Shown here: positions 1 through 61,188 of the stretch, one piece after another
Layout: every line of letters starts with the position of its first letter
Numbering within the stretch: the stretch's first letter is position 1
Assembly: GCA_025450635.1 (NCBI GenBank)
Contig: JANWHA010000034.1
Coordinates: 1 to 61,188, forward strand
Reading direction: 5' to 3'
Source of the DNA: Croceibacterium sp.
GTDB lineage: Bacteria; Pseudomonadota; Alphaproteobacteria; Sphingomonadales; Sphingomonadaceae
Length of the DNA: 61,188 bases
Translations under genes and position numbers: made by a program
The notes under the pieces: generated by a model
Database searches by the model: none
Told to the model about the DNA's origin: nothing
What the model saw: only the letters and a program-made list of their open reading frames with translations

Positions 1-279
1 CCGGCGACGGGATTCGACGGCAGCGCGGGCCTGAAGGGCAGCAGCAGCAGCCACTTCTTCCAGCGCTTCGGCTCGGCCCTGCTGCTTTCGGTGGTCGGCG
101 GCTTAAGCGCGATCGGCACCGGGGGCAGCAGCCTGGTCCTCGGCGGCGGCGAAAGCGCCGCGGCGGCGGCGGTCAACCAGGGCGGCCACATCGGGCCGAC
201 CGTGCGCGTGCATCAGGGTGAGCCGATTCGCGTGTTCACCGCCCGCGACCTGGACTTCTCGCGCGCGCCCCGGCTGTGA
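1..279 (+). CDS. virB10: Type IV secretion VirB10/TrbI family protein, C-terminal part (5' truncated by window)
   Basis: Frame 1 open from base 1: DGSAGLKG..SHFFQRFGSALLLSV..IGPTVRVHQGEPIRVFTARDLDFS, the typical VirB10 C-terminus; stop overlaps the virB11 start (GTGA). Confidence 0.9.
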   Translation, partial: PATGFDGSAGLKGSSSSHFFQRFGSALLLSVVGGLSAIGTGGSSLVLGGGESAAAAAVNQGGHIGPTVRVHQGEPIRVFTARDLDFSRAPRL

Positions 280-1277
280 GCGCGGAAGTCCGCCAGCTAT
301 CCGAGGCCGACCCCCTGCCGCTGGCCGGCAGCGCCTATCTCGACGCTTACCTGGGGCCGTTCCGGCAATGGCTCGAGTGCGACACCGTGACCGACATCCT
401 GGTCAACGGACCGGGTGAAGTGTGGATCGAGGACTCGCGACACGCACAGATGCAGCGGATCGAGGCGCCGGAAATCGACGACCGCCTGGTCCAGCGCCTG
501 GCCGAGCAGGTCGCGCGCGTCAGCCACCAGGGCATCAACCGCGAGCATCCCCTGCTCGGCGCGACCCTGCCCGACGGCGCGCGCGTGCAGTTCTGCGGTC
601 CTCCGGCGACGCGGCGACACTGGGTGATGGCGATCCGCCGCCACCGCCGGCTCGACCTGCCGCTGGACGCCTACGATTCCGGCCCGATCGGGGAGCGCTC
701 GGCGGCACCTTTGCCGGACCCCGCAGCGCAGCCGATCGCTTACTTGCGCGCGGCAATCGCGGCCAGGAAGACGATCCTGATCTCGGGCGGGACCAGCACC
801 GGAAAGACGACGTTCCTCAATTCGATGCTCGGCGAGATCCCGGCCGAGGAGCGGGTCGTGGTGGTCGAGGACACCCCCGAACTGCGCCTGCCGAACGCCA
901 ACGGGGTCGGCCTCGTGGCGGTCAAGGGCGAGCTGGGCGAAGCGCGCATCACGCCCGATGACCTGCTGCAAGCCTCGCTGCGCCTGCGCCCCGACCGCAT
1001 CGTGCTGGGCGAGCTGCGCGGCGCCGAAAGCGTCAGCTTCCTGCGCGCGATCAACACCGGCCATCCGGGCAGTTTCTCGACGATTCATGCCAATTCCTTG
1101 CGCGGCTCCCTCGAGCAACTCGCGCTGATGGTGATGCAGACCGGCATCGGGCTGAGCCGGGCGGACACCATCGAATATGCTGCCTCGGTGATCGACGTCA
1201 TCGTCCAGCTCAGCCGCGAGGGCGGCCGGAGACGCATCACGGCGATTGCCAGCTCCGGAGAACTCCTGAACGCGTGA
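276..1277 (+). CDS. virB11: P-type DNA transfer ATPase VirB11
   Basis: Walker A GGTSTGKTT, Asp box VEDTPEL, Walker B LRLRPDRIVLGELRG, His box TGHPGSFSTIHA; follows virB10. Confidence 0.93.
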   Translation: MSAEVRQLSEADPLPLAGSAYLDAYLGPFRQWLECDTVTDILVNGPGEVWIEDSRHAQMQRIEAPEIDDRLVQRLAEQVARVSHQGINREHPLLGATLPDGARVQFCGPPATRRHWVMAIRRHRRLDLPLDAYDSGPIGERSAAPLPDPAAQPIAYLRAAIAARKTILISGGTSTGKTTFLNSMLGEIPAEERVVVVEDTPELRLPNANGVGLVAVKGELGEARITPDDLLQASLRLRPDRIVLGELRGAESVSFLRAINTGHPGSFSTIHANSLRGSLEQLALMVMQTGIGLSRADTIEYAASVIDVIVQLSREGGRRRITAIASSGELLNA

Positions 1278-1289
1278 CCGGCCCTGCCG

Positions 1290-2459
1290 TCACACCGGCA
1301 GGCCGACGTAGTTCTCGGCGATGCTCGTCTGCGCCGCGCGGCTCGAGGAAATATAATCGAGTTCCGCCACCTGCATCGCCCGTTCGAACGGCCCGTCCTC
1401 GGGAAACCGGTGCATCAGCCGCGTGAGCGACCAGCTGAAGCGCTCCGCCTTCCACACCCGGGCCAGCGCGCGAGAGGAGTAGCCGGCGATCGCCTCGCCA
1501 TCGCCGCGCTTGAAGAACTTCGTCAGGGCCTCGGCGGCATAATGAACGTCGCTCGCCGCCAGGTTGAGGCCTTTCGCGCCCGTCGGCGGAACGATGTGGG
1601 CGGCGTCACCGCACAGCAGCAGGCTGCCGTGGCGCATCGGTGCGAAAACGTAGGAGCGCAAGGGGGCGATCGACTTCTCAAGCGACGGCCCGCGAATGAT
1701 ATGGGCGGCGGCTTCGGGGCCGAGGCGGATCGCCAGCTCGTCCCAGATGCGCTCGTCGGGCCAGTCTTCGACCCGCTCGGTCAGCGGAACGTCGATGTAA
1801 TAGCGGCTGCGCCTCTCGCTGCGCATGCTCGCTAGCGCGAATCCGCGCGAATGGTTGGCGTAGATCAGCTCGTGATTGCACGGCGGCACGTCGGCGAGGA
1901 TACCGAGCCAGCCGAACGGATATTCGCGTTCGTATTCGGTGGCCACGGCCGCGGGGATCGCTTGCCGGCTCGGCCCGTGCGAGCCGTCGCAGCCGGCGAC
2001 GATACGGCAGTCGATCCGCTGCGGGACATCGTTCTTGGAGTAGGTCACAAAGGGGGCATCGCTATGGATGGCGTGCAGCGTCACGTCGGCCGCCTCGTAA
2101 ATCACCTCGAGGCCGCGCGCCTCGCGCGCTTCCATCAAATCACGAGTCAGCTCGGTCTGGCCATAGACGACCACGTGCTTGCCGGTCAGGCCCGCGATAT
2201 CGATGCGGATCAGGCGCTCGCCGTCGGCCAGGTTGAAGCCGTCGTGCACGAGCCCCTCCTGCTTGAGTCGGGCGTCGAGCCCGAGCCGCTCCATCAGCGA
2301 TACGGTGGTCTGCTCGAGCACGCCGGCGCGGATGCGGCCAAGCACGTAGTCCGGCGGGCGCCGCTCGAGCACGACGCACTCGATTCCCTCGGCGCACAGA
2401 AGGTGCCCCAACAGCAAGCCGGCGGGCCCGGCCCCGACGATGCAAACCTGTGTCTTCAT
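1290..2459 (-). CDS. pobA: 4-hydroxybenzoate 3-monooxygenase
   Basis: MKTQVCIVGAGPAGL, DYVLGRIRAGVLE, ELIYANH, GDAAHIVPPTGAKGLNLA, C-terminal ENYVGLP; 389 aa. Confidence 0.96.
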   Translation of the reverse strand: MKTQVCIVGAGPAGLLLGHLLCAEGIECVVLERRPPDYVLGRIRAGVLEQTTVSLMERLGLDARLKQEGLVHDGFNLADGERLIRIDIAGLTGKHVVVYGQTELTRDLMEAREARGLEVIYEAADVTLHAIHSDAPFVTYSKNDVPQRIDCRIVAGCDGSHGPSRQAIPAAVATEYEREYPFGWLGILADVPPCNHELIYANHSRGFALASMRSERRSRYYIDVPLTERVEDWPDERIWDELAIRLGPEAAAHIIRGPSLEKSIAPLRSYVFAPMRHGSLLLCGDAAHIVPPTGAKGLNLAASDVHYAAEALTKFFKRGDGEAIAGYSSRALARVWKAERFSWSLTRLMHRFPEDGPFERAMQVAELDYISSSRAAQTSIAENYVGLPV

Positions 2460-2469
2460 GGCGCGCGCC

Positions 2470-2877
2470 TCAGCCGGCCGTCCGCAGCTGGTTGATCAGG
2501 CCCGCCAGGATTGCGCCCAGCCACACGAACACCAGGCAGAACACGACCGACATGACCACATTCGAGCCGGCCTCCATCATGTCCCCCTCGCGTACCAGCG
2601 CGAGCGTCTGCAGGCTGAAGGACGAGAAGGTCGTATAGCCGCCGCACAGGCCGACGAGCAGGAACTGGCGCATGTCGGGAGCGATCATGAGCCGGCTGTT
2701 GGGGTCGGTCGACAGGCCCGCCAGCAGCCCGATCATGAACGAGCCGGTGATGTTGACGACCAGCGTTCCCCACGGAAATGTCTCGCCGAACCAGAACGCG
2801 AACGCGCGCGACACGCCGTAGCGCCCCATGCTGCCGATCGCGCCGCCGATCGCGATCCAGAAGTAAGTCGAGAACAC
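2470..2877 (-). CDS. crcB: Fluoride efflux channel FluC/CrcB
   Basis: IAIGGAIGSMGRY, FPWGTLVVNITGSF, GLCGGYTTFSSF. Start moved to GTG 2877, with GGAGG 7 nt upstream. Confidence 0.93.
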   Translation of the reverse strand: MFSTYFWIAIGGAIGSMGRYGVSRAFAFWFGETFPWGTLVVNITGSFMIGLLAGLSTDPNSRLMIAPDMRQFLLVGLCGGYTTFSSFSLQTLALVREGDMMEAGSNVVMSVVFCLVFVWLGAILAGLINQLRTAG

Positions 2878-2996
2878 GCGCGCGCCTCCAATAAGTGCGG
2901 CACAAGACCGCATTCTCCCGCCATTGTCGAGCGCAAGCGTTTCGCGGCCCGAGGACTTGGTTTAGCATCGCACCGGACACCGCCAAGGAGCGCGCG

Positions 2997-3323
2997 ATGG
3001 AACTGCCCCGCGAAGCCTGCATGATGCGCATCTTCACCAGCGAACGCGCCCGGGGGAAGCATCGCGCGCTGTTCGAGGATATCGTGCGAATGGCCCGCGA
3101 CGAGGGCCTCGCCGGGGCCACCGTGCTGCGAGGCCCGATGGGATTTGGTTCCTCGTCGCACATTCACAACGCCAACATCCTCGATCTTTCCTCGAACCTG
3201 CCGCTGGTGATCGAGCTCGTCGATACCGAAGACAAGCTGCGCGCCTTTGCGCGCGCGATCGAGGACACGAAGGACATCGGCCTGGTGACGCTGGAGAAGA
3301 TCGAAGTACTGCATCCCGGCTGA
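2997..3323 (+). CDS. DUF190 family (PII-like) protein
   Basis: MRIFTSE..GLAGATVLRGPMGFG..LDLSSNLPLVIELVD..GLVTLE; ATG 2997 preceded by AAGGAG; family is usually found next to crcB. Confidence 0.88.
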   Translation: MELPREACMMRIFTSERARGKHRALFEDIVRMARDEGLAGATVLRGPMGFGSSSHIHNANILDLSSNLPLVIELVDTEDKLRAFARAIEDTKDIGLVTLEKIEVLHPG

Positions 3324-3369
3324 GGCTTTGATGGCGGCCGGCGCCCGGAGCGGGCGTCCGCCCTTCCGC

Positions 3370-5715
3370 TCAAGGGGTCAGTGCAACAGAGACGCTGACG
3401 GAGCGCGGATCCTGGCGCACGTATTGGTGCGTCGAGTAGATACGAAAGGGATTGCCGTAAGCGAAGCTGTCGCCGCGGGCATTGAGCAGGTTGCGTCCTT
3501 CGAGCCTCAAGATCCACTGTCGATGGCGCGCTTCCAGGGCGAGCCCGGTCTCGAAATAATTGCCCATCGGCCGGTCAAGCGCCGGATCGAAGCTGAGGCG
3601 CGCCGGCCCGACATAGCGGCCGCTTGCCGAAACCGTCGCGTCCCACCCGGCCAGAGCGAAGTCGCGCGCCAGCGCGGCCCGGAAGGTCCATGACGGCACC
3701 ACCGGCAACCGCCGGTCGTGCAGCTTGAATCCCGACATATCGCGGGTCAACAGGGCGGACTGGCCGATGCCTCCCGCATCGATGTGCCAGCCGCCGTGGA
3801 GTTGCGCCTTCACGGTCAGTTGAGCCCCGGTTACCTGGCCATCGCCGACATTGGCGGTCTCGACCAGGCCGTTGGCGAGCAGCACGTCCGACTGGATATC
3901 GCTCCACCAGTAATGAAAAACGCCGAGATCGAGGTTCACGGGTCCGGCCGTCTCGCGCCAGCCGCCCTCCAATGCCATCAGCTCGTCTTCATCGAGCCGC
4001 TTGATCTCGCCGCTGGAACCGACCGTCGTGCCGCCTTGGCGAACGGCTGAGCCGTAGCGCACGTAGAGCAAGCCGCCTGCGCCAGGATGCCAGGCCAGCG
4101 ACGCCGAGGGGGCGACGCGGATGCGGCTCTTTTCCTGGATCCTGCTGCCGGTCGTGACGGCACGATGTTCGTGGAGCCCGGTGCTGAACACCCGTCCTCC
4201 AAGAGTAGCATCGAGCGAGGCCGCGACGGGCAGCGTCGCCTCACCGAATAGAGCCGCTTCGCTTTGCCGCTGGTCGACCGTTTCGAGCGTCTGTGCCGTT
4301 TCGCTGAGGCCGTGGAGCACCCGGGTCGAATTCTGCCAAGCCTCGAGGTGCGCCACGCCGCCGAGCCAGTTCAGGCGGCCCCAGTTCCCGGTCATCCGCA
4401 ATTCGCTGTCCCACAGCCGGTAGTGCGAATCGTCCTCGAGCGTCTGCGGATCGGCGAAGCCGAAGCTTCCGGCGCCCTGCGTGGCGTCGTACCGGTCGTC
4501 GACTTCGTGGGTCGTGTATCCGGTCGAAAAGACGATCTGCGTCGCCCCGTTGCGGGCAACGCGCAGCGCCATGTGCCTTACATCGTTGCTGTGCGGCTCC
4601 GGCAATTGGGCCGGGCGTGCGTGCGCCTCGGGCTGATAAGTGTAGTTACTGTCGTCGGCGTGGAGCGACTGGCCCAGAGCCGTCACGTCGATGCGCCAGC
4701 TGTCTCCCGCGTTGACGCCCACACTCGCCCGCAGCCCGGCCACGTCCGTGCCGTTGCTGTCGATGCGCTCGCCCGTATCCAGCCACCCGGGAGATCGCTC
4801 GCCGTATGCGACGAGCCGAACCGCCGCGGCGTCGCGAACAAGCGGGACATTCACGACCAGCGAGCCGCGTCCGCCCAAATCGCCGCTGGAAATGGTCTCG
4901 CCCGCAACCGACCCGCTGAACGAGAACGACGAGGGATCGGCGCGGCGCGTGACGATGCGGTAAATTCCACCGAGCGCGCCGGCGCCGTAAAGCGATCCCT
5001 GCGGACCGCTGAGCAACTCGACCCGATCGACATCGACCAGCCGGATGTCGGGATCGGGCGCGATGTAGGTCAGGCGGTCGTCGTCGAGCATGATCGCGAC
5101 CGTCGCCTGGCTCTTGCCGCCGAAGGGGCTGTCCGCCACCCCGCGCAGGAACAGGTGATTGCGGCCCACGCCTTGCCCGGCGAGCGAGAGACCTTCGGTG
5201 CGCTCGGCCACCCTCTGGCTGTCGGTTGCCGGATCCTCGCGCTCGCTCGGGTGGAGGACAACGACGGTGGCGGCAATCGGGGTATTCTCGAGCGTAAGGT
5301 TACGCTTGGTCGCGCGGACCACGATTTCGGACGCCGGCGACGACGCAGCGGCGTCCGGCTCGGGCGCAGGGGCAGGCGCGGAACCGTCATGCGGCGCGCG
5401 CTCGATGCGCCAGGCCGTGGCGCCCACCCGCCGCGCGACCAAGCCCGATCCGCGCAACAGCCGGGCCAGCGCCGCGTCGATCGTCATCGACCCGCGCAGC
5501 GCCTTCGTGTGCACGGCGGGCAAGGCGCCTTCCGCTCCGACCGAGATGTCCGTTTCTCGCGACAGCTCCGCGATAGCTTCCGACAACGATCCCGCTTTGA
5601 CGTCGATCCTCTGACGCGGTTCGCCGCGCGCCTCAGCTCCGTTCGGCCAGGCGATAAGCGCCGCCGTGGCCAAGCAGCTCCAGCCCCATGAGCTGCGCCA
5701 AGTCGCGGACTGCAT
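3370..5715 (-). CDS. TonB-dependent receptor/transducer with N-terminal STN signalling domain
   Basis: STN-like AGSLSEAI..ALARLLRGSGL, TonB box EIVVRA, plug motif DVDRVELLSGPQGSLYGAGALGG, late RNLLN motif. Start uncertain (ATG 5715/5724 or TTG 5673); all candidates overlap fecR. Confidence 0.85.
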   Translation of the reverse strand: MQSATWRSSWGWSCLATAALIAWPNGAEARGEPRQRIDVKAGSLSEAIAELSRETDISVGAEGALPAVHTKALRGSMTIDAALARLLRGSGLVARRVGATAWRIERAPHDGSAPAPAPEPDAAASSPASEIVVRATKRNLTLENTPIAATVVVLHPSEREDPATDSQRVAERTEGLSLAGQGVGRNHLFLRGVADSPFGGKSQATVAIMLDDDRLTYIAPDPDIRLVDVDRVELLSGPQGSLYGAGALGGIYRIVTRRADPSSFSFSGSVAGETISSGDLGGRGSLVVNVPLVRDAAAVRLVAYGERSPGWLDTGERIDSNGTDVAGLRASVGVNAGDSWRIDVTALGQSLHADDSNYTYQPEAHARPAQLPEPHSNDVRHMALRVARNGATQIVFSTGYTTHEVDDRYDATQGAGSFGFADPQTLEDDSHYRLWDSELRMTGNWGRLNWLGGVAHLEAWQNSTRVLHGLSETAQTLETVDQRQSEAALFGEATLPVAASLDATLGGRVFSTGLHEHRAVTTGSRIQEKSRIRVAPSASLAWHPGAGGLLYVRYGSAVRQGGTTVGSSGEIKRLDEDELMALEGGWRETAGPVNLDLGVFHYWWSDIQSDVLLANGLVETANVGDGQVTGAQLTVKAQLHGGWHIDAGGIGQSALLTRDMSGFKLHDRRLPVVPSWTFRAALARDFALAGWDATVSASGRYVGPARLSFDPALDRPMGNYFETGLALEARHRQWILRLEGRNLLNARGDSFAYGNPFRIYSTHQYVRQDPRSVSVSVALTP

Positions 5716-6556
5716 TATCGCCATTGTGGATCGACAAGGTTCCAGAGAAACGCCTGCCGGCGAGCGGCGGAGGCACCGTAACCGAAACAGCGGCATAGCG
5801 GGCCAGATCGGCCGCGACCAGCGACAACGGGGCCGCGTCGTAAGTCAGGCGGCCTTCGCGCCATTCACCCACGTCGCGTGAGGAGACCGGCGCGATCGTG
5901 GCCAGCTTGTGAGCGGGGTCGAACAGGATGCGACGGCCCGCCGGCAGCTCGACCGCCTGGCCCAGCGCGTCACCCCGTAGCTCCACCCGGCCTTCGGATA
6001 CCTCGACGCGCACCGCCGGCCCGTTCGTCTGAACCTCGAAACGGGTGCCGATGTCGCCGATCTGGAGCCCTCCGGCGGCAATCGAAAGCGCGCGGTCCGG
6101 ATCGTGCCGGATGGCGAACAAGGCCCCCCCGTCGAGCGCAAGCCGATCCTGGCGCCGGCCGGCGATCGTCAATCGGCTGTGCGGCGCGAGAACGATGGCG
6201 GAGCCATCGCGCAGTGCCACGGTTCGCGAGACTCCCTGCGTCACAAACGCCTGCGTGGAAGGAGCCGTGAGCTGCGGCACAATCAGCACCGCAGCCAGCG
6301 AGGCAGCGAGCGCGCCACCGGCCCACAGCGGCCACTTCGCCGTAAGCCTACGCGGTGCCGCCTCGACAAATGGTGCCAGCGCTTCGCGATGATCCTCGAC
6401 CGCGGCATCGGCGAGGGCGATGTCCGAATACGCCGCACGATGAAGCGGACTGGCCTCGAGCCACAGCGTGAAACCGTCCCAGTCCATGTCGTCGTGCACG
6501 CTGGCGAGGTGCCAGCGGGCGGCTTGGTCCAGGATACCTTCGTCTGCCCCATTCAT
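5633..6556 (-). CDS. FecR family anti-sigma/sensor protein
   Basis: DQAARWH..FTLWLEASPLHRAAY N-terminal domain, one TM segment, LRDGS, DIGTRFEV, VSEGRV, WREGRL. Confidence 0.92.
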   Translation of the reverse strand: MNGADEGILDQAARWHLASVHDDMDWDGFTLWLEASPLHRAAYSDIALADAAVEDHREALAPFVEAAPRRLTAKWPLWAGGALAASLAAVLIVPQLTAPSTQAFVTQGVSRTVALRDGSAIVLAPHSRLTIAGRRQDRLALDGGALFAIRHDPDRALSIAAGGLQIGDIGTRFEVQTNGPAVRVEVSEGRVELRGDALGQAVELPAGRRILFDPAHKLATIAPVSSRDVGEWREGRLTYDAAPLSLVAADLARYAAVSVTVPPPLAGRRFSGTLSIHNGDNAVRDLAQLMGLELLGHGGAYRLAERS

Positions 6557-7170
6557 GGCTTCGCGTTCCCGTTCGACGCTGCGCCCCCCGCCCGTTCCTG
6601 CTCGGAAGACGCTGCGGCGCCGAGGAATCCGCAGTCGATAAGGGCGCGGCGCAAGTGCTTCATGGCCAGCGCGAGGTGCTTTTCTACTCCGCTGCGGCTG
6701 ATCCCCATGATGCCGGCGATCTCGTCCTGGCCACGCCCTTCGAAGCGATAGAGCAGCAGGGCGCGACGGGCGCCCGGAGGAAGAGCTTCGACGGCTTGCC
6801 GCACCATCGCCGATTCTTGCGCCTCGATCAGCCCGGCTTCCGCATCGGGCGCAGGGTCGCTCCGAAGCTCAATCGAGGCTTGGGCAGGCTCTTCCTGATC
6901 GGCCCACTCGCGGTCGCGTCGCATGGCGCGCCGGCGGCCCCGCGCCCGGTCGAGTACGAGATTGTTCGCCATCCGGAACAGGTACCCCCGAGCGTTCGCG
7001 ACTGGCCCGCTCGGTCTGGCAGCGATCTTCAACCACAGCTCCTGCAGCAGATCCTCGGCTTCGGCCGCATCGCCGCAACGCGCCGCGAGAAAACGCAGCA
7101 GGGCTCCGCGCTCCGCTTCGAGCAGCGCGGCAAGCCCGGCGTTGACTGCTTCGAATGCCTTGTCCGCCAA
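6553..7170 (-). CDS. ECF RNA polymerase sigma factor (FecI-like)
   Basis: AEDLLQELWL, YLFRMANNLVLD (region 2); LPPGARRALLL..EIAGIMGISRSGVEKHL (region 4); coupled to fecR by an ATGA overlap; TTG start. Confidence 0.92.
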   Translation of the reverse strand: MADKAFEAVNAGLAALLEAERGALLRFLAARCGDAAEAEDLLQELWLKIAARPSGPVANARGYLFRMANNLVLDRARGRRRAMRRDREWADQEEPAQASIELRSDPAPDAEAGLIEAQESAMVRQAVEALPPGARRALLLYRFEGRGQDEIAGIMGISRSGVEKHLALAMKHLRRALIDCGFLGAAASSEQERAGGAASNGNAKP

Positions 7171-7287
7171 GGACGCCCTCGCCTCCGCGCTCTGCCTGAG
7201 CCATCGGGCTCCTTATACCCGGCGCCCGACATAGTCTTTGATGGAAATCGAAGCACTGCGAAGGCACCGCGACAAGCGCCCTGGACT

Positions 7288-8472
7288 TCACCTGCGCCGT
7301 ATCAGTCGCCGGTAAGTGTCGGCGACGGCGCTGTTGATCGCATCCCAGGTATAGGCGCGGCTACGCTCCTCGCCCGCGCGGCCGTGGGCGGCGCGCAGCG
7401 CCGGGTCGGTGACGTATGCGGCGAGCGCGTCGGCAAAGGCGGTCACGCTGCCCGGCGGCACCAATGTGCCGTTCGCCCCTTCGGCCACCAGGCAGCTGCT
7501 GCCCGTCGCCCGCGCGGCGACGACCGGCACCCCGCAAGCCATCGCCTCCAGGGTCACATTGCCGAACGTCTCGGTGACGGACGGATTGAACAGCACGTCC
7601 ATCGCCGCCACCGCGCGGCCGAGGTCCGCGCCCTGCTGGAAGCCGGCGAAGATCGCCCCGGGCAGCCGCTCGGCGAACCACTCGCGCGCCGGCCCGTCAC
7701 CGACGACCAGCACCCTGTGCGGCACGCCGCGCTGGCGCAGCTCGGCCATCGTGGCGGCGAAATCGTCCAGGCCCTTCTCCATCACCAGCCGGCCGAGGAA
7801 TCCGATGGCGACCTCGCCGTCGGCGATGCCGTGCGAGCGCCGCCAGGCACTATCGCGCCGGCCGGAATTGAACACGGTGCGGTCGACGCCGCGCTCCCAC
7901 AGGGAGATATCGTCGTTCATTCCTTGCGCGCGCAACACCTCGACCATTCCCGCCGACGGCGTGACGAGTGCATCGCACTGGCGATACATCCGGCGCAGGA
8001 AGGCCTCGATCGCCCGTTCGAGAAAGCCGAGGTGGTAATACGACGCGTAAGTTTCGAAGCGCGTGTGAACGGAAGCCAGCACCGGTATGCCCCGCGCCTT
8101 TGCCCAGCGCACCGCGGCGCGGGCCGCGAAGTCGGGCGAGGAGACGTGCAGCACGTTGGGCGCGAAGCGCTCGAGATCCTCGCGCACACGCCCCGAAACC
8201 GCCAGCGGCACGCGATATTCTCCGCGCGTCGGTATCGCCAGCGACGGCAGGCTGACTAGCTCGCCCTGCGGCTCGAACGCGGGATGCTCGATGGTCGGCG
8301 AATAGACACGCACCTTCGCCCCTTGGCGCTCGAGATACTCGACCAACCGGTTGAGCGCCTTGTTCGCCCCGTCGACCGTCATGTTGTAATTACCGCTGAA
8401 CAGCGCGATCCTCAGGCCAGCGATCGTGTTGAGAGGCGCGCGCGGGGTCTCCGAGGTCTCGTTCCGAGCCAA
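7288..8472 (-). CDS. GT4 family glycosyltransferase
   Basis: LRIALFSGNY, SVHTRFETY, FLGRLVMEKG, ETFGNVTLE (E-x7-E). Start set at TTG 8472 (GGAG 9 nt upstream); the longer ORF overlaps the LptF/G-like gene. Confidence 0.9.
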   Translation of the reverse strand: MARNETSETPRAPLNTIAGLRIALFSGNYNMTVDGANKALNRLVEYLERQGAKVRVYSPTIEHPAFEPQGELVSLPSLAIPTRGEYRVPLAVSGRVREDLERFAPNVLHVSSPDFAARAAVRWAKARGIPVLASVHTRFETYASYYHLGFLERAIEAFLRRMYRQCDALVTPSAGMVEVLRAQGMNDDISLWERGVDRTVFNSGRRDSAWRRSHGIADGEVAIGFLGRLVMEKGLDDFAATMAELRQRGVPHRVLVVGDGPAREWFAERLPGAIFAGFQQGADLGRAVAAMDVLFNPSVTETFGNVTLEAMACGVPVVAARATGSSCLVAEGANGTLVPPGSVTAFADALAAYVTDPALRAAHGRAGEERSRAYTWDAINSAVADTYRRLIRRR

Positions 8473-8498
8473 AGTTGACAACTCCGCCACCGCCGGGC

Positions 8499-9653
8499 CT
8501 ATCCGAAGCTCACCACACGCCGGCGAAGACTCCCGCGAAGCCGGCCAAGCCCGACCCGTCGGGTCCCTTTTACCAACCATTGATCGATGTGGCCCTCGCC
8601 CCACCGGCGCTCGCCCCAGACTATGACCGAGACCACCGCCATCCAGATCGCGGCGATGGCAAGAGCGACCAGGCCAGGATGCCCCGAACCGGTGGCGGCG
8701 ACGAAGCTGGTGCTGCGGGTGAACATCACGAGCAAGACGATGCCCGACATCAGCCCCAGCGCGGAACTGCTTCGGCGCATCGGCTTGCCCAGCGCCGCTG
8801 CGAGGAACGGTACCATCAGCGTGAACGCCGGCCACAGCAACCGCGAGCACGCCAGCGCAAAGTCACCGGAATCATCGCTGGAGAGCAGCGCCGGCAACCT
8901 CATGCCCTTACGTCGCTCGGTTATGTCAACTGGCTTGTCCTTGTCGCCGACGTGCTCGCCGCTGTCGAAGCGGAAGGCGTTGAACGACAACGATTGGCCA
9001 TTGCTGCCGTTCAGGGCGCGGCCTTGTTCAAGATCGATCAGAACGTGGTTGGTGAAGTTGAAACCGAGGCGTCCGCGGCTGGCGGTGAATGTCGTATGGG
9101 CAGTATGGAAAAACACCCCGCGAAGCTCTCCCGTGCCGGGGTCCACGTCGGCGAATCTCAAGGTTATGCCTCTTCCCAGATCGGTGAACTCGCCCGCCTT
9201 GAGGTCGTATCCGAATTGGCCGCCCTCCAGCCGCTGCCCCAGTTCGCTCAGCCGCCGCTCGCCGGCAGGCATGAGCCAGCCCTGATTCCACAGCATAAGT
9301 CCGGCTATTACTATCGTGAGGACCGCCGGAAAGCGCATCCAGCGGTACGTCGAGATTCCGCTAGCCTGAACGATATCGAGCTCGCCGCGCAGTGACAGGC
9401 GCCTGACCGTCAGAGCAATCGCCAGGTAGAGCCCAAACAGCAGGCCGAGACCGGCGTATTCCGGAAGCAGCGCCATCATGCTCTGGACCACGACGTAGGT
9501 CTTCCGCCCCGAGAGACTCACGACGTCGAGCAAGCGAGGAAAATGCTCAAAAATCATCAGCGAAATGACGATCGCGAAAACCGACACAAAAGTTCCGGCC
9601 ACCTGCTTCAGCAAGTAGCGGTCCAAAGTCGTGAACGCCGGGCGCAGGCGCAC
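8499..9653 (-). CDS. LptF/LptG family permease
   Basis: TLDRYLLKQV start, three N-terminal TMs, RLSLRGELDIVQASGIS motif, periplasmic domain, three C-terminal TMs. Confidence 0.85.
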   Translation of the reverse strand: MRLRPAFTTLDRYLLKQVAGTFVSVFAIVISLMIFEHFPRLLDVVSLSGRKTYVVVQSMMALLPEYAGLGLLFGLYLAIALTVRRLSLRGELDIVQASGISTYRWMRFPAVLTIVIAGLMLWNQGWLMPAGERRLSELGQRLEGGQFGYDLKAGEFTDLGRGITLRFADVDPGTGELRGVFFHTAHTTFTASRGRLGFNFTNHVLIDLEQGRALNGSNGQSLSFNAFRFDSGEHVGDKDKPVDITERRKGMRLPALLSSDDSGDFALACSRLLWPAFTLMVPFLAAALGKPMRRSSSALGLMSGIVLLVMFTRSTSFVAATGSGHPGLVALAIAAIWMAVVSVIVWGERRWGEGHIDQWLVKGTRRVGLGRLRGSLRRRVVSFG

Positions 9654-10805
9654 TCAGGCAGCCCGGAGATGCGACGGCAGCAGCGAATAGTCCGCGAACA
9701 GCTCTGCGAAGTGATCGCGGATGGTTCGCGCCGGGGCGGTAGCGCAAGCGAATGGATGTTCCAGCGCGTGCAGGATGGCGGCGCTGGCCGAGCGCGCGTC
9801 GGACGCCTTGTACGTCCAGCCGCCGCCGTCGCGCGCGTGGTCGGCCGCGCCGCCACGGTCGGGAACGATCACCGGCACCCCGCTGGCGCGGGCCTCCGCT
9901 GCGACCATGCAGAAGGTTTCGGCTTCGCAGCCGTGGACCAGGGCATCCGCACTGGCCAGTATGCGCGCAAACGCCTTGCGGTCACGTTCAGGCTCGAACA
10001 GGCGGATATGCGGGTTGCCGCCGATCGCCGACACGACGGCCCGGCTGTCGCGGCCTTCGCCCAGCATTATCAGGCCGATCGGACGCACGCGCGCCGCCGC
10101 CGTGACCGCCTCGATGACCAACGGCCAGCGCTTTTCCGAGGACAGGCGACCGACCGCGACGAGCAGATGTGCCTCAGGGCTTAGCGAGCATTTCTGAAGC
10201 AGCTTTGCCCGCAAGGCAGGATCGCGTAGCGAAGGCGAGAACAGGTCCGGCTCGACTCCCATCGGGTTCGTCACGACGTTCGCGACGCCGCCGTCCACCA
10301 ACCGTGTGCTCAGGTCGAGGCTGGCGCAGACAACCCTGTCGAAGGCCTGCCCGAGCTGCCGCAAGTGGGCCCAGTAACGCTCCATCCGGCGGTCGATTGT
10401 CGAACGCTCGAACACCGGCTCCAGCCAGCGGTAGGCGTAGGCGGAGAGGATGTCCGCGTGCATGATAAGCGTACGGGGCGCCGGCCCTTGCCAGCGCGCC
10501 GCCATCAGTGCGCTTCGCCAGGGGGATGAGGCTTCGACAATGTCGGGCTGGATGCGATCGAGCACGCGGTGAAGCGCCGGCTCGTCGGCGAAATACCAAT
10601 ACCGCCGGTCGAGCGGAAAGCGGGGGGCGGGGAGCAGCTCGATCCGGGCATTCGGCCCGCGCTCGATGGTCTGGTGGTCGTCGCCGGGCGCGATGATGGT
10701 GATGTCGTGGCCAAACTCGGGGCCGATTGCGAGTTTCTGTTCGACATAAGTCCGCACACCACCGCCGCGTGGCGAATAGAATGCGCATACGTCGACAATC
10801 CGCAT
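9654..10805 (-). CDS. GT4 family glycosyltransferase
   Basis: MRIVDVCAFYSPRGGGVRTY, VGRLSSEKR, ETFCMVAAE (E-x7-E), ASGVPVIVPD. Confidence 0.9.
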   Translation of the reverse strand: MRIVDVCAFYSPRGGGVRTYVEQKLAIGPEFGHDITIIAPGDDHQTIERGPNARIELLPAPRFPLDRRYWYFADEPALHRVLDRIQPDIVEASSPWRSALMAARWQGPAPRTLIMHADILSAYAYRWLEPVFERSTIDRRMERYWAHLRQLGQAFDRVVCASLDLSTRLVDGGVANVVTNPMGVEPDLFSPSLRDPALRAKLLQKCSLSPEAHLLVAVGRLSSEKRWPLVIEAVTAAARVRPIGLIMLGEGRDSRAVVSAIGGNPHIRLFEPERDRKAFARILASADALVHGCEAETFCMVAAEARASGVPVIVPDRGGAADHARDGGGWTYKASDARSASAAILHALEHPFACATAPARTIRDHFAELFADYSLLPSHLRAA

Positions 10806-10809
10806 CGAG

Positions 10810-11331
10810 TCAGTTCTTCTTCAACGGGCCCATGCCGAGGCCGCGCCGGTAATTGAGAACGATCGAAAGCCTTGTCAGCCCCGGACCGGCAACCACCTCC
10901 GCGTGGGCCGCCTTGGGTTTGCCCCAACTCAGCTTGGGGTTGCCGGCGAAGCCAACCCCATCTTCGGACCAACCGAATTTTCTGTTCCTGTCACGATCGT
11001 GCAAGAGCATGACGCTGTATCGGCCGGGACCTGGAAGACGGACGCACAGCTCGACCGGATCGGCTGCGGGCACCGGCACTTCGACGCGGCGAAAAGTCTT
11101 GCCCTCGCTCACCAGAACGTTGTCGTCTTGCAGGAAATCGTGATCGTTCGCAGGGTACACCTCGAGCTTCAGGTTGCCCTTGCGGTCCTTCAGGCCCACG
11201 GGATCGACAATCAGGGCCGCCCCTTGTTCGTTCGCTCGGCAACGGCCCTCCGCTTTCCCTAGGTCCGGCGTAGAAGGGATCATGGCGGCTGAAACGAGCG
11301 GAATTGTCGCGAGAACAGCCGTCGCGATCAT
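10810..11331 (-). CDS. DUF2141 family exported protein
   Basis: Signal-peptide-like N-terminus; GLKDRKG, PGRYSVMLLHDRDRNRKF, DGVGFAGNP resemble DUF2141. Confidence 0.78.
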   Translation of the reverse strand: MIATAVLATIPLVSAAMIPSTPDLGKAEGRCRANEQGAALIVDPVGLKDRKGNLKLEVYPANDHDFLQDDNVLVSEGKTFRRVEVPVPAADPVELCVRLPGPGRYSVMLLHDRDRNRKFGWSEDGVGFAGNPKLSWGKPKAAHAEVVAGPGLTRLSIVLNYRRGLGMGPLKKN

Positions 11332-12281
11332 TCGGCAGATTCCTTCCTTATCAGGTCCGTCAGGGCGAAAGTGCTGCCGACCATCAGGTGGGACAGAAGG
11401 ATCAGCCCGGCCATCAACGTTAGCAGCGACGCAATCTCGACGTCATGTCCGAGCATGAAAACGGCGAGGCCGGCGAATACCACATCTTTGTTGGGCACGA
11501 AAGGCAAGCGCGAGATCAGCAGTCTGATCGTCGCCAACAACAACCACCAGACGACCGGTATCGACGGCAGGATCAGGTGCCACAGAAAGGCCGACAAGCC
11601 GGTAACGGCAATGAGGCGGATGATGTGCATCGCAAAGATGAAGCGCAAGTCGGGTCGCGGCAGAGAGAATATCTGGCGCCGCCACAAGAGCATGGCCATG
11701 GAGGTCAGCAACACGACGGTGAGCGACAGGACGACGGCACGCGATTGCAAGCCGAGCTGGGTGGCGGAGGCAAGCGGCCAGGCCACCATCAGCATTAGCA
11801 GGGTGACGATGTTGCCGGCCACGGCTGACAGGATGGTGACGTCCTTGACGGCGCCGAACGGCGCTGCCTCCAAGTTCAGTTTGCGCCGCGCCCAGGCGTA
11901 GAAATAGACCTCGCCGAGATAGCCGAGCAGCAGTTCGTTGTAGATCAGCTTGCGAATAAGGGCGGCGAAAGCCGGTGGTCCGACACCCCACAGACGCCGG
12001 AAGATCAGCCATTCGGTGATCGGCTGGGCGAAATAGCTGAGGGCAAACACCGCCCAGAAAATCGGCGATACGGGTATCAGCGAGATGATCGCGCGCACAT
12101 TGACGCCGCGAATCTCGTGGATCACCGCGGCGATGACCAGCAGCGACAGGATCGAGCTCAGCAGCCGGGTGCCGCCCGGCCAGCGCGGCCTGTCCTGCGG
12201 GCGCAACGCCGCGGTCATGTCCTCCGGCACGCGCACGAGGTATGCTTGGTAGACGGTCCCGCCGTCCTTAGCAGATAGCAA
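11328..12281 (-). CDS. Multi-pass membrane protein, flippase-like/lysylphosphatidylglycerol-synthase TM-like
   Basis: About eight hydrophobic segments, NELLLGYLGEVY motif; ATGA-coupled to DUF2141. Family assignment is inference; start uncertain (TTG 12281 or ATG 12218). Confidence 0.6.
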   Translation of the reverse strand: MLSAKDGGTVYQAYLVRVPEDMTAALRPQDRPRWPGGTRLLSSILSLLVIAAVIHEIRGVNVRAIISLIPVSPIFWAVFALSYFAQPITEWLIFRRLWGVGPPAFAALIRKLIYNELLLGYLGEVYFYAWARRKLNLEAAPFGAVKDVTILSAVAGNIVTLLMLMVAWPLASATQLGLQSRAVVLSLTVVLLTSMAMLLWRRQIFSLPRPDLRFIFAMHIIRLIAVTGLSAFLWHLILPSIPVVWWLLLATIRLLISRLPFVPNKDVVFAGLAVFMLGHDVEIASLLTLMAGLILLSHLMVGSTFALTDLIRKESAE

Positions 12282-12425
12282 TTTGCGGCTTCCCTCTGTC
12301 TGATCGCCATGATGACGCCGCCGATCGAGTCCTTCCTCATGCGGCGTGGCGACATTTCGGCTCCGTGACGGGCTGAAACTCCAATTAGCACGGAAATATC
12401 GCGAAAGCTCTAAAGGGGCGGATGT

Positions 12426-13160
12426 TCAGGCGAGCAGCGCCGAGTAATGGCTGACGATCCGCTTCGAGGCGAAGGCTTTCAGCGTGCGATCGATGCTGGC
12501 GAGTATCGACGGCTTGGTCAGGTCGCCGGGATGAACGGCGATCCGCACGTTCGCCAGCGGCTGCAACGCGGTGCGCGCGAGCGAAGCGAAGGCCACCGAC
12601 GATGCCGTCCGCGCTCGAGTGCGGCTGGCCCAGGTGATGACCGGACCGCGAGCGACCGTCGCGCCCGTCCGGGGGCACCAGACACGCATGTGGTCTTCGG
12701 CCAGCTCAAAGCCGCTCGCGGCCAGGGCTTCGATTGCGCCGGGCCCATAGAGCCATGCCGGTGCGACGAACCCCGCGACGGGACGACCGATAATGTCTTC
12801 CAGCAACGCCTTGCCGTCGGCCATCCGCTGCCCCGCCTGCTTCGCGGAGAGGCCCAGGAACTCACCTTCCCCAGCGGTCATGTGCCTGGCTTTCAGGCGC
12901 GCAAGGCCCGAGTGCCTGGCTTCATCACGGTGAAACCATCCATGAACGAACATCTCGACACCCTCGGTGGCCCACGCGCGGAGTTTGCCGCAAAACCGCG
13001 GATCGCCGGCCAGCGGGCTTTCGCCCCAATGGTTCGGGACTACGAGCATCGCGAAATGGCGGCTGCCGAGCGACGCCGTCAGGCGATCCGACAGCCGTTC
13101 GATCTCGAGCGAAAAACGCGGTCCGACGTCGTGGATAGAGACAAGAACCCGCCTGTGCAT
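12426..13160 (-). CDS. DUF2334/polysaccharide deacetylase-like protein
   Basis: LVSIHDV, LVVPNHW, HGWFH, GEGEFLGL, GFVAPAWL, RIAVHPGD (NodB-like metal motifs). Confidence 0.82.
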   Translation of the reverse strand: MHRRVLVSIHDVGPRFSLEIERLSDRLTASLGSRHFAMLVVPNHWGESPLAGDPRFCGKLRAWATEGVEMFVHGWFHRDEARHSGLARLKARHMTAGEGEFLGLSAKQAGQRMADGKALLEDIIGRPVAGFVAPAWLYGPGAIEALAASGFELAEDHMRVWCPRTGATVARGPVITWASRTRARTASSVAFASLARTALQPLANVRIAVHPGDLTKPSILASIDRTLKAFASKRIVSHYSALLA

Positions 13161-13197
13161 CGTCGGGCCCCTACAGCCCGCGACCCGAACCGCAAGA

Positions 13198-13602
13198 TCA
13201 ACCTTGCCTGCGGTACGGAACGAACTCGTTCATCACCATCGCCGGCCCGGGCATGCCGGTCGAGGAATCGCGCAGGTGGACAATATCCTTGGAGCACAGC
13301 TGGTCGCCCCAGATCTTGAACACCGGTATATCGCTCCAGGTCAGGAAGTTCACGCCATCGGGCCGGCTCACGTAGTAGGTGTCGCCGACCCTGAACACCA
13401 GCGCCGTGCGCTCGACGACCTGCATGTCGCGCCGCTGGTTCATGTCAAGGCATTGGACCGGTTTGCCGGCGGTGCGCCCATCGAGCAACCTGGCGAGCTT
13501 CGCTTCGCCGCCATCGGCGTTGCCGTGCGCGGCCATCGCGGGCACGGCGCCGGCGAGAACACCGAGGCCGAAGACGGCAGGGATCAAGCTTTTCATTTTC
13601 AT
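13198..13602 (-). CDS. Small secreted hypothetical protein
   Basis: Signal peptide ending PAMA; GKPVQCL..QLCSKDIV..FVPYR; GGAG-type RBS upstream. Confidence 0.75.
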   Translation of the reverse strand: MKMKSLIPAVFGLGVLAGAVPAMAAHGNADGGEAKLARLLDGRTAGKPVQCLDMNQRRDMQVVERTALVFRVGDTYYVSRPDGVNFLTWSDIPVFKIWGDQLCSKDIVHLRDSSTGMPGPAMVMNEFVPYRRQG

Positions 13603-13698
13603 CTCTCAATCTCCCTATGTCCGGGAATACTGAGCCCGCCGGCCTTAACCGGCCCTGACCGCCGAAAGGGCCTTGCCGAGCGGCCACGCTTGGCCTTA

Positions 13699-13712
13699 AG
13701 GTAGCGCTAACA
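13699..13712. promoter_or_regulatory. LacI/XylR-type operator (site 1)
   Basis: AGGTAGCGCTAACA in the divergent intergenic region, 34 nt upstream of the sugar porter ATG; overlaps a candidate -10 (TAAGGT, 18 nt after TTGCCG at 13673). Confidence 0.85.
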
Positions 13713-13746
13713 TAATGTGCCGGCAAGGCGCGGTGGGGAGGAAAGC

Positions 13747-15204
13747 ATGAACACTTCGCGGACCGGCGTGAACATGGCGCTGATTGGGGCGATCGTTGCG
13801 GTGGCGACGATCGGCGGCCTGCTGTTCGGTTACGACAGCGGCGCGGTCAACGGCACCCAGACCGGCCTGACCGCCGAGTTTCATCTCGACGACTGGTGGC
13901 TCGGCCTGACGGTCGGCTCGCTGCTGATCGGTTGTGCCGTCGGCGCCTTCCTCGCCGGTCGCCTGGCCGATGCCATGGGGCGCCGGATGGTGATGATCAT
14001 CGCCGCGGTCCTCTTCCTGTTCGGTGCGCTGGTCCAGGGCCTCACCGGCACCCACCTGATCTTCATCATCGCGCGTTTCTCCGCCGGCATGGCGGTCGGC
14101 GCGGCTTCGGTGCTCTCGCCGCTGTACATCTCCGAGGTCGCTCCGGCGAAGATCCGCGGCCGCCTAACCACCGTGCAGCAGGTGATGATCATCTCGGGCC
14201 TGACGGCGGCCTTCGTGGTCAATTATTTCCTCCAGCAGGCCGCCGGCGGCGATTCGCTCAACATGGTCGGCGGCCGCGCGGCATGGCGGTGGATGTACCT
14301 CGCCCAGGCGGCGCCGGCGGCGGTGTTCCTGATCGCCTTGTTCTTCATTCCCGAAAGCCCGCGCTACCTCATCAGCCGCAAGCGAGAGGCCGAGGCGACC
14401 TCGGTGTTGACCAAGCTCTTCGGTGCCGACGAAGCCGCGCGCAAGGTCGGCGAGATCAAGGCCAGCTTCGCCGACGATCACCGCCCGCGGCTGGCCGACG
14501 TCACCGCGCCCGGCACGCTGTTCCGCCCGATCGTGTGGGCCGGAATCATGATCGCTACCTTCCAGCAGTTCGTCGGCATCAACATCATCTTCTACTACGG
14601 CGAAACGCTGTGGAAACTGGCCGGCGTCTCAGAATCGGTCGCGCTCGAGCGCAACATCATTTCCGGCGTGGTGTCGATCGCCGCGGTGCTCGCCGCGCTC
14701 CTGCTGATCGACAAGATTGGTCGCAAGCCGTTGTTGATGATCGGTTCGATCGGCATGGGCGTGACGCTCGCGGCTATGAGCTGGGCCTTCAGCGGCGCCG
14801 CCACCGATGCGGCGGGTAACCTCTCGCTGTCGCCTTCAGCCGGCTGGGTCGCGCTGGTGGCGGCCAATCTCTACGTGGTCTTCTTCAACTTCAGCTGGGG
14901 CCCGGTGATGTGGGTCCTGCTCGGCGAGATGTTCCCCAACCAGATGCGCGGCTCGGCGCTGGCTGTCGCCGGCTTCGCGCAGTGGGGCGCCAACTTCCTC
15001 GTCGTGCAGGCCTTCCCGCCGATGGCCGGCAGCCTCGGCCTCGCCGGAACCTACGCTTTCTACACCGTGGCCGCCTTCGTCAGCTTCTTCCTCGTCAAGG
15101 CGCTCATCAAGGAGACCAAGGGCAAGGAGCTCGAGGAAATGGAAGGCTGGACCGCGCCGGCCGCGGCGGGCGATGCGGAGGTCGCGACTACCGAGCTGGG
15201 ATGA
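13747..15204 (+). CDS. Sugar porter family MFS transporter (XylE/GalP-like)
   Basis: GGLLFGYDSG, DAMGRR, YISEVAPAKIRG, PESPRYL, QQFVGINIIFYY, WGPVMWVLLGEMFP, ETKGKELEE; ATG 13747 after GGAGG. Confidence 0.93.
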   Translation: MNTSRTGVNMALIGAIVAVATIGGLLFGYDSGAVNGTQTGLTAEFHLDDWWLGLTVGSLLIGCAVGAFLAGRLADAMGRRMVMIIAAVLFLFGALVQGLTGTHLIFIIARFSAGMAVGAASVLSPLYISEVAPAKIRGRLTTVQQVMIISGLTAAFVVNYFLQQAAGGDSLNMVGGRAAWRWMYLAQAAPAAVFLIALFFIPESPRYLISRKREAEATSVLTKLFGADEAARKVGEIKASFADDHRPRLADVTAPGTLFRPIVWAGIMIATFQQFVGINIIFYYGETLWKLAGVSESVALERNIISGVVSIAAVLAALLLIDKIGRKPLLMIGSIGMGVTLAAMSWAFSGAATDAAGNLSLSPSAGWVALVAANLYVVFFNFSWGPVMWVLLGEMFPNQMRGSALAVAGFAQWGANFLVVQAFPPMAGSLGLAGTYAFYTVAAFVSFFLVKALIKETKGKELEEMEGWTAPAAAGDAEVATTELG

Positions 15205-15256
15205 GCCGTCCGCGCGGCGCTGGCGTGAGCCAACGCGCCGCTCTAGGCTGGCCGGC

Positions 15257-16780
15257 ATGAGCGAGCGCCCCGCCCCCACCCGCGTCGTCGTCCTCGGTGG
15301 CGGCACGGCGGGATGGATGAGCGCGGCCGGGCTGGCCAAGCTGCTTGGCCCGCTGGTCACCGTGACGCTGGTCGAAAGCGAGGACATCGGCATCGTCGGC
15401 GTCGGCGAGGCCACGCTGCCCCACATCCGCGGCTTCGTCGAACGGCTCGGGATCGACGAGGCCGAGTTCATGCGCGCGACCCACGCGACCTACAAGCTGG
15501 GCATCGATTTCCGCGACTTCGGCCGCATCGGCGACAGCTACGTCCACCCTTTCGGCACCTTCGGCGAGGAAGCCGCGGGCGTGCCGTTCCATCACTACTG
15601 GCTGGAGTTGCAGCGACGGGGAATGGCCGAGGACCTGGGTCATTATTCGCTCGCGGTTTCGGCCGCGCTGGCCAGCAAGTTCCGCCCGCCGACCGCCGAC
15701 GGGAGTCTCACCTCGACCTATGGCTATGCCTACCAGTTCGATGCGACGCTGTTCGGCCCGTTCTTGCGGGAGCACGCGACCAAGAACCGTGGGGTGGAGC
15801 GGATCGAGGGCAAAGTCGTCGAGGTACGGCAAGACCCGGAAAGCGGCGACGTGACGACGCTCGTTCTCGAAAGCGGCAGGGAAATCGCCGGCGACCTGTT
15901 CGTCGATTGCTCGGGCTTCCGCTCGTTGCTGCTCGGCAGCACGCTTGGCGAGAGGTGGGAAGACTGGTCGCCGTGGTTGCCTTGCGACCGCGCCGCTGCC
16001 CTCCCGTGCGCCCACATCAGCGAAGACTTCGCGCCGGTGACGTCGGCAATCGCCATGCCGGCCGGCTGGCGCTGGCGGATTCCGCTGCAGCACCGGATGG
16101 GCAACGGCTACGTGTTCTCAAGCCAGTTCATCTCCGAGGACGAAGCTTGCGCGGTGATCAGCGACGCGGTCGACGGGGAGCTGCTGGCCGAGCCGCGCGT
16201 TCTCCGCTTCCGCGCGGGACGCCGCTCGAAGAGCTGGAACCGCAACGTCATCGCCGTCGGGCTGTCGAGCGGCTTCCTCGAACCGCTCGAATCGACTTCG
16301 CTCTACCTGTCGCAGATGGCGATCACCTACCTGATCGAGCTGTTCCCGGTCGGGGGCCAAATTGACGCCCGCGACCGCGACGAGTTCAACCGACTGGTCG
16401 ACATGGAATACGACCGGGTGCGCGATTTCCTGATCCTGCATTTCCACGCGACCGAGCGCGACGATTCCGAATTCTGGAACCACGTCCGCACGATGCAAGT
16501 GCCCGACACGCTGGCCGAGAAAATGACCCTCTGGCGCGAAACGGGCCGGATTGAGAAATACTCCGACGGGCTGTTCTACGATGCGAGCTGGATCGCGGTT
16601 TACCTTGGCCAGGGCGTCTGGCCGCAGCGGCACGATCCGCGCACCCGCCTACCGGCCCCCGAACAGATTGCTCGCGCTTTAGCGCGGCTGCGTGAGGCGA
16701 TGATCGAGGAAGTCGCCGCGATGCCGGGGCACCGCGAGTTCCTCACCGCCAACGTCCAAAGGCTGGCGGCCGCGCCATGA
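15257..16780 (+). CDS. Flavin-dependent halogenase homologue (tryptophan halogenase family), Hal1
   Basis: GGGTAG, GVGEAT, catalytic-Lys motif ATYKLGI, DCSGFR, WRWRIP, GFLEPLESTS; ATG 15257. Confidence 0.92.
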   Translation: MSERPAPTRVVVLGGGTAGWMSAAGLAKLLGPLVTVTLVESEDIGIVGVGEATLPHIRGFVERLGIDEAEFMRATHATYKLGIDFRDFGRIGDSYVHPFGTFGEEAAGVPFHHYWLELQRRGMAEDLGHYSLAVSAALASKFRPPTADGSLTSTYGYAYQFDATLFGPFLREHATKNRGVERIEGKVVEVRQDPESGDVTTLVLESGREIAGDLFVDCSGFRSLLLGSTLGERWEDWSPWLPCDRAAALPCAHISEDFAPVTSAIAMPAGWRWRIPLQHRMGNGYVFSSQFISEDEACAVISDAVDGELLAEPRVLRFRAGRRSKSWNRNVIAVGLSSGFLEPLESTSLYLSQMAITYLIELFPVGGQIDARDRDEFNRLVDMEYDRVRDFLILHFHATERDDSEFWNHVRTMQVPDTLAEKMTLWRETGRIEKYSDGLFYDASWIAVYLGQGVWPQRHDPRTRLPAPEQIARALARLREAMIEEVAAMPGHREFLTANVQRLAAAP

Positions 16781-18228
16781 GCGAGGCGCGCGAGCTTCCG
16801 CAACGGATCGTCGTCGCTGGAGACGGCCCACTCGGCGTGCTTGCCGCCATCGCGCTGCGGAAGGCACTGCCGCGCACCGAGGTGATCGTCATCGCCATCC
16901 CGCCCGATCCCGCGGCGTTCGCCGAGCGGATCGGTACGGCGCTGCCCTTCACCAATCGGCTGCACGACCGGCTCGGCATCGAGGAAGCGGCGCTCGTGCG
17001 TCAGGCGGGCGCGAGCCACCGCTTGGTCATGCGCTATTTCGGCGGCGGCGGGCCCGGCCAGGCCGGCGCCGCGGGATATGGCGCGTCGATCGACCCGGCG
17101 ATGAAGACCGCTTTCGCCCGCGAATGGGGCGGCGGGCCCCGCAATGCCGAAACCGGCGCCCCGCCGCGCAGCCTGGGCGAAGTGCTCGCCGCAGCTGGCC
17201 GCTTCGCCCCTCCTTCCGGCGAAGCGGAAGCCCCGCTCGCCGAGCTCGACTACGCGCTGCGCTGGAACGTGCCGGCCTACCGCGACCTGCTGATCCAGAT
17301 CGCCCAGCGGCTGGGGGTGCAGCACGAGCGCGCGGTCATCACCGGCGTCGTGCCCGACGGCGCGGGCGGGATCGCGGCCCTGGCGATGGACAGCGGGGCG
17401 CAGATCGCGGCCGACCTTTATGTCGATTGCAGCGGATCGGGCGCCGTGCTGCTCGACCAGTTGCCGGAGCATCGCTGGCTCGATGGGCGCGGGACGTTCC
17501 ACGCCCGCGGCCTCGCCATCGCCGCGCTGGCGGGGCCGATGCTGGCGCTCGAGGACCGGGCGACCTGGACTCCGCTCGGCTGGCGTTGGGAGCTGGCCGG
17601 CCGCGACGGGCTGCAGGCGCTGCTGGCGGTCCCCGGAGGTGCATCCGACGAGGCCATCGCGGCTGCGCTCGGCAGCGAGCCAGCGGCGATCGTACCGTTC
17701 GCCCCAGGAAGGCTCGATGCGGCCTGGCTCGGCAATGTCGTCGGGCTGGGCAGTTCGGTGGCGGAGCTCGAACCGCTCGGCGGCATCGCCCAGGACCTTG
17801 CCCACCGCCAGCTTGCCCTGTTGCTTGAGCTTTTGCCCGGCCGCACGGTGGATCCAGCCGAGCGGGCCGAGTTCAATCGCCGCTCGGCGCTGATGGCCGA
17901 TCGGGCCGCCGACTGGATCGCCGCCCATTATGCCGCGCCGGCGCCGACCGCTCGGTTCCCATCGCTCAACCTGTCGCCCGACCTCTCGCGGACGCTCGAT
18001 CAATTCATTCGGCGCGGGCGGGTCCCCTTCGCCGAGGAAACCCCGATGCTGGTGCAGGAATTCGGCACGCTGTTGCAGGCGATCGGAGTGCCGCAAGGCG
18101 AAGGGCCGATGGCCGCGGCCGGCGAAGGATCGGGCGAGGCCGCGGCGCGTGCCTTCGAGGAGCGCGCGCGAGCCGCGCTGAATGCCGCGCCGCCCTACGC
18201 CGAATGGATGCAGCGAGCCGTCGCCTAG
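16777..18228 (+). CDS. Degenerate tryptophan-halogenase-like protein, HalX
   Basis: Collinear with Hal1 (GDGPLG, ADLYVDCSG, LEPLGG, ERAEFNR), but ASHRLV replaces ATYKLG and WRWELA replaces WRWRIP; ATGA-coupled to Hal1; no frameshift. Confidence 0.82.
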   Translation: MSEARELPQRIVVAGDGPLGVLAAIALRKALPRTEVIVIAIPPDPAAFAERIGTALPFTNRLHDRLGIEEAALVRQAGASHRLVMRYFGGGGPGQAGAAGYGASIDPAMKTAFAREWGGGPRNAETGAPPRSLGEVLAAAGRFAPPSGEAEAPLAELDYALRWNVPAYRDLLIQIAQRLGVQHERAVITGVVPDGAGGIAALAMDSGAQIAADLYVDCSGSGAVLLDQLPEHRWLDGRGTFHARGLAIAALAGPMLALEDRATWTPLGWRWELAGRDGLQALLAVPGGASDEAIAAALGSEPAAIVPFAPGRLDAAWLGNVVGLGSSVAELEPLGGIAQDLAHRQLALLLELLPGRTVDPAERAEFNRRSALMADRAADWIAAHYAAPAPTARFPSLNLSPDLSRTLDQFIRRGRVPFAEETPMLVQEFGTLLQAIGVPQGEGPMAAAGEGSGEAAARAFEERARAALNAAPPYAEWMQRAVA

Positions 18229-19238
18229 CCGACGATCTTGCGCAGCGTCGCTCGCAGGCGCGCGAACAGCTCCGGCGTCGGCGCGCCCATCATGCCCCGG
18301 GCGTGCTCGGGCAAGTGCGCGGCCGGATCTCCGTTCGATTCGAAGATGTAATAATCGAGCATCGTGCGCCACACCGCGCGCTGCTGGGGCGGCAAGTGCC
18401 TGAAGGTCAGGATGTTGTGCAGCATCGCGTCGTACGGCGTCGAAATGTCCTTCGGCACGTCGTTCCACCAGTAATTGACGAGGATGCTCACGGGCTCGAG
18501 CGAGTCGACGCCGTGCCACCACATGTAGGGAATGTAGATCGCGTCTCCGGGTGACAGCTCGGCCCGCTGCGCCGTCGCCCACGCGGCGGCGTAACGTGGG
18601 TACCGCTGGAGATCGGGTTCCTGCATGTCGACCATGCTGACCGGGGTCCCGGCAGGGGTCAGCTCGAAAGGGCCGGGATAGAGGTTGACCACTTGTTCCG
18701 GCGGAAACAGCGTGAACCGCCGCCGCCCGGCGATGACGCAGCCGACATTCTCCATCAGGTCGCAATGCGGCGAGACGCGGATGCGATTGCCGATCCAGAT
18801 GCGGGGGGCAACATCGGTCAGCAGCGGCAGCACGTTCGCTTCGCCGAACGCCGGCAGCACGTCGGGGATCACCTCGGACTGCATCGCCATCGCGGGCGGA
18901 CGCGGATCGTCGGAAACCTGCAACAGGTCGCGCAGGAATTGCTCCATCTGTCCGCGGCCGGAAACGAAATTGAAGCCGGTGATGTCGCCATTGTAGAAGA
19001 AGCGGCCGCCTTCCTCGGGACGTGCGGCAATCGCTCCGACCGGCTTTCGCGGGCCGCAACCGATCAGGTAATCGACGATCGCCTTGTCGCTTTCGAGCGC
19101 CGCGGCGACCGCGGGCCAGTCGCGGACCACGCCGCGCATGACCACCGGCTCGTTCGCCGGCCTGATCTCCTCATGAAAGCGCGCAAAGTCGACGTCCGCG
19201 ACCTCGCGGATCGGCTTGGGCGGCGACAGTTCGCTCAT
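18225..19238 (-). CDS. JmjC/cupin-like (Cupin_8, Pass1-related) Fe(II)/2OG oxygenase homologue
   Basis: EPVVMRG..DWPA, RIWIGN, H-x-D (PHCD), GRRRFTLFPP, LSPGDAIYIPYMWWHGV, VNYWW; ATG 19238 overlaps the Hal2 stop (ATGA). Confidence 0.9.
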   Translation of the reverse strand: MSELSPPKPIREVADVDFARFHEEIRPANEPVVMRGVVRDWPAVAAALESDKAIVDYLIGCGPRKPVGAIAARPEEGGRFFYNGDITGFNFVSGRGQMEQFLRDLLQVSDDPRPPAMAMQSEVIPDVLPAFGEANVLPLLTDVAPRIWIGNRIRVSPHCDLMENVGCVIAGRRRFTLFPPEQVVNLYPGPFELTPAGTPVSMVDMQEPDLQRYPRYAAAWATAQRAELSPGDAIYIPYMWWHGVDSLEPVSILVNYWWNDVPKDISTPYDAMLHNILTFRHLPPQQRAVWRTMLDYYIFESNGDPAAHLPEHARGMMGAPTPELFARLRATLRKIVG

Positions 19239-20770
19239 GCGATGCGTTGGAGCGAGGCGTCGATGGCCGAACCGTTCATCTCGAGGAACGCCTCTTGCGT
19301 CGGCATCTGCGCGGCCGTCCGCGCGACGACCTCGCGGATATGCGCGAGCCGCTCCAGCGTCTCGGCATCGGACAGGATATCGGCGACGGGGTGGTAGCCG
19401 CCGGGCGCGATGCCCTGCCCCACCAGGACGGACAGCCAGCTCGTTTCCGTGAACAGCTCTTCGTGCTCGCGAAAGACCCGCCCCGACGAGCGGAACATCG
19501 CCAGCTTTTCCCGTAGGCCCTCCGGCGGTTCGAGGTTGCGGCAGTAATCCCAGAACGCGGTGTCGTCGCGTTCGACCGCGCAATAGTGCAGCACCAGGAA
19601 ATCGCGGATGTCGACGTACTCGCGCTCGGTCAGCTCGTTGTAGCGCTCGATCTCCGCCGCGCCGAATTCGCGGCTGGGGAACAGCGTCATCAGCCGGGCG
19701 ATGCCGGTCTGGACGAGATGGATCGAAGTCGATTCGAGCGGCTCGAGAAAGCCGCCCGCGAGGCCCAGGGCGACGACGTTCTTCTCCCACGCTCGCGCCC
19801 GGTGGCCGGCGGTGAAGCGCAGCCGGTTGGGCTCCGCCAGGGGCTCGCCGTCGAGGTTCGCCAGCAGCAGCGCGATGGCCTCGTCGTCGCTCATGTGGGC
19901 CGAGCAATAGACGTGGCCGTTGCCGATGCGGTGCTGCAGCGGGATGCGCCATTGCCATCCGGCGGGACGCGCGGTCGAGCGCGTCAGCGGCTCGCGATCG
20001 CCGGCGAGCGTGCAGGGAATGGCGACCGCCCGATCGCACGGCAACCATTGGCTCCAGTCGACGAACGGCACGCCGAGCTCCTGCCCGATCAGGAGCGCCC
20101 GGAAGCCGGAGCAGTCGATGAACAACTCGCCCTCGATGCGCTGTCCGCTTTCGAGCACGACCGCGGTGACGAACCCGCTCTCTCTGTCGCGCTCGACGGC
20201 GACGATCCGGCCCTCGGTGCGGATAGCCCCCTGCCGTTCGGCCCGCCCGCGCAAGTAGCGCGCGTAGCGCCCTGCATCGAACTGAAAGGCATAACCGAGC
20301 TTGCTGAGCGGGGAATTCGGGTTACCCGGCGTCGGCCGTGCCATGCGGGTCATCTTAGCGGCGACGGCGGCGATGGAATATTCGTCGAGCTCGCTCTTGT
20401 CCCCCAGCGTGCGACCCTTGAGCCAATGGTGGTGGAACTCGACGCCCATCATGTCGAGGCCGATGAAGCCGAACGGATGGAAGTAGCGATGGCCGATCCG
20501 CGTCCAGTCGATGAACTCGATGCCGAGCTTGTAGGTCGCGTGGGTCTCGCGGACGAACTCGTTCTCGTCGATGCCGAGCATCGCGTTGAACAAGTTGATC
20601 TGCGGGATGGTCGCCTCGCCGACCCCGACGGTGCCGATGGCTTCGGATTCGACCAGCTCGATGGTCAGGCCGGGGAAGCTCCCCATGATCTTCGTCAGCG
20701 CGGCCGCGGCCATCCAGCCGGCGGTGCCGCCGCCGACGATCACCACCTTGCGGATCGGGTCCGCGATCAT
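19235..20770 (-). CDS. Flavin-dependent halogenase homologue, Hal2
   Basis: GGGTAG, GVGEATIP, ATYKLGIEF, WQWRIP, GFLEPLESTSIH; ATG 20770 overlaps the Hal3 stop. Confidence 0.93.
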   Translation of the reverse strand: MIADPIRKVVIVGGGTAGWMAAAALTKIMGSFPGLTIELVESEAIGTVGVGEATIPQINLFNAMLGIDENEFVRETHATYKLGIEFIDWTRIGHRYFHPFGFIGLDMMGVEFHHHWLKGRTLGDKSELDEYSIAAVAAKMTRMARPTPGNPNSPLSKLGYAFQFDAGRYARYLRGRAERQGAIRTEGRIVAVERDRESGFVTAVVLESGQRIEGELFIDCSGFRALLIGQELGVPFVDWSQWLPCDRAVAIPCTLAGDREPLTRSTARPAGWQWRIPLQHRIGNGHVYCSAHMSDDEAIALLLANLDGEPLAEPNRLRFTAGHRARAWEKNVVALGLAGGFLEPLESTSIHLVQTGIARLMTLFPSREFGAAEIERYNELTEREYVDIRDFLVLHYCAVERDDTAFWDYCRNLEPPEGLREKLAMFRSSGRVFREHEELFTETSWLSVLVGQGIAPGGYHPVADILSDAETLERLAHIREVVARTAAQMPTQEAFLEMNGSAIDASLQRIA

Positions 20771-22329
20771 GCGGGCACTGCCTCGGCGGCGTCGGCCCAC
20801 GCGCCGGCGGCGCGCAGGAACTGGTCCTGGCTCGGCAGGCCCTCGACCGCGGCGCGGAAATCGCCCCGCATCGCCGCCATCGCCTCGGCGACCTTTGCCT
20901 CGTCGAGCGAATCGGCGGTCGGGTCGTATGCTTCGGGCCACAGGTTCTGGCCGAGCATGACGGCGACCCAGCTGGTCACACCGAACAGCTCGGCGCCTTC
21001 GCGGAAGATGCGGCCGTGGAGCCGCCACAACTCCATCTTGCGCGCGAGGCTGTCCGGGATGTCCATATCGCGGACGTAGCGCCAGAACGGCGTGTCGCCG
21101 CGTTGGGTTGCCTTGTAGTGCAGGATGACGAAGTCGCGCACATCGTCGTAAAGCTCGCCCATACCTTTGTTGTATTCGTCGCGCTCCAGGGGGCTGATGG
21201 GTTTGCCGGGGAACAGCGCGAGAAGCCGCTGGATGCCGTTCTGAATGAGGTGAATGCTGGTCGATTCGAGCGGTTCGAGAAAGCCCGAGGACAGGCCCAG
21301 CGCGACCACGTTGTGGCTCCAGCTGCTCTTTCGCCGCCCGGTGGCGAAGCGGATCGTGCGCGGCTCTGCCAGCACCTCGCCCTCGAGGTTGGCCAGCAGC
21401 AGGCGGCGAGCCTCGTCCTCCTCCATATAGCGGCTGGAGAAAACGTGGCCGTTGCCCATGCGGTGCTGCAGCGGAATGCGCCATTGCCAGCCGGCCGGCC
21501 GGCCGGTACAGCGGGTGAACGGCTCGGGCGGCCCGGCCAGCGCCGTCGGCACCGCGATCGCGCGGTCGCACGGCAGCCAGTGGCCCCAATCGTCCCATTC
21601 CGCGCCGAGTTCCTGGGCGATGAGCAGGCCGCGGAAGCCCGAGCAGTCGATGAAGAAGTCGCCCTCGATCCGCTCGCCACCGTCGAGCTCGACCGCCGTC
21701 ACATCGCCGCTTTGGCCGTCGCGGTGAACCTTGACGATCATCCCTTCGCGCCGTTCGATACCCTGGCGTTCGGCCAGCCGGCGCAGGAACTTCGTATAGA
21801 GGCTGGCGTCGAAATGGAACGCGTAAAACAGCCGCGACAGCACCGACTTGGCGTTCTGGCCCGGGCGGCCGAAACGGCGTAGCGCGGCCGCCACCGCGTT
21901 GACGCAATAATCGTCGAGAGGCCCCGGATCGCCACCGTTCATCCTGGCGCGCAGCCACAGCTGGTGGAACGGGATGCCGTGAAGGTCCTGCCCGTAGGTG
22001 CCGAACGGATGGAGATACCTTTCACCCTCCCGCGCCCAGTCTACGAACTCGATCCCCACCTTGAAGGTGCCATACGTCGCCTTGAGGAACGCGTTCTCGT
22101 TGATGTCGAGCATGGTGTTGAAGTTGAGGATCGGCGGAATGGTCGCCTCCCCCACGCCCACGGTGCCGATCGCATCCGATTCGACCACCACGATCTGGCG
22201 CCGCCCGTTGTTGAGAAAACGTGAGAAGGCGGCGGCCGCCATCCACCCGGCCGTGCCCCCGCCAACAATCACAACCCGGGCAATTTCGGTATCGCTACCG
22301 CGACTTGCGCCGTCGCCTGGGCGATTCAT
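20767..22329 (-). CDS. Flavin-dependent halogenase homologue, Hal3
   Basis: GGGTAG, GVGEATIP, GTFKVGIEF, WQWRIP, GFLEPLESTSIH; ATG 22329 with GGAGG 7 nt upstream. Confidence 0.93.
   Translation of the reverse strand: MNRPGDGASRGSDTEIARVVIVGGGTAGWMAAAAFSRFLNNGRRQIVVVESDAIGTVGVGEATIPPILNFNTMLDINENAFLKATYGTFKVGIEFVDWAREGERYLHPFGTYGQDLHGIPFHQLWLRARMNGGDPGPLDDYCVNAVAAALRRFGRPGQNAKSVLSRLFYAFHFDASLYTKFLRRLAERQGIERREGMIVKVHRDGQSGDVTAVELDGGERIEGDFFIDCSGFRGLLIAQELGAEWDDWGHWLPCDRAIAVPTALAGPPEPFTRCTGRPAGWQWRIPLQHRMGNGHVFSSRYMEEDEARRLLLANLEGEVLAEPRTIRFATGRRKSSWSHNVVALGLSSGFLEPLESTSIHLIQNGIQRLLALFPGKPISPLERDEYNKGMGELYDDVRDFVILHYKATQRGDTPFWRYVRDMDIPDSLARKMELWRLHGRIFREGAELFGVTSWVAVMLGQNLWPEAYDPTADSLDEAKVAEAMAAMRGDFRAAVEGLPSQDQFLRAAGAWADAAEAVPA
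22287..22300. promoter_or_regulatory. Possible auxiliary operator inside the 5' end of Hal3
   Basis: CGGTATCGCTACCG, near-palindrome with 3 mismatches to the operator consensus, 148 bp from site 2. Confidence 0.35.
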
Positions 22330-22406
22330 CCACACCCCTCCAAAATATCTGTTCGTCTCTTAGAGAAACTCTTGCCAAAGGCCATCTTACCGCATAATCA
22401 GCGCGG

Positions 22407-22435
22407 TTGACAAAGCAAAAGCCTGCCGAAAAATT
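22407..22435 (+). promoter_or_regulatory. Candidate sigma70 promoter of the TonB-dependent receptor
   Basis: Perfect TTGACA (22407-22412), 17-nt spacer, AAAATT running into operator site 2. Confidence 0.5.
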
Positions 22436-22448
22436 GGTAGCGCTAACA
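22435..22448. promoter_or_regulatory. LacI/XylR-type operator (site 2)
   Basis: TGGTAGCGCTAACA between divergent Hal3 and the TBDR; matches the xylose-regulon operator as I recall it for Xanthomonas/Caulobacter XylR. Confidence 0.9.
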
Positions 22449-22464
22449 TGGGGAGGATAAGCGC

Positions 22465-25400
22465 GTGGCCAAGTCACGGTGCGATTATCATGGGGCAACA
22501 ACCGCTAGCGCCCGCGAACTGCGCCTCTCGCTGAGGGCAGGCGCTTCCGTCCTCGCGATCGGGGCGCTCTTCGCCTCGGCCGGAGCTTACGCTCAGGACA
22601 AGACGCCACCGGCGCAAACCGGCAATGCCGGCGCCCCGGCCGCGGCGCCCGAAAAGGTCGATTCCAACGCGATCGTCGTCACCGGCATCCGCGCCAGCTT
22701 GGCCAACGCCCAGGTAATCAAGCGCAATTCGGACACCGTCGTCGATGCGATCACCGCCCAGGACATCGGCTCGCTTCCCGACCGTTCGGTCACCGAAGCG
22801 CTGCAGCGTGTGCCGGGCGTGTCGATCAATCGCTTCGCCGGCAGCAACGATCCGGATCACTTCTCGGTCGAAGGCTCGGGCGTGGTCATCCGCGGCCTCA
22901 ATTTCGTGCGATCGGAATTCAACGGCCGCGACGCCTTTTCCGCCGGCGTGGGCGGCCAGTCGCTCAACTTCGCCGATGTTCCGTCAGAGCTTCTCGGATC
23001 GGTCATCGTCGCGAAGAACGCGACCGCCGACATGATCGAGGGCGGTCTCGCCGGCACGGTCAACCTCAACACGCGCAAGCCGTTCGACAACAAGGGCTTC
23101 CATATCGCCTTCGACGCCGAGGGCAACTACGGCGACATGGAGAAGAAGTGGTCGCCCACCGGCTCGCTGCTGATCAGCGACACGTGGGATACGCCCGGCG
23201 GAAGCACGTTCGGCCTGCTGGCCGACGTTTCCTATTCGCGCATCCGCAGCCGCGCCGACGGCATCCAGGTCACCAACTTCCAGACCCGTGACGCGGCGAT
23301 CGTCACATTCATCAACCAGGGCGGACAGCGGATCTGCCGCAACCAGCTTCCGGGCACCACCGACACCACGACACTGCCGCCGGGCGGCTCGTACTGCGGC
23401 GCGCCCGAAACGCCGGGGGCCGATGGCCGTGCCGATCTCTTGCCGACCGCCTTTGCGCCCCTCGGCGGCCAGTTCCGCACGCAGGACTACGATCGCAAGC
23501 GCGATGGCGCCGCGCTCGCCGCCCAATGGCAATCGCCTGACCGCAACTCGATCCTGACGGCCCAATTCATCCGTTCGCACACGACGAACGCCTGGGGCGA
23601 GCACACGTTCGAGACGGCGCCGGACTTGTCGGAATACAACACCTATCCGCTCGGCTGCCACCAGAACGGCAACGGCCCGCCTACTTCGACCGGCGGCGGC
23701 ACCACACGCGCGGAATGCCGCATCAATGCTAATGGGCAGTTCTATTTCGCTGGCAACGATCAGGGTAACGGTTACGCCCCGTTGGCGGGCCAGACCTTCG
23801 ACAATTATCAATATGATGCCAATGGCCTGTTTGAGAGCGGCTATATCACCCTGCCGGGCAGCGGCTGGCGAACTGCCGGTAGCGGCAACGGCAACAGCAA
23901 CTGGGTGCCTTCCGGCGGCCTGCAACAATCGCTTTCCCGCCGCCAGGTGCTGGAAAAGAACCTCAACAACGATTACGGCCTGAATTTCCAGACCAAGTTC
24001 GGCGACCGTTGGGACCTGAACGTGGACGGCGACTACACGACCTCGCACCACCAGGTGCAGGACGTCAGCGTCTTCGGTTCGACGTTCGCCGACGAACAGT
24101 TGGACCTTACCGGCAATCTGCCGGTCGTGATCCCGCACAAGCCGAACACGCTGTCCGCGACATGGGCAGCCCCGAACTCGACCATAGCCGGCGAAACAGA
24201 CGCTCAATACTTCGCCGACCAGCGCGTGCAGTTCTGGCGCGCGGCGATGGATCACTTCGAGGACAGCACCGGCCACGAAGGCGCGGTGAAGGCAGACCTG
24301 ACCTATCACTTCGACGACAATTCGTTCCTCAAGACTTTCAAGGTCGGTGCGCGTTATGCCGACCGCAACCAGACGATCCGCTACACGACCTATAACTGGG
24401 GTGCGCTGAGCGAAGTGTGGTCCGGCACGGCGGTTTCGCTCGCCCAGTTCGGCGGCGACCAGACGAATTTCTATACTTTCCCCGATTTCTTCCGCGGGCA
24501 AACCCCGGGCCCGGTCGGCGGCTACTACTACAACGGCGACCTGATTCACGATTACAACAACGCCGCCACATTCTTCGACCAGATCAACGACGTCTGGCAC
24601 CAGCAGAATGGCGCCGGCGCGGCCAACCGCTGGCTTCCTGCGTCCGAACGGCCAGGCGCCATTGCGGGAACGCCATACCTGCCGAGCGAAGTCCAGAAGG
24701 AACACCAGAAGGACTTCGACGGTTACGCGATGCTCACCTTCGAAAGCATGGGTGGCATTCGCGTGTCGGGCAATATCGGTGCCCGGTTCGTTCGCACCAC
24801 CCTGGATTCCTTCGGCACGACGACGGTTCCGACGCGGGGCACTTTGGGTATTACGCAAGACTACAATGCCCGCTGTCCGCTCACGGTCCCGCAGGGCTCA
24901 CCGCCGGGGACGCCTGCCACGCGAGGCGGCGGCGTCTGCTCCCTCACGCCAGAGCAATACGCGACGCTTCAGCAATGGGCGCCAATCAACGCGAACTATA
25001 TTTCGAGCACGGCCAAGAACGACTACACTTACGTTCTTCCCAGCTTGAACCTGAAGTTCTCCGTGACCGACGACGTGATCATGCGTTTGGCGGCATCGGA
25101 GGTGATGACACGCCCGGATTCGGACCTTGTCCGGAACTATCTGACGACGGGCATCGACGGAAACAACAATATCACCTCCTCCGTCGGCAACCCGTACCTC
25201 AAGCCCGCAACCGCCTGGCAGCTCGACCTGACCGGCGAATGGTACTTCTCGCGGGTCGGCTCGCTTACCGTCGACTTCTTCTATAAGGACGTGAAGAACT
25301 TCTTCTATCAGGCCTTGATCGATATCCCGATCACCAACAACGGCGTCACGTTCCCTGTGCAGGAACGCGGCCCGGCCAACTACAACGGCCACGGCAAGAT

Positions 25401-25914
25401 CAAGGGCTTCGAAATCGCGTACCAACAAACGTTCGATTTCCTGCCCGGACTGCTCAGCGGCTTCGGTGTGAGCGCGAACTATTCATATGTCCAAAGCTCG
25501 GGCTTGCCGAATACCTTCCTGAACACCGGCTCACCGGTCAACGTGAGCACGATCCCGCCCGGCAAGCTGCCGCTCGAAGGCCTTTCGAAGCACAACGTGA
25601 ACCTCGAGGCATTCTACGAAAAAGGCCCGGTCAGCCTTCGCGTCGCCTACAATTGGCGCTCGAAATTCCTGCTCACCGCGGCGGACGTGATCTTCCCGTA
25701 CACGTCGATCTTCGACGCCGCGACGGGCCAGCTGGATGCGTCGGCGTTCTTCAACGTCACGAAGAACATCAAGATCGGCGTGCAGGGCGTGAACCTGCTC
25801 AACGAGGTCACGAAGACACTGCAAGCCTACACCGGCGACCCGAACAAGCTGGCGCCGCGGTCCTACTTCATGAATGACCGGCGCTATTCATTTATCGTCC
25901 GGGGCAGTTTCTAG
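22465..25914 (+). CDS. TonB-dependent receptor (Caulobacter/Xanthomonas carbohydrate-type), 1149 aa
   Basis: Signal peptide ..GAYA-Q, TonB box AIVVTGIRASL, DAITAQDIGSLPDRSVTEALQRVPGV, IEGGLAGTVNL, GNPYLKP, terminal Phe; GTG after GGAGG. Confidence 0.95.
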   Translation: MAKSRCDYHGATTASARELRLSLRAGASVLAIGALFASAGAYAQDKTPPAQTGNAGAPAAAPEKVDSNAIVVTGIRASLANAQVIKRNSDTVVDAITAQDIGSLPDRSVTEALQRVPGVSINRFAGSNDPDHFSVEGSGVVIRGLNFVRSEFNGRDAFSAGVGGQSLNFADVPSELLGSVIVAKNATADMIEGGLAGTVNLNTRKPFDNKGFHIAFDAEGNYGDMEKKWSPTGSLLISDTWDTPGGSTFGLLADVSYSRIRSRADGIQVTNFQTRDAAIVTFINQGGQRICRNQLPGTTDTTTLPPGGSYCGAPETPGADGRADLLPTAFAPLGGQFRTQDYDRKRDGAALAAQWQSPDRNSILTAQFIRSHTTNAWGEHTFETAPDLSEYNTYPLGCHQNGNGPPTSTGGGTTRAECRINANGQFYFAGNDQGNGYAPLAGQTFDNYQYDANGLFESGYITLPGSGWRTAGSGNGNSNWVPSGGLQQSLSRRQVLEKNLNNDYGLNFQTKFGDRWDLNVDGDYTTSHHQVQDVSVFGSTFADEQLDLTGNLPVVIPHKPNTLSATWAAPNSTIAGETDAQYFADQRVQFWRAAMDHFEDSTGHEGAVKADLTYHFDDNSFLKTFKVGARYADRNQTIRYTTYNWGALSEVWSGTAVSLAQFGGDQTNFYTFPDFFRGQTPGPVGGYYYNGDLIHDYNNAATFFDQINDVWHQQNGAGAANRWLPASERPGAIAGTPYLPSEVQKEHQKDFDGYAMLTFESMGGIRVSGNIGARFVRTTLDSFGTTTVPTRGTLGITQDYNARCPLTVPQGSPPGTPATRGGGVCSLTPEQYATLQQWAPINANYISSTAKNDYTYVLPSLNLKFSVTDDVIMRLAASEVMTRPDSDLVRNYLTTGIDGNNNITSSVGNPYLKPATAWQLDLTGEWYFSRVGSLTVDFFYKDVKNFFYQALIDIPITNNGVTFPVQERGPANYNGHGKIKGFEIAYQQTFDFLPGLLSGFGVSANYSYVQSSGLPNTFLNTGSPVNVSTIPPGKLPLEGLSKHNVNLEAFYEKGPVSLRVAYNWRSKFLLTAADVIFPYTSIFDAATGQLDASAFFNVTKNIKIGVQGVNLLNEVTKTLQAYTGDPNKLAPRSYFMNDRRYSFIVRGSF

Positions 25915-25947
25915 ACGACGCCGCGTTGCTCCTTTCGCGGCTCTCTC

Positions 25948-25986
25948 AAGGCGCCGCCGTTCCGAAAGGGGCGGCGGCGCTTTCTT
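25948..25986 (+). terminator. Rho-independent terminator after the TBDR
   Basis: GCGCCGCCGTTCC-GAAA-GGGGCGGCGGCGC (13-bp stem with two G-U pairs, GNRA loop) followed by TTTCTT. Confidence 0.8.
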
Positions 25987-27128
25987 CAGGCGGCAGTGAA
26001 GGCCCGGGCGAGCGCCGCGCGCAGCGGCTTCGGCGTGTAATCGTCGCCGTAGGGCGTCCCTCGCACCTCGAGCTTGTCGGCGCGCGGGGAAAAACCCTGC
26101 AACCAGCTGAACTTGTCGACCATGCCCCAGGCGAGGATGTCGCCGAGCTGCCCGTAATCGAGCATCACGTCGAAGTAGCGCCGCGCGAAGTCGGCGACCC
26201 GCTCGTCGCGCCGCGCGATATCGCCGGGCAGCGCCTTGTCCTTCACGTCGAACTCGGTGATCAACAGCTTGTAGCCCATGCCCACAACCTCGTCGAGGAA
26301 ATGGCGCCACTCGGTCTCGAGATAGGGGCCGACGCCGCTGGCCGGATCGAGCGAAAACATCTCGATGTGCGACTGCACCCCGAGGGCGTCGACCGGCGTG
26401 CCGCGCTTGCGCAGACCCTCCAGCAGCCGCAGCACCCCGACGCAGTGGCCGCGCGAGCCCGGCTCCCAGCTCATGAAATCGTTGTAGACCAGCTGCGCGT
26501 CCGGCAGCTGCTGGCGAGCGGTATGGAAGGCGAGGTCGAGCAGCGCCTCGGGGCTGCCGAGCGCCTGGGTGACGTTGTTGACCCGCAGGCCGCGTGTGGC
26601 GCCGTCGACCGCCTCGTTGATCACGTCGTAGCTGTGGATCACGCCGCGATAGCGGCCGGTTACGGTGCGGATGTGCGTGGTCAGCAGCCGCTCGGCCTCA
26701 CGTGCGGGGTTGGCGCCGAAGTCATAGTTGGTCAGCCACCTGGGGAAGCGCTCCGGCCGGTCCCAGAATAGCGTGTGCCCGCGGACCGCCAGCTTGTGCG
26801 CCTGCGCCCACGCGACGATCGCGTCCATCTTGGCGAAATCGAACTTGTGGGGCGCCGGGCGGGTCGCCTGCCACTTGAGCTCGTTCTCGGGCACGATCAC
26901 GCCGCATTCACTGGCGACGATCGCCGCGTAGTCGGGATTGCCGATCCCGCCGCCGCGCCGCCCGCCGATGGCGCTGCCGAAGCGGCGCCCCTTGCGCATC
27001 GCCAGTGCGTTGAGCGAGGGCGAAGGAACCGTCGGTGCGACGGAAGCGACAAGCGGCGAGGCATGGGCTGCCAGCGGCATCGCGGCGAGCCCGGCCAGGG
27101 TTTGGCGTCTGGTGACGGAAAGGCTCAT
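25986..27128 (-). CDS. GH10 endo-1,4-beta-xylanase, Tat-exported
   Basis: Tat motif TRRQTL; PENELKW, RGHTLFW, YDVINEA (acid/base), YNDF, GVQSH, ITEFDV (nucleophile); ATG 27128 coupled to the MFS stop. Confidence 0.93.
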   Translation of the reverse strand: MSLSVTRRQTLAGLAAMPLAAHASPLVASVAPTVPSPSLNALAMRKGRRFGSAIGGRRGGGIGNPDYAAIVASECGVIVPENELKWQATRPAPHKFDFAKMDAIVAWAQAHKLAVRGHTLFWDRPERFPRWLTNYDFGANPAREAERLLTTHIRTVTGRYRGVIHSYDVINEAVDGATRGLRVNNVTQALGSPEALLDLAFHTARQQLPDAQLVYNDFMSWEPGSRGHCVGVLRLLEGLRKRGTPVDALGVQSHIEMFSLDPASGVGPYLETEWRHFLDEVVGMGYKLLITEFDVKDKALPGDIARRDERVADFARRYFDVMLDYGQLGDILAWGMVDKFSWLQGFSPRADKLEVRGTPYGDDYTPKPLRAALARAFTAA

Positions 27129-28414
27129 AGCGGCGCGGGCTCCATGTTCGGCACGAGCAGGTGGATCACCGCGAAGGCCAGCAGGTAGGCGATCCCGGCA
27201 TAGAGCACGATCGGCACATAGGAGCCGGTCAACTGCAGCGTCCATCCCGTCGCCTGGGCCATGAGGATCCCGCCGACCGCGCCCGCCGCGCCGCCCATCC
27301 CGGCGACGGTCGCCACCGCGCGGCGCGGGTAGAGGTCGGAAATCATCGCGAAGATGTTCGACGAGAACGCCTGGTGCCCCGCGGTGCCGAGCCCGATCAG
27401 CAGCACGACCACGCCGGCGTTGCCGATGCTCGCCACACTCACCAGTGGCAGCGCGCACAGCGCGGCGATGAACAGCGTGGTCTTGCGCGCGCGATTGACG
27501 CTCCACCCCCGCTGGATCAGGTGCGACGACAGCCAGCCGCCGGCGATCGAGCCGACATCAGCGAGCAGGTACACGCCAATCAACGCCGGGCCGATGGTCG
27601 AGAAGACGCTGCCCTGCCCGGTCGGAAACAGGTTCATGCCCTGGGTCTTGGAGAAGAAGTCGGGCAGCCAGAACAGGAACAGGTACCACACCGGATCAGT
27701 GAAGAACTTGCCGCAGATGAAGTACCACGCCTGCCGCTGGCGCAGCGCGGCCGCCCAGCCGAGCGGCTGGCCCGCGCCATCCTCGCCGTCCTGCACGATA
27801 TGCGCCCGCTCCGGCCCGGCGATGTGCGGGTGATCCTCCGGCAGGCGGTACATCCTCAGCCAGGCGACCAGCACCAGCAGGCCGAGCAAGCCGGTTACCA
27901 GGAACGCCGCGCGCCAGCCGAACATACCCGCGACCATGATCCCGGCGATCGGCGTCAGCAGCACACCGACGTTGGCGCCGGCGTTGAGGATGCCGACGCC
28001 GAGCGCACGCTCCTGGCGCGGGAACCACTCGGCGACCGATTTGACCGCACCGGGGTAAGCGGCGCTTTCGGCCAGGCCGAGTGCGGCGCGGGCAAGGATG
28101 AAGGCCAGCACCGTCCGCGCGACGGAATGGAACGCCGCGGCCACGCTCCACAACGCGATGGCGATGGCCATGCCCTTGCGAGTGCCGACCCGGTCGAGCC
28201 AACGGCCGACGACCAGCAGGCCGACGCCGTAGCTCGCCTGGAACGCGGTGACGATGTTGCCGTAATCGACCTCGCTCCAGCGCATGTCCTTGGCGATGAC
28301 CGGCTTGAGCACCCCGATGACCTGGCGGTCGACGTAGTTGATGGTGATGACGCAGAACAGCAACGCGCAGATCGACCAGCGGTAGCGGCCGATACGGGTT
28401 TCCCCGTTGCTCAC
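27125..28414 (-). CDS. MFS transporter, ExuT-like hexuronate/ACS family
   Basis: RYRWSICALLF, INYVDRQ, LGLAESAAYPG, AEWFPRQERA, FTDPVWYLFLFWLP. Confidence 0.87.
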   Translation of the reverse strand: MSNGETRIGRYRWSICALLFCVITINYVDRQVIGVLKPVIAKDMRWSEVDYGNIVTAFQASYGVGLLVVGRWLDRVGTRKGMAIAIALWSVAAAFHSVARTVLAFILARAALGLAESAAYPGAVKSVAEWFPRQERALGVGILNAGANVGVLLTPIAGIMVAGMFGWRAAFLVTGLLGLLVLVAWLRMYRLPEDHPHIAGPERAHIVQDGEDGAGQPLGWAAALRQRQAWYFICGKFFTDPVWYLFLFWLPDFFSKTQGMNLFPTGQGSVFSTIGPALIGVYLLADVGSIAGGWLSSHLIQRGWSVNRARKTTLFIAALCALPLVSVASIGNAGVVVLLIGLGTAGHQAFSSNIFAMISDLYPRRAVATVAGMGGAAGAVGGILMAQATGWTLQLTGSYVPIVLYAGIAYLLAFAVIHLLVPNMEPAPL

Positions 28415-30795
28415 GCGACGACGAAGCCGCTGGACTTGAGGTTGGCCGAGCTGTTGCCGACGTGGACCGCGACCGGGCCCGGCCCGTTCACTTCCTTCAT
28501 CGCACGGTCGAAGTAGGCGAGCTGCGCCGGCGTGATGGTGAAGCGCACCGTGCGGCTTTCCCCGGGCGTCAGTGTGACACGCTCAAAGCCCTTCAATTCG
28601 AGGACCGGGCGCGTGACCGGCAGCTCGGTGCGAGTGATGTAGAGCTGGACCACCTCGTCGCCCGCGCGTCGGCCGGTGTTGGTGACGGTCGCTTCGACCT
28701 GCACGGGCTGGTCCGCCGCGACGCGCGTTGCCGAGAGCCGCGGCGGCGAAATATCGAAGCTGGTGTAGCTGAGCCCGTGGCCGAACGGGAACAGCGGCGC
28801 GGCGTCTTCGAACAGGTAGCCGCGCCGGGCGCTCGGCTTATGGTTGTAGAACAGCGGGATCTGGCCGGCGTCGCGCACCACGCTCACCGGCAGCTTGGCC
28901 CCGGGATTGACTTTGCCGAGCAGCGCCTCGGCCATCGCCGTGCCGCCTTCCTGGCCGGAGTACCAGCATTCGAGCAGCGCATCGGCCCTGGCTACCACGT
29001 TGGGCCAGCTCGGCGGGCGGCCGTTGATTGCGCAAACAACGAGCGGCTTGCCGAGGGCTACCAGGGCGTCGACCAGCGCGTTCTGGTCGCCGACGATGTC
29101 GAGGTTGTCGCGATCGCCGAGATGGGTCTTGGCGAAGCCCTCGCGGCTGGTCTGCTCGGTGTCGCCGATGGCGAGGACGATGGTGTCGCACGTCTTCGCC
29201 ACACTCACCGCCTGGGCGATCAACTGCAGGTTGCGGTCGTGCGGGAACAGCTCGACCGTATCGACCGAGCGGTCGTCGCTGGTGGTGATGAACACGCCCT
29301 GGGCAGTGACCAACTCGGCCTGCGGAGCCGCCGCGCGCAAGCCCTCGATCAGCGTCACCGCCTGCTTGGGGACGCTCGAATAGCCGCCGAAGCGCACGAT
29401 ATCATGGTTCGGTCCGATCACCGCCACCCGGCCCATCTTCGCCGGATCGAGCGGCAGCGTGCCGTTCCTGTTGGTCAGCAGGCACAGCGACTTGCGCGCC
29501 GCTTCGAGCGCAAGCGCGCGCGCCTCGGCGTTGGCGGTAATCGCCTCGGTCTTCGCGGCGTCGCCGTACGGGTTCTCGAACAGCCTGGCACGCATCTTGA
29601 AGGTCAACACGCGGGCGCAGGCGCGATCGATCAGCGCCGGGTCGACTTTTCCGGCCCTTACCTGGTCGGGCAGCGTAGCGAAGCACTGCCCGTCGGGCAG
29701 CTCGCTGTCGACCCCGGCCATCAGCGCCAGCCGCGCAGCCTCGCCATCGTCGGCCGCGATGTGGTGCAGCGTCACCAGCTGGTCGACGCCGTTGTAGTCG
29801 CTCGAGACGATGCCGTCGAAGCCCCACTCGCCGCGGAGCACCTTGTCGAGGAGCCACACGTTCGAATGGTTGGGGACGCCGTCGATCTCGTTGTAGCTCG
29901 GCATCACCGCGGCGATCGAGGTCCGCTCGATCGCCGCGCGGAACGGCGGGAAGAAGTTCTCGCGTAACTCGCGCTCGGAAGCCTCGGATGGCCCCGCGTT
30001 GATGCCGCTGTCGGGCTGGCCATGGCCGGTGAAGTGCTTGAGTGTGGCGAACACGTGGTCGGGCGGTAGCCGGTCGAACTTGCCGGGCCCTTGCAGACCC
30101 TCGACGGCCGCCACGCTCATTTCCGAAACAAGATAGGGGTCCTCGCCGAACGTCTCTTCGATCCGGCCCCAACGCGGATCGCGGGCGATATCGACCACCG
30201 GCGAAAGGACGTAATGCGTGCCCCTCGTCCGTACTTCGCGAGCGATGACCGTGTGTACCCGGCGCACGAGATCGGTGTCGAAGGTACCCGCCATGGCGAT
30301 CGCTTGCGGGAACATCGTCGCCTGCGTCGCCATGTACCCGTGGAGCGATTCCTCGTGGACCAGCACGGGGATGCCGAGACGGGTGCCTTCTAGCGCCCAT
30401 TTCTGCAGCGCGTTGATGAACTCGACCGTCTGGCGCGGGGTGCGCCAGCGGTCGGCTGAGCCGCCCGCCGCCTGGCCGACGCCCGGCGTGCCGCGCTTGT
30501 CCGACGGCCGGCCGAGCGCGCCGATGCCGTCCGGGAAATTGGCGCTGGCCTTGGCGGGATCGAAATCGAGGCCGCTGAGCATCGCGCCCTTGCCCGCCCA
30601 CACGCCGCGCAACTGGGCGACCTTCTCGGCCAGGGTCATTCGCGCCAGCAGGTCGGCCACGCGCGCCTGGACGGGTGCCCGCGCGTCCTTGTAGAGCGGT
30701 GCGCCGGCCTTGGCGAAAGCGAGCGGCGCCTGCGCCACCGCCAGCGCAGCAATGCTGCCGCCGGCGAGCAGGCGCAGCGCGCCGCGCCGGTTCAC
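28411..30795 (-). CDS. GH3 beta-xylosidase/beta-glucosidase (Tat signal)
   Basis: NRRGAL Tat-like leader; RDPRWGRIEETFGEDP, KHF, SDY nucleophile, FPFGHGLSYT, FnIII tail ELKGFER. Confidence 0.92.
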   Translation of the reverse strand: MNRRGALRLLAGGSIAALAVAQAPLAFAKAGAPLYKDARAPVQARVADLLARMTLAEKVAQLRGVWAGKGAMLSGLDFDPAKASANFPDGIGALGRPSDKRGTPGVGQAAGGSADRWRTPRQTVEFINALQKWALEGTRLGIPVLVHEESLHGYMATQATMFPQAIAMAGTFDTDLVRRVHTVIAREVRTRGTHYVLSPVVDIARDPRWGRIEETFGEDPYLVSEMSVAAVEGLQGPGKFDRLPPDHVFATLKHFTGHGQPDSGINAGPSEASERELRENFFPPFRAAIERTSIAAVMPSYNEIDGVPNHSNVWLLDKVLRGEWGFDGIVSSDYNGVDQLVTLHHIAADDGEAARLALMAGVDSELPDGQCFATLPDQVRAGKVDPALIDRACARVLTFKMRARLFENPYGDAAKTEAITANAEARALALEAARKSLCLLTNRNGTLPLDPAKMGRVAVIGPNHDIVRFGGYSSVPKQAVTLIEGLRAAAPQAELVTAQGVFITTSDDRSVDTVELFPHDRNLQLIAQAVSVAKTCDTIVLAIGDTEQTSREGFAKTHLGDRDNLDIVGDQNALVDALVALGKPLVVCAINGRPPSWPNVVARADALLECWYSGQEGGTAMAEALLGKVNPGAKLPVSVVRDAGQIPLFYNHKPSARRGYLFEDAAPLFPFGHGLSYTSFDISPPRLSATRVAADQPVQVEATVTNTGRRAGDEVVQLYITRTELPVTRPVLELKGFERVTLTPGESRTVRFTITPAQLAYFDRAMKEVNGPGPVAVHVGNSSANLKSSGFVVA

Positions 30796-33215
30796 GGCGA
30801 CACCGTCAGCGTCGTGCTCTTGAGATACTGCGAGTCCGGCCCGGCCATGATGGTGAAGGTGCCCGGCTCAATCACCCGCTTCATCTCGCGGTTCCACAGC
30901 GCCAGGCTGTCGGGGCGGATGGCGAGGGTGACCTGCTTGGTTTCGCCGGGCTGCAGCGTGACGCGCTGAAAGCCGGCCAGCTCCTTCACCGGCCGGGTGA
31001 CGGTGCTGATGTCGTCGCGCAAGTAGACCTGCACCACTTCGTCGCCCGCCACCTTGCCGGTGTTGGTCACCGGCACCGTCACGCTGACGCCGTCTCCGGC
31101 CTTGATCGTCGGCGACGCGAGCACCGGCGCGCCGACGGCGAAGGTCGTGTAGCTGAGCCCGTAACCGAACGGGAACAGCGGCGTGTCCTCGCTGAACAGG
31201 TAGCCGCGGTGGGCGCTTGGCTTGTAATCGTAGAACATCGGCAGCTGGCCGACGTCGCGCGCGACCGTCACCGGCAGCTTGCCGCCAGGATTGACGCGGC
31301 CGAACAGCGCGTCGGCGATCGCGTTGCCCTGCTGCTCGCCGGCGTACCACGTCTCGAGCATCGCGTTCGCTCCGGCGGCGACTGTCGGGTAGCTCGGTGG
31401 GCGCCCGTTCACCAGAACCGCGACGATCGGCTTGCCGAGCGCCTTCAGCGCGTTGAACAGGTCGTTCTGCTGGCCGACCAAGTCGAGCGAGGCGCGGTCG
31501 CCGAGATGGCTGTCGGCCCAGCCCTCGCGGCTGGTCTGCTCGGTGTCGCCGACGAACAGCACGATGGTGTCGGCCTTTTTGGCGACCTCGACGGCCTGGG
31601 CGATCAGCCGGGCGTTCTCGGCCGGATCGCCGAGCTCGACCTTGTCCTGCCACCAGTCGTCGCCCTTGGTGATCACCACGCCCTCAGCGGTGACGATGTT
31701 GGCCCGGTTGCCGACCAGCGCCTCGATCCCCGCGAGCGGCGACACGGTGCTGCGCGGGACGCCGTAATAGCCGCCGAGGTGGGCCTTGGTCGAAGTCTGG
31801 CCGATCACCGCGATGGTCGGCTTCGCTCCGCTTGCGGGCAACGCCAGCGGCAGAGTGCCGTCGTTCTTGAGCAGGATCAGCGACTCCGCCGCCGCCTTGC
31901 GCGCCAGCGCCTGCGCCGCGGGCCCGTCGGACTTCTCCGCCGCGGCGAGATCGGCCCACGGGTTTTCGAACAGCCCCGCCTCGAACTTCATCGTCAGCAT
32001 GTGGCCGACCGCGGCGTCGATCTCGCTCATCGGCACTTCGCCGTTCTGCACGGCTTCCTTGAGGTGGACGTAGGCGTTGCCGGTGGGCAGGTCGATGTCG
32101 ACGCCGGCCTTGAGCGCCAGCTCGGCCGCGGTCTTCAGGTCGGGCGCGATCTTGTGCAGCTCCATCAGCTGGCCGATGGCGTAGTAATCGCTCACCACCG
32201 CGCCCTTGTAGCCCCACTCGCCGCGCAGCACGTCGTGCAACAGCCAGACGTTCGAATGCGAAGGAATGCCGTCGATCTCGTTATAGCTCGCCATCACGGC
32301 GTCGATGCCGGTGCGCTTCACCACCTGTTCGAACGGCGGGAAGAAGAATTCGCGCAATGTGCGCTCGCCGATCGGCGCCGGGCCGACGTTGGTGCCGCTT
32401 TCGGGCTGGCCGTGGCCGGTCATGTGCTTGAGCGTGGCGAAGACCTTGCCGGGCGGGAGCTTGCCGTCGGCCGTCCTCGCACCCTGCAGGCCCTCGACGG
32501 CGGCGACGCCAAGCTCACTGACGAGGTACGGGTCCTCGCCGAACGTCTCCTCGATCCGGCCCCAGCGCGGGTCGCGGCTGACGTCGACCACCGGCGAAAG
32601 CACCTCCTGCACGCCCCGCGGGCGCGCTTCGCTAGCAATCTCGGCATCGACCTCGCGCAACAAGTCCGGATCCCACGTCGAGGCGAGGCCGATCGCTTGC
32701 GGGTAGCTCGTCGCGTCCTTGACCGCGAGGCCGTGCAGCGCTTCCTCGTGGAACATCACCGGAATGCCGAGCCGGGTATGCTCACGTGCCCAGGTCTGCA
32801 CGGCGTTGACGTAGGCGACGCTCTGCTCGATGCTGCGCGGCGGCTCGACCCGCGGACTGCCCGGGCCGTGGAGATCGGAGGGGCGCGAGATTTCGCCGAT
32901 ACCGTTGGGATGAGTCTGCGTCGCCTTGGCGGGGTCGAAGGTGTAGTCGGCGCGCTGGATGTCGGTCTTGTTGTCCCAAAGCGCGGTGATCTGGGCGATC
33001 TTCTCGTCGAGCGTCATCCGCCCGAGCAGGTCGGCGACCCGCTGCTCGGTCGGCAGCGAGGCATTCCAGTAAGGCGCGTCGGCCATCGGCTTGGGGATGT
33101 TGGGCACCGCCGAAGCCGGCGCAGTCTTCGCCTCGATGGCGCCCGAGAAGCCGATCGACAGCGCCGCCAACCCGATTCCTGCGGCCACTGCGGCGGCCCT
33201 GGTGCGGACCCTCAT
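30792..33215 (-). CDS. GH3 beta-xylosidase/beta-glucosidase (Sec signal)
   Basis: HEEALHG, RDPRWGRIEETFGEDP, KHM, SDY, FPFGYGLSYT; tandem paralogue of the downstream GH3. Confidence 0.92.
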   Translation of the reverse strand: MRVRTRAAAVAAGIGLAALSIGFSGAIEAKTAPASAVPNIPKPMADAPYWNASLPTEQRVADLLGRMTLDEKIAQITALWDNKTDIQRADYTFDPAKATQTHPNGIGEISRPSDLHGPGSPRVEPPRSIEQSVAYVNAVQTWAREHTRLGIPVMFHEEALHGLAVKDATSYPQAIGLASTWDPDLLREVDAEIASEARPRGVQEVLSPVVDVSRDPRWGRIEETFGEDPYLVSELGVAAVEGLQGARTADGKLPPGKVFATLKHMTGHGQPESGTNVGPAPIGERTLREFFFPPFEQVVKRTGIDAVMASYNEIDGIPSHSNVWLLHDVLRGEWGYKGAVVSDYYAIGQLMELHKIAPDLKTAAELALKAGVDIDLPTGNAYVHLKEAVQNGEVPMSEIDAAVGHMLTMKFEAGLFENPWADLAAAEKSDGPAAQALARKAAAESLILLKNDGTLPLALPASGAKPTIAVIGQTSTKAHLGGYYGVPRSTVSPLAGIEALVGNRANIVTAEGVVITKGDDWWQDKVELGDPAENARLIAQAVEVAKKADTIVLFVGDTEQTSREGWADSHLGDRASLDLVGQQNDLFNALKALGKPIVAVLVNGRPPSYPTVAAGANAMLETWYAGEQQGNAIADALFGRVNPGGKLPVTVARDVGQLPMFYDYKPSAHRGYLFSEDTPLFPFGYGLSYTTFAVGAPVLASPTIKAGDGVSVTVPVTNTGKVAGDEVVQVYLRDDISTVTRPVKELAGFQRVTLQPGETKQVTLAIRPDSLALWNREMKRVIEPGTFTIMAGPDSQYLKSTTLTVSP

Positions 33216-33258
33216 AGGAGCTCTCCCATCCGCCGCATCTTGACTGCGCGGCCCTTCG

Positions 33259-33272
33259 TGATAGCGCTACCA
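33259..33272. promoter_or_regulatory. LacI/XylR-type operator (site 3)
   Basis: TGATAGCGCTACCA between divergent GH3 and GH67; a minus-strand TTGACA (33297-33292) puts a candidate -10 inside the operator. Confidence 0.9.
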
Positions 33273-33277
33273 TGATT

Positions 33278-35365
33278 ATGGGGAGAGGGGTTGTCAATCG
33301 CCTCATGGCGCTCGCTGCGGCCCTCGCCGTAGCCGCCCTGCCCCTGACCGCACGGGCAGAGGACGGGTATCGGCTGTGGCTGCGCTACGCGCCGCTCGAA
33401 GGCAAGGAGCTCGCCCGGCTCGAATCGTTCAATCCACGCCTCGCATCCGTCGTTCGCGACGGGATGGAGCCGAGCCAGCGCGTTGCGGCCGGCGAGCTCC
33501 AGGTGGGGTTGAATTCGTTGCTCGGTGTCACTTCGCGCAAGGTGGGGCAAAATCCCGGCGACGTCGTTCTCGCCTGCGACCAGCCGCGACTGGGCGACGG
33601 TAGCTTCACCATCAAGGCTGAGCACCATGCTATCCGGATCGCCGGACCCGGCCAACTGAGCTGCCTTTATGGCGTGTTCGCTCTGCTGCGAGAGCTGTCG
33701 CTTGGCGCTGATCCCAACACGATCGACCTCGCCGAGCATCCCGCCATGCCGCTGCGCATGCTCGACCATTGGGACGATCCCAACGGCTATGTCCTGCGCG
33801 GTTATTCGGGCCGCTCGATCTTCGACTGGTGGAAGCTACCGGAGCATCTCGACCAGCGGCTGATCGACTATGCGCGCGCCGACGCCTCGATCGGCATCAA
33901 CGGCGCGGTCGTCAACAGCGTCAACGCCAGCCCGCTGTTCCTGACCGACCGCTACATCCCCAAGCTCAAGCGCGTCGCGGACGCGTGGCGGCCCTACGGC
34001 ATCCGGCTGTACATCTCGGTGCGGTTCTCCGCGCCGAAGGAGATCGGCGGACTGCCGACGGCCGACCCGCTCGACCCGGCGGTGCAGGCCTGGTGGAAGG
34101 CGCGAGCCGATGCGCTCTATGCCGCGATCCCGGATTTCGGCGGCTTCCTGGTCAAGGCCAATTCCGAAGGCGAGCCGGGCCCGCAGGACTATCACCGCAG
34201 CCACGCCGAAGGGGCCAACGCCCTCGCCCGCGCGGTCGGCGACCGCGGCGTCGTGATCTGGCGGGCGTTCGTCTATTCGGCCGAGGACAAGACCGACCGG
34301 GCGATGCAGGCCTACAACGAGTTCGTCCCGCTCGACGGCAAGTTCGACAGGAACGTCATACTGCAGGTCAAGAACGGCCCGATCGACTTCCAGCCGCGCG
34401 AGCCGTTCCACCCGCTGTTCGGGGCGATGCCGCACACCCGCCTGATGTTCGAAGGGCAGATCACCAAGGAATACCTCGGGCAGGCGACCCACCTCGTCTA
34501 TCTCGCGCCGCTGTGGAAGGAAGCGCTGGATTGGCGCACCGGCCCCGACGGAACCGTGGCACAGGTCATCGCGCCGGCGGGAATGGCCGGCGTCGCCAAC
34601 ACCGGCTCGGACCGCGACTGGTCGGGCTCGCACTTCAACCAGGCCAATTGGTACACCTTCGGCCGGCTGGCGTGGGACCCGAGCCTGTCGAGCGAGCGGA
34701 TCGCCCGCGAATGGGCAGCGCAGACTTTCAGCCGCGACCCGGCCTTCCTCGCCAAAGTGGTGCCGATGATGATCGCCAGCCGCCAGGCGGTGGTCGACTA
34801 CATGACCCCGCTCGGCCTCGCACACCAGATGGCGACCGGGCACCATTACGGCCCCGGCCCGTGGGTTTGCGACCTGCAGCGGCCCGAGTGGAACCCGTGC
34901 TATTACGCCCGCGCCGACAAGGACGGCATCGGCTTCGACCGCACCGCCAAAGGCAGCAACGCGCTGTCGCAGTACGCGCCGTCCGTTGCGGCCCGATGGA
35001 GCGACCCGCGCGCGACTGATCCGGACTACCTGCTGTGGTTCCATCACGTGCCGTGGGACTTTCCCATGCCTTCCGGCAAGCCGCTGTGGAACGAGTTGAT
35101 CGCGCGCTATGATCGCGGCGTCGCGACGGTCGACGCGATGGCGCAGACCTGGGCCTCACTGCAGGCATACGTCGACCCCGAGCGGTTCCAGGACACCGCC
35201 GATTACCTGCGAATCCAGGGGCAGGAGGCGCGCTGGTGGCGCGATGCCTCGATCGCGTATTGGCAGTCGGTCAACCATTTGCCCCTGCCCGCTGGCGTAC
35301 GCCCGCCGGAGCACACGCTCCCCTACTACAAATCGCTCTCCTTTCCCGAGGCGCCGGGACAATGA
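33278..35365 (+). CDS. aguA: GH67 alpha-glucuronidase, secreted
   Basis: AEDGYRLWLRY, RMLDHWD, RGYSG, LVKANSEGEPGP, KNGPIDFQPREP, ITKEYLGQ, LLWFHH. Start uncertain (33272/33278/33305). Confidence 0.93.
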   Translation: MGRGVVNRLMALAAALAVAALPLTARAEDGYRLWLRYAPLEGKELARLESFNPRLASVVRDGMEPSQRVAAGELQVGLNSLLGVTSRKVGQNPGDVVLACDQPRLGDGSFTIKAEHHAIRIAGPGQLSCLYGVFALLRELSLGADPNTIDLAEHPAMPLRMLDHWDDPNGYVLRGYSGRSIFDWWKLPEHLDQRLIDYARADASIGINGAVVNSVNASPLFLTDRYIPKLKRVADAWRPYGIRLYISVRFSAPKEIGGLPTADPLDPAVQAWWKARADALYAAIPDFGGFLVKANSEGEPGPQDYHRSHAEGANALARAVGDRGVVIWRAFVYSAEDKTDRAMQAYNEFVPLDGKFDRNVILQVKNGPIDFQPREPFHPLFGAMPHTRLMFEGQITKEYLGQATHLVYLAPLWKEALDWRTGPDGTVAQVIAPAGMAGVANTGSDRDWSGSHFNQANWYTFGRLAWDPSLSSERIAREWAAQTFSRDPAFLAKVVPMMIASRQAVVDYMTPLGLAHQMATGHHYGPGPWVCDLQRPEWNPCYYARADKDGIGFDRTAKGSNALSQYAPSVAARWSDPRATDPDYLLWFHHVPWDFPMPSGKPLWNELIARYDRGVATVDAMAQTWASLQAYVDPERFQDTADYLRIQGQEARWWRDASIAYWQSVNHLPLPAGVRPPEHTLPYYKSLSFPEAPGQ

Positions 35366-35419
35366 CATGAGCCAAGAAAACCCTTTGTCGCGCCCCGGTG
35401 CCGTCTTAAGAGCCGCCCG

Positions 35420-36517
35420 ATGAGCAGAGCCAAGGCCGAGATTGCCCCGCGCAAGACCGGGCGCCACAAGGGCGCACCGACGATCTCGGACGTCGCCCGC
35501 CTGGCGAATTGCTCGCCGATGACGGTCAGCCGGGTGATCAACGGCGAGCGCAGCGTGCGCGAGCAAACCCGCCAGGCGGTGCTCGAGGCGATCCACGACC
35601 TCAGTTACAAGCCGAACCGCGCCGCCCGCCGCCTTGCCGGATCCGACCAGGCGCGCATCGCACTGCTCTATTCGAACCCGTCCGCCTCGTACCTCAGCGA
35701 ACTGCTGATGGGCGGATTGGAGCAGGCGAGCCTCAGCGACGTCCATTTGGTGGTTGAACGGTGCGAATTCGAGCGGGACGAATTCGCGGTGGTCCGCCGC
35801 CTCACCGACAGCGGCATCGAAGGCTTCCTGTTGCCCTCGCCGCTGTGCGACGAGCAGCCGCTGCTGGACCTGCTGACGCAGCTCGGGATGAGCGCGGTCG
35901 CGATCGGTGCGGGCGTCGGCCCGGATCACCATTCGGCCGTGATGATCGACGAATTCCAGGCGGCCTATGACATGACCGAGCACATCATCAAGCTCGGCCA
36001 CAAGCGCGTCGGCTTTATCATCGGCAACCCTCACCAGACGGCCAGCGCGCTGCGCCTCGAAGGCTTCCAGGCGGCGATGGCCGCGCACGGGCTCGAAGTG
36101 CCGCCGGGCTATCTCGCGCAAGGGCTGTTCAGCTACCGATCGGGCCTCGATGCGGCGACGCGGCTGCTCAACCAGCCCGATCCGCCCAGCGCCATCTTCG
36201 CCTCCAACGACGACATGGCCGCGGCGACTGTCGCCGTGGCCCACCGGCTGCACCTCGACGTGCCGGTCGACGTCTCGGTCTGCGGGTTCGACGATACCGC
36301 CATCGCCAGCACCATCTGGCCCGAGCTGACCACGATCCGCCAGCCGATCGGCGAAATGTCGCGCCGGGCGATCGAGCTGCTCAGCGCCGAGCTCAAGCAG
36401 AAGCGCGGCGGCGGCCGCCCCGAGCCGACCACTGTCACGCTCGGCTACGAGCTGATCCGGCGCGATTCGGACGCCGCCCCGACCCTCGCCAAGCGTTCGG
36501 CCCGCGGCAAGGGCTGA
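35420..36517 (+). CDS. LacI family transcriptional regulator (probable XylR-type)
   Basis: PTISDVARLANCSPMTVSRVIN HTH, YKPNRAARRL hinge, FASNDDMA, GFDD, LTTIRQP. Confidence 0.94.
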   Translation: MSRAKAEIAPRKTGRHKGAPTISDVARLANCSPMTVSRVINGERSVREQTRQAVLEAIHDLSYKPNRAARRLAGSDQARIALLYSNPSASYLSELLMGGLEQASLSDVHLVVERCEFERDEFAVVRRLTDSGIEGFLLPSPLCDEQPLLDLLTQLGMSAVAIGAGVGPDHHSAVMIDEFQAAYDMTEHIIKLGHKRVGFIIGNPHQTASALRLEGFQAAMAAHGLEVPPGYLAQGLFSYRSGLDAATRLLNQPDPPSAIFASNDDMAAATVAVAHRLHLDVPVDVSVCGFDDTAIASTIWPELTTIRQPIGEMSRRAIELLSAELKQKRGGGRPEPTTVTLGYELIRRDSDAAPTLAKRSARGKG

Positions 36518-36520
36518 GCG

Positions 36521-38302
36521 ATGCCCGAAGGGCCGCCAACCCGCCGGCTGCGTTCGCGCGACTGGTTCGACAACGCCGAGCGCTGGGACCAGACCGCGCT
36601 CTATCTCGAGCGCTTCATGAACTTCGGCATCACGCCCGAGGAGCTGCGAAGCGGCAAGCCGGTCATCGGCATCGCCCAATCAGGCAGCGACCTGGTGCCC
36701 TGCAACCGCATCCACCTCGATCTCGCCGAGCGAACCAAGGCGGGTATTCGCGACGCCGGGGGCATTCCGCTGGAGTTCCCGGTCCACCCCATCTTCGAGA
36801 ATTGCCGCCGGCCGACCGCCGCGCTCGACCGCAACCTGCTCTATATCGGGCTGGTCGAGATTCTCAACGGCTACCCGTTCGACGGCGTGGTGCTGACCAC
36901 CGGGTGCGACAAAACCACGCCGAGCCAGATCATGGCCGCGAGCACGGTCGACATCCCGGCGATCGTGTTCTCGGGCGGCCCGATGCTCGACGGATACCAC
37001 GAAGGCGAGCTGGTTGGTTCGGGAACAGTGATCTGGAGGAGCCGCCGCAAGCTCGCCGCGGGCGAGATCGACGAGGCCGAATTCCTCCGCCGCGCGCTCG
37101 ACAGCGCACCCAGCGCCGGCCACTGCAACACGATGGGCACCGCGAGCACGATGAACGCGGTCGCCGAAGCGCTCGGCCTGTCGCTGACGGGCTGCGCGGC
37201 GGTGCCGGCGCCATACAAGGAACGCGGCCAGTTTGCCTATCGCAGCGGCCGACGGATCGTCGAGATGGTGCACGAAGATCTGCGCCCCAGCCGCATCCTG
37301 ACCCGCGAGGCCTTCCTCAACGCAATCGCGGCGGTGACGGCGCTGGGCGGTTCGTCCAACGCGCAGCCGCACATCGTCGCCATGGCGCGCCACGCCGGCG
37401 TCGAGATCGCCGCGGACGACTGGCGGCACGGCTACGAGCTGCCCCTGCTCGTCAACATGCAGCCCGCCGGGCAGTATCTCGGAGAGCGCTTCCACCGCGC
37501 CGGCGGGGTGCCGGCGGTCCTGTGGGAGTTGCTCCAGGCCGGCAAGCTGCACGGCCAATGCCTGACCTGCACCGGGCGGACGCTGGCCGAGAACCTCGCC
37601 GGCCGCGAGAGCGACGACCGCGAGATGATCCGCCCGTTCGCCGATCCGCTGCAGGAGAATGCCGGCTTCCTGGTCCTCTCCGGCAACCTGTTCGACTTCG
37701 CGATCATGAAGACGTCGGTGATCTCCGAGGACTTCCGGCGCCGTTACTTGTGCCGCCCGGGCCATGAAGGATGCTTCGAAGCGCGGGCGATCGTGTTCGA
37801 CGGCGGCGAGGATTACCACGCGCGGATCAACGATCCTTCGCTCGGCATCGACGAGGACTGCATCCTGGTGATGCGCGGCGCCGGGGTGCTCGGCTGGCCG
37901 GGCAGCGCCGAGGTGGTCAACATGCAGCCGCCCGACTCCCTGATCCAGCGCGGCGTCCGCTGGTTGCCGACCCTCGGCGACGGACGCCAGTCCGGCACCA
38001 GCGACAGTCCCTCGATCCTCAACGCCAGCCCGGAAAGCGCGGCGGGCGGCGGGCTCGCCTGGTTGCGGACCGGCGACATGGTCCGCGTCGACCTCAACGC
38101 CGGAACCTGCAACGCGCTGGTCGACGAAGCCGAGATCGCTCGCCGCAGGGCCGAAGGCTCCCCGCCGCCGATCCCGCCGTCGAACACGCCGTGGGAAGAG
38201 CTGTTCCGCGAGAAGACCGGGCAACTTGGCGAAGGCGGGGTGATGGACTTCGCGCTGAAGTATCGCGGCACCTCGAAGAAGCTGCCGCGACACAATCACT
38301 GA
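36521..38302 (+). CDS. xylD: IlvD/Edd family dehydratase, probable D-xylonate dehydratase
   Basis: LRSRDWFDN, PCNRIH, TTGCDKT, GHCNTMGTAS, GDGRQSGT, PRHNH end; Weimberg genes nearby. Confidence 0.85.
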   Translation: MPEGPPTRRLRSRDWFDNAERWDQTALYLERFMNFGITPEELRSGKPVIGIAQSGSDLVPCNRIHLDLAERTKAGIRDAGGIPLEFPVHPIFENCRRPTAALDRNLLYIGLVEILNGYPFDGVVLTTGCDKTTPSQIMAASTVDIPAIVFSGGPMLDGYHEGELVGSGTVIWRSRRKLAAGEIDEAEFLRRALDSAPSAGHCNTMGTASTMNAVAEALGLSLTGCAAVPAPYKERGQFAYRSGRRIVEMVHEDLRPSRILTREAFLNAIAAVTALGGSSNAQPHIVAMARHAGVEIAADDWRHGYELPLLVNMQPAGQYLGERFHRAGGVPAVLWELLQAGKLHGQCLTCTGRTLAENLAGRESDDREMIRPFADPLQENAGFLVLSGNLFDFAIMKTSVISEDFRRRYLCRPGHEGCFEARAIVFDGGEDYHARINDPSLGIDEDCILVMRGAGVLGWPGSAEVVNMQPPDSLIQRGVRWLPTLGDGRQSGTSDSPSILNASPESAAGGGLAWLRTGDMVRVDLNAGTCNALVDEAEIARRRAEGSPPPIPPSNTPWEELFREKTGQLGEGGVMDFALKYRGTSKKLPRHNH

Positions 38303-38330
38303 GAGTATCGCGTCGCCTTGCTGGCGCGAG

Positions 38331-39176
38331 CTATCGAAGCGAAATCTGCATCGTCAGCGTAGCGGAACAGCCGGGGGGCAGGACGATCATTTCCTCAGGC
38401 GCGCGATTGAGGGCGCTCGGGGAGTGACTGACCGGCTCGCAGCACAGCGCGCTGCCATCGGCCGGGGCGTAAAGGTGGAGTTGCGGGGCGCCTGACGCCG
38501 ACATGGTAATCGTGCCGAGGTCGTCTTCGATCACCGCCTCGCCGCTCCACCCAACGAAACAATGATCGAGCGTTTCGACCGGCAACCGCTCGCCGGCGGC
38601 GAAATCGCCGAAGTGATCCGCCGGAGCAGTGACACCGGTCGGCAGGCACTCCGCGTCGCTTAGCAGCACATGATCGGCAACGAACTGCACGCGAGTGCTC
38701 GGACCGCGGCGGAAATAGGTATGCAGGCCGATCCCGGCGGGCATCGCGGTTTCGCCGCGGTTGGCCAGCACCAGCGTAACGGCGCAGCCCTTGTCGTCCA
38801 GGCGGATGCGCTGCTCGGCCGAGTAAGCCCAGGGCCAGGGGCCGGAGCCGTCATACTCGTCGGTGAGCACGCACTTGCTGGATGCGCGGCTTACGACCCG
38901 CCACGGCCGCTGCCATGAAAGGCCGTGAAGGCTGTGGCGCTCGGGCGGGAAATTCGGCGGTAACGTCAACGGCCTGCCGCGGAAGGTGAAGCGGCCCTCG
39001 CGGATGCGGTTGCAATAGGGCGCCAGCGGAAAGCATGCCGACTCGAGCGCGTTGGTCGAGCTTTCCGGCATCGTCCGCAGCACTTCGAGGCCGTCGAAGG
39101 TCAGCGAGGCGAGCGAACCGCCGATGTCCGGCCGCAGCGTGGCCTGCCAGCCACCGGCGACGAGCGTCAGCGTCAC
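38331..39176 (-). CDS. Aldose 1-epimerase family protein
   Basis: FPLAPYCNRIREG, HSLHG, GLHTYF, LDHCF, CEPVSH. Confidence 0.88.
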   Translation of the reverse strand: MTLTLVAGGWQATLRPDIGGSLASLTFDGLEVLRTMPESSTNALESACFPLAPYCNRIREGRFTFRGRPLTLPPNFPPERHSLHGLSWQRPWRVVSRASSKCVLTDEYDGSGPWPWAYSAEQRIRLDDKGCAVTLVLANRGETAMPAGIGLHTYFRRGPSTRVQFVADHVLLSDAECLPTGVTAPADHFGDFAAGERLPVETLDHCFVGWSGEAVIEDDLGTITMSASGAPQLHLYAPADGSALCCEPVSHSPSALNRAPEEMIVLPPGCSATLTMQISLR

Positions 39177-41068
39177 TGGGTGATCGGCAGCTCGAAGCCG
39201 GGCACCGGCAGCGCGCGTGCGTCGTAGAGGTTGACCGCCGGGCTATCGATCCAGGCATAGCGAACGCGGGTCGCTGCCTTGCCGTCGTCGGCGATGCTCA
39301 GCGTGTCGCCGGTGGCGGTGGCCGCGGCGTAGCGGCAAGATTGCTGCGTTTCGGCGCACAGCTCGACGCCGATCGCATGGCCGCTGCTCCAGGTGTGGAG
39401 ACCACCTTCGACGCCGGAGAAGCCGACCACGACCGCTCCGCCTTGCCGCGTGGCCGACACGGGCATGATCAGCGCCTTGCCCTCGGCCCCCATCGCCAGG
39501 CGCAAGCCGACATCGAGCTTGTCGGTCGGATGGAGGTTGTTGTTCTCGCCGATGTCGAGCGTCGGAATAAGCGCAGCGTCCTTGTCGGCCGCGACCGCCT
39601 TGAATTCCTCGTTGCGGATTTCCGCCCAGCCGGACTCGGTCGGGTGCTCGGTAGTGGGGCCCCAATTGGGCAGCTGCACGACGAGCATCTTGGCCCCCTG
39701 CCCGATCTGCTGGCGCCAGCCGGCGAACAGCTCGCGCAGGCGGTCGGCGTAGCCGGGGATGCCGACGTCGCTCTCGCCCTGGTACCAGGCCATGCCGGTC
39801 ATCGCGAAGTGGCCGAACGGGGCGATCATCTTGTTGTACATCAACCCGATGCCGGCGATCCCGTCCCACGGCGCGCGCGGCGGGTAATCGGTGACCTTGG
39901 AGATCGAATAGCGCCAGCCCTCGCCGAGCGCGATGCTCGCGCCGCCGGTGACGTCGAACGACAGGCGGTCCGGCTTGCTCTCCATCCCGCCCGCGCCATA
40001 GCTGTTGGTGACCAGCACCATCACGTCGTTCGCGCCCGCCTTCAGGAAGGACGCCGGGATCCGGTAATGCCGCTCGTCGCTCCAGCTCGAAGTGTTGCCG
40101 ACCGGGCGGCCGTTGACGAAGGTCATGTCGATATCGTCGACCAGGCCGATGTTGAGGGTGCCGCCGGCCTTGGCCTGCGCAGGGGTGAGCGTGAAGGTGC
40201 GGCGCATCCACACGTTGCCGTTGCCGTTGGTGGCGAGCGGGGTGCCCTTCCATTCGCCCCACGCCGAGATCTGCGGCACCGGCTGCCAGGCGAGGTTATC
40301 TGGGTTGGTCCACGGCGACTGATGGTCGTGCTCGGTCCACCATGTCTCCCACCCGGGCGCGAAGGCGGTCACAGCGGCGAGCGGGTCCTTGCCGTATTCG
40401 GCGAGCTGCGCCATCGCGCCCGCGCCATAGAGCTTCGCGCCGCCTTGCGGCGTGAGCCAGGCGCGGATTTGCGAGCCGCCCCAATTCGAATGGATCGCGC
40501 CGATCGGAATCTTGAGATCGCGCCGCAGCTGCCGCGCCATGAAGTAGCAGGCGCCGGAAAAGTCCTTGACGCTGTCGGGCGAGGCGGCGGCCCAGGCGAC
40601 CTTGCCGCCAAAGTCCTTCTGCGGAGTGAGCGCGGTGACCTTGGGGATCATCAGCACGCGCAGGCCGTCGTCGGCGGATTGCTGCGCCGCGAGCGGTCCG
40701 CCGGCCGAGTTCCACAGCGAGAATTCCATGTTCGACTGTCCGCCGCACAGCCATACGTCGCCGACGAGCAGGTCGGAGACGGCGGCGGCGGTTCCGTCGG
40801 CGCCAGTGATGGTCAGTGCGATTGGATCGCTCGAGGCAGGGCGCGGCGGGAAGGTGAGCGCGAAGGAACCGTCCTTCGCCGCCGTCGCGTTGGCCGCCAC
40901 GCCGCCTAGCGTTCCGTGGAGCATTTCGCCCGGCTTGGCGGTGCCCTCGACCACGACCGGCCGATCGCGCTGGATCACCGCGTGGTCGGTCCATACCGGA
41001 CCGAGCGAGGGCGCAGCCAGCGCGGGAGACGCCAGCAGGGCCGCGAGAAAGGCGGCGTATCGGATCAC
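39173..41068 (-). CDS. Sialate O-acetylesterase-family (SGNH) carbohydrate acetylesterase, secreted
   Basis: Signal peptide ..PALA; GDVWLCGGQSNME, WYQGESD, VQLPNW, LHP, VRYAW; internal beta-sandwich insert. Confidence 0.88.
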   Translation of the reverse strand: MIRYAAFLAALLASPALAAPSLGPVWTDHAVIQRDRPVVVEGTAKPGEMLHGTLGGVAANATAAKDGSFALTFPPRPASSDPIALTITGADGTAAAVSDLLVGDVWLCGGQSNMEFSLWNSAGGPLAAQQSADDGLRVLMIPKVTALTPQKDFGGKVAWAAASPDSVKDFSGACYFMARQLRRDLKIPIGAIHSNWGGSQIRAWLTPQGGAKLYGAGAMAQLAEYGKDPLAAVTAFAPGWETWWTEHDHQSPWTNPDNLAWQPVPQISAWGEWKGTPLATNGNGNVWMRRTFTLTPAQAKAGGTLNIGLVDDIDMTFVNGRPVGNTSSWSDERHYRIPASFLKAGANDVMVLVTNSYGAGGMESKPDRLSFDVTGGASIALGEGWRYSISKVTDYPPRAPWDGIAGIGLMYNKMIAPFGHFAMTGMAWYQGESDVGIPGYADRLRELFAGWRQQIGQGAKMLVVQLPNWGPTTEHPTESGWAEIRNEEFKAVAADKDAALIPTLDIGENNNLHPTDKLDVGLRLAMGAEGKALIMPVSATRQGGAVVVGFSGVEGGLHTWSSGHAIGVELCAETQQSCRYAAATATGDTLSIADDGKAATRVRYAWIDSPAVNLYDARALPVPGFELPITQ

Positions 41069-41946
41069 GAGAGCTTCACCCGCGTCGCGGCGAAGCCCGC
41101 CACCGGCGATTCAAATGCCAGCAGACTGCCCGCAAGCGGTTGCGTGGCGAGCTTCTCGGCGCTGAGCCCGGCGCGGGCGCTGGTGACGTACGCGGTCTTC
41201 ATATCCTCGCCGCCGAAGCACAGCTTGGTCAGGTTCGACGTCGGCATCGCCACCGTCATATCTAGCCGCCCGTCGGGCGCAAAGCGGGCGATGCGGTCAC
41301 CGGCATAAAGCCCGCTCCACAGGAACCCCTCGGCATCGCATACCGGCCCGTCCGGATAAGCGTTCGGGAAATGCGCCTTGCTGTCGACGAAGGGGCGCAC
41401 GGGGCCGAGGCTGCCGTCGTCGCGGATCTCGGCCGCGAGGATCTTCTGCCCGAGTGTGTCGGTGAAATAGATCGTCTTGCCGTCGGGGCTGACCGCCGGA
41501 CCGTTGGTGATCGACACGCGGTCGGGGCCGGCCGGCGTCACCTGGCCCTTGTCGAACACGTAGAACCGCCCGGTGTCGGCCTTCTCGCCGTCATCCATCG
41601 TGCCGAGCCAGGCGCGGCCGCGGGTGTCGGTGCAGGCGTCGTTGTTGCGGTTGCTCGCCGGTTCGCCGGGCACGTCGCGCAGGCGCGTGAAGCTCTGGTG
41701 CGTCGGGTCGAACGTCCACAGCCCTTCCTTGAGCCCGCACAGCAGCAGGCCGTTCTCCGCCGGGAGCACCCAGCCGACCTGGTCGGGCGCCACGGCTTTG
41801 GCGTTACTGCCGGTCGCCGGGTCGTAATGCCACACGTGATGTTTCTTGATGTCGACGAACCAGACGACCTTGCGCTGCGCATCCCAGAACGCGCCTTCGC
41901 CGAGCGTACACTCGGTGTGGAGGACCTCGCGTACCGGGACGTTCAT
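41065..41946 (-). CDS. xylC: SMP-30/gluconolactonase family, probable D-xylonolactonase
   Basis: LGEGAFWD, WFVDI, RNNDA, NGPAVSPDG, PDGPVCDAEG, FGGEDMKTAYVTSA; ATGA-coupled to xylB. Confidence 0.87.
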   Translation of the reverse strand: MNVPVREVLHTECTLGEGAFWDAQRKVVWFVDIKKHHVWHYDPATGSNAKAVAPDQVGWVLPAENGLLLCGLKEGLWTFDPTHQSFTRLRDVPGEPASNRNNDACTDTRGRAWLGTMDDGEKADTGRFYVFDKGQVTPAGPDRVSITNGPAVSPDGKTIYFTDTLGQKILAAEIRDDGSLGPVRPFVDSKAHFPNAYPDGPVCDAEGFLWSGLYAGDRIARFAPDGRLDMTVAMPTSNLTKLCFGGEDMKTAYVTSARAGLSAEKLATQPLAGSLLAFESPVAGFAATRVKLS

Positions 41947-42728
41947 CTCCATCCGGCGTCGACCCAATAGTTGTGCGCGGTGCAAAAGCGGGCATCGTCG
42001 CTCGCCAGGAACAGCGCCATCGCGGCAATGTCGCGCGGCTGAATGCGCCCCTCGAGGCACTGCTGGGCGACAATCTCGGCCTCGCCCTCGGGCGTGTACC
42101 ACTGCATCTGCCGCGGCGTCTGCACGTTGCCCGGAATGATCGCGTTGACGCGGATGCCGTCGCGCCCGAACTCGCGCGCCAGGCTGCGGGTGAGGCCCTC
42201 GATCGCCGCCTTGGCGGTCTGGTACAGCGTCAGGTCCGCGAGGCCGAGGTGCCAGCTGATCGAACCGAGGTTGATGATCGAGCCCCCGCCGGCTGCCTTC
42301 ATCGCCGGGATCACGGTCTTGGCGCCGAAGAACTGATGCTTGAGGTTCACCGCCATCCGTTCGTCCCAATAGGCCGTGGTCACTTCCTCGACTTTGTGCC
42401 GGTCGTCATTGGCGGCGTTGTTGATCAGCACGTCGCAACCGCCGAGCTGGTCGACGATGTCGAGGACCTTGGCGCTGTAATTGGCGCAGTTTCGGATGTC
42501 GCAATGGATGAACAGCGGCGGAATCGTCGCGTCGGCCAGCCGGGCGACGAGCGCCTTGCTCGGCTTGTCCTGGATGTCGACGAACGCCACGGCCGCACCC
42601 TGGCGCACGAACGCTTCGACGATGGCCTCGCCGATGCCCGTGGCGCCACCGCTGATGATGACGCGCTTGCCGGAGAGGCTGGGATAGACGGCCTCTTGCG
42701 CGATCGGCTTGATAATTCCCTCCGCCAA
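41943..42728 (-). CDS. xylB: SDR, D-xylose 1-dehydrogenase (Caulobacter XylB-like)
   Basis: YPSLSGKRV, GGATGIG, NNAANDDRH, YWDER, SWHLG, YQTAK; TTG start. Confidence 0.9.
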   Translation of the reverse strand: MAEGIIKPIAQEAVYPSLSGKRVIISGGATGIGEAIVEAFVRQGAAVAFVDIQDKPSKALVARLADATIPPLFIHCDIRNCANYSAKVLDIVDQLGGCDVLINNAANDDRHKVEEVTTAYWDERMAVNLKHQFFGAKTVIPAMKAAGGGSIINLGSISWHLGLADLTLYQTAKAAIEGLTRSLAREFGRDGIRVNAIIPGNVQTPRQMQWYTPEGEAEIVAQQCLEGRIQPRDIAAMALFLASDDARFCTAHNYWVDAGWR

Positions 42729-42732
42729 CTGC

Positions 42733-44172
42733 TTAATCCCCTGTGTAAACTGTCTTGATCTGGGTGTAGAATTCGACCGCCGCGAAGCCCTGCTCGCGCG
42801 GCCCGTAGCTCGATCCGCGGGTGCCGCCGAAGGGGACGTGGTAATCCACGCCGGCGGTCGGCAGGTTGATCATCACCATCCCGGCGCGGACGTTCTTGCG
42901 GAAGTCACGGATCAGCTTGGCGTTGTTCGAGACGATGCCGGCACTGAGGCCGAATTCGCCGCGGTTGGCGAGTTCGAGCGCTTCGGCGTAATCCTTCGCG
43001 CGGATCGTCGAGACGACCGGGCCGAACACTTCCTCGCAATTGATGCGCATGTCGGGGTCGGTGTCGGCAATCACGGTCGGTTGCATGAAGTAGCCCGGCG
43101 TTTCGAGATCGAGCTTGTCGCCGCCCGCTGCCAGCCGTCCGCCTTCGCCGGTGGCGATGCCGACGTAGCTCATGTTCTGTTCGAACTGACTTTCGCTCGA
43201 CGCCGGGCCGACCTGCGTGCCTTCCGCCAGCGCTGGGCCGACCTTGAGGCTCTTGGCGCGCTCGGCCAAAGCGGCAACGAACTTGTCGTGGATCGCGTCT
43301 TCGACGATGACGCGGCTCGAGGCGGTGCAGCGCTGGCCGGTCTGGAAGAACCCGCCATCCGCGGCGATCGCCACCGCCTTGTCGAGATCGGCGTCGGCGA
43401 GGATGACCAGCGGGTTCTTGCCGCCCATCTCGAGCTGCACCCGCGCCTGGCGCGCGACCGCACTTTTGGCCACGCCCGAGCCGACGCCTTGCGAGCCGGT
43501 AAAGCTGATCGCGGCGACGTCGCGATGATCGACGATCGCCTGGCCCACGCGGCCGCGGCCGAGCACGAGGTTGAACACCCCGGGCGGGATGCCCGCGTCT
43601 TCCAGCACCTTGGTCAGCGCCGCCGCCACCGCCGAGGTGATGTTGGCGGGCTTGAGCACCACGGTGTTGCCGAACGCCAGCGCCGGCGCGGCCTTCCACG
43701 CCGGGATCGCGATCGGGAAGTTCCACGGCGTGATCAGCCCGACGACGCCGAGCGCCTCGCGATAGGTGGCGACATCGAGACCAGGGCGGGTGGATTCGAG
43801 CGTCTGGCCGTGGCGCCGCAGCGCTTCGCCGGCGAAATAGAGCAGGATGCGCGCCGCGCGCAGCGTTTCGCCGATGCCTTCGGCGCGGGTCTTGCCCTCT
43901 TCGCGGGCGAGCAATTCGCCGATTTCGTTCGAGCGGACGAACAACGTCTCGCCGGCCTTGCGCAGCACGTCCGAGCGAACCTCGGGCGAAGCATTGGCCC
44001 AGCCGGGTTGCGCCTGCTTGGCCGCGGCGACCGCGCGCTCCACCTCGTCCGCGGCGCCGTCGGGAAAGCGCGCGACGACGTCGTCGGTGTTCGACGGGTT
44101 GCGGCTTTCGAGCGCGCCGTCGGCGGCGGTCCATTCACCGCCGATGAAATGTCCGAGTGTCTGCGTATTCAT
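42733..44172 (-). CDS. Aldehyde dehydrogenase, probable alpha-ketoglutarate semialdehyde dehydrogenase (Weimberg XylA)
   Basis: [36 protein letters not shown]; lies between xylX and xylB; ATG 44172 after AGGA. Confidence 0.88.
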
Positions 44173-44180
44173 GTGCGTCC

Positions 44181-45305
44181 TTAAATCCTCTCGGCCAGCC
44201 CGCGCGCGGCGAGGTTGCGCATGAACGCACCGATGCCGAGCTCCCACGGCGCGGCGTCGCGCGAGGTGGTGACCGTGTTGACCAGCTTGCCGAGCCGGCG
44301 CGAGGAGATCGTCACCGCGTCGCCGATCTTGTGGGTGAAGCCGCCGCCCGGCGTGTCGCGGTCCTGAGTCGGCGCGAACAGCGTGCCACAGAACAGCACA
44401 AAGCCGTCCGGGTAGTGATGCTCGGACAACGTCTGCTTCACGAGGTCGAGCGGATCGCGGCTGATCTGGCCCATGTCGTTGCTGCCTTCGAGGCGATAGC
44501 CTTCGGGCCCTTCGATGATCAGGTCGACATTCGCCCGGCGCACGTCGTCGAGCGTGAAATTGCCGTCGAACAGGCGGACCATCGGCCCGATCGCACAACT
44601 GGCGGTGTTGTCCTTGGCCTTCGACAGCAGCAGCGCCGAGCGACCTTCGAAATCGCGTAAGTTGACATCGTTGCCGAGCGTCGCGCCGACCACTTCGCCG
44701 CGCGGGTCGACCGCCAGCACCACTTCGGGCTCGGGGTTGTTCCACGCCGAGTCCGAACGCACGCCGATCTCGGCCCCCGAACCGACCGTGGAGAGCACCG
44801 GCGACTTCGAGAACACTTCGGCGTCGGGGCCGATCGCCACTTCGAGGTATTGCGACCACATGCCCTCGTCGATCAGCGCCTGCTTGAGCTCGGCCGCCTC
44901 GCGCCCCCCCGGCACGACCGCGCGGATGCCCGCGCCGACCTTGCTCTCGAGCATCTCGCGGATCTCCACCGCCCGGCTGGCATCGCCGCGCGCACGCTCC
45001 TCGATCACCCGCTCGATGGCCGAAACGGCGAACGTCACCCCGCACGCCTTCACGCACTGCAGGTCGACCGGCGATAGCAGAGTCCAGCCGGCGGGCAGGC
45101 CCTGTTCGACCGAGCCGAGATCGCGCCCGCCGCCGAATTGCCGGCGCTCGATTGCCCCGGCAACGGTCGCGGCATCCTCCGTCAGGTCGAAAATCCGGCC
45201 GCCGCGAACGAGAATCACGCAAGGGCCGGCCGGCGCCAGAGCCCGGCCGATGAACAGACCGGATGCATAGTCCGGCGGCAGCAAATCCTGCAGCGTTTCG
45301 GCCAT
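44181..45305 (-). CDS. xylX: FAH family protein, probable 2-keto-3-deoxy-D-xylonate dehydratase
   Basis: DLQCVKACGVTF, ERVIEERARGD, WSQYLEVAIGPDAEVF, WNNPEPE, NDVNLRDFEGRSALLL, GTLFAPTQDR. Confidence 0.9.
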   Translation of the reverse strand: MAETLQDLLPPDYASGLFIGRALAPAGPCVILVRGGRIFDLTEDAATVAGAIERRQFGGGRDLGSVEQGLPAGWTLLSPVDLQCVKACGVTFAVSAIERVIEERARGDASRAVEIREMLESKVGAGIRAVVPGGREAAELKQALIDEGMWSQYLEVAIGPDAEVFSKSPVLSTVGSGAEIGVRSDSAWNNPEPEVVLAVDPRGEVVGATLGNDVNLRDFEGRSALLLSKAKDNTASCAIGPMVRLFDGNFTLDDVRRANVDLIIEGPEGYRLEGSNDMGQISRDPLDLVKQTLSEHHYPDGFVLFCGTLFAPTQDRDTPGGGFTHKIGDAVTISSRRLGKLVNTVTTSRDAAPWELGIGAFMRNLAARGLAERI

Positions 45306-45328
45306 CAGCCGCCTGTTGCCCTCTCCGT

Positions 45329-45342
45329 TGATAGCGCTACCA
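45329..45342. promoter_or_regulatory. LacI/XylR-type operator (site 4)
   Basis: TGATAGCGCTACCA (identical to site 3) between divergent xylX and GH43. Confidence 0.9.
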
Positions 45343-45398
45343 TATGAGCGAGGATGAACGGGAGAGCAAGCCCTTCATCCCATATCGGAGGAATTCAC

Positions 45399-47048
45399 AT
45401 GCGCGAAGCGTTGGCGGCGGCGGCGGCGATCCTGGCACTGGTTTCAACGCCTGGCAGCGCGGCGCCAGCCGCGCGCTTCGCCAATCTGACCTACGTGGCC
45501 GAAACCATTCGCGTCACGCCGGCCGGCAGCTACCGCAACCCGATCCTGCCGGGCTTCCAGCCCGACCCTTCAATCGTGCGCGTCGGGGCCGATTTCTACC
45601 TCGTCAACTCGACCTTCGCGTGGTTCCCGGGCATCCCGGTCTACCACAGCCGCGACCTGGTGCACTGGCGCCAGATCGGCAACGCGATCGACCGGCCCGG
45701 GATGCTCGACTTCCGCGGTCTCGGCATCGAGCGCGGGGTGTTTGCGCCGGCGATCAGCTGGCACGATGGCACGTTCTACATCCTCAACACCTGTGTCGAT
45801 TGCGGCGGCAACTTCCTCATCACCGCCAGGAACCCGGCCGGGCCGTGGTCGAACCCGGTGTGGCTGAAGTTCGACGGAATCGATTGCTCGCTGTTCGTCG
45901 ACGACGACGGAACCGCTTGGATCGTCAACAACGGCGAACCGCCGGAGAGGCCGCGCTACGACGGCCACCGGGCACTGTGGATTCAGCAGTTCGATCTCAA
46001 GACGCTCAAGCTGTTCGGCCCGCGCAAGGTGCTGGTCGACGGCGGCGTTCACCCGCAGGATAAGCCCGTCTGGGCCGAGGGCCCGCACATGTTCAAGCGC
46101 GACGGCTGGTACTACCTGATGGCGGCCGAAGGCGGGACGGCGGAGAACCATTCGGAGACGATCTATCGCTCACGCCGGCCAGACGGCCCGTACGTGCCCG
46201 GACCGGTCAACCCGATCCTCACCCAGCGCGACTTGCCGTCCGCCCGGCCGAACCGCGTGGAGGCCACCGGCCACGCCCAATTGGTCCACTTGCCGGACGG
46301 CACGTGGTGGGGCGTGTTCCTGGCGACGCGGCCCTTTGCCGGCCAATCGACCCTGCTCGGCCGCGAGACCTGGCTGCTGCCGGTCAGCTGGAAAGACGGC
46401 TGGCCGCTGTTCCTTCCCGCCGACGTGCCGGTGCCGTTGGTGGTGAAGAAACCGGCCCTGCCCGCTTCTCGCGGCAGCCAATGGGACCGCTGGACCGACG
46501 ATTTCATCGAACGCGCGCTGTCCCCCGAATGGCTGCGCTTGCGCAATCCTCCGCCGGTGCGCGACTACGCGCTACATGACGGCGATCTCGTGCTCTTCCC
46601 GGGCCATGAACCGGCTGGGAGCCTCGGCACGCCAACGTTCTATGGTCGTCGCCTGCGGCACCCGACCGCGACGATTTCGACCACGGTCCGCTTCGCGCCC
46701 GAGCACCCCGGCGATTTCGCCGGCCTGCTGGCGTTCATGGACGAGGCCCATTTCCTCGCCTTCGGAGTCGAGGGCGACCACAGCGTCAGGACCATCGTCG
46801 CTCGCCTGCGCACCGATCCCAAGCAGGACCAGCGCGGCACGATCGTGGCGAGCGCACCGCTGACGGCGGCGGGGCCCGTAGAGTTGCGCATCGCCATCGA
46901 CCGCGGCCGGGCGGATCTGAGCTGGCGCGCGCCCGGGAAAGCTTGGCATCGTCTCGCAGCCGATGTGGACGTTGAGCCGCTCGCCTCGGTCCACGCGGGC
47001 CTGTTCACCGGGCTGGTGATCGGCCCCTATGCCCTCGCCGGACGCTAG
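45399..47048 (+). CDS. GH43 beta-xylosidase/alpha-L-arabinofuranosidase with C-terminal beta-sandwich
   Basis: YRNPILPGFQPDPS, FAP, GIDCSLF, WAEGPH, AEGGT, TGHA, LGRET; ATG 45399 after GGAGG; signal peptide. Confidence 0.92.
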   Translation: MREALAAAAAILALVSTPGSAAPAARFANLTYVAETIRVTPAGSYRNPILPGFQPDPSIVRVGADFYLVNSTFAWFPGIPVYHSRDLVHWRQIGNAIDRPGMLDFRGLGIERGVFAPAISWHDGTFYILNTCVDCGGNFLITARNPAGPWSNPVWLKFDGIDCSLFVDDDGTAWIVNNGEPPERPRYDGHRALWIQQFDLKTLKLFGPRKVLVDGGVHPQDKPVWAEGPHMFKRDGWYYLMAAEGGTAENHSETIYRSRRPDGPYVPGPVNPILTQRDLPSARPNRVEATGHAQLVHLPDGTWWGVFLATRPFAGQSTLLGRETWLLPVSWKDGWPLFLPADVPVPLVVKKPALPASRGSQWDRWTDDFIERALSPEWLRLRNPPPVRDYALHDGDLVLFPGHEPAGSLGTPTFYGRRLRHPTATISTTVRFAPEHPGDFAGLLAFMDEAHFLAFGVEGDHSVRTIVARLRTDPKQDQRGTIVASAPLTAAGPVELRIAIDRGRADLSWRAPGKAWHRLAADVDVEPLASVHAGLFTGLVIGPYALAGR

Positions 47049-47051
47049 CGC

Positions 47052-48221
47052 TCAGTCGGCCTTGAAGACATAGACCGGACCGACGTCGACCACTTGCGGC
47101 GCTTCGGCGAATTGCAGGGCGACCGTGGCTTTCCCGGCGGGAATCGCCTGCGTCGCGGTCGTCTGCAGGCGGATCAGCTGCCAGTTGGGCCCCACCGCCA
47201 CAAGGTGATCGGCGAAGCCGGGATAAGGCGGGTCGCTGCTCTGCACGCGCACGCCGACTTGCGCCTTGCCGTCCGCGGTGGCGGCGCTGACCGTCTTGAC
47301 GGCAAACGCGATGACCAGCTTGTCGCCTTCCGCGATGCCTTCGTCGAGCGCTATCGAGGTGCTGACATCCCAGCGGTTCTGGCCCTTCTGCGTCACCGTG
47401 AAGCGCGTCGCCTTGCCGAGCCAGATGCTCTTGTCGTCGAGCTGCGCGTAGGAGCCTGCCGGGCCGGAATTGCTCCAGTCGCGGGCGCCCGGCCGGTCGA
47501 TCAGCCGTCCGGCGCCTTGCAGCTGCGGCGGCAGATCGCTGGCAGCGGGGGGCGCAGCCGGGGCCGACGCGGCCTGCTGGAGCGGCCCGGAGGCCCCGAG
47601 AATTTTCGACGCGCCCTTGATCACGATGGTCTGGCCGATCTCGACCGTCTGCTTGGCGCCGGCCAGCTGCAAGGCGACGACCGCGACATCCTTGGCGACG
47701 TCGATGTTCGAAACCGCGCTGACCTCGTGCCATTGCCAGTCGGACCCGACCTTGACGGCGGCGTCGCCGAAGCCCGGCCAGGGATCGGCGTTCTGCTGGA
47801 AGCGGACATTGATCACGCCTTTGCCGTCGGGCGTCTCGGCAGCCAGCGTGCGGGCGTAGAAGCCGACCGTCACCGTGTCGCCCTTGGCGATCTTGCTCGT
47901 CAGCGGCACAAACGCCTGGATCGCATAGGGCTTGGGGTCCGCCTTGGGTATTTCGAAGTGGACCGCTGCTCCGCCGCCGGGGATCGCCGGGTCGACCACG
48001 CCGCGCGACTTGAAACCCTGGCCCTGGGTTGCCCATTCGAGGCTGGTGGGATCGTCGATCAGCGTGCCGGGCAATTGTTTCTGCAGGTTGGCCAGCGCCG
48101 CGGCGGCGGCCTCCCGATCCTTGGGCGGCGGAGGCCTCGACGGACCTGCGGCAACCTCGGCTGAGCCCCCCAGCGCAACCAGGACGGCGGAAATACTGGC
48201 GAGTGCGACCTTGCCTCTCAT
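47052..48221 (-). CDS. Secreted protein with two tandem CBM4/9-like beta-sandwich repeats, no catalytic domain seen
   Basis: Signal peptide; internal duplication (LIDDP/LIDRP, IAKGD/IAEGD, DGKG/DGKA, PWPGF/PYPGF, VGSDWQ/VGPNWQ, VALQL/VALQF) joined by an Ala/Pro linker. Confidence 0.7.
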   Translation of the reverse strand: MRGKVALASISAVLVALGGSAEVAAGPSRPPPPKDREAAAAALANLQKQLPGTLIDDPTSLEWATQGQGFKSRGVVDPAIPGGGAAVHFEIPKADPKPYAIQAFVPLTSKIAKGDTVTVGFYARTLAAETPDGKGVINVRFQQNADPWPGFGDAAVKVGSDWQWHEVSAVSNIDVAKDVAVVALQLAGAKQTVEIGQTIVIKGASKILGASGPLQQAASAPAAPPAASDLPPQLQGAGRLIDRPGARDWSNSGPAGSYAQLDDKSIWLGKATRFTVTQKGQNRWDVSTSIALDEGIAEGDKLVIAFAVKTVSAATADGKAQVGVRVQSSDPPYPGFADHLVAVGPNWQLIRLQTTATQAIPAGKATVALQFAEAPQVVDVGPVYVFKAD

Positions 48222-48233
48222 CGCTGCGGCTCC

Positions 48234-49232
48234 TTACTTCTCCGGTAGCCCAAACGCCCCGCGCAATCCCGGCAGCCAGCGCTTGGCGTTGTGATCGTAG
48301 AACGGGAATGTGTTGGTGTAAGCCCACGCACAGATGCCGACGCCGAGCGGCGTGAAGGCGTCGTGCACCGCGCGCGTATATTGCACCCGCTGGTCGAGCG
48401 GGATGTACCTGTCGTAGGCGCCGCTTTCGCCCATGAACGGCACCAGCCCGGTGCGCGCGACGTAGGCCTTCACCTTGGCCGCATCGTCGACCAGCCGTTG
48501 CGCATCGGCAGCAGTGCCATACGTCCGCCCGACCTTGGGCGGCGCGGGTTTCACCCAGCCGGCGCCTTGGTGCGTGAAGTCGAACGGCTCGTAATAGTGG
48601 AAGGTCGGGTAAAGGTTCGGATCGTCCGGGAGTTCCAGCGTCGCCAGCGAATCGATGCCCGACCAGTTCTCGCCGCCGATGATCACCGGCCGCCGCGGAT
48701 TGCTCGCCCGGATGGCGGCGAGCGCGGGGGCCAGCGTCGCCATCAGGTTGGCGTTGTCGAGCTTCTCGTGCGGCTCGTTCTCGATCTCGAACCACAGGCG
48801 CGAGGCCGGCCGGTCGGCGAAATGTACCGCGACCTGCCGCCAGATCGCCGCCAGCTTGGCGCTATTGGCCGCCGGGTCGGCGTCGAGCGCGTCGAAGTGG
48901 TGATCGTTGAGGATGACATTGAGATGCGCCGCCAGAGCCTGGTCGACCACCTCGGTTACGCGGGCCATCCATTTCGGATCGATCCGGGAATCCGGGCCGT
49001 CGCCGGTCTTGTCGGACCAGCGCACGGGAATGCGCACCGTGGCGAAGCCGGCGGCGCGGATTCGCTTGAAGTCCGCCGCCTCGATCCGCGCCCCGCCGTG
49101 GGCGGTCTCGCTCTGCCCCTCGAGCTGGTCGCCCATGTTGATACAGGCGCCGACCGGCAAGGCTCGCGGGGCATCCGCCGCCGCTGTGGTGGAAGCGAGC
49201 ATGGCCACGACGGCGAGAGACAAGATGCGCAC
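48234..49232 (-). CDS. GH5 endoglucanase-type glycoside hydrolase
   Basis: INMGD, VRIPVRW, ILNDHH, ENEPH (acid/base), FHYYEPFDFTHQGA, MGESG (nucleophile); signal peptide. Confidence 0.9.
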   Translation of the reverse strand: MRILSLAVVAMLASTTAAADAPRALPVGACINMGDQLEGQSETAHGGARIEAADFKRIRAAGFATVRIPVRWSDKTGDGPDSRIDPKWMARVTEVVDQALAAHLNVILNDHHFDALDADPAANSAKLAAIWRQVAVHFADRPASRLWFEIENEPHEKLDNANLMATLAPALAAIRASNPRRPVIIGGENWSGIDSLATLELPDDPNLYPTFHYYEPFDFTHQGAGWVKPAPPKVGRTYGTAADAQRLVDDAAKVKAYVARTGLVPFMGESGAYDRYIPLDQRVQYTRAVHDAFTPLGVGICAWAYTNTFPFYDHNAKRWLPGLRGAFGLPEK

Positions 49233-49241
49233 GGGTTCTCC

Positions 49242-50735
49242 TCAAAAATTGTCGGCGTAATGGCAGAATGACGCCCGCGGCTTGCCGGGTTCCATCGCGG
49301 TCTTGTGCTGGCCGAAGGCCATTTGCAGCGGGCGTTTCGGGTCCCAGCGCGGCCACTCCGGCCTGGCGGTCGCGCGCCCGGCCTTACCGTTGGGGTCGCC
49401 CGTCACCGCCAGCGCCGCCCAGTAATCCTGCATCGCCACGCCGCCCGGCAGGGCTTTGCGCTCGAACACCCAGCCGATTTCGTAGGCATGGCGGGTCAGG
49501 CCGCCATTCTCACCGACGTCGAACTCGTAGCGCCAGACCGGCCAGCCGTGGGCCGCCATCAGGTCGGCCAGGCGGTCGGCCGGGCAGTGGAACTGGACGT
49601 CGGATTCCATACGCAGCAACAGCGTACCGCGCCGCGGATCGGGCTCCTCCGCGTGGTAGGCCGCCAGCGCGGACGCCGCGTTCGCGCCGTACCAGTACCG
49701 GGCGAATTCGGTCTGGGCGGCCAGATCGGGGTCCTTGTCGCCTGGCCCGAATTCGACCTTGTCGGTGCCGATGATCACCGGCTTGGGCTGGTTCCTGGCA
49801 ATCAGCGCGTCAGGCGCTTCGGGCAGGACCTTACCGTCGATCGTCGTGCGCAGGAAGGTGAAGCTGGCGCCGCGCGTCGCAGGCTCGCCGAACTTCTCCT
49901 CCAGCTCGATCAGCGCGGCGGGCGAGGTCGAGCGCAGCTTGGCCAGGTCACCGGCCGCATCGGCGCTCTTGACGAACTCTTCGCCCAGCCTCTCCGCGTC
50001 GGCCAGGCTACGGTACGGCATGCCGAACCCCGGCGTGCCGCTTTCGAGGATGGCCTTGCGGAACAGCCCTTGCGCGGCCGGCGCGCCGAGCAGCAGCGAC
50101 ACATCCTCGGAGCCGGCGCTCTCGCCGACGATAGTGACATTTTCGGGGTCGCCGCCGAAGCGGGCGATGTTGTCATGCACCCAGCGGAGCGCGGCGATCT
50201 GGTCCATCAGGCCGTAATTGCCGCTCGTGCCCCCTTGCTCGGCGGACAGCTCGGGCGTCGACAGGAAACCGAGCACGCCAAGCCGGTATTGCAGCCCGAC
50301 CGCGACGACGCCCTGCTCGGTCCAGTCCGAATCCGCCGGGCCGCTCGACGAGCCCGAGCGATTGGAGCCCCCGTGGATCCACACCATCACCGGCCGCTTG
50401 CCGGTCAGCGAGGTGGTCTTGACGTCGAGCGTCAGGCAATCCTCGCTGGCATAGAGCCAGTTCGCGCGGTTCCAGCCTTCGGAGTATTGCAGGCAGGCGG
50501 GGCCGTTGCGCGTCCCATCGCGCACTCCTTGCCACGCGGGGACCGGCTGCGGCGCACGCCAGCGCAAGTCGCCCAGCGGGGGCGCCGCGTAAGGAATCGC
50601 CCGGAAGACCAGCGCATCATTGGTCGCCGTTCCGCGCACCTCGCCGCCCGGCACCGCGACAACCGGCGCCGCCGGCTGCGCCGAAGCCGCCGCGGCGGCG
50701 AGGCCTATCGGCGCGAGAGCGGCCGTCAGCCGCAA
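49242..50735 (-). CDS. Type-B carboxylesterase, secreted
   Basis: IPYAAPPLGDLRW, SEDCLTL, WIHGGS, GNYGLMDQ, FGGDPENVT, GESAG, HAYEI. Start tentatively TTG 50735. Confidence 0.88.
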   Translation of the reverse strand: MRLTAALAPIGLAAAAASAQPAAPVVAVPGGEVRGTATNDALVFRAIPYAAPPLGDLRWRAPQPVPAWQGVRDGTRNGPACLQYSEGWNRANWLYASEDCLTLDVKTTSLTGKRPVMVWIHGGSNRSGSSSGPADSDWTEQGVVAVGLQYRLGVLGFLSTPELSAEQGGTSGNYGLMDQIAALRWVHDNIARFGGDPENVTIVGESAGSEDVSLLLGAPAAQGLFRKAILESGTPGFGMPYRSLADAERLGEEFVKSADAAGDLAKLRSTSPAALIELEEKFGEPATRGASFTFLRTTIDGKVLPEAPDALIARNQPKPVIIGTDKVEFGPGDKDPDLAAQTEFARYWYGANAASALAAYHAEEPDPRRGTLLLRMESDVQFHCPADRLADLMAAHGWPVWRYEFDVGENGGLTRHAYEIGWVFERKALPGGVAMQDYWAALAVTGDPNGKAGRATARPEWPRWDPKRPLQMAFGQHKTAMEPGKPRASFCHYADNF

Positions 50736-53233
50736 GGCAGCACTTGCTCCGCGTCGGTGCCGAGACGCACTTCGGACAGCGAATAGTCGGCCGGGCCGGT
50801 TGTTTCGAGGATGAACGGCGCGGTCACCTTGGTCATGTCCGCGCCCTTGGCGGCGAAACACTTGAGCGGCACGCCATAGCGCACGTACTTGCCGTTGGCC
50901 GGCAGGCTCACCGGCACGCGTGCACCGCAGTCCGAACCGTCGCAGCGCAGCGCCACGGCGGCGCTGGCTGGCGCCTTGTCGACCTTGACCGTGAACAGCA
51001 CCAGCACGTCGCCGTTGGTTTCGCGGCTGACGTTGATCGGGTCGTGGCTCGACACCGCCAGCGCCGCCCCGCCGTCGCTCACCTGCACGCGCCGCGCGCC
51101 TTCCTGGACTGCCGCGTCTGCCGCCGTGACCTTCGCCCGTCCGCCGATTGCGTCCGCCGGAACGGTGGTGATGCGCTTTTCGTCGGCCCGGTCGATATTG
51201 CCGAGGATGAGCGACCAGCTCGCCGCGGGCACGCCGTTGGCGAAATAGACCCGTGCGTCGCGCGCATCGCCGGCGATCTCCGGCAAGGCCTTCCACGGCG
51301 CGCGCCCCGATTTGTAGCTCAGGCCATAGCCGAACGGGAACAGCGCGCCGTCGGCCATGCTCGGCGTCTTCGGCCACGCGGCGGGAAGCTTGCCCTTGAA
51401 ATCGTAGCGCGGCTTGCCGGCGGCGTCCCCGATGAGCACGTCGGCCAGTCCCTCCCCCTCGGTGCCGGGCAGCCAGGCGACAACGAATGCATCGGCCGCG
51501 TTGAGTGCCGGGTTCACCTCAAGCGGGCGCCCGGTGATCATCACCGCCACCACCGGAATGCCTTGCGCCTTGAGCTTCTTCATCGTCGCATAGGGCCCGG
51601 TGAGGTCCGCATCGAGCGCCAGCGTCGCGCGGTCGCCCTGGAATTCGGCGTAAGGCTTTTCGCCGAACACAACGACCGCCGCGTCCGGCTTCTCGGTGAA
51701 GCTGCCGTCGTGCGAGAGCTGCGCGCTGCCGCCGGCCGCGTTCACGGCTTCTTTGAGGCCCTGCCACAGCGTCGTCGAGCCCGGGAACATCGAGTTGGTC
51801 AGGCCTGTCCCCTGCCAGCTGATCGTCCAGCCGCCCGAAGCGCGCGAGACGTCGTCGGCGCCCTCGCCCGCCACCAGCAGCCGCCCGCCCGGCTTCAGCG
51901 GCAGCGCGCCGTCGTTCTTGAGTAGCACCAGCGACTCTCGCACGGCCTGCCGGGCGATCGCCCTGTGCTCGGGCGAGCCGAGGATGTTCCACTGCCCGGC
52001 GAGCGGACGGCTCGAGGGCTTCCCGGCAGTGAACACACCGAGGCGAAATTTCACGCGCAGGATGCGCGACACCGCGTCGTCGATCCGGCTCATCGGGATC
52101 GTCCCGGCCTTGGCCCGCGCCAGGAGGTCGTTGTAGATCGGCTTCCAGCTGTCCGGCGCCATGTACATGTCGAGACCCGCCATCAGCGCCTGCGGGCAGC
52201 TGTCATTGGTACAGCCCTCCACCTGGCCGTGGGCGTTCCAGTCCGACACGACGAACCCGCCGAAACCCATCCGGTCCTTGAGCACTCCGGTGATGAGCGA
52301 TTTGTTGCCGGTCATCTTGCGGCCCTGCCAGCTCGAGAAGCTGACCATTACGGTAGCGACGCCGTTCTCGATCGCCTGTCCGTAAGGGAGGCCGTGGATA
52401 TCGCGCAGCTCCTTCTCGGAGATCTGCGCGTCGCCCTGATCGACGCCGTTCTTGGTGCCGCCGTCGGCGAGGAAGTGCTTCGTCGAGGCGATGACTTTGT
52501 CGCGCGCCAGCAAGTTGGGCTTGTCGGGCGGGCCCTGCAGCCCGCGGACCATCGCCCCGACGTAAGACGCGACCAGTTGAGGATTGGAGGAATAGCCTTC
52601 GTAAGCCCGGCCCCAGCGATAGTCCTGCGGCACGGTGACGGTCGGCGCGAAAGTCCATTCTTGCCCCGTCACGCGCACTTCCTGCGCCGTCGCCGCGCCG
52701 ATCTTCTCGATCAGCGCCGGGTCTCGCATCGCGCCGAGGCCGATGTTGTGCGGGAAGACGGTCGCGCCGATGATGTTGGCATGGCCGTGGACCGCGTCGA
52801 TGCCCCAGATTTCCGGGATGCCGACGCCGCCGTCCGACTTGTCGACCGAGGCGAGGTAGAATGCGTCGGCCGCCTTGAGCCAGTCGCGCGCGGGGGCAAA
52901 GTCGTTGCCATTCGGGCCGCTGTTGCCGCCGACCAGGATCGAGCCGAGGTGGTATTTCTTCACGTCCGCGGGCGTCACCGAGCCGAGGTCCGCCTGGACG
53001 AGCTGGCCAACCTTCTCCTCGATGGTCATGCGCTTGAGCAGGTCGGCGATCTTCGCCTCGACCGCCGGGTCGCGCGGCACCGGGTAATGGTACTTCGGCC
53101 AGATCGCCGGATGGGCGAGGCCGTGGCCGTCGGTCGGCTGCGAAGCGGTCGGCTGCGGCTCGGCCCACGCGGCCGCGCTACCGACGGCCAACGCGGCGAC
53201 GGCGCCCAAAACGAATCGCATGGATGCGTGCAA
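50726..53233 (-). CDS. GH3 exo-1,3/1,4-beta-glucanase-type glucosidase with C-terminal galactose-binding-like domain
   Basis: GIDAVHGH, FPHNIGLG, RWGRAYE, KHFLADGG, SDWNA, GEKPYAEFQGD, C-terminal VPLKCF domain. Confidence 0.9.
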   Translation of the reverse strand: MHASMRFVLGAVAALAVGSAAAWAEPQPTASQPTDGHGLAHPAIWPKYHYPVPRDPAVEAKIADLLKRMTIEEKVGQLVQADLGSVTPADVKKYHLGSILVGGNSGPNGNDFAPARDWLKAADAFYLASVDKSDGGVGIPEIWGIDAVHGHANIIGATVFPHNIGLGAMRDPALIEKIGAATAQEVRVTGQEWTFAPTVTVPQDYRWGRAYEGYSSNPQLVASYVGAMVRGLQGPPDKPNLLARDKVIASTKHFLADGGTKNGVDQGDAQISEKELRDIHGLPYGQAIENGVATVMVSFSSWQGRKMTGNKSLITGVLKDRMGFGGFVVSDWNAHGQVEGCTNDSCPQALMAGLDMYMAPDSWKPIYNDLLARAKAGTIPMSRIDDAVSRILRVKFRLGVFTAGKPSSRPLAGQWNILGSPEHRAIARQAVRESLVLLKNDGALPLKPGGRLLVAGEGADDVSRASGGWTISWQGTGLTNSMFPGSTTLWQGLKEAVNAAGGSAQLSHDGSFTEKPDAAVVVFGEKPYAEFQGDRATLALDADLTGPYATMKKLKAQGIPVVAVMITGRPLEVNPALNAADAFVVAWLPGTEGEGLADVLIGDAAGKPRYDFKGKLPAAWPKTPSMADGALFPFGYGLSYKSGRAPWKALPEIAGDARDARVYFANGVPAASWSLILGNIDRADEKRITTVPADAIGGRAKVTAADAAVQEGARRVQVSDGGAALAVSSHDPINVSRETNGDVLVLFTVKVDKAPASAAVALRCDGSDCGARVPVSLPANGKYVRYGVPLKCFAAKGADMTKVTAPFILETTGPADYSLSEVRLGTDAEQVLPCG

Positions 53234-53297
53234 GACGGCTTCTCCCCCGAATGCCGCCCCGCCCGCTTCGGTGCGAATTGTCGCGGCCTCGCAGGCA

Positions 53298-53311
53298 TGG
53301 TAGCGCTATCA
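53298..53311. promoter_or_regulatory. LacI/XylR-type operator (site 5)
   Basis: TGGTAGCGCTATCA (reverse complement of sites 3/4) between divergent GH3 and the GH5 mannanase. Confidence 0.9.
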
Positions 53312-53345
53312 TCGAGCGATGCAAGAGCGCGGGAAGGAAAGTGGC

Positions 53346-54680
53346 ATGGCGGGGCAGGATTTCGTGCTCGACCGGCGTTCGTTGCTGAGCGGAATCGGCG
53401 CCGCGGGCCTCGCCGGGTGCGCGAGCGTGCCGCCCGGCGTCGGCGACCGCTTCGTCCGCCGCGAGGGGATGCGTTTCACCCGCGGCGGACGGCCATATCG
53501 CTATGCCGGCGCCAACGCCTGGTACTTCGCCTGGCTCGGCAGCGACACGAAATACGGCGACCGCAAACGGCTCGGGCGCGAACTCGACCGGCTGCACGCG
53601 ATCGGCGTGCGCAACGTGCGCCTGCTCGCCGGGGCCGAGGAAAGCCCGGTCAGGAACAGCATCAAGCCCGGCTTCGAGGTCCGCGACGGCACGCTCAACA
53701 CCGCGCTGCTCCAGGGCCTCGACGTGGCGATGGCCGAACTCGGCAAACGCGACATGACCGCGGTGCTGTACCTGACCAATTTTTGGGAATGGTCGGGCGG
53801 AATGATGAGCCGGGTTTACTGGGAGACCGGCAAATACAAGAACATGAACGATCCGGCCGATCCGTGGCCCGCGTTCCCCGACGCGGCGAGCGCATTCTAC
53901 GCCAACCTGGCGGCGGTGAAGCGCTTCTTCGGCTACGTGCGGATGCTGATCGGGCGCACCAACAGCGTCACCGGCACCGCCTATCGCGACGACCCCACCT
54001 TGATGGCCTGGCAGCTCGCCAACGAACCGCGCCCCGGGGTCTCCCCGGCGGTGATGCAGGCGATCCTGCCGGCCTATTACCAATGGATCGACGACAGCGC
54101 GGCGCTGATCCGCTCGCTCGATCCCAACCACCTCGTCTCGCTCGGCATGGAAGGCACGATCGCCACCAACGGCGACACGGCGATCGTTTCCCGCGCGCAC
54201 CAAAACATCGACTACATGACCACGCACATCTGGCCGCTCAACTGGGGCTGGGTCGACGGCAAGAACCTCGCCGGCACGTGGGAGCCGGGCAAGGCCAAGG
54301 TGGTCGACTACATCGACACCCACGTCCGCCTGGCGCGCGAATCAGGCAAGCCGCTGGTGTTCGAAGAATTCGGCTTCCCGCGCGACGGCGAGCTGTACGA
54401 TCCTTCCGTGCCCACGAGCTTCCGCGAGCGCTACTACCGCCTGATCTACGGCGCCGCCGAGGCCAGCCTCGCTGCGGGCGGCCCGGTCCAGGGCACCTAC
54501 TTCTGGGCCTGGAACGGCGAAGCGCGCGCGCAGCATCCGGATCATCGCTTCCACGCGGGCGACACCCAGTACATGGGCGACCCGCCGCACGAACCGCAAG
54601 GCTGGTACGGCAATTTCGACAGCGATACCGCGATACTCGCGATCGTTCGGCACCACGCCAAGGCGTTCGCCACCGCCTAG
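53346..54680 (+). CDS. GH5 (subfamily 7-like) beta-mannanase/mannosidase, Tat lipoprotein
   Basis: DRRSLL plus LAGC lipobox; GANAW, NFWEWSGG, WQLANEPR, HIWPLNWGW, EEFG, GDPPHEPQGWY. Confidence 0.9.
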   Translation: MAGQDFVLDRRSLLSGIGAAGLAGCASVPPGVGDRFVRREGMRFTRGGRPYRYAGANAWYFAWLGSDTKYGDRKRLGRELDRLHAIGVRNVRLLAGAEESPVRNSIKPGFEVRDGTLNTALLQGLDVAMAELGKRDMTAVLYLTNFWEWSGGMMSRVYWETGKYKNMNDPADPWPAFPDAASAFYANLAAVKRFFGYVRMLIGRTNSVTGTAYRDDPTLMAWQLANEPRPGVSPAVMQAILPAYYQWIDDSAALIRSLDPNHLVSLGMEGTIATNGDTAIVSRAHQNIDYMTTHIWPLNWGWVDGKNLAGTWEPGKAKVVDYIDTHVRLARESGKPLVFEEFGFPRDGELYDPSVPTSFRERYYRLIYGAAEASLAAGGPVQGTYFWAWNGEARAQHPDHRFHAGDTQYMGDPPHEPQGWYGNFDSDTAILAIVRHHAKAFATA

Positions 54681-54699
54681 TCTTCCAGCGAACCGATAC

Positions 54700-56061
54700 T
54701 CATAGCGCTCCCTCGATAAAGGCGCGCTCGACCGCGTTCGGGCGCCACGGGGACGCGAGCAAGCCGCCGGGCCCGAACAGCGCCGGCACGATTCCGCTTG
54801 CGCCGTTCTCGCGCCATGCCGCGGCCAGCTCCCCCGCCAGCGGATCGTCGACCCCCGCCCCGCCGCGCACATGCCGCAGCCACGCGGCGAGCGCGGTTAG
54901 CGTTGCTTGACACCACTCCCCGCGCCGCTGATGAACCGCGAGACTGGCGAGCCAGCGCTGCGGAATCTTCTGGCTGCCGTCCATCGCGATCTGCGCCAGG
55001 CGATGCCTGAGTGCGGGATTAGCGAAGCGGGCCAGCAGCGCGTCGGCATAGGCGCCGAGGTCCTGGCCTCTCGCCGGCTCGAAGCTCGCCGCCGCCTCGC
55101 GCCGCATCAATTGCTCGACGAGCGGCCGCAGCGCCGGATCGGCAATCGCCTGGTCGACGAATTCATGCCCCCGCTCGAGCCCCAGGTACGCCATCGCCGA
55201 ATGCGCGCCGTTGAGCACGCGCAGCTTGGCGGTCTCGTAGGGCGCGACGTCGGCGACCAATTGCGCGCCAACCTTGTCCCATCCGGGGCACGGGCCGGCG
55301 AAGCGGTCCTCGATCACCCACTGGCTGAACGGCTCGGCGAACACCGCGCCCTCGTCGCGCAGGCCTAAACACCCTTCAACCGAGTCGAGGTCGCCGGGCG
55401 TCGTCGCCGGGACGATGCGGTCGACCATTGTGTTGGGGCAGCGACACTCCGCTTCGAACCATCCGACCAGGTCCGGCTCGCGAAGTGCCAGCCACTGGCG
55501 CACCAGCCGTTCGAGCTGGCGGCCGTTGCCCGGCAGGTTGTCGCAGGAGAGCAGCGTCAGTCCGGGGAGGCCTGCGTTACGGCGTTCGGCCAGACCCTCG
55601 GCGAGAAGCTGATAGAAGCTCGCCTCGGCTAGCGTGGAATCTAGCGAACCGTCGGCTGCGCGCGCGTAGCCCTTTTCGGTGACGGTGAAGCTGACGACAT
55701 GGCATTCCAGCATCGCCATGTGCCGGACGATGGCCGCGCGGTCGCGCTCGCCGACGAGGGCTTCGCGCACCGAGCCGACGATGCGGGTCGTGTCGCCCGC
55801 GCCGCCGCGCTCGGTGAGGCTGTACAAGCTATCCTGCGGGCTAAGCTGCCGCGCCACCCCGTCGGATCGCAGCGACACCCCGGCGATGCCCCATCCCCGC
55901 TCGCCGCCGCTGATCGCGAGGTCGGTGTACCAGGCCTCGTGCGCGCGGTGGAACGCGCCGAGGCCGAAGTGGACGATGCCCACGGCCTGCGCGTCGCGAT
56001 CGTAATCGAAGCACGCCACGTCTGCCGGCAGCCGGTCGAGCGTGGCCGGCGACAGCCTCAC
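54700..56061 (-). CDS. uxuB: Mannitol dehydrogenase family, probable D-mannonate oxidoreductase
   Basis: HFGLGAFHRAH, TVTEKGY, SCDNL, MVDRIVP, KLRVLNGAH, QIAMDGSQK; coupled to uxaC. Confidence 0.87.
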   Translation of the reverse strand: MRLSPATLDRLPADVACFDYDRDAQAVGIVHFGLGAFHRAHEAWYTDLAISGGERGWGIAGVSLRSDGVARQLSPQDSLYSLTERGGAGDTTRIVGSVREALVGERDRAAIVRHMAMLECHVVSFTVTEKGYARAADGSLDSTLAEASFYQLLAEGLAERRNAGLPGLTLLSCDNLPGNGRQLERLVRQWLALREPDLVGWFEAECRCPNTMVDRIVPATTPGDLDSVEGCLGLRDEGAVFAEPFSQWVIEDRFAGPCPGWDKVGAQLVADVAPYETAKLRVLNGAHSAMAYLGLERGHEFVDQAIADPALRPLVEQLMRREAAASFEPARGQDLGAYADALLARFANPALRHRLAQIAMDGSQKIPQRWLASLAVHQRRGEWCQATLTALAAWLRHVRGGAGVDDPLAGELAAAWRENGASGIVPALFGPGGLLASPWRPNAVERAFIEGAL

Positions 56062-57455
56062 AGCCGATAGGCTTGCTTAGCGAGATCGTAGGCGAGCGCC
56101 CGGGCGACCTCGTGCGCCTCGTCGAGCTCCAGCCGGTGTTCGGCCACCAGCTCGGCGAGGAAGCCGCAGTCGATCCTCCGGGCCACGTCGTGCCGCGCCG
56201 GGATCGACAGGAAGGCCCGCGTATCGTCGTTGAAGCCGACGGTGTTGTAGAACCCGGCGGTCTCGGTGGTCGTCCGGCGGAAGCGGCGCATGCCCTCGGG
56301 GCTGTCGTGGAACCACCAGGCGGGCCCCAGGCGGAGGCAGGGGTAATGCCCGGCGAGTGGCGCCAGCTCGCGGGCGTAGGCGCTCTCGTCGAGGGTGAAG
56401 AGGATCAGCGTGAAGTCGCGCTCGTTGCCGAAGCGATCGAGCAGCGGTTTGAGCGCCTGGATGTAATCGGTGCGCGTCGGAATGTCGGCGCCCTTATCGC
56501 GGCCGTGAGCGGCGAATAGCCTGGCATTGTGATTGCGGAAGCTGCCCGGGTGGATCTGCATCACCAGCCCGTCATCGAGGCTCATCGCGGCCATTTCGGT
56601 GAGCATCTGCGCGCGGAACAGTTCGGCGTCCCACGACGAGAAATCGCCCGCTAAAATACGCCCGAACAGCGCCTCGGTTTCTCGGGCCGACAAATCTTCG
56701 GTACGGGCGCTGGGATGGCCGTGATCGGTCGAGGTGGCGCCCATGGCCTTGAATACGGTGCGGCGCGCTCGATGCGCGGCGAGGTAGCCGCCCCACGTGC
56801 GGCAGTCCTCGCCGGTGAGCCCCGACAGCTCATCGAGGTTCGCCTGGAATCCCTCGAACTCGGGATCGACAACGGGATCCGGTCGGTAGGCGGTGATCAC
56901 CCGACCGTGCCAGCCGCTCTCGCGGATGGCGCGGTGGTGGTCCAGCGTGTCGAGCGGGCTTTCGGTTGTGGCGAGGACCTCGATGTTGAACCGTTCGAAC
57001 AGCGCGCGCGGCTGGAATCCGGGATGGTGCAAGGCCGCTGTGATGGTGTCGAAGTAGAGATCGGCCGTCTCACCCTCCAGCCGCACCTCGAGCCCGAACA
57101 CTTCGGCGAAGACCCAGTCGAGCCACAGGCGCGACGGTGTGCCGCGGAACAAATGGTAATGCTCCGCAAATATCCGCCACCCCTCGCGCGGATCGGCCGC
57201 TGCGCCGATGCCGAGCGCTGCCAGCGGCACGCCTTGCGAATAGAGCATGCGAAACAGGTAATGGTCGGGCTGGAGCAGCAGCTCCGTAGCATTGCCGAAC
57301 GGCTCGTTGCGCGCGAACCAGGCGGCGTCGGTATGGCCATGCGGGCTGACGATCGGCAGCGCCGTCACCTGATCGTAAAGCTCGCGCGCAATCGCCCGCA
57401 CACCGGGCTCTGCCGGAAACAGGCGGTCGGGATGCAGTTCGAGCTTGTGTGCCAG
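56058..57455 (-). CDS. uxaC: Uronate (glucuronate) isomerase
   Basis: [52 protein letters not shown]. Start is either CTG 57455 (AGGAGG 6 nt upstream) or GTG 57470. Confidence 0.95.
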
Positions 57456-57497
57456 CCGATCCCTCCTCACCTTGCCTTTTGCGACACCCTACCGCAG

Positions 57498-57511
57498 TGG
57501 TAGCGCTAACG
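57498..57511. promoter_or_regulatory. LacI/XylR-type operator (site 6)
   Basis: TGGTAGCGCTAACG between divergent uxaC and manD. Confidence 0.87.
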
Positions 57512-57528
57512 GGAGAGGAGTCTCGGGC

Positions 57529-58737
57529 ATGAAGATCGCTTCGGCAAGGGTCATCGTCACCAGCCCGGGCCGCAACTTCGTCACGCTCAAGATCGAAACC
57601 GACGAAGGTGTCACCGGCATCGGCGACGCCACCCTGAACGGCCGAGAACTGGCGGTCGCCTCGTACCTCACCGACCACGTCATCCCCTGCCTGATCGGCC
57701 GCGACCCGGCGCGGATCGAGGACATCTGGCAGTACCTCTACCGTGGCGCCTACTGGCGGCGCGGGCCGGTGGGGATGAGCGCGATTGCGGCGGTCGATAC
57801 CGCGCTGTGGGACATCAAGGGCAAGGTCTGCGGCCAGCCACTCTACCAGTTGCTCGGCGGCAAGAGCCGCGAACGCGTGCTGGTCTATGGCCACGCCAAC
57901 GGCGCCGATCTGAATAGCACCGTGGAAGCGGTCGGGCGCTACATCGAGCAGGGTTACAAGGCGATCCGCGCGCAGAGCGGCATTCCGGGGATCGACAAGG
58001 CCTATGGCGTGGGTCGCGGCGACACCTACTATGAGCCGGCCGATGCACGGCTGCCGACGGAGACGGTGTGGGACACCGCCCGGTACCTCGACTTCGCCCC
58101 GAAGCTGTTCGACAAGCTGCGCGAGACTTACGGCTTCGGCCCGCACCTGCTGCACGACGTCCATCACCGCCTGACGCCCAACGAGGCCGCTCAGCTCGGC
58201 AAGGCGCTCGAGCCGCACCGGCTGTTCTGGATGGAGGATGCGACCCCGGCCGAGAACCAGGAAGCCTTCCGCCACATCCGCCGCCACACGACGACCCCGC
58301 TCGCGGTGGGGGAGGTGTTCAACACCATCTGGGACTGCAAGCAGCTGATCGAGGAGCAGCTTATCGATTACATCCGCGCGACCGTGGTCCATGCCGGCGG
58401 CATCACCCACTTGCGCCGCATCGCCGATTTCGCCGCGTTGTACCAGGTGCGCACCGGCTGCCACGGCGCGACCGACCTTTCGCCGGTGTGCATGGGCGCG
58501 GCGCTACACTTCGATACCTGGGTACCGAACTTCGGCATCCAGGAATACATGCGCCACACCGAGGAGACCGATGCGGTCTTCCCGCACGACTATCGCTTCG
58601 AGGACGGGCACCTGATCTGCGGCGAAAGCCCCGGGCATGGGGTGACGATCGACGAGAAACTCGCCGCCAAATACCCGTACGACCCGAGGTGCCTGCCGGT
58701 CGCGCGCCTTGCCGACGGGACGATGTGGAACTGGTGA
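57529..58737 (+). CDS. manD: Enolase-superfamily D-mannonate dehydratase (ManD/RspA)
   Basis: [63 protein letters not shown]. Confidence 0.92.
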
Positions 58738-58738
58738 G

Positions 58739-59665
58739 GTGAGCCGGATTGTCTGCGTCGGCGAGGGCATGCTCGAGCTTCGCCAGGAAGATGGCGAATG
58801 GCGGCTCGGCACGGGCGGTGACGTGCTCAACACCGCCATCCATCTCGCACGCTTCGGGCACGACGTCGCCTTTCTCAGCGCGCTGGGCAGCGATCCGTTC
58901 AGCGACGACTTGCGCCAGCGCTGGCGGGCGGAAGGCCTCGACATCTCCCTTACGCTGACCCACCCGCAGCGGCACTGCGGGCTCTACGCGATCAGCACCG
59001 ACGAGCACGGCGAGCGCAGCTTCACCTACTGGCGCGAGGCCAGCGCTGCGCGCGAGATGTTCGCGCTGCCGCCAAGCGCAGCCGCCACCCGCACGGCCGT
59101 TTCGGCCGACCTGCTCTATTTCTCGCTGATCACGCTGGCGATCCTGCCTCCGGATGGCCGCGCCCGGTTGTTGGAGTTGGCCGCGGTGGTGCGCGCGAAC
59201 GGCGGCGCGGTGGCGTTCGATGGCAACTATCGCGAGCGGCTGTGGGACACGTCTGCCGAAGCGGCGACCGCGCGCGACGCGGCCATCGCCGTCGCCACCA
59301 TCGGCTTGCCCACCTTGTCGGACGAGCGCGAAATTTCCGGGTCGACCGAGCCCGGCGAAATCACGCGCCGGTGGCACGGCTGCGGCTGCGGCGAAGTCGT
59401 GGTGAAGCTGGGCGACCGCGGTTGCCTGCTTCCCTCCGGCGAGATCCAGGCAGCACCGGCGTCCGTGCGGGTCCTCGACTCGAGCGGCGCGGGCGATGCA
59501 TTCAACGCGGGCTACCTCGCGGGCCGCATGGCCGGCTTGTCCGAAACGGAAGCCGCGCTGCGGGGCCAGTGCCTTGCTGCCTGGACGCTGGCCCGCCGAG
59601 GCGCCATTCCCCCGCGCGATGACGCGGCGCCCTACAGGCTGAGCGTCACGGGCGCGCCGGAATAG
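58739..59665 (+). CDS. kdgK: PfkB family sugar kinase, probable 2-keto-3-deoxygluconate kinase
   Basis: GEGMLEL, GGDVLNTAIHLAR, GERSFTYWR, FDGNYR, DSSGAGDAFNAG; GTG 58739. Confidence 0.87.
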   Translation: MSRIVCVGEGMLELRQEDGEWRLGTGGDVLNTAIHLARFGHDVAFLSALGSDPFSDDLRQRWRAEGLDISLTLTHPQRHCGLYAISTDEHGERSFTYWREASAAREMFALPPSAAATRTAVSADLLYFSLITLAILPPDGRARLLELAAVVRANGGAVAFDGNYRERLWDTSAEAATARDAAIAVATIGLPTLSDEREISGSTEPGEITRRWHGCGCGEVVVKLGDRGCLLPSGEIQAAPASVRVLDSSGAGDAFNAGYLAGRMAGLSETEAALRGQCLAAWTLARRGAIPPRDDAAPYRLSVTGAPE

Positions 59666-61188
59666 GTCAGCCACCGCATCGGTTGGCGCTCGAACACCGG
59701 GCCGCCGCCGTCGCCATGGACGACGATGCCGATCTTGCGGGCCGCCGCCATGCCGGGGAAGCTGCCTTCGCGCGCGCCGATCGTCAGCCGCCGCGTCGCG
59801 TCGTCCCAGCGGAACGGGATGCGGGCGAATTGACCGCGGGCGTAGCCCATGTCGGTGCCCTGGTCCTCGTAGAGCGTGAACGCGCCGTTGGCGCCGGGGA
59901 ACACGTGGATCGTCAACGGCCCTTGCGGGTCCTCGCCGGCCCATTCGACTTGGGGCCCCAGCGGGACGATCGAACCCGCCCTGACGAACAGCGGCATCCG
60001 CTCCCTCGGCGCGTCAGCGGTGTAATCCTGACCGCCCGCCAAGCGCCGGCCGCTGGATTCCTCATACCACTCGGCGCCGGAAGGCAGGTAGACTCGCCGC
60101 TCGCGGGCGCGGAATTCGGTGACGGGAGCGACCAGCAAAGCCGGACCGAACAGATATTCGTCGTCGATATTCCACACGCGACGGTCGGCGGCGAAGTCCA
60201 TCACCACCGGGCGCATGATCGTGCCGTCGTCGAAGAAGGTCCCAGCCGCGAGGGTGTAGATGTAGGGCAGCAGCCGATAGCGCAGCCGGTCGTAATGGAT
60301 CAGCGCCTCACGCATCGCCGGATCGCCGGCGGAAACCAGCGGGATTTCGCGGTAGGGAAACTCGCCGTGGCTGCGGAACAGCGGGCTGAACGCGCCGAAC
60401 TGGAACCAGCGCAGGTAAAGCTCGCGCCATTCGGGCAGCGCGGCGGGATCCTGCTTCGAATAGCGATCCTCGACCGAGAAGCCGCCGATGTCGTGGGTCC
60501 AGTTGGGAATGCCCGAGAGCGACAGGTTGGCGCCGGCGCTGATCTGGTCGCGCAGGTTGCTCCAGCGCGCGGCGACGTCGCCCGACCACACCGCCGCCGA
60601 GGCACGCTGCGTGCCGCCGAAACCGCTGCGAGTGAGGATGAACGGCCGCTTGTCGGGCTGCGCGGCGCGCAAGCCTTCGGCGACGCCGAGCGCGTGAACC
60701 AGCGGGTAGCTGTTGAAGATCGCCGCGCCGGGAAGGCCCGCCGCGGGCGAATACATCTGGTACTTGCGTTCCTCGATCGACAGGTTCGAGTGCCAGTCGG
60801 GCTCGGTCGCGTCCATCCACCAGGCGTCGAAGCCTTTGCTCACCAGCCCATCCCTGATCTGGCGGAAGTAGATCGCCCGCGCCTCGGGCGAATAGGGATC
60901 GTAGTAGGTGTTGGCGTAGCCCGGGCCGACCCAATCCCTCTGCGTGGTATCTAGCGGGCGCTGCAGCAGGTAGCCCTTAGCGGCCAACTCCTTGCCGTTC
61001 GCGGTCCCCGGATAGAACTTCGGCCAGACCGAGATCATCACCTGGCCGTGCAGCGCGTGGACCGCATCGACCATGCCTTGCGGGTCGGGAAAGCGCTTGG
61101 GATCGAAGCACTGGCAGCCCCACTGGTCCTCGGGCCAGTAGAACCAGTCCTGCACCACGTTGTCGATCGGGATGTGCTGCTCGCGGTA
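59632..61188 (-). CDS. GH31 alpha-xylosidase/alpha-glucosidase (5' truncated by window)
   Basis: IDNVVQDW, WWMDATEPD nucleophile, ILTRS, WSGD, WTHDIGGF, RWFQFG, FRSHG, LFVRAGSIVP. Confidence 0.92.
   Translation of the reverse strand, partial: YREQHIPIDNVVQDWFYWPEDQWGCQCFDPKRFPDPQGMVDAVHALHGQVMISVWPKFYPGTANGKELAAKGYLLQRPLDTTQRDWVGPGYANTYYDPYSPEARAIYFRQIRDGLVSKGFDAWWMDATEPDWHSNLSIEERKYQMYSPAAGLPGAAIFNSYPLVHALGVAEGLRAAQPDKRPFILTRSGFGGTQRASAAVWSGDVAARWSNLRDQISAGANLSLSGIPNWTHDIGGFSVEDRYSKQDPAALPEWRELYLRWFQFGAFSPLFRSHGEFPYREIPLVSAGDPAMREALIHYDRLRYRLLPYIYTLAAGTFFDDGTIMRPVVMDFAADRRVWNIDDEYLFGPALLVAPVTEFRARERRVYLPSGAEWYEESSGRRLAGGQDYTADAPRERMPLFVRAGSIVPLGPQVEWAGEDPQGPLTIHVFPGANGAFTLYEDQGTDMGYARGQFARIPFRWDDATRRLTIGAREGSFPGMAAARKIGIVVHGDGGGPVFERQPMRWLTYSGAPVTLSL

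Follow-up and report, generated by a model that had tools for sequence, protein, structure and literature searches.

A neighbourhood in which a JmjC gene stands together with one to three halogenase genes and a TonB-dependent receptor (TBDR) was described by Iyer et al. (2010; PMC2938197), who noted that the block "might additionally encode" SapC. In the accessible parts of that paper the halogenases are described as keeping the lysine, and no degenerate copy is mentioned. Blocks of TBDR, halogenase and JmjC genes are widespread among alpha- and gammaproteobacteria, and no job has been given to them since 2010; the enzymes serve as biocatalysts, and their native substrates are not established. 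The sequence-only reading of the locus analyzed here knew of no established physiological role, and we likewise found none for the block in the literature searched, which consisted mainly of open-access papers.

Three related enzymes, BrvH, Xcc4156 and the 9LUQ enzyme, belong to the non-tryptophan "group C" flavin-dependent halogenases and, in the parts of the literature consulted, were studied as single proteins without an established native substrate. BrvH and the Xcc enzymes (Xcc4156) are characterized there as brominases of indole or its derivatives. According to the available part of the BrvH report (PMC5945002), this enzyme does not accept tryptophan and is slow on indole, with an activity of only 2.5 mU/mg, and its open active site may leave room for bigger substrates.

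A SapC-free variant of a known module

We analyzed a window of 61,188 nucleotides from Croceibacterium sp. (assembly GCA_025450635.1, contig JANWHA010000034.1). The ORF list and Pfam annotation reproduced the earlier description of gene order and strands, with two converging operons consisting of a sugar porter, Hal1 and HalX on one side and of Hal3, Hal2 and a cupin on the other (Table 1). As described before, the enzyme genes are joined by ATGA overlaps, at the Hal1-HalX, Hal3-Hal2 and Hal2-cupin junctions. The stops of HalX and the cupin overlap, and porter and Hal1 are separated by a 52-nt gap. The reported absence of NRPS/PKS genes was borne out by a Pfam scan, which detected no such family among 45 + 11 window ORFs; no biosynthetic gene lies within the block, and no Rfam match was found in 13000-26500. 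Downstream of the TBDR are GH10, a transporter and GH3, and the window also encodes esterases and an FAD monooxygenase at 1290-2459. In orthologous loci, the TBDR was inside the fetched stretch in 59/71 cases. The cupin is absent from its usual place in 6/62 loci, and the five enzymes are therefore not one obligate pathway.

Table 1. Features of the block and its putative control elements (positions in the window).
Feature	Position	Strand	Remarks
Predicted sigma70 promoter of porter	13673..13702	+	TTGCCG -18- TAAGGT; -10 overlaps operator 1
Operator 1 (xyl-box, 1 mismatch)	13699..13712		kept in 60/62 orthologous loci
Sugar porter family MFS transporter (XylE/GlcP-like)	13747..15204	+	PF00083; TIGR00879 above cut-off, XylE below cut-off
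Porter-Hal1 gap, candidate leaderless promoter for Hal1-HalX	15211..15256	+	GC hairpin, then TAGGCT (15244-15249)
Hal1, flavin-dependent halogenase	15257..16780	+	intact GxGxxG, K80, WxWxIP, EPLEST; clade preceding pseudo-enzyme
HalX, pseudo-halogenase	16777..18228	+	halogenase fold, GxGxxG kept; Arg82 replaces catalytic Lys; lacks catalytic Glu and WxWxIP
JmjC/Cupin_8 2-oxoglutarate dioxygenase (cupin)	18225..19238	-	H158-x-D160...H242 triad
Hal2, halogenase	19235..20770	-	catalytic motifs intact (K81)
Hal3, halogenase	20767..22329	-	catalytic motifs intact (K90); best PDB matches 9luq, Xcc4156, BrvH
Divergent promoter region	22330..22464		TTGCCA at 22372, conserved, points at TBDR
Operator 2 (exact xyl-box)	22435..22448		kept in 61/61 loci; directly before TBDR ribosome-binding site
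TBDR, Xanthomonas/Caulobacter type	22465..25914	+	TIGR01782 657 bits, cut-off 310
LacI-family repressor, likely cognate XylR	35420..36517	+	PF00356, PF13377; XylR role suggested by locus position

With the block as Iyer et al. present it in the parts available, the locus shares a JmjC protein with the HxD triad, three intact halogenases, an adjoining TBDR and an alphaproteobacterial host. It differs in lacking SapC, in an extra, catalytically stripped homologue, in its two converging operons and in the sugar operator. SapC was not found in the genome itself, which is 74% complete, and occurs in 2/79 loci (L016-L094), both times in a separate upstream block. It is also missing from all 20 other loci with a Hal1-clade gene and a degenerate gene. 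Genome-wide loss of SapC was rejected, since 36/36 family genomes encode it somewhere. The block is very probably a SapC-free, pseudo-enzyme-containing variant of the known, unsolved TBDR/halogenase/JmjC module. It had been put forward as an undescribed system, which does not hold: the neighbourhood is already in Iyer et al. (2010), and the relatives BrvH and Xcc4156 are characterized enzymes. What is new is a halogenase-like gene stripped of its catalytic residues, always behind one particular intact halogenase.

Three intact halogenases and a JmjC dioxygenase

Hal1, Hal2 and Hal3 carry GxGxxG, the catalytic Lys, WxWxIP, the catalytic Glu and the halide loop, with catalytic motifs in common with BrvH, Xcc4156 and the 9LUQ enzyme. 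The catalytic residues are kept in 65/65, 61/62 (one truncated) and 60/60 orthologues, respectively. The top PDB matches of Hal3 are the Pseudoalteromonas L11 enzyme 9LUQ, Xcc4156 (6Y1W) and BrvH (6FRL), with E-values of 1e-146 to 1e-153. A tryptophan halogenase or pyrrolnitrin-type pathway was ruled out, as Hal3 reaches 490-516 bits with the BrvH group versus at most 289 with tryptophan halogenases. Unlike PrnA, RebH and PyrH, to which Hal3 is not closest, Hal1-3 show no Trp4 tryptophan-binding lid motif in an alignment inspected by eye (motif from the available part of PMC8269204).

The missing Trp4 motif also speaks against the proposal made for such neighbourhoods in PMC2938197, as far as its accessible parts go, that a halogenated siderophore-like or secondary metabolite is made from amino acids and taken up by the TBDR. 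In addition, the block has no synthetase or exporter, and its TBDR carries an exact xyl-box, with GH10, a transporter and GH3 coming after it. We consider such a metabolite very unlikely here.

The nearest solved relatives of the cupin are FIH1, JMJD5 and JMJD7 (E 5e-17 to 3e-12), protein hydroxylases with which it has the HxD...H triad in common; HxD and WWH are present in 56/56 orthologues. The match to FIH spans only about 125 residues, and unlike FIH the cupin has Arg at the position of FIH's Lys. In FIH this Lys is a 2-oxoglutarate ligand.

A pseudo-halogenase behind one halogenase clade

Its sequence marks HalX as a conserved pseudo-halogenase. Of 70 HalX sequences, none retains the catalytic Lys or Glu and 68 have Arg at the Lys position; WxWxIP is found in 0/69. 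Still present are GxGxx[GA] and the aspartate of DC[ST]G, and the stretch S80-H81-R82-L83 shows 95-100% conservation. The HalX model (pLDDT 89.6) has the halogenase fold of BrvH (TM 0.83), Xcc4156 and 9LUQ; identity is 22-23%, and the catalytic residues of these enzymes are missing. In the wider degenerate family (n = 132) the Lys column contains R 73, K 20, S 9 and others, and the branches are very long. The profile of this family also picked up intact enzymes, and its tally of 167/301 should therefore not be read as the number of pseudo-enzymes. A search of 400 class-wide genomes with a HalX profile, in which three candidates were scored per genome, yielded one further match (E 1e-60), from the same family. 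We rejected the possibility that HalX is a pseudogene, because its ORF is intact, its fold is confident and 413 homologues are found at E 1e-20. Neither the loss of catalytic residues in HalX nor the absence of SapC had been stated in the sequence-only reading.

The retained residues might instead mark a neofunctionalized FAD enzyme, acting as monooxygenase or oxidoreductase, or a protein that binds a ligand as a homodimer, with the gene order going back to one ancient tandem duplication. WxWxIP blocks monooxygenation in halogenases, and its loss would suit such a role together with the kept GxGxx[GA], DC[ST]G aspartate and S80-H81-R82-L83. Active-site positions drift freely across the wider degenerate family, however, and because of this drift and the very long branches a loss of catalysis fits better than new shared chemistry. 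We regard this alternative, in either form, as quite unlikely.

Hal1 is located directly upstream of HalX in 68/68 loci. In 40 further sphingomonad loci, a degenerate homologue (19 whole, one in two fragments) comes after 20/20 Hal1-clade genes versus 0/62 other intact halogenases, and 19/19 degenerate genes come after a Hal1-clade gene; 17 of these loci were chosen for a visible degenerate or tandem halogenase and three more through a HalX search, and related loci are not independent. The Hal1 clade has an SH-aLRT support of 55.6 in the largest tree, which is weak, and of 99 in a smaller one; its marker residues are H56 (27/27 versus 2/77) and G438 (27/27 versus 1/77). The next gene after the degenerate one is Hal3-like in many loci. 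A natural fusion of a degenerate and an intact halogenase is represented by four full-length sequences (91-99.9% alike), the intact downstream half being nearer Hal2 (53%) than Hal1 (46%). Searching for longer fused HalX forms gave a single weak match, weak evidence either way.

The model of a Hal1:HalX dimer scores 0.91 versus 0.01 for the best of three controls, a score that does not separate Hal1:HalX from HalX:HalX or Hal3:HalX. Contacts agree between model runs to at least 92%, with a partner pLDDT of at least 88. The mark applied to complex models is reached by 116/157 solved pairs and 2/215 mismatched pairs; here the pass may be memory, because the complex resembles a solved halogenase homodimer. 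Conservation is higher at the predicted HalX interface than in the remaining residues (0.85 versus 0.74 in 77 homologues, p-value of 6e-4). We give a Hal1:HalX heterodimer about an even chance. No halogenase pseudo-enzyme or heterodimer was found in the literature covered; the subscription papers and supplements, mostly outside it, may mention lysine-less homologues.

Xylose-type operators and control of the halogenase genes

The operator TGGTAGCGCTAACA is present at six sites in the window (13699, 22435, 33259, 45329, 53298 and 57498). Searching both strands with up to two mismatches resulted in 10 strand-wise matches, versus a mean of 0.05 and a maximum of 1 in 100 shuffles. The 14-bp operator claimed to be shared by sites 1 and 2 is real and identical to the published Xanthomonas xyl-box (available part of PMC7748154, citing Dejean 2013). 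In the XylR regulon of Xanthomonas campestris the same sequence lies in promoter regions of xylan genes, and the two systems have in common a xylan locus with TBDR, GH10, GH3, GH43, GH67, uxa/uxu and a LacI gene (PMC7748154 and PMC3826837, in the parts consulted); unlike there, the host here is a sphingomonad. Loss of the operator in orthologues, which the sequence-only reading had named as contrary evidence, is not what our survey of homologous loci found, since both sites are conserved (Table 1). From its position in the locus, the LacI protein is likely the cognate XylR. The Xanthomonas xytA locus, as we assume, holds halogenase/Pass1/SapC genes under a xyl-box.

Judging from position, the operators appear to go with the porter and TBDR genes. 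The TTG of the porter promoter recurs at matching spacing in 59/60 loci (shuffles: mean 3.3, maximum 11), and the TBDR SD begins 1-9 nt past operator 2 in 58/61. TTG[CT][CA]A is found 57-68 nt ahead of operator 2 in 51/61 loci. Two consensus-like sites, 22407-22434 (+) and 22413-22384 (-), compare with 1.3 expected and are weak alone; the promoter/terminator consensus scan gave no excess over shuffles.

At Hal1, TAGGCT ends 7 nt before the ATG and the gap contains no SD. This leaderless -10 signature occurs in 22/65 loci, or 20 after dropping two in which TAG is the porter stop, with a mean of 2.4 and a maximum of 7 in shuffles; elsewhere it occurs at porter 3/59, Hal3 2/61, Hal2 0/44 and HalX 0/58. 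Hal1-clade genes of other modules have it in 0/19 cases (one of 20 had no anchor), and it is therefore specific to the porter-Hal1 junction. The hairpin in the gap is not significant (z -1.7). A separate internal Hal1 promoter had been counted among the observations that would weaken the sequence-only reading, and the signature gives sequence support for one.

The halogenase genes could be passengers, transcribed from promoters of their own that are largely independent of sugar, with only porter and TBDR governed by the operators. The signature at Hal1 is consistent with this, as is the distance from operator 2 to the Hal3 start (105 nt here, median 130 across 62 rows). However, 43/65 loci are without the strict signature, the consensus scan detected no terminator between porter and Hal1, and Hal1-HalX comes after GH3-GH10 behind an operator in L072, L075 and L077. 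Moreover, in L069 an operator lies 27 nt before Hal3, and xyl-box-like sites occur within 450 nt of 7/19 other Hal1-clade genes, the distance being 21 and 34 nt in two cases. Sugar-independent passengers seem rather unlikely. Direct operator control of the halogenases is graded likely at most, because of the leaderless -10 at Hal1 and a Hal3 start about 130 nt off. Of the claim that the halogenase module is placed under a xylose-type operator, the operator itself stands, real and conserved; its fit to the halogenase genes is weakened by the porter and TBDR positions, the candidate internal Hal1 promoter and the distant Hal3 start.

Proposed function

We propose that, as long as no xylose-type inducer is present, the LacI protein would keep the promoters of porter and TBDR repressed. 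This control would likely extend in part to the halogenase operons, through read-through from the porter and the shared divergent region, and these operons probably have promoters of their own too. Hal1-3 would draw FADH2 from a general reductase and, with O2 and probably bromide, place a halogen on an electron-rich ring. Together, the three halogenases with intact motifs and the JmjC dioxygenase would likely modify a large cytoplasmic substrate, and HalX may dimerize with Hal1 via the interface usual among halogenases, shaping substrate recognition or providing it. As a whole, this reading of a SapC-free block with HalX as predicted partner subunit of Hal1 falls somewhat short of an even chance. 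Its weakest step is the substrate class, for which aromatic side chains in a protein or peptide would be the most likely candidate, an analogy with the protein-hydroxylase relatives of the cupin and the open site of BrvH that we hold only tentatively. NCBIfam matches to QhpG and LodB, flavoenzymes that modify proteins, are weak and far below cut-off, and were not counted.

The enzyme set recurs beside TBDRs only 29-43% identical to that of the window, with varied glycosidases and at other LacI/TBDR/glycosidase loci, which makes a xylan-specific substrate less likely. The same recurrence bears on the alternative that a small aromatic (indole, phenolic or ferulate-type) arriving with plant or algal glycans is halogenated and hydroxylated for detoxification or signalling, HalX being a binding or regulatory subunit. 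The bromination of indole derivatives by BrvH and the Xcc enzymes, the esterases and FAD monooxygenase of the window and the operators linking the block to glycan supply are in line with it; against these stand the low indole activity of BrvH, the resemblance of the cupin to protein hydroxylases and the distant TBDRs and different glycosidases. We consider a small aromatic unlikely as the substrate.

Extending our preferred reading, sphingomonads might possess widespread heterodimeric flavin halogenases, in which an intact Hal1-clade enzyme and a fast-evolving pseudo-halogenase for specificity, in SapC's place, would mark a sugar-induced protein halogenation tied to the TonB receptor. Although doubtful at present, such a class would explain why BrvH-type enzymes are sluggish alone and without a known native substrate. 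If HalX is a specificity subunit, single-gene halogenase screens filtered by catalytic motifs would have missed it. The strict pairing of the pseudo-enzyme offers a comparative handle, pseudo-enzyme loci versus SapC loci, and the conserved operator points to a likely inducing condition in harmless cultured strains.

Composition of the halogenase block

Gene calls and Pfam searches bore out the gene set and orientations that the sequence-only reading had proposed for 13699..25914, as well as its ATGA overlaps between enzyme genes, which are seen at Hal1-HalX, Hal3-Hal2 and Hal2-cupin. The porter and Hal1 are separated by 52 nt. In the host genome (74% complete), no halogenase or Cupin_8 gene was found beyond those of the block; a flavin reductase was not found within the block and one is present on another contig.

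Features of the window and their positions
Feature	Position	Strand	Remark
ECF sigma/FecR/TBDR signalling trio	3370-7170		unrelated to halogenase finding
Two GT4 glycosyltransferases, LptF/G-like, DUF2141 and DUF2334 genes	7288-13160		cluster; unrelated to halogenase finding
14-bp site 1	13699		porter side
Porter	13747-15204	+	MFS sugar porter
Hal1	15257-16780	+	halogenase
HalX	16777-18228	+	pseudo-halogenase
Cupin	18225-19238	-	JmjC/Cupin_8 dioxygenase
Hal2	19235-20770	-	halogenase
Hal3	20767-22329	-	halogenase
14-bp site 2	22435		between Hal3 and TBDR
TBDR	22465-25914	+	TonB-dependent receptor
Other 14-bp sites	33259, 45329, 53298, 57498		at GH3/GH67, FAA-hydrolase/GH43 junction, a GH3, uxaC/manD
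LacI gene	35420		
Xylan-locus ORF	36680-38299	-	Pfam match none or sub-threshold; homologues recur in related loci
Xylan-locus ORF	47052-48221	-	Pfam match none or sub-threshold; homologues recur in related loci
Xylan-locus ORF	53319-54680	+	Pfam match none or sub-threshold

The block had been put forward as a candidate for an undescribed system, but this type of module, sugar control included, is already a known puzzle. The accessible part of Iyer et al. (2010) describes a neighbourhood of JmjC, one to three halogenases, TBDR and SapC, with a halogenated siderophore-like product proposed. Unlike that module, the window's block is SapC-free and pseudo-enzyme-paired, and this form is the addition made here. 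A search of the accessible literature found no pseudo-halogenase or halogenase heterodimer.

HalX is the degenerate companion of one halogenase clade

Hal1, Hal2 and Hal3 are 49-55% identical to one another. GxGxxG, the catalytic Lys, WxWxIP and EPLEST are all retained in 65/65 aligned rows for Hal1, 61/62 for Hal2 (one truncated) and 60/60 for Hal3. Close homologues of HalX that carry a name come from Croceibacterium and Altererythrobacter, which places the host among the sphingomonads. HalX is modelled with a BrvH-like fold (pLDDT 89.6, TM 0.83, 23% identity) and keeps GxGxx[GA]. The catalytic Lys is found in 0/70 HalX sequences (68 have Arg), the catalytic Glu in 0/70 and WxWxIP in 0/69. 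With 413 homologues at E 1e-20, HalX is ruled out as a decaying gene. The degenerate family is large: at least one of three motifs is missing in 129 of the 132 top profile matches (400-600 aa, among the best 150 listed, 50% cluster representatives), the query itself enriching for degenerate forms.

We compared 40 other sphingomonad halogenase loci, half of them chosen in ways favouring degenerate genes. The Hal1 clade, delimited in advance, is the grouping that unites Hal1 with the intact gene at locus L021 (20 genes; support 55.6 in the 40-locus tree and 99 in another), and is marked almost perfectly by H56 and G438. A degenerate homologue follows 20/20 Hal1-clade genes (19 whole, one in two fragments) and 0/62 other intact halogenases of these loci; all 19 degenerate genes come after a Hal1-clade gene. 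For six of these loci (L147-L152), fetched before the upstream gene was seen, the pairing was predicted blind and was correct in 6/6.

SapC occurs in 5/40 loci, all without a degenerate gene, and in 0/20 loci with one. As it is present in 36/36 family genomes (G001-G036), it could act in trans from elsewhere; since just 18/36 of these have a halogenase match at E 1e-25, sphingomonad SapC has a role outside halogenase modules.

The predicted Hal1:HalX complex scored 0.91 (best control 0.01), with contact agreement between runs of at least 92% and partner pLDDT of at least 88; the complex-score mark was reached by 116/157 solved pairs and 2/215 mismatched pairs. Because halogenase homodimers have been solved, according to the accessible literature, this pass may show only that HalX has kept the family interface. 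On the Hal1 side, the modelled interface involves residues 55, 99-101 and 433-441, at or beside substrate-site motifs; of the eight residues that mark the Hal1 clade, it takes in three (154, 435, 462). Conservation is 0.85 at HalX interface positions and 0.74 elsewhere (77 homologues; burial not controlled). Four 984-985-aa sequences of one cluster (P0204, P0273, P0274, P0276) are fusions of a degenerate and an intact halogenase. Their intact half resembles Hal2 more closely than Hal1, and a Hal3-like gene often comes after the degenerate gene, so the partner of HalX could be another paralogue. Another long form, P0271 (914 aa), is unrelated to these fusions.

Conservation of the block and its operators

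A search with a HalX alignment turned up 71 loci in species-level genomes, and every one with a name at order level or lower belongs to Sphingomonadales. These loci are kin, and their counts are not independent samples. Gene order is nearly fixed, with Hal1 directly upstream of HalX in 68/68 loci (three with HalX at a contig end omitted) and the cupin in its usual position in 56/62. In L158:2100-12900 (G626), a TBDR (62% to the window's) is divergent from one operon of Hal1-clade, degenerate and two intact halogenase genes and a cupin. The converging pair of operons in the window may have arisen by rearrangement of such a single-operon order.

The shared 14-bp operator was confirmed at all six positions tabulated, with 10 strand-wise matches in the window against 0.05 expected. 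It has the same sequence as the xyl-box, the XylR site of Xanthomonas campestris, as quoted from Dejean 2013 in the accessible part of PMC7748154. Loss of the operator in orthologous loci, named beforehand as evidence against sugar control, was not the pattern found: operator 1 is kept in 60/62 loci with a visible porter start and operator 2 in 61/61 with a visible Hal3 upstream region, while 79/3550 random 200-nt windows from the same loci match. The site also occurs with one or two mismatches on five further host contigs, several copies being palindromic. Palindromic relatives (TGGTAGCGCTACCA and variants) lie outside the window at C32:17132, C33:1363, C41:508 and C56:7708, and would extend either this LacI regulon or a sister one.

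Control of the halogenase genes

Site 1 overlaps the -10 element of the predicted porter promoter, whose -35 TTG is present in 59/60 loci (shuffles 3.3); judged from sequence, this is where a repressor of the porter would classically bind. Site 2 falls within the TBDR leader, because the TBDR ribosome-binding site follows it by 1-9 nt in 58/61 loci and a conserved TTG[CT][CA]A lies 57-68 nt upstream in 51/61. It is 105 nt from the Hal3 start in the window (median 130, range 27-174, 62 rows).

TAnnnT shortly before a start codon without SD is a leaderless-promoter pattern. The window's Hal1 has no SD and carries TAGGCT 7 nt ahead of its ATG, so Hal1 may be transcribed independently from its own candidate leaderless promoter. 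TAnnnT lies 5-8 nt before a candidate Hal1 start in 22/65 genes (20 without the two that use the porter stop codon) against 2.4 in shuffles (maximum 7), and is rarer at the porter (3/59), Hal3 (2/61), Hal2 (0/44) and HalX (0/58). However, the other 43/65 Hal1 genes lack it, a consensus scan scored no terminator in the porter-Hal1 gap, and in three loci Hal1-HalX sits behind a different operator-headed operon. Independent halogenase expression is further opposed by one locus with the operator 27 nt before Hal3 and by xyl-box-like sites within 450 nt of 7/19 Hal1-clade genes elsewhere. Weighing the leaderless signature against these points, sugar control of the halogenase genes is likely, though perhaps partial.

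A second near-palindrome (TGTGGCAA(A/T)TTGCCAACA-like) is seen about 30-60 nt upstream of Hal3 in L067, L071, L079, L082, L083, L085-L088, L090 and L092. Related TGTTGCAAA forms precede Hal3 in other loci, and none was seen in the window's shorter spacer. These may be binding sites for another regulator, or -35 elements that overlap.

Proposed mechanism and substrate

In the most likely mechanism, xylan breakdown products would lift LacI repression of the TBDR and porter genes, at least partial co-expression of the halogenases and cupin would follow, Hal1 would act as the modelled dimer with HalX, and the enzyme set would modify a large substrate. The best solved relatives of Hal3 are 9luq, Xcc4156 and BrvH, with true tryptophan halogenases far behind. 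In the accessible parts of these reports, BrvH has an open site, brominates indole slowly and ignores tryptophan (PMC5945002), and neither BrvH nor the Xcc enzymes have a known native substrate (PMC7336383). The cupin carries an HxD...H triad; its closest matches among solved structures are FIH1, JMJD5 and JMJD7. The main rival substrate is a small imported aromatic. We infer a protein or peptide as first choice because the halogenases belong to the open-site class, the cupin is related to protein hydroxylases, biosynthetic genes are lacking, and the enzymes recur next to TBDRs that are only distantly related and have other glycosidases around them.

Lone halogenases divergent from a TBDR occur in L111, L112 and L114, with WxWxVP replacing WxWxIP and the Lys and Glu kept. 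A fatty-acid-desaturase-family gene (L023:14245-15363) lies within a module of four halogenases, a pseudo-enzyme and a cupin, and is a possible clue to the substrate.
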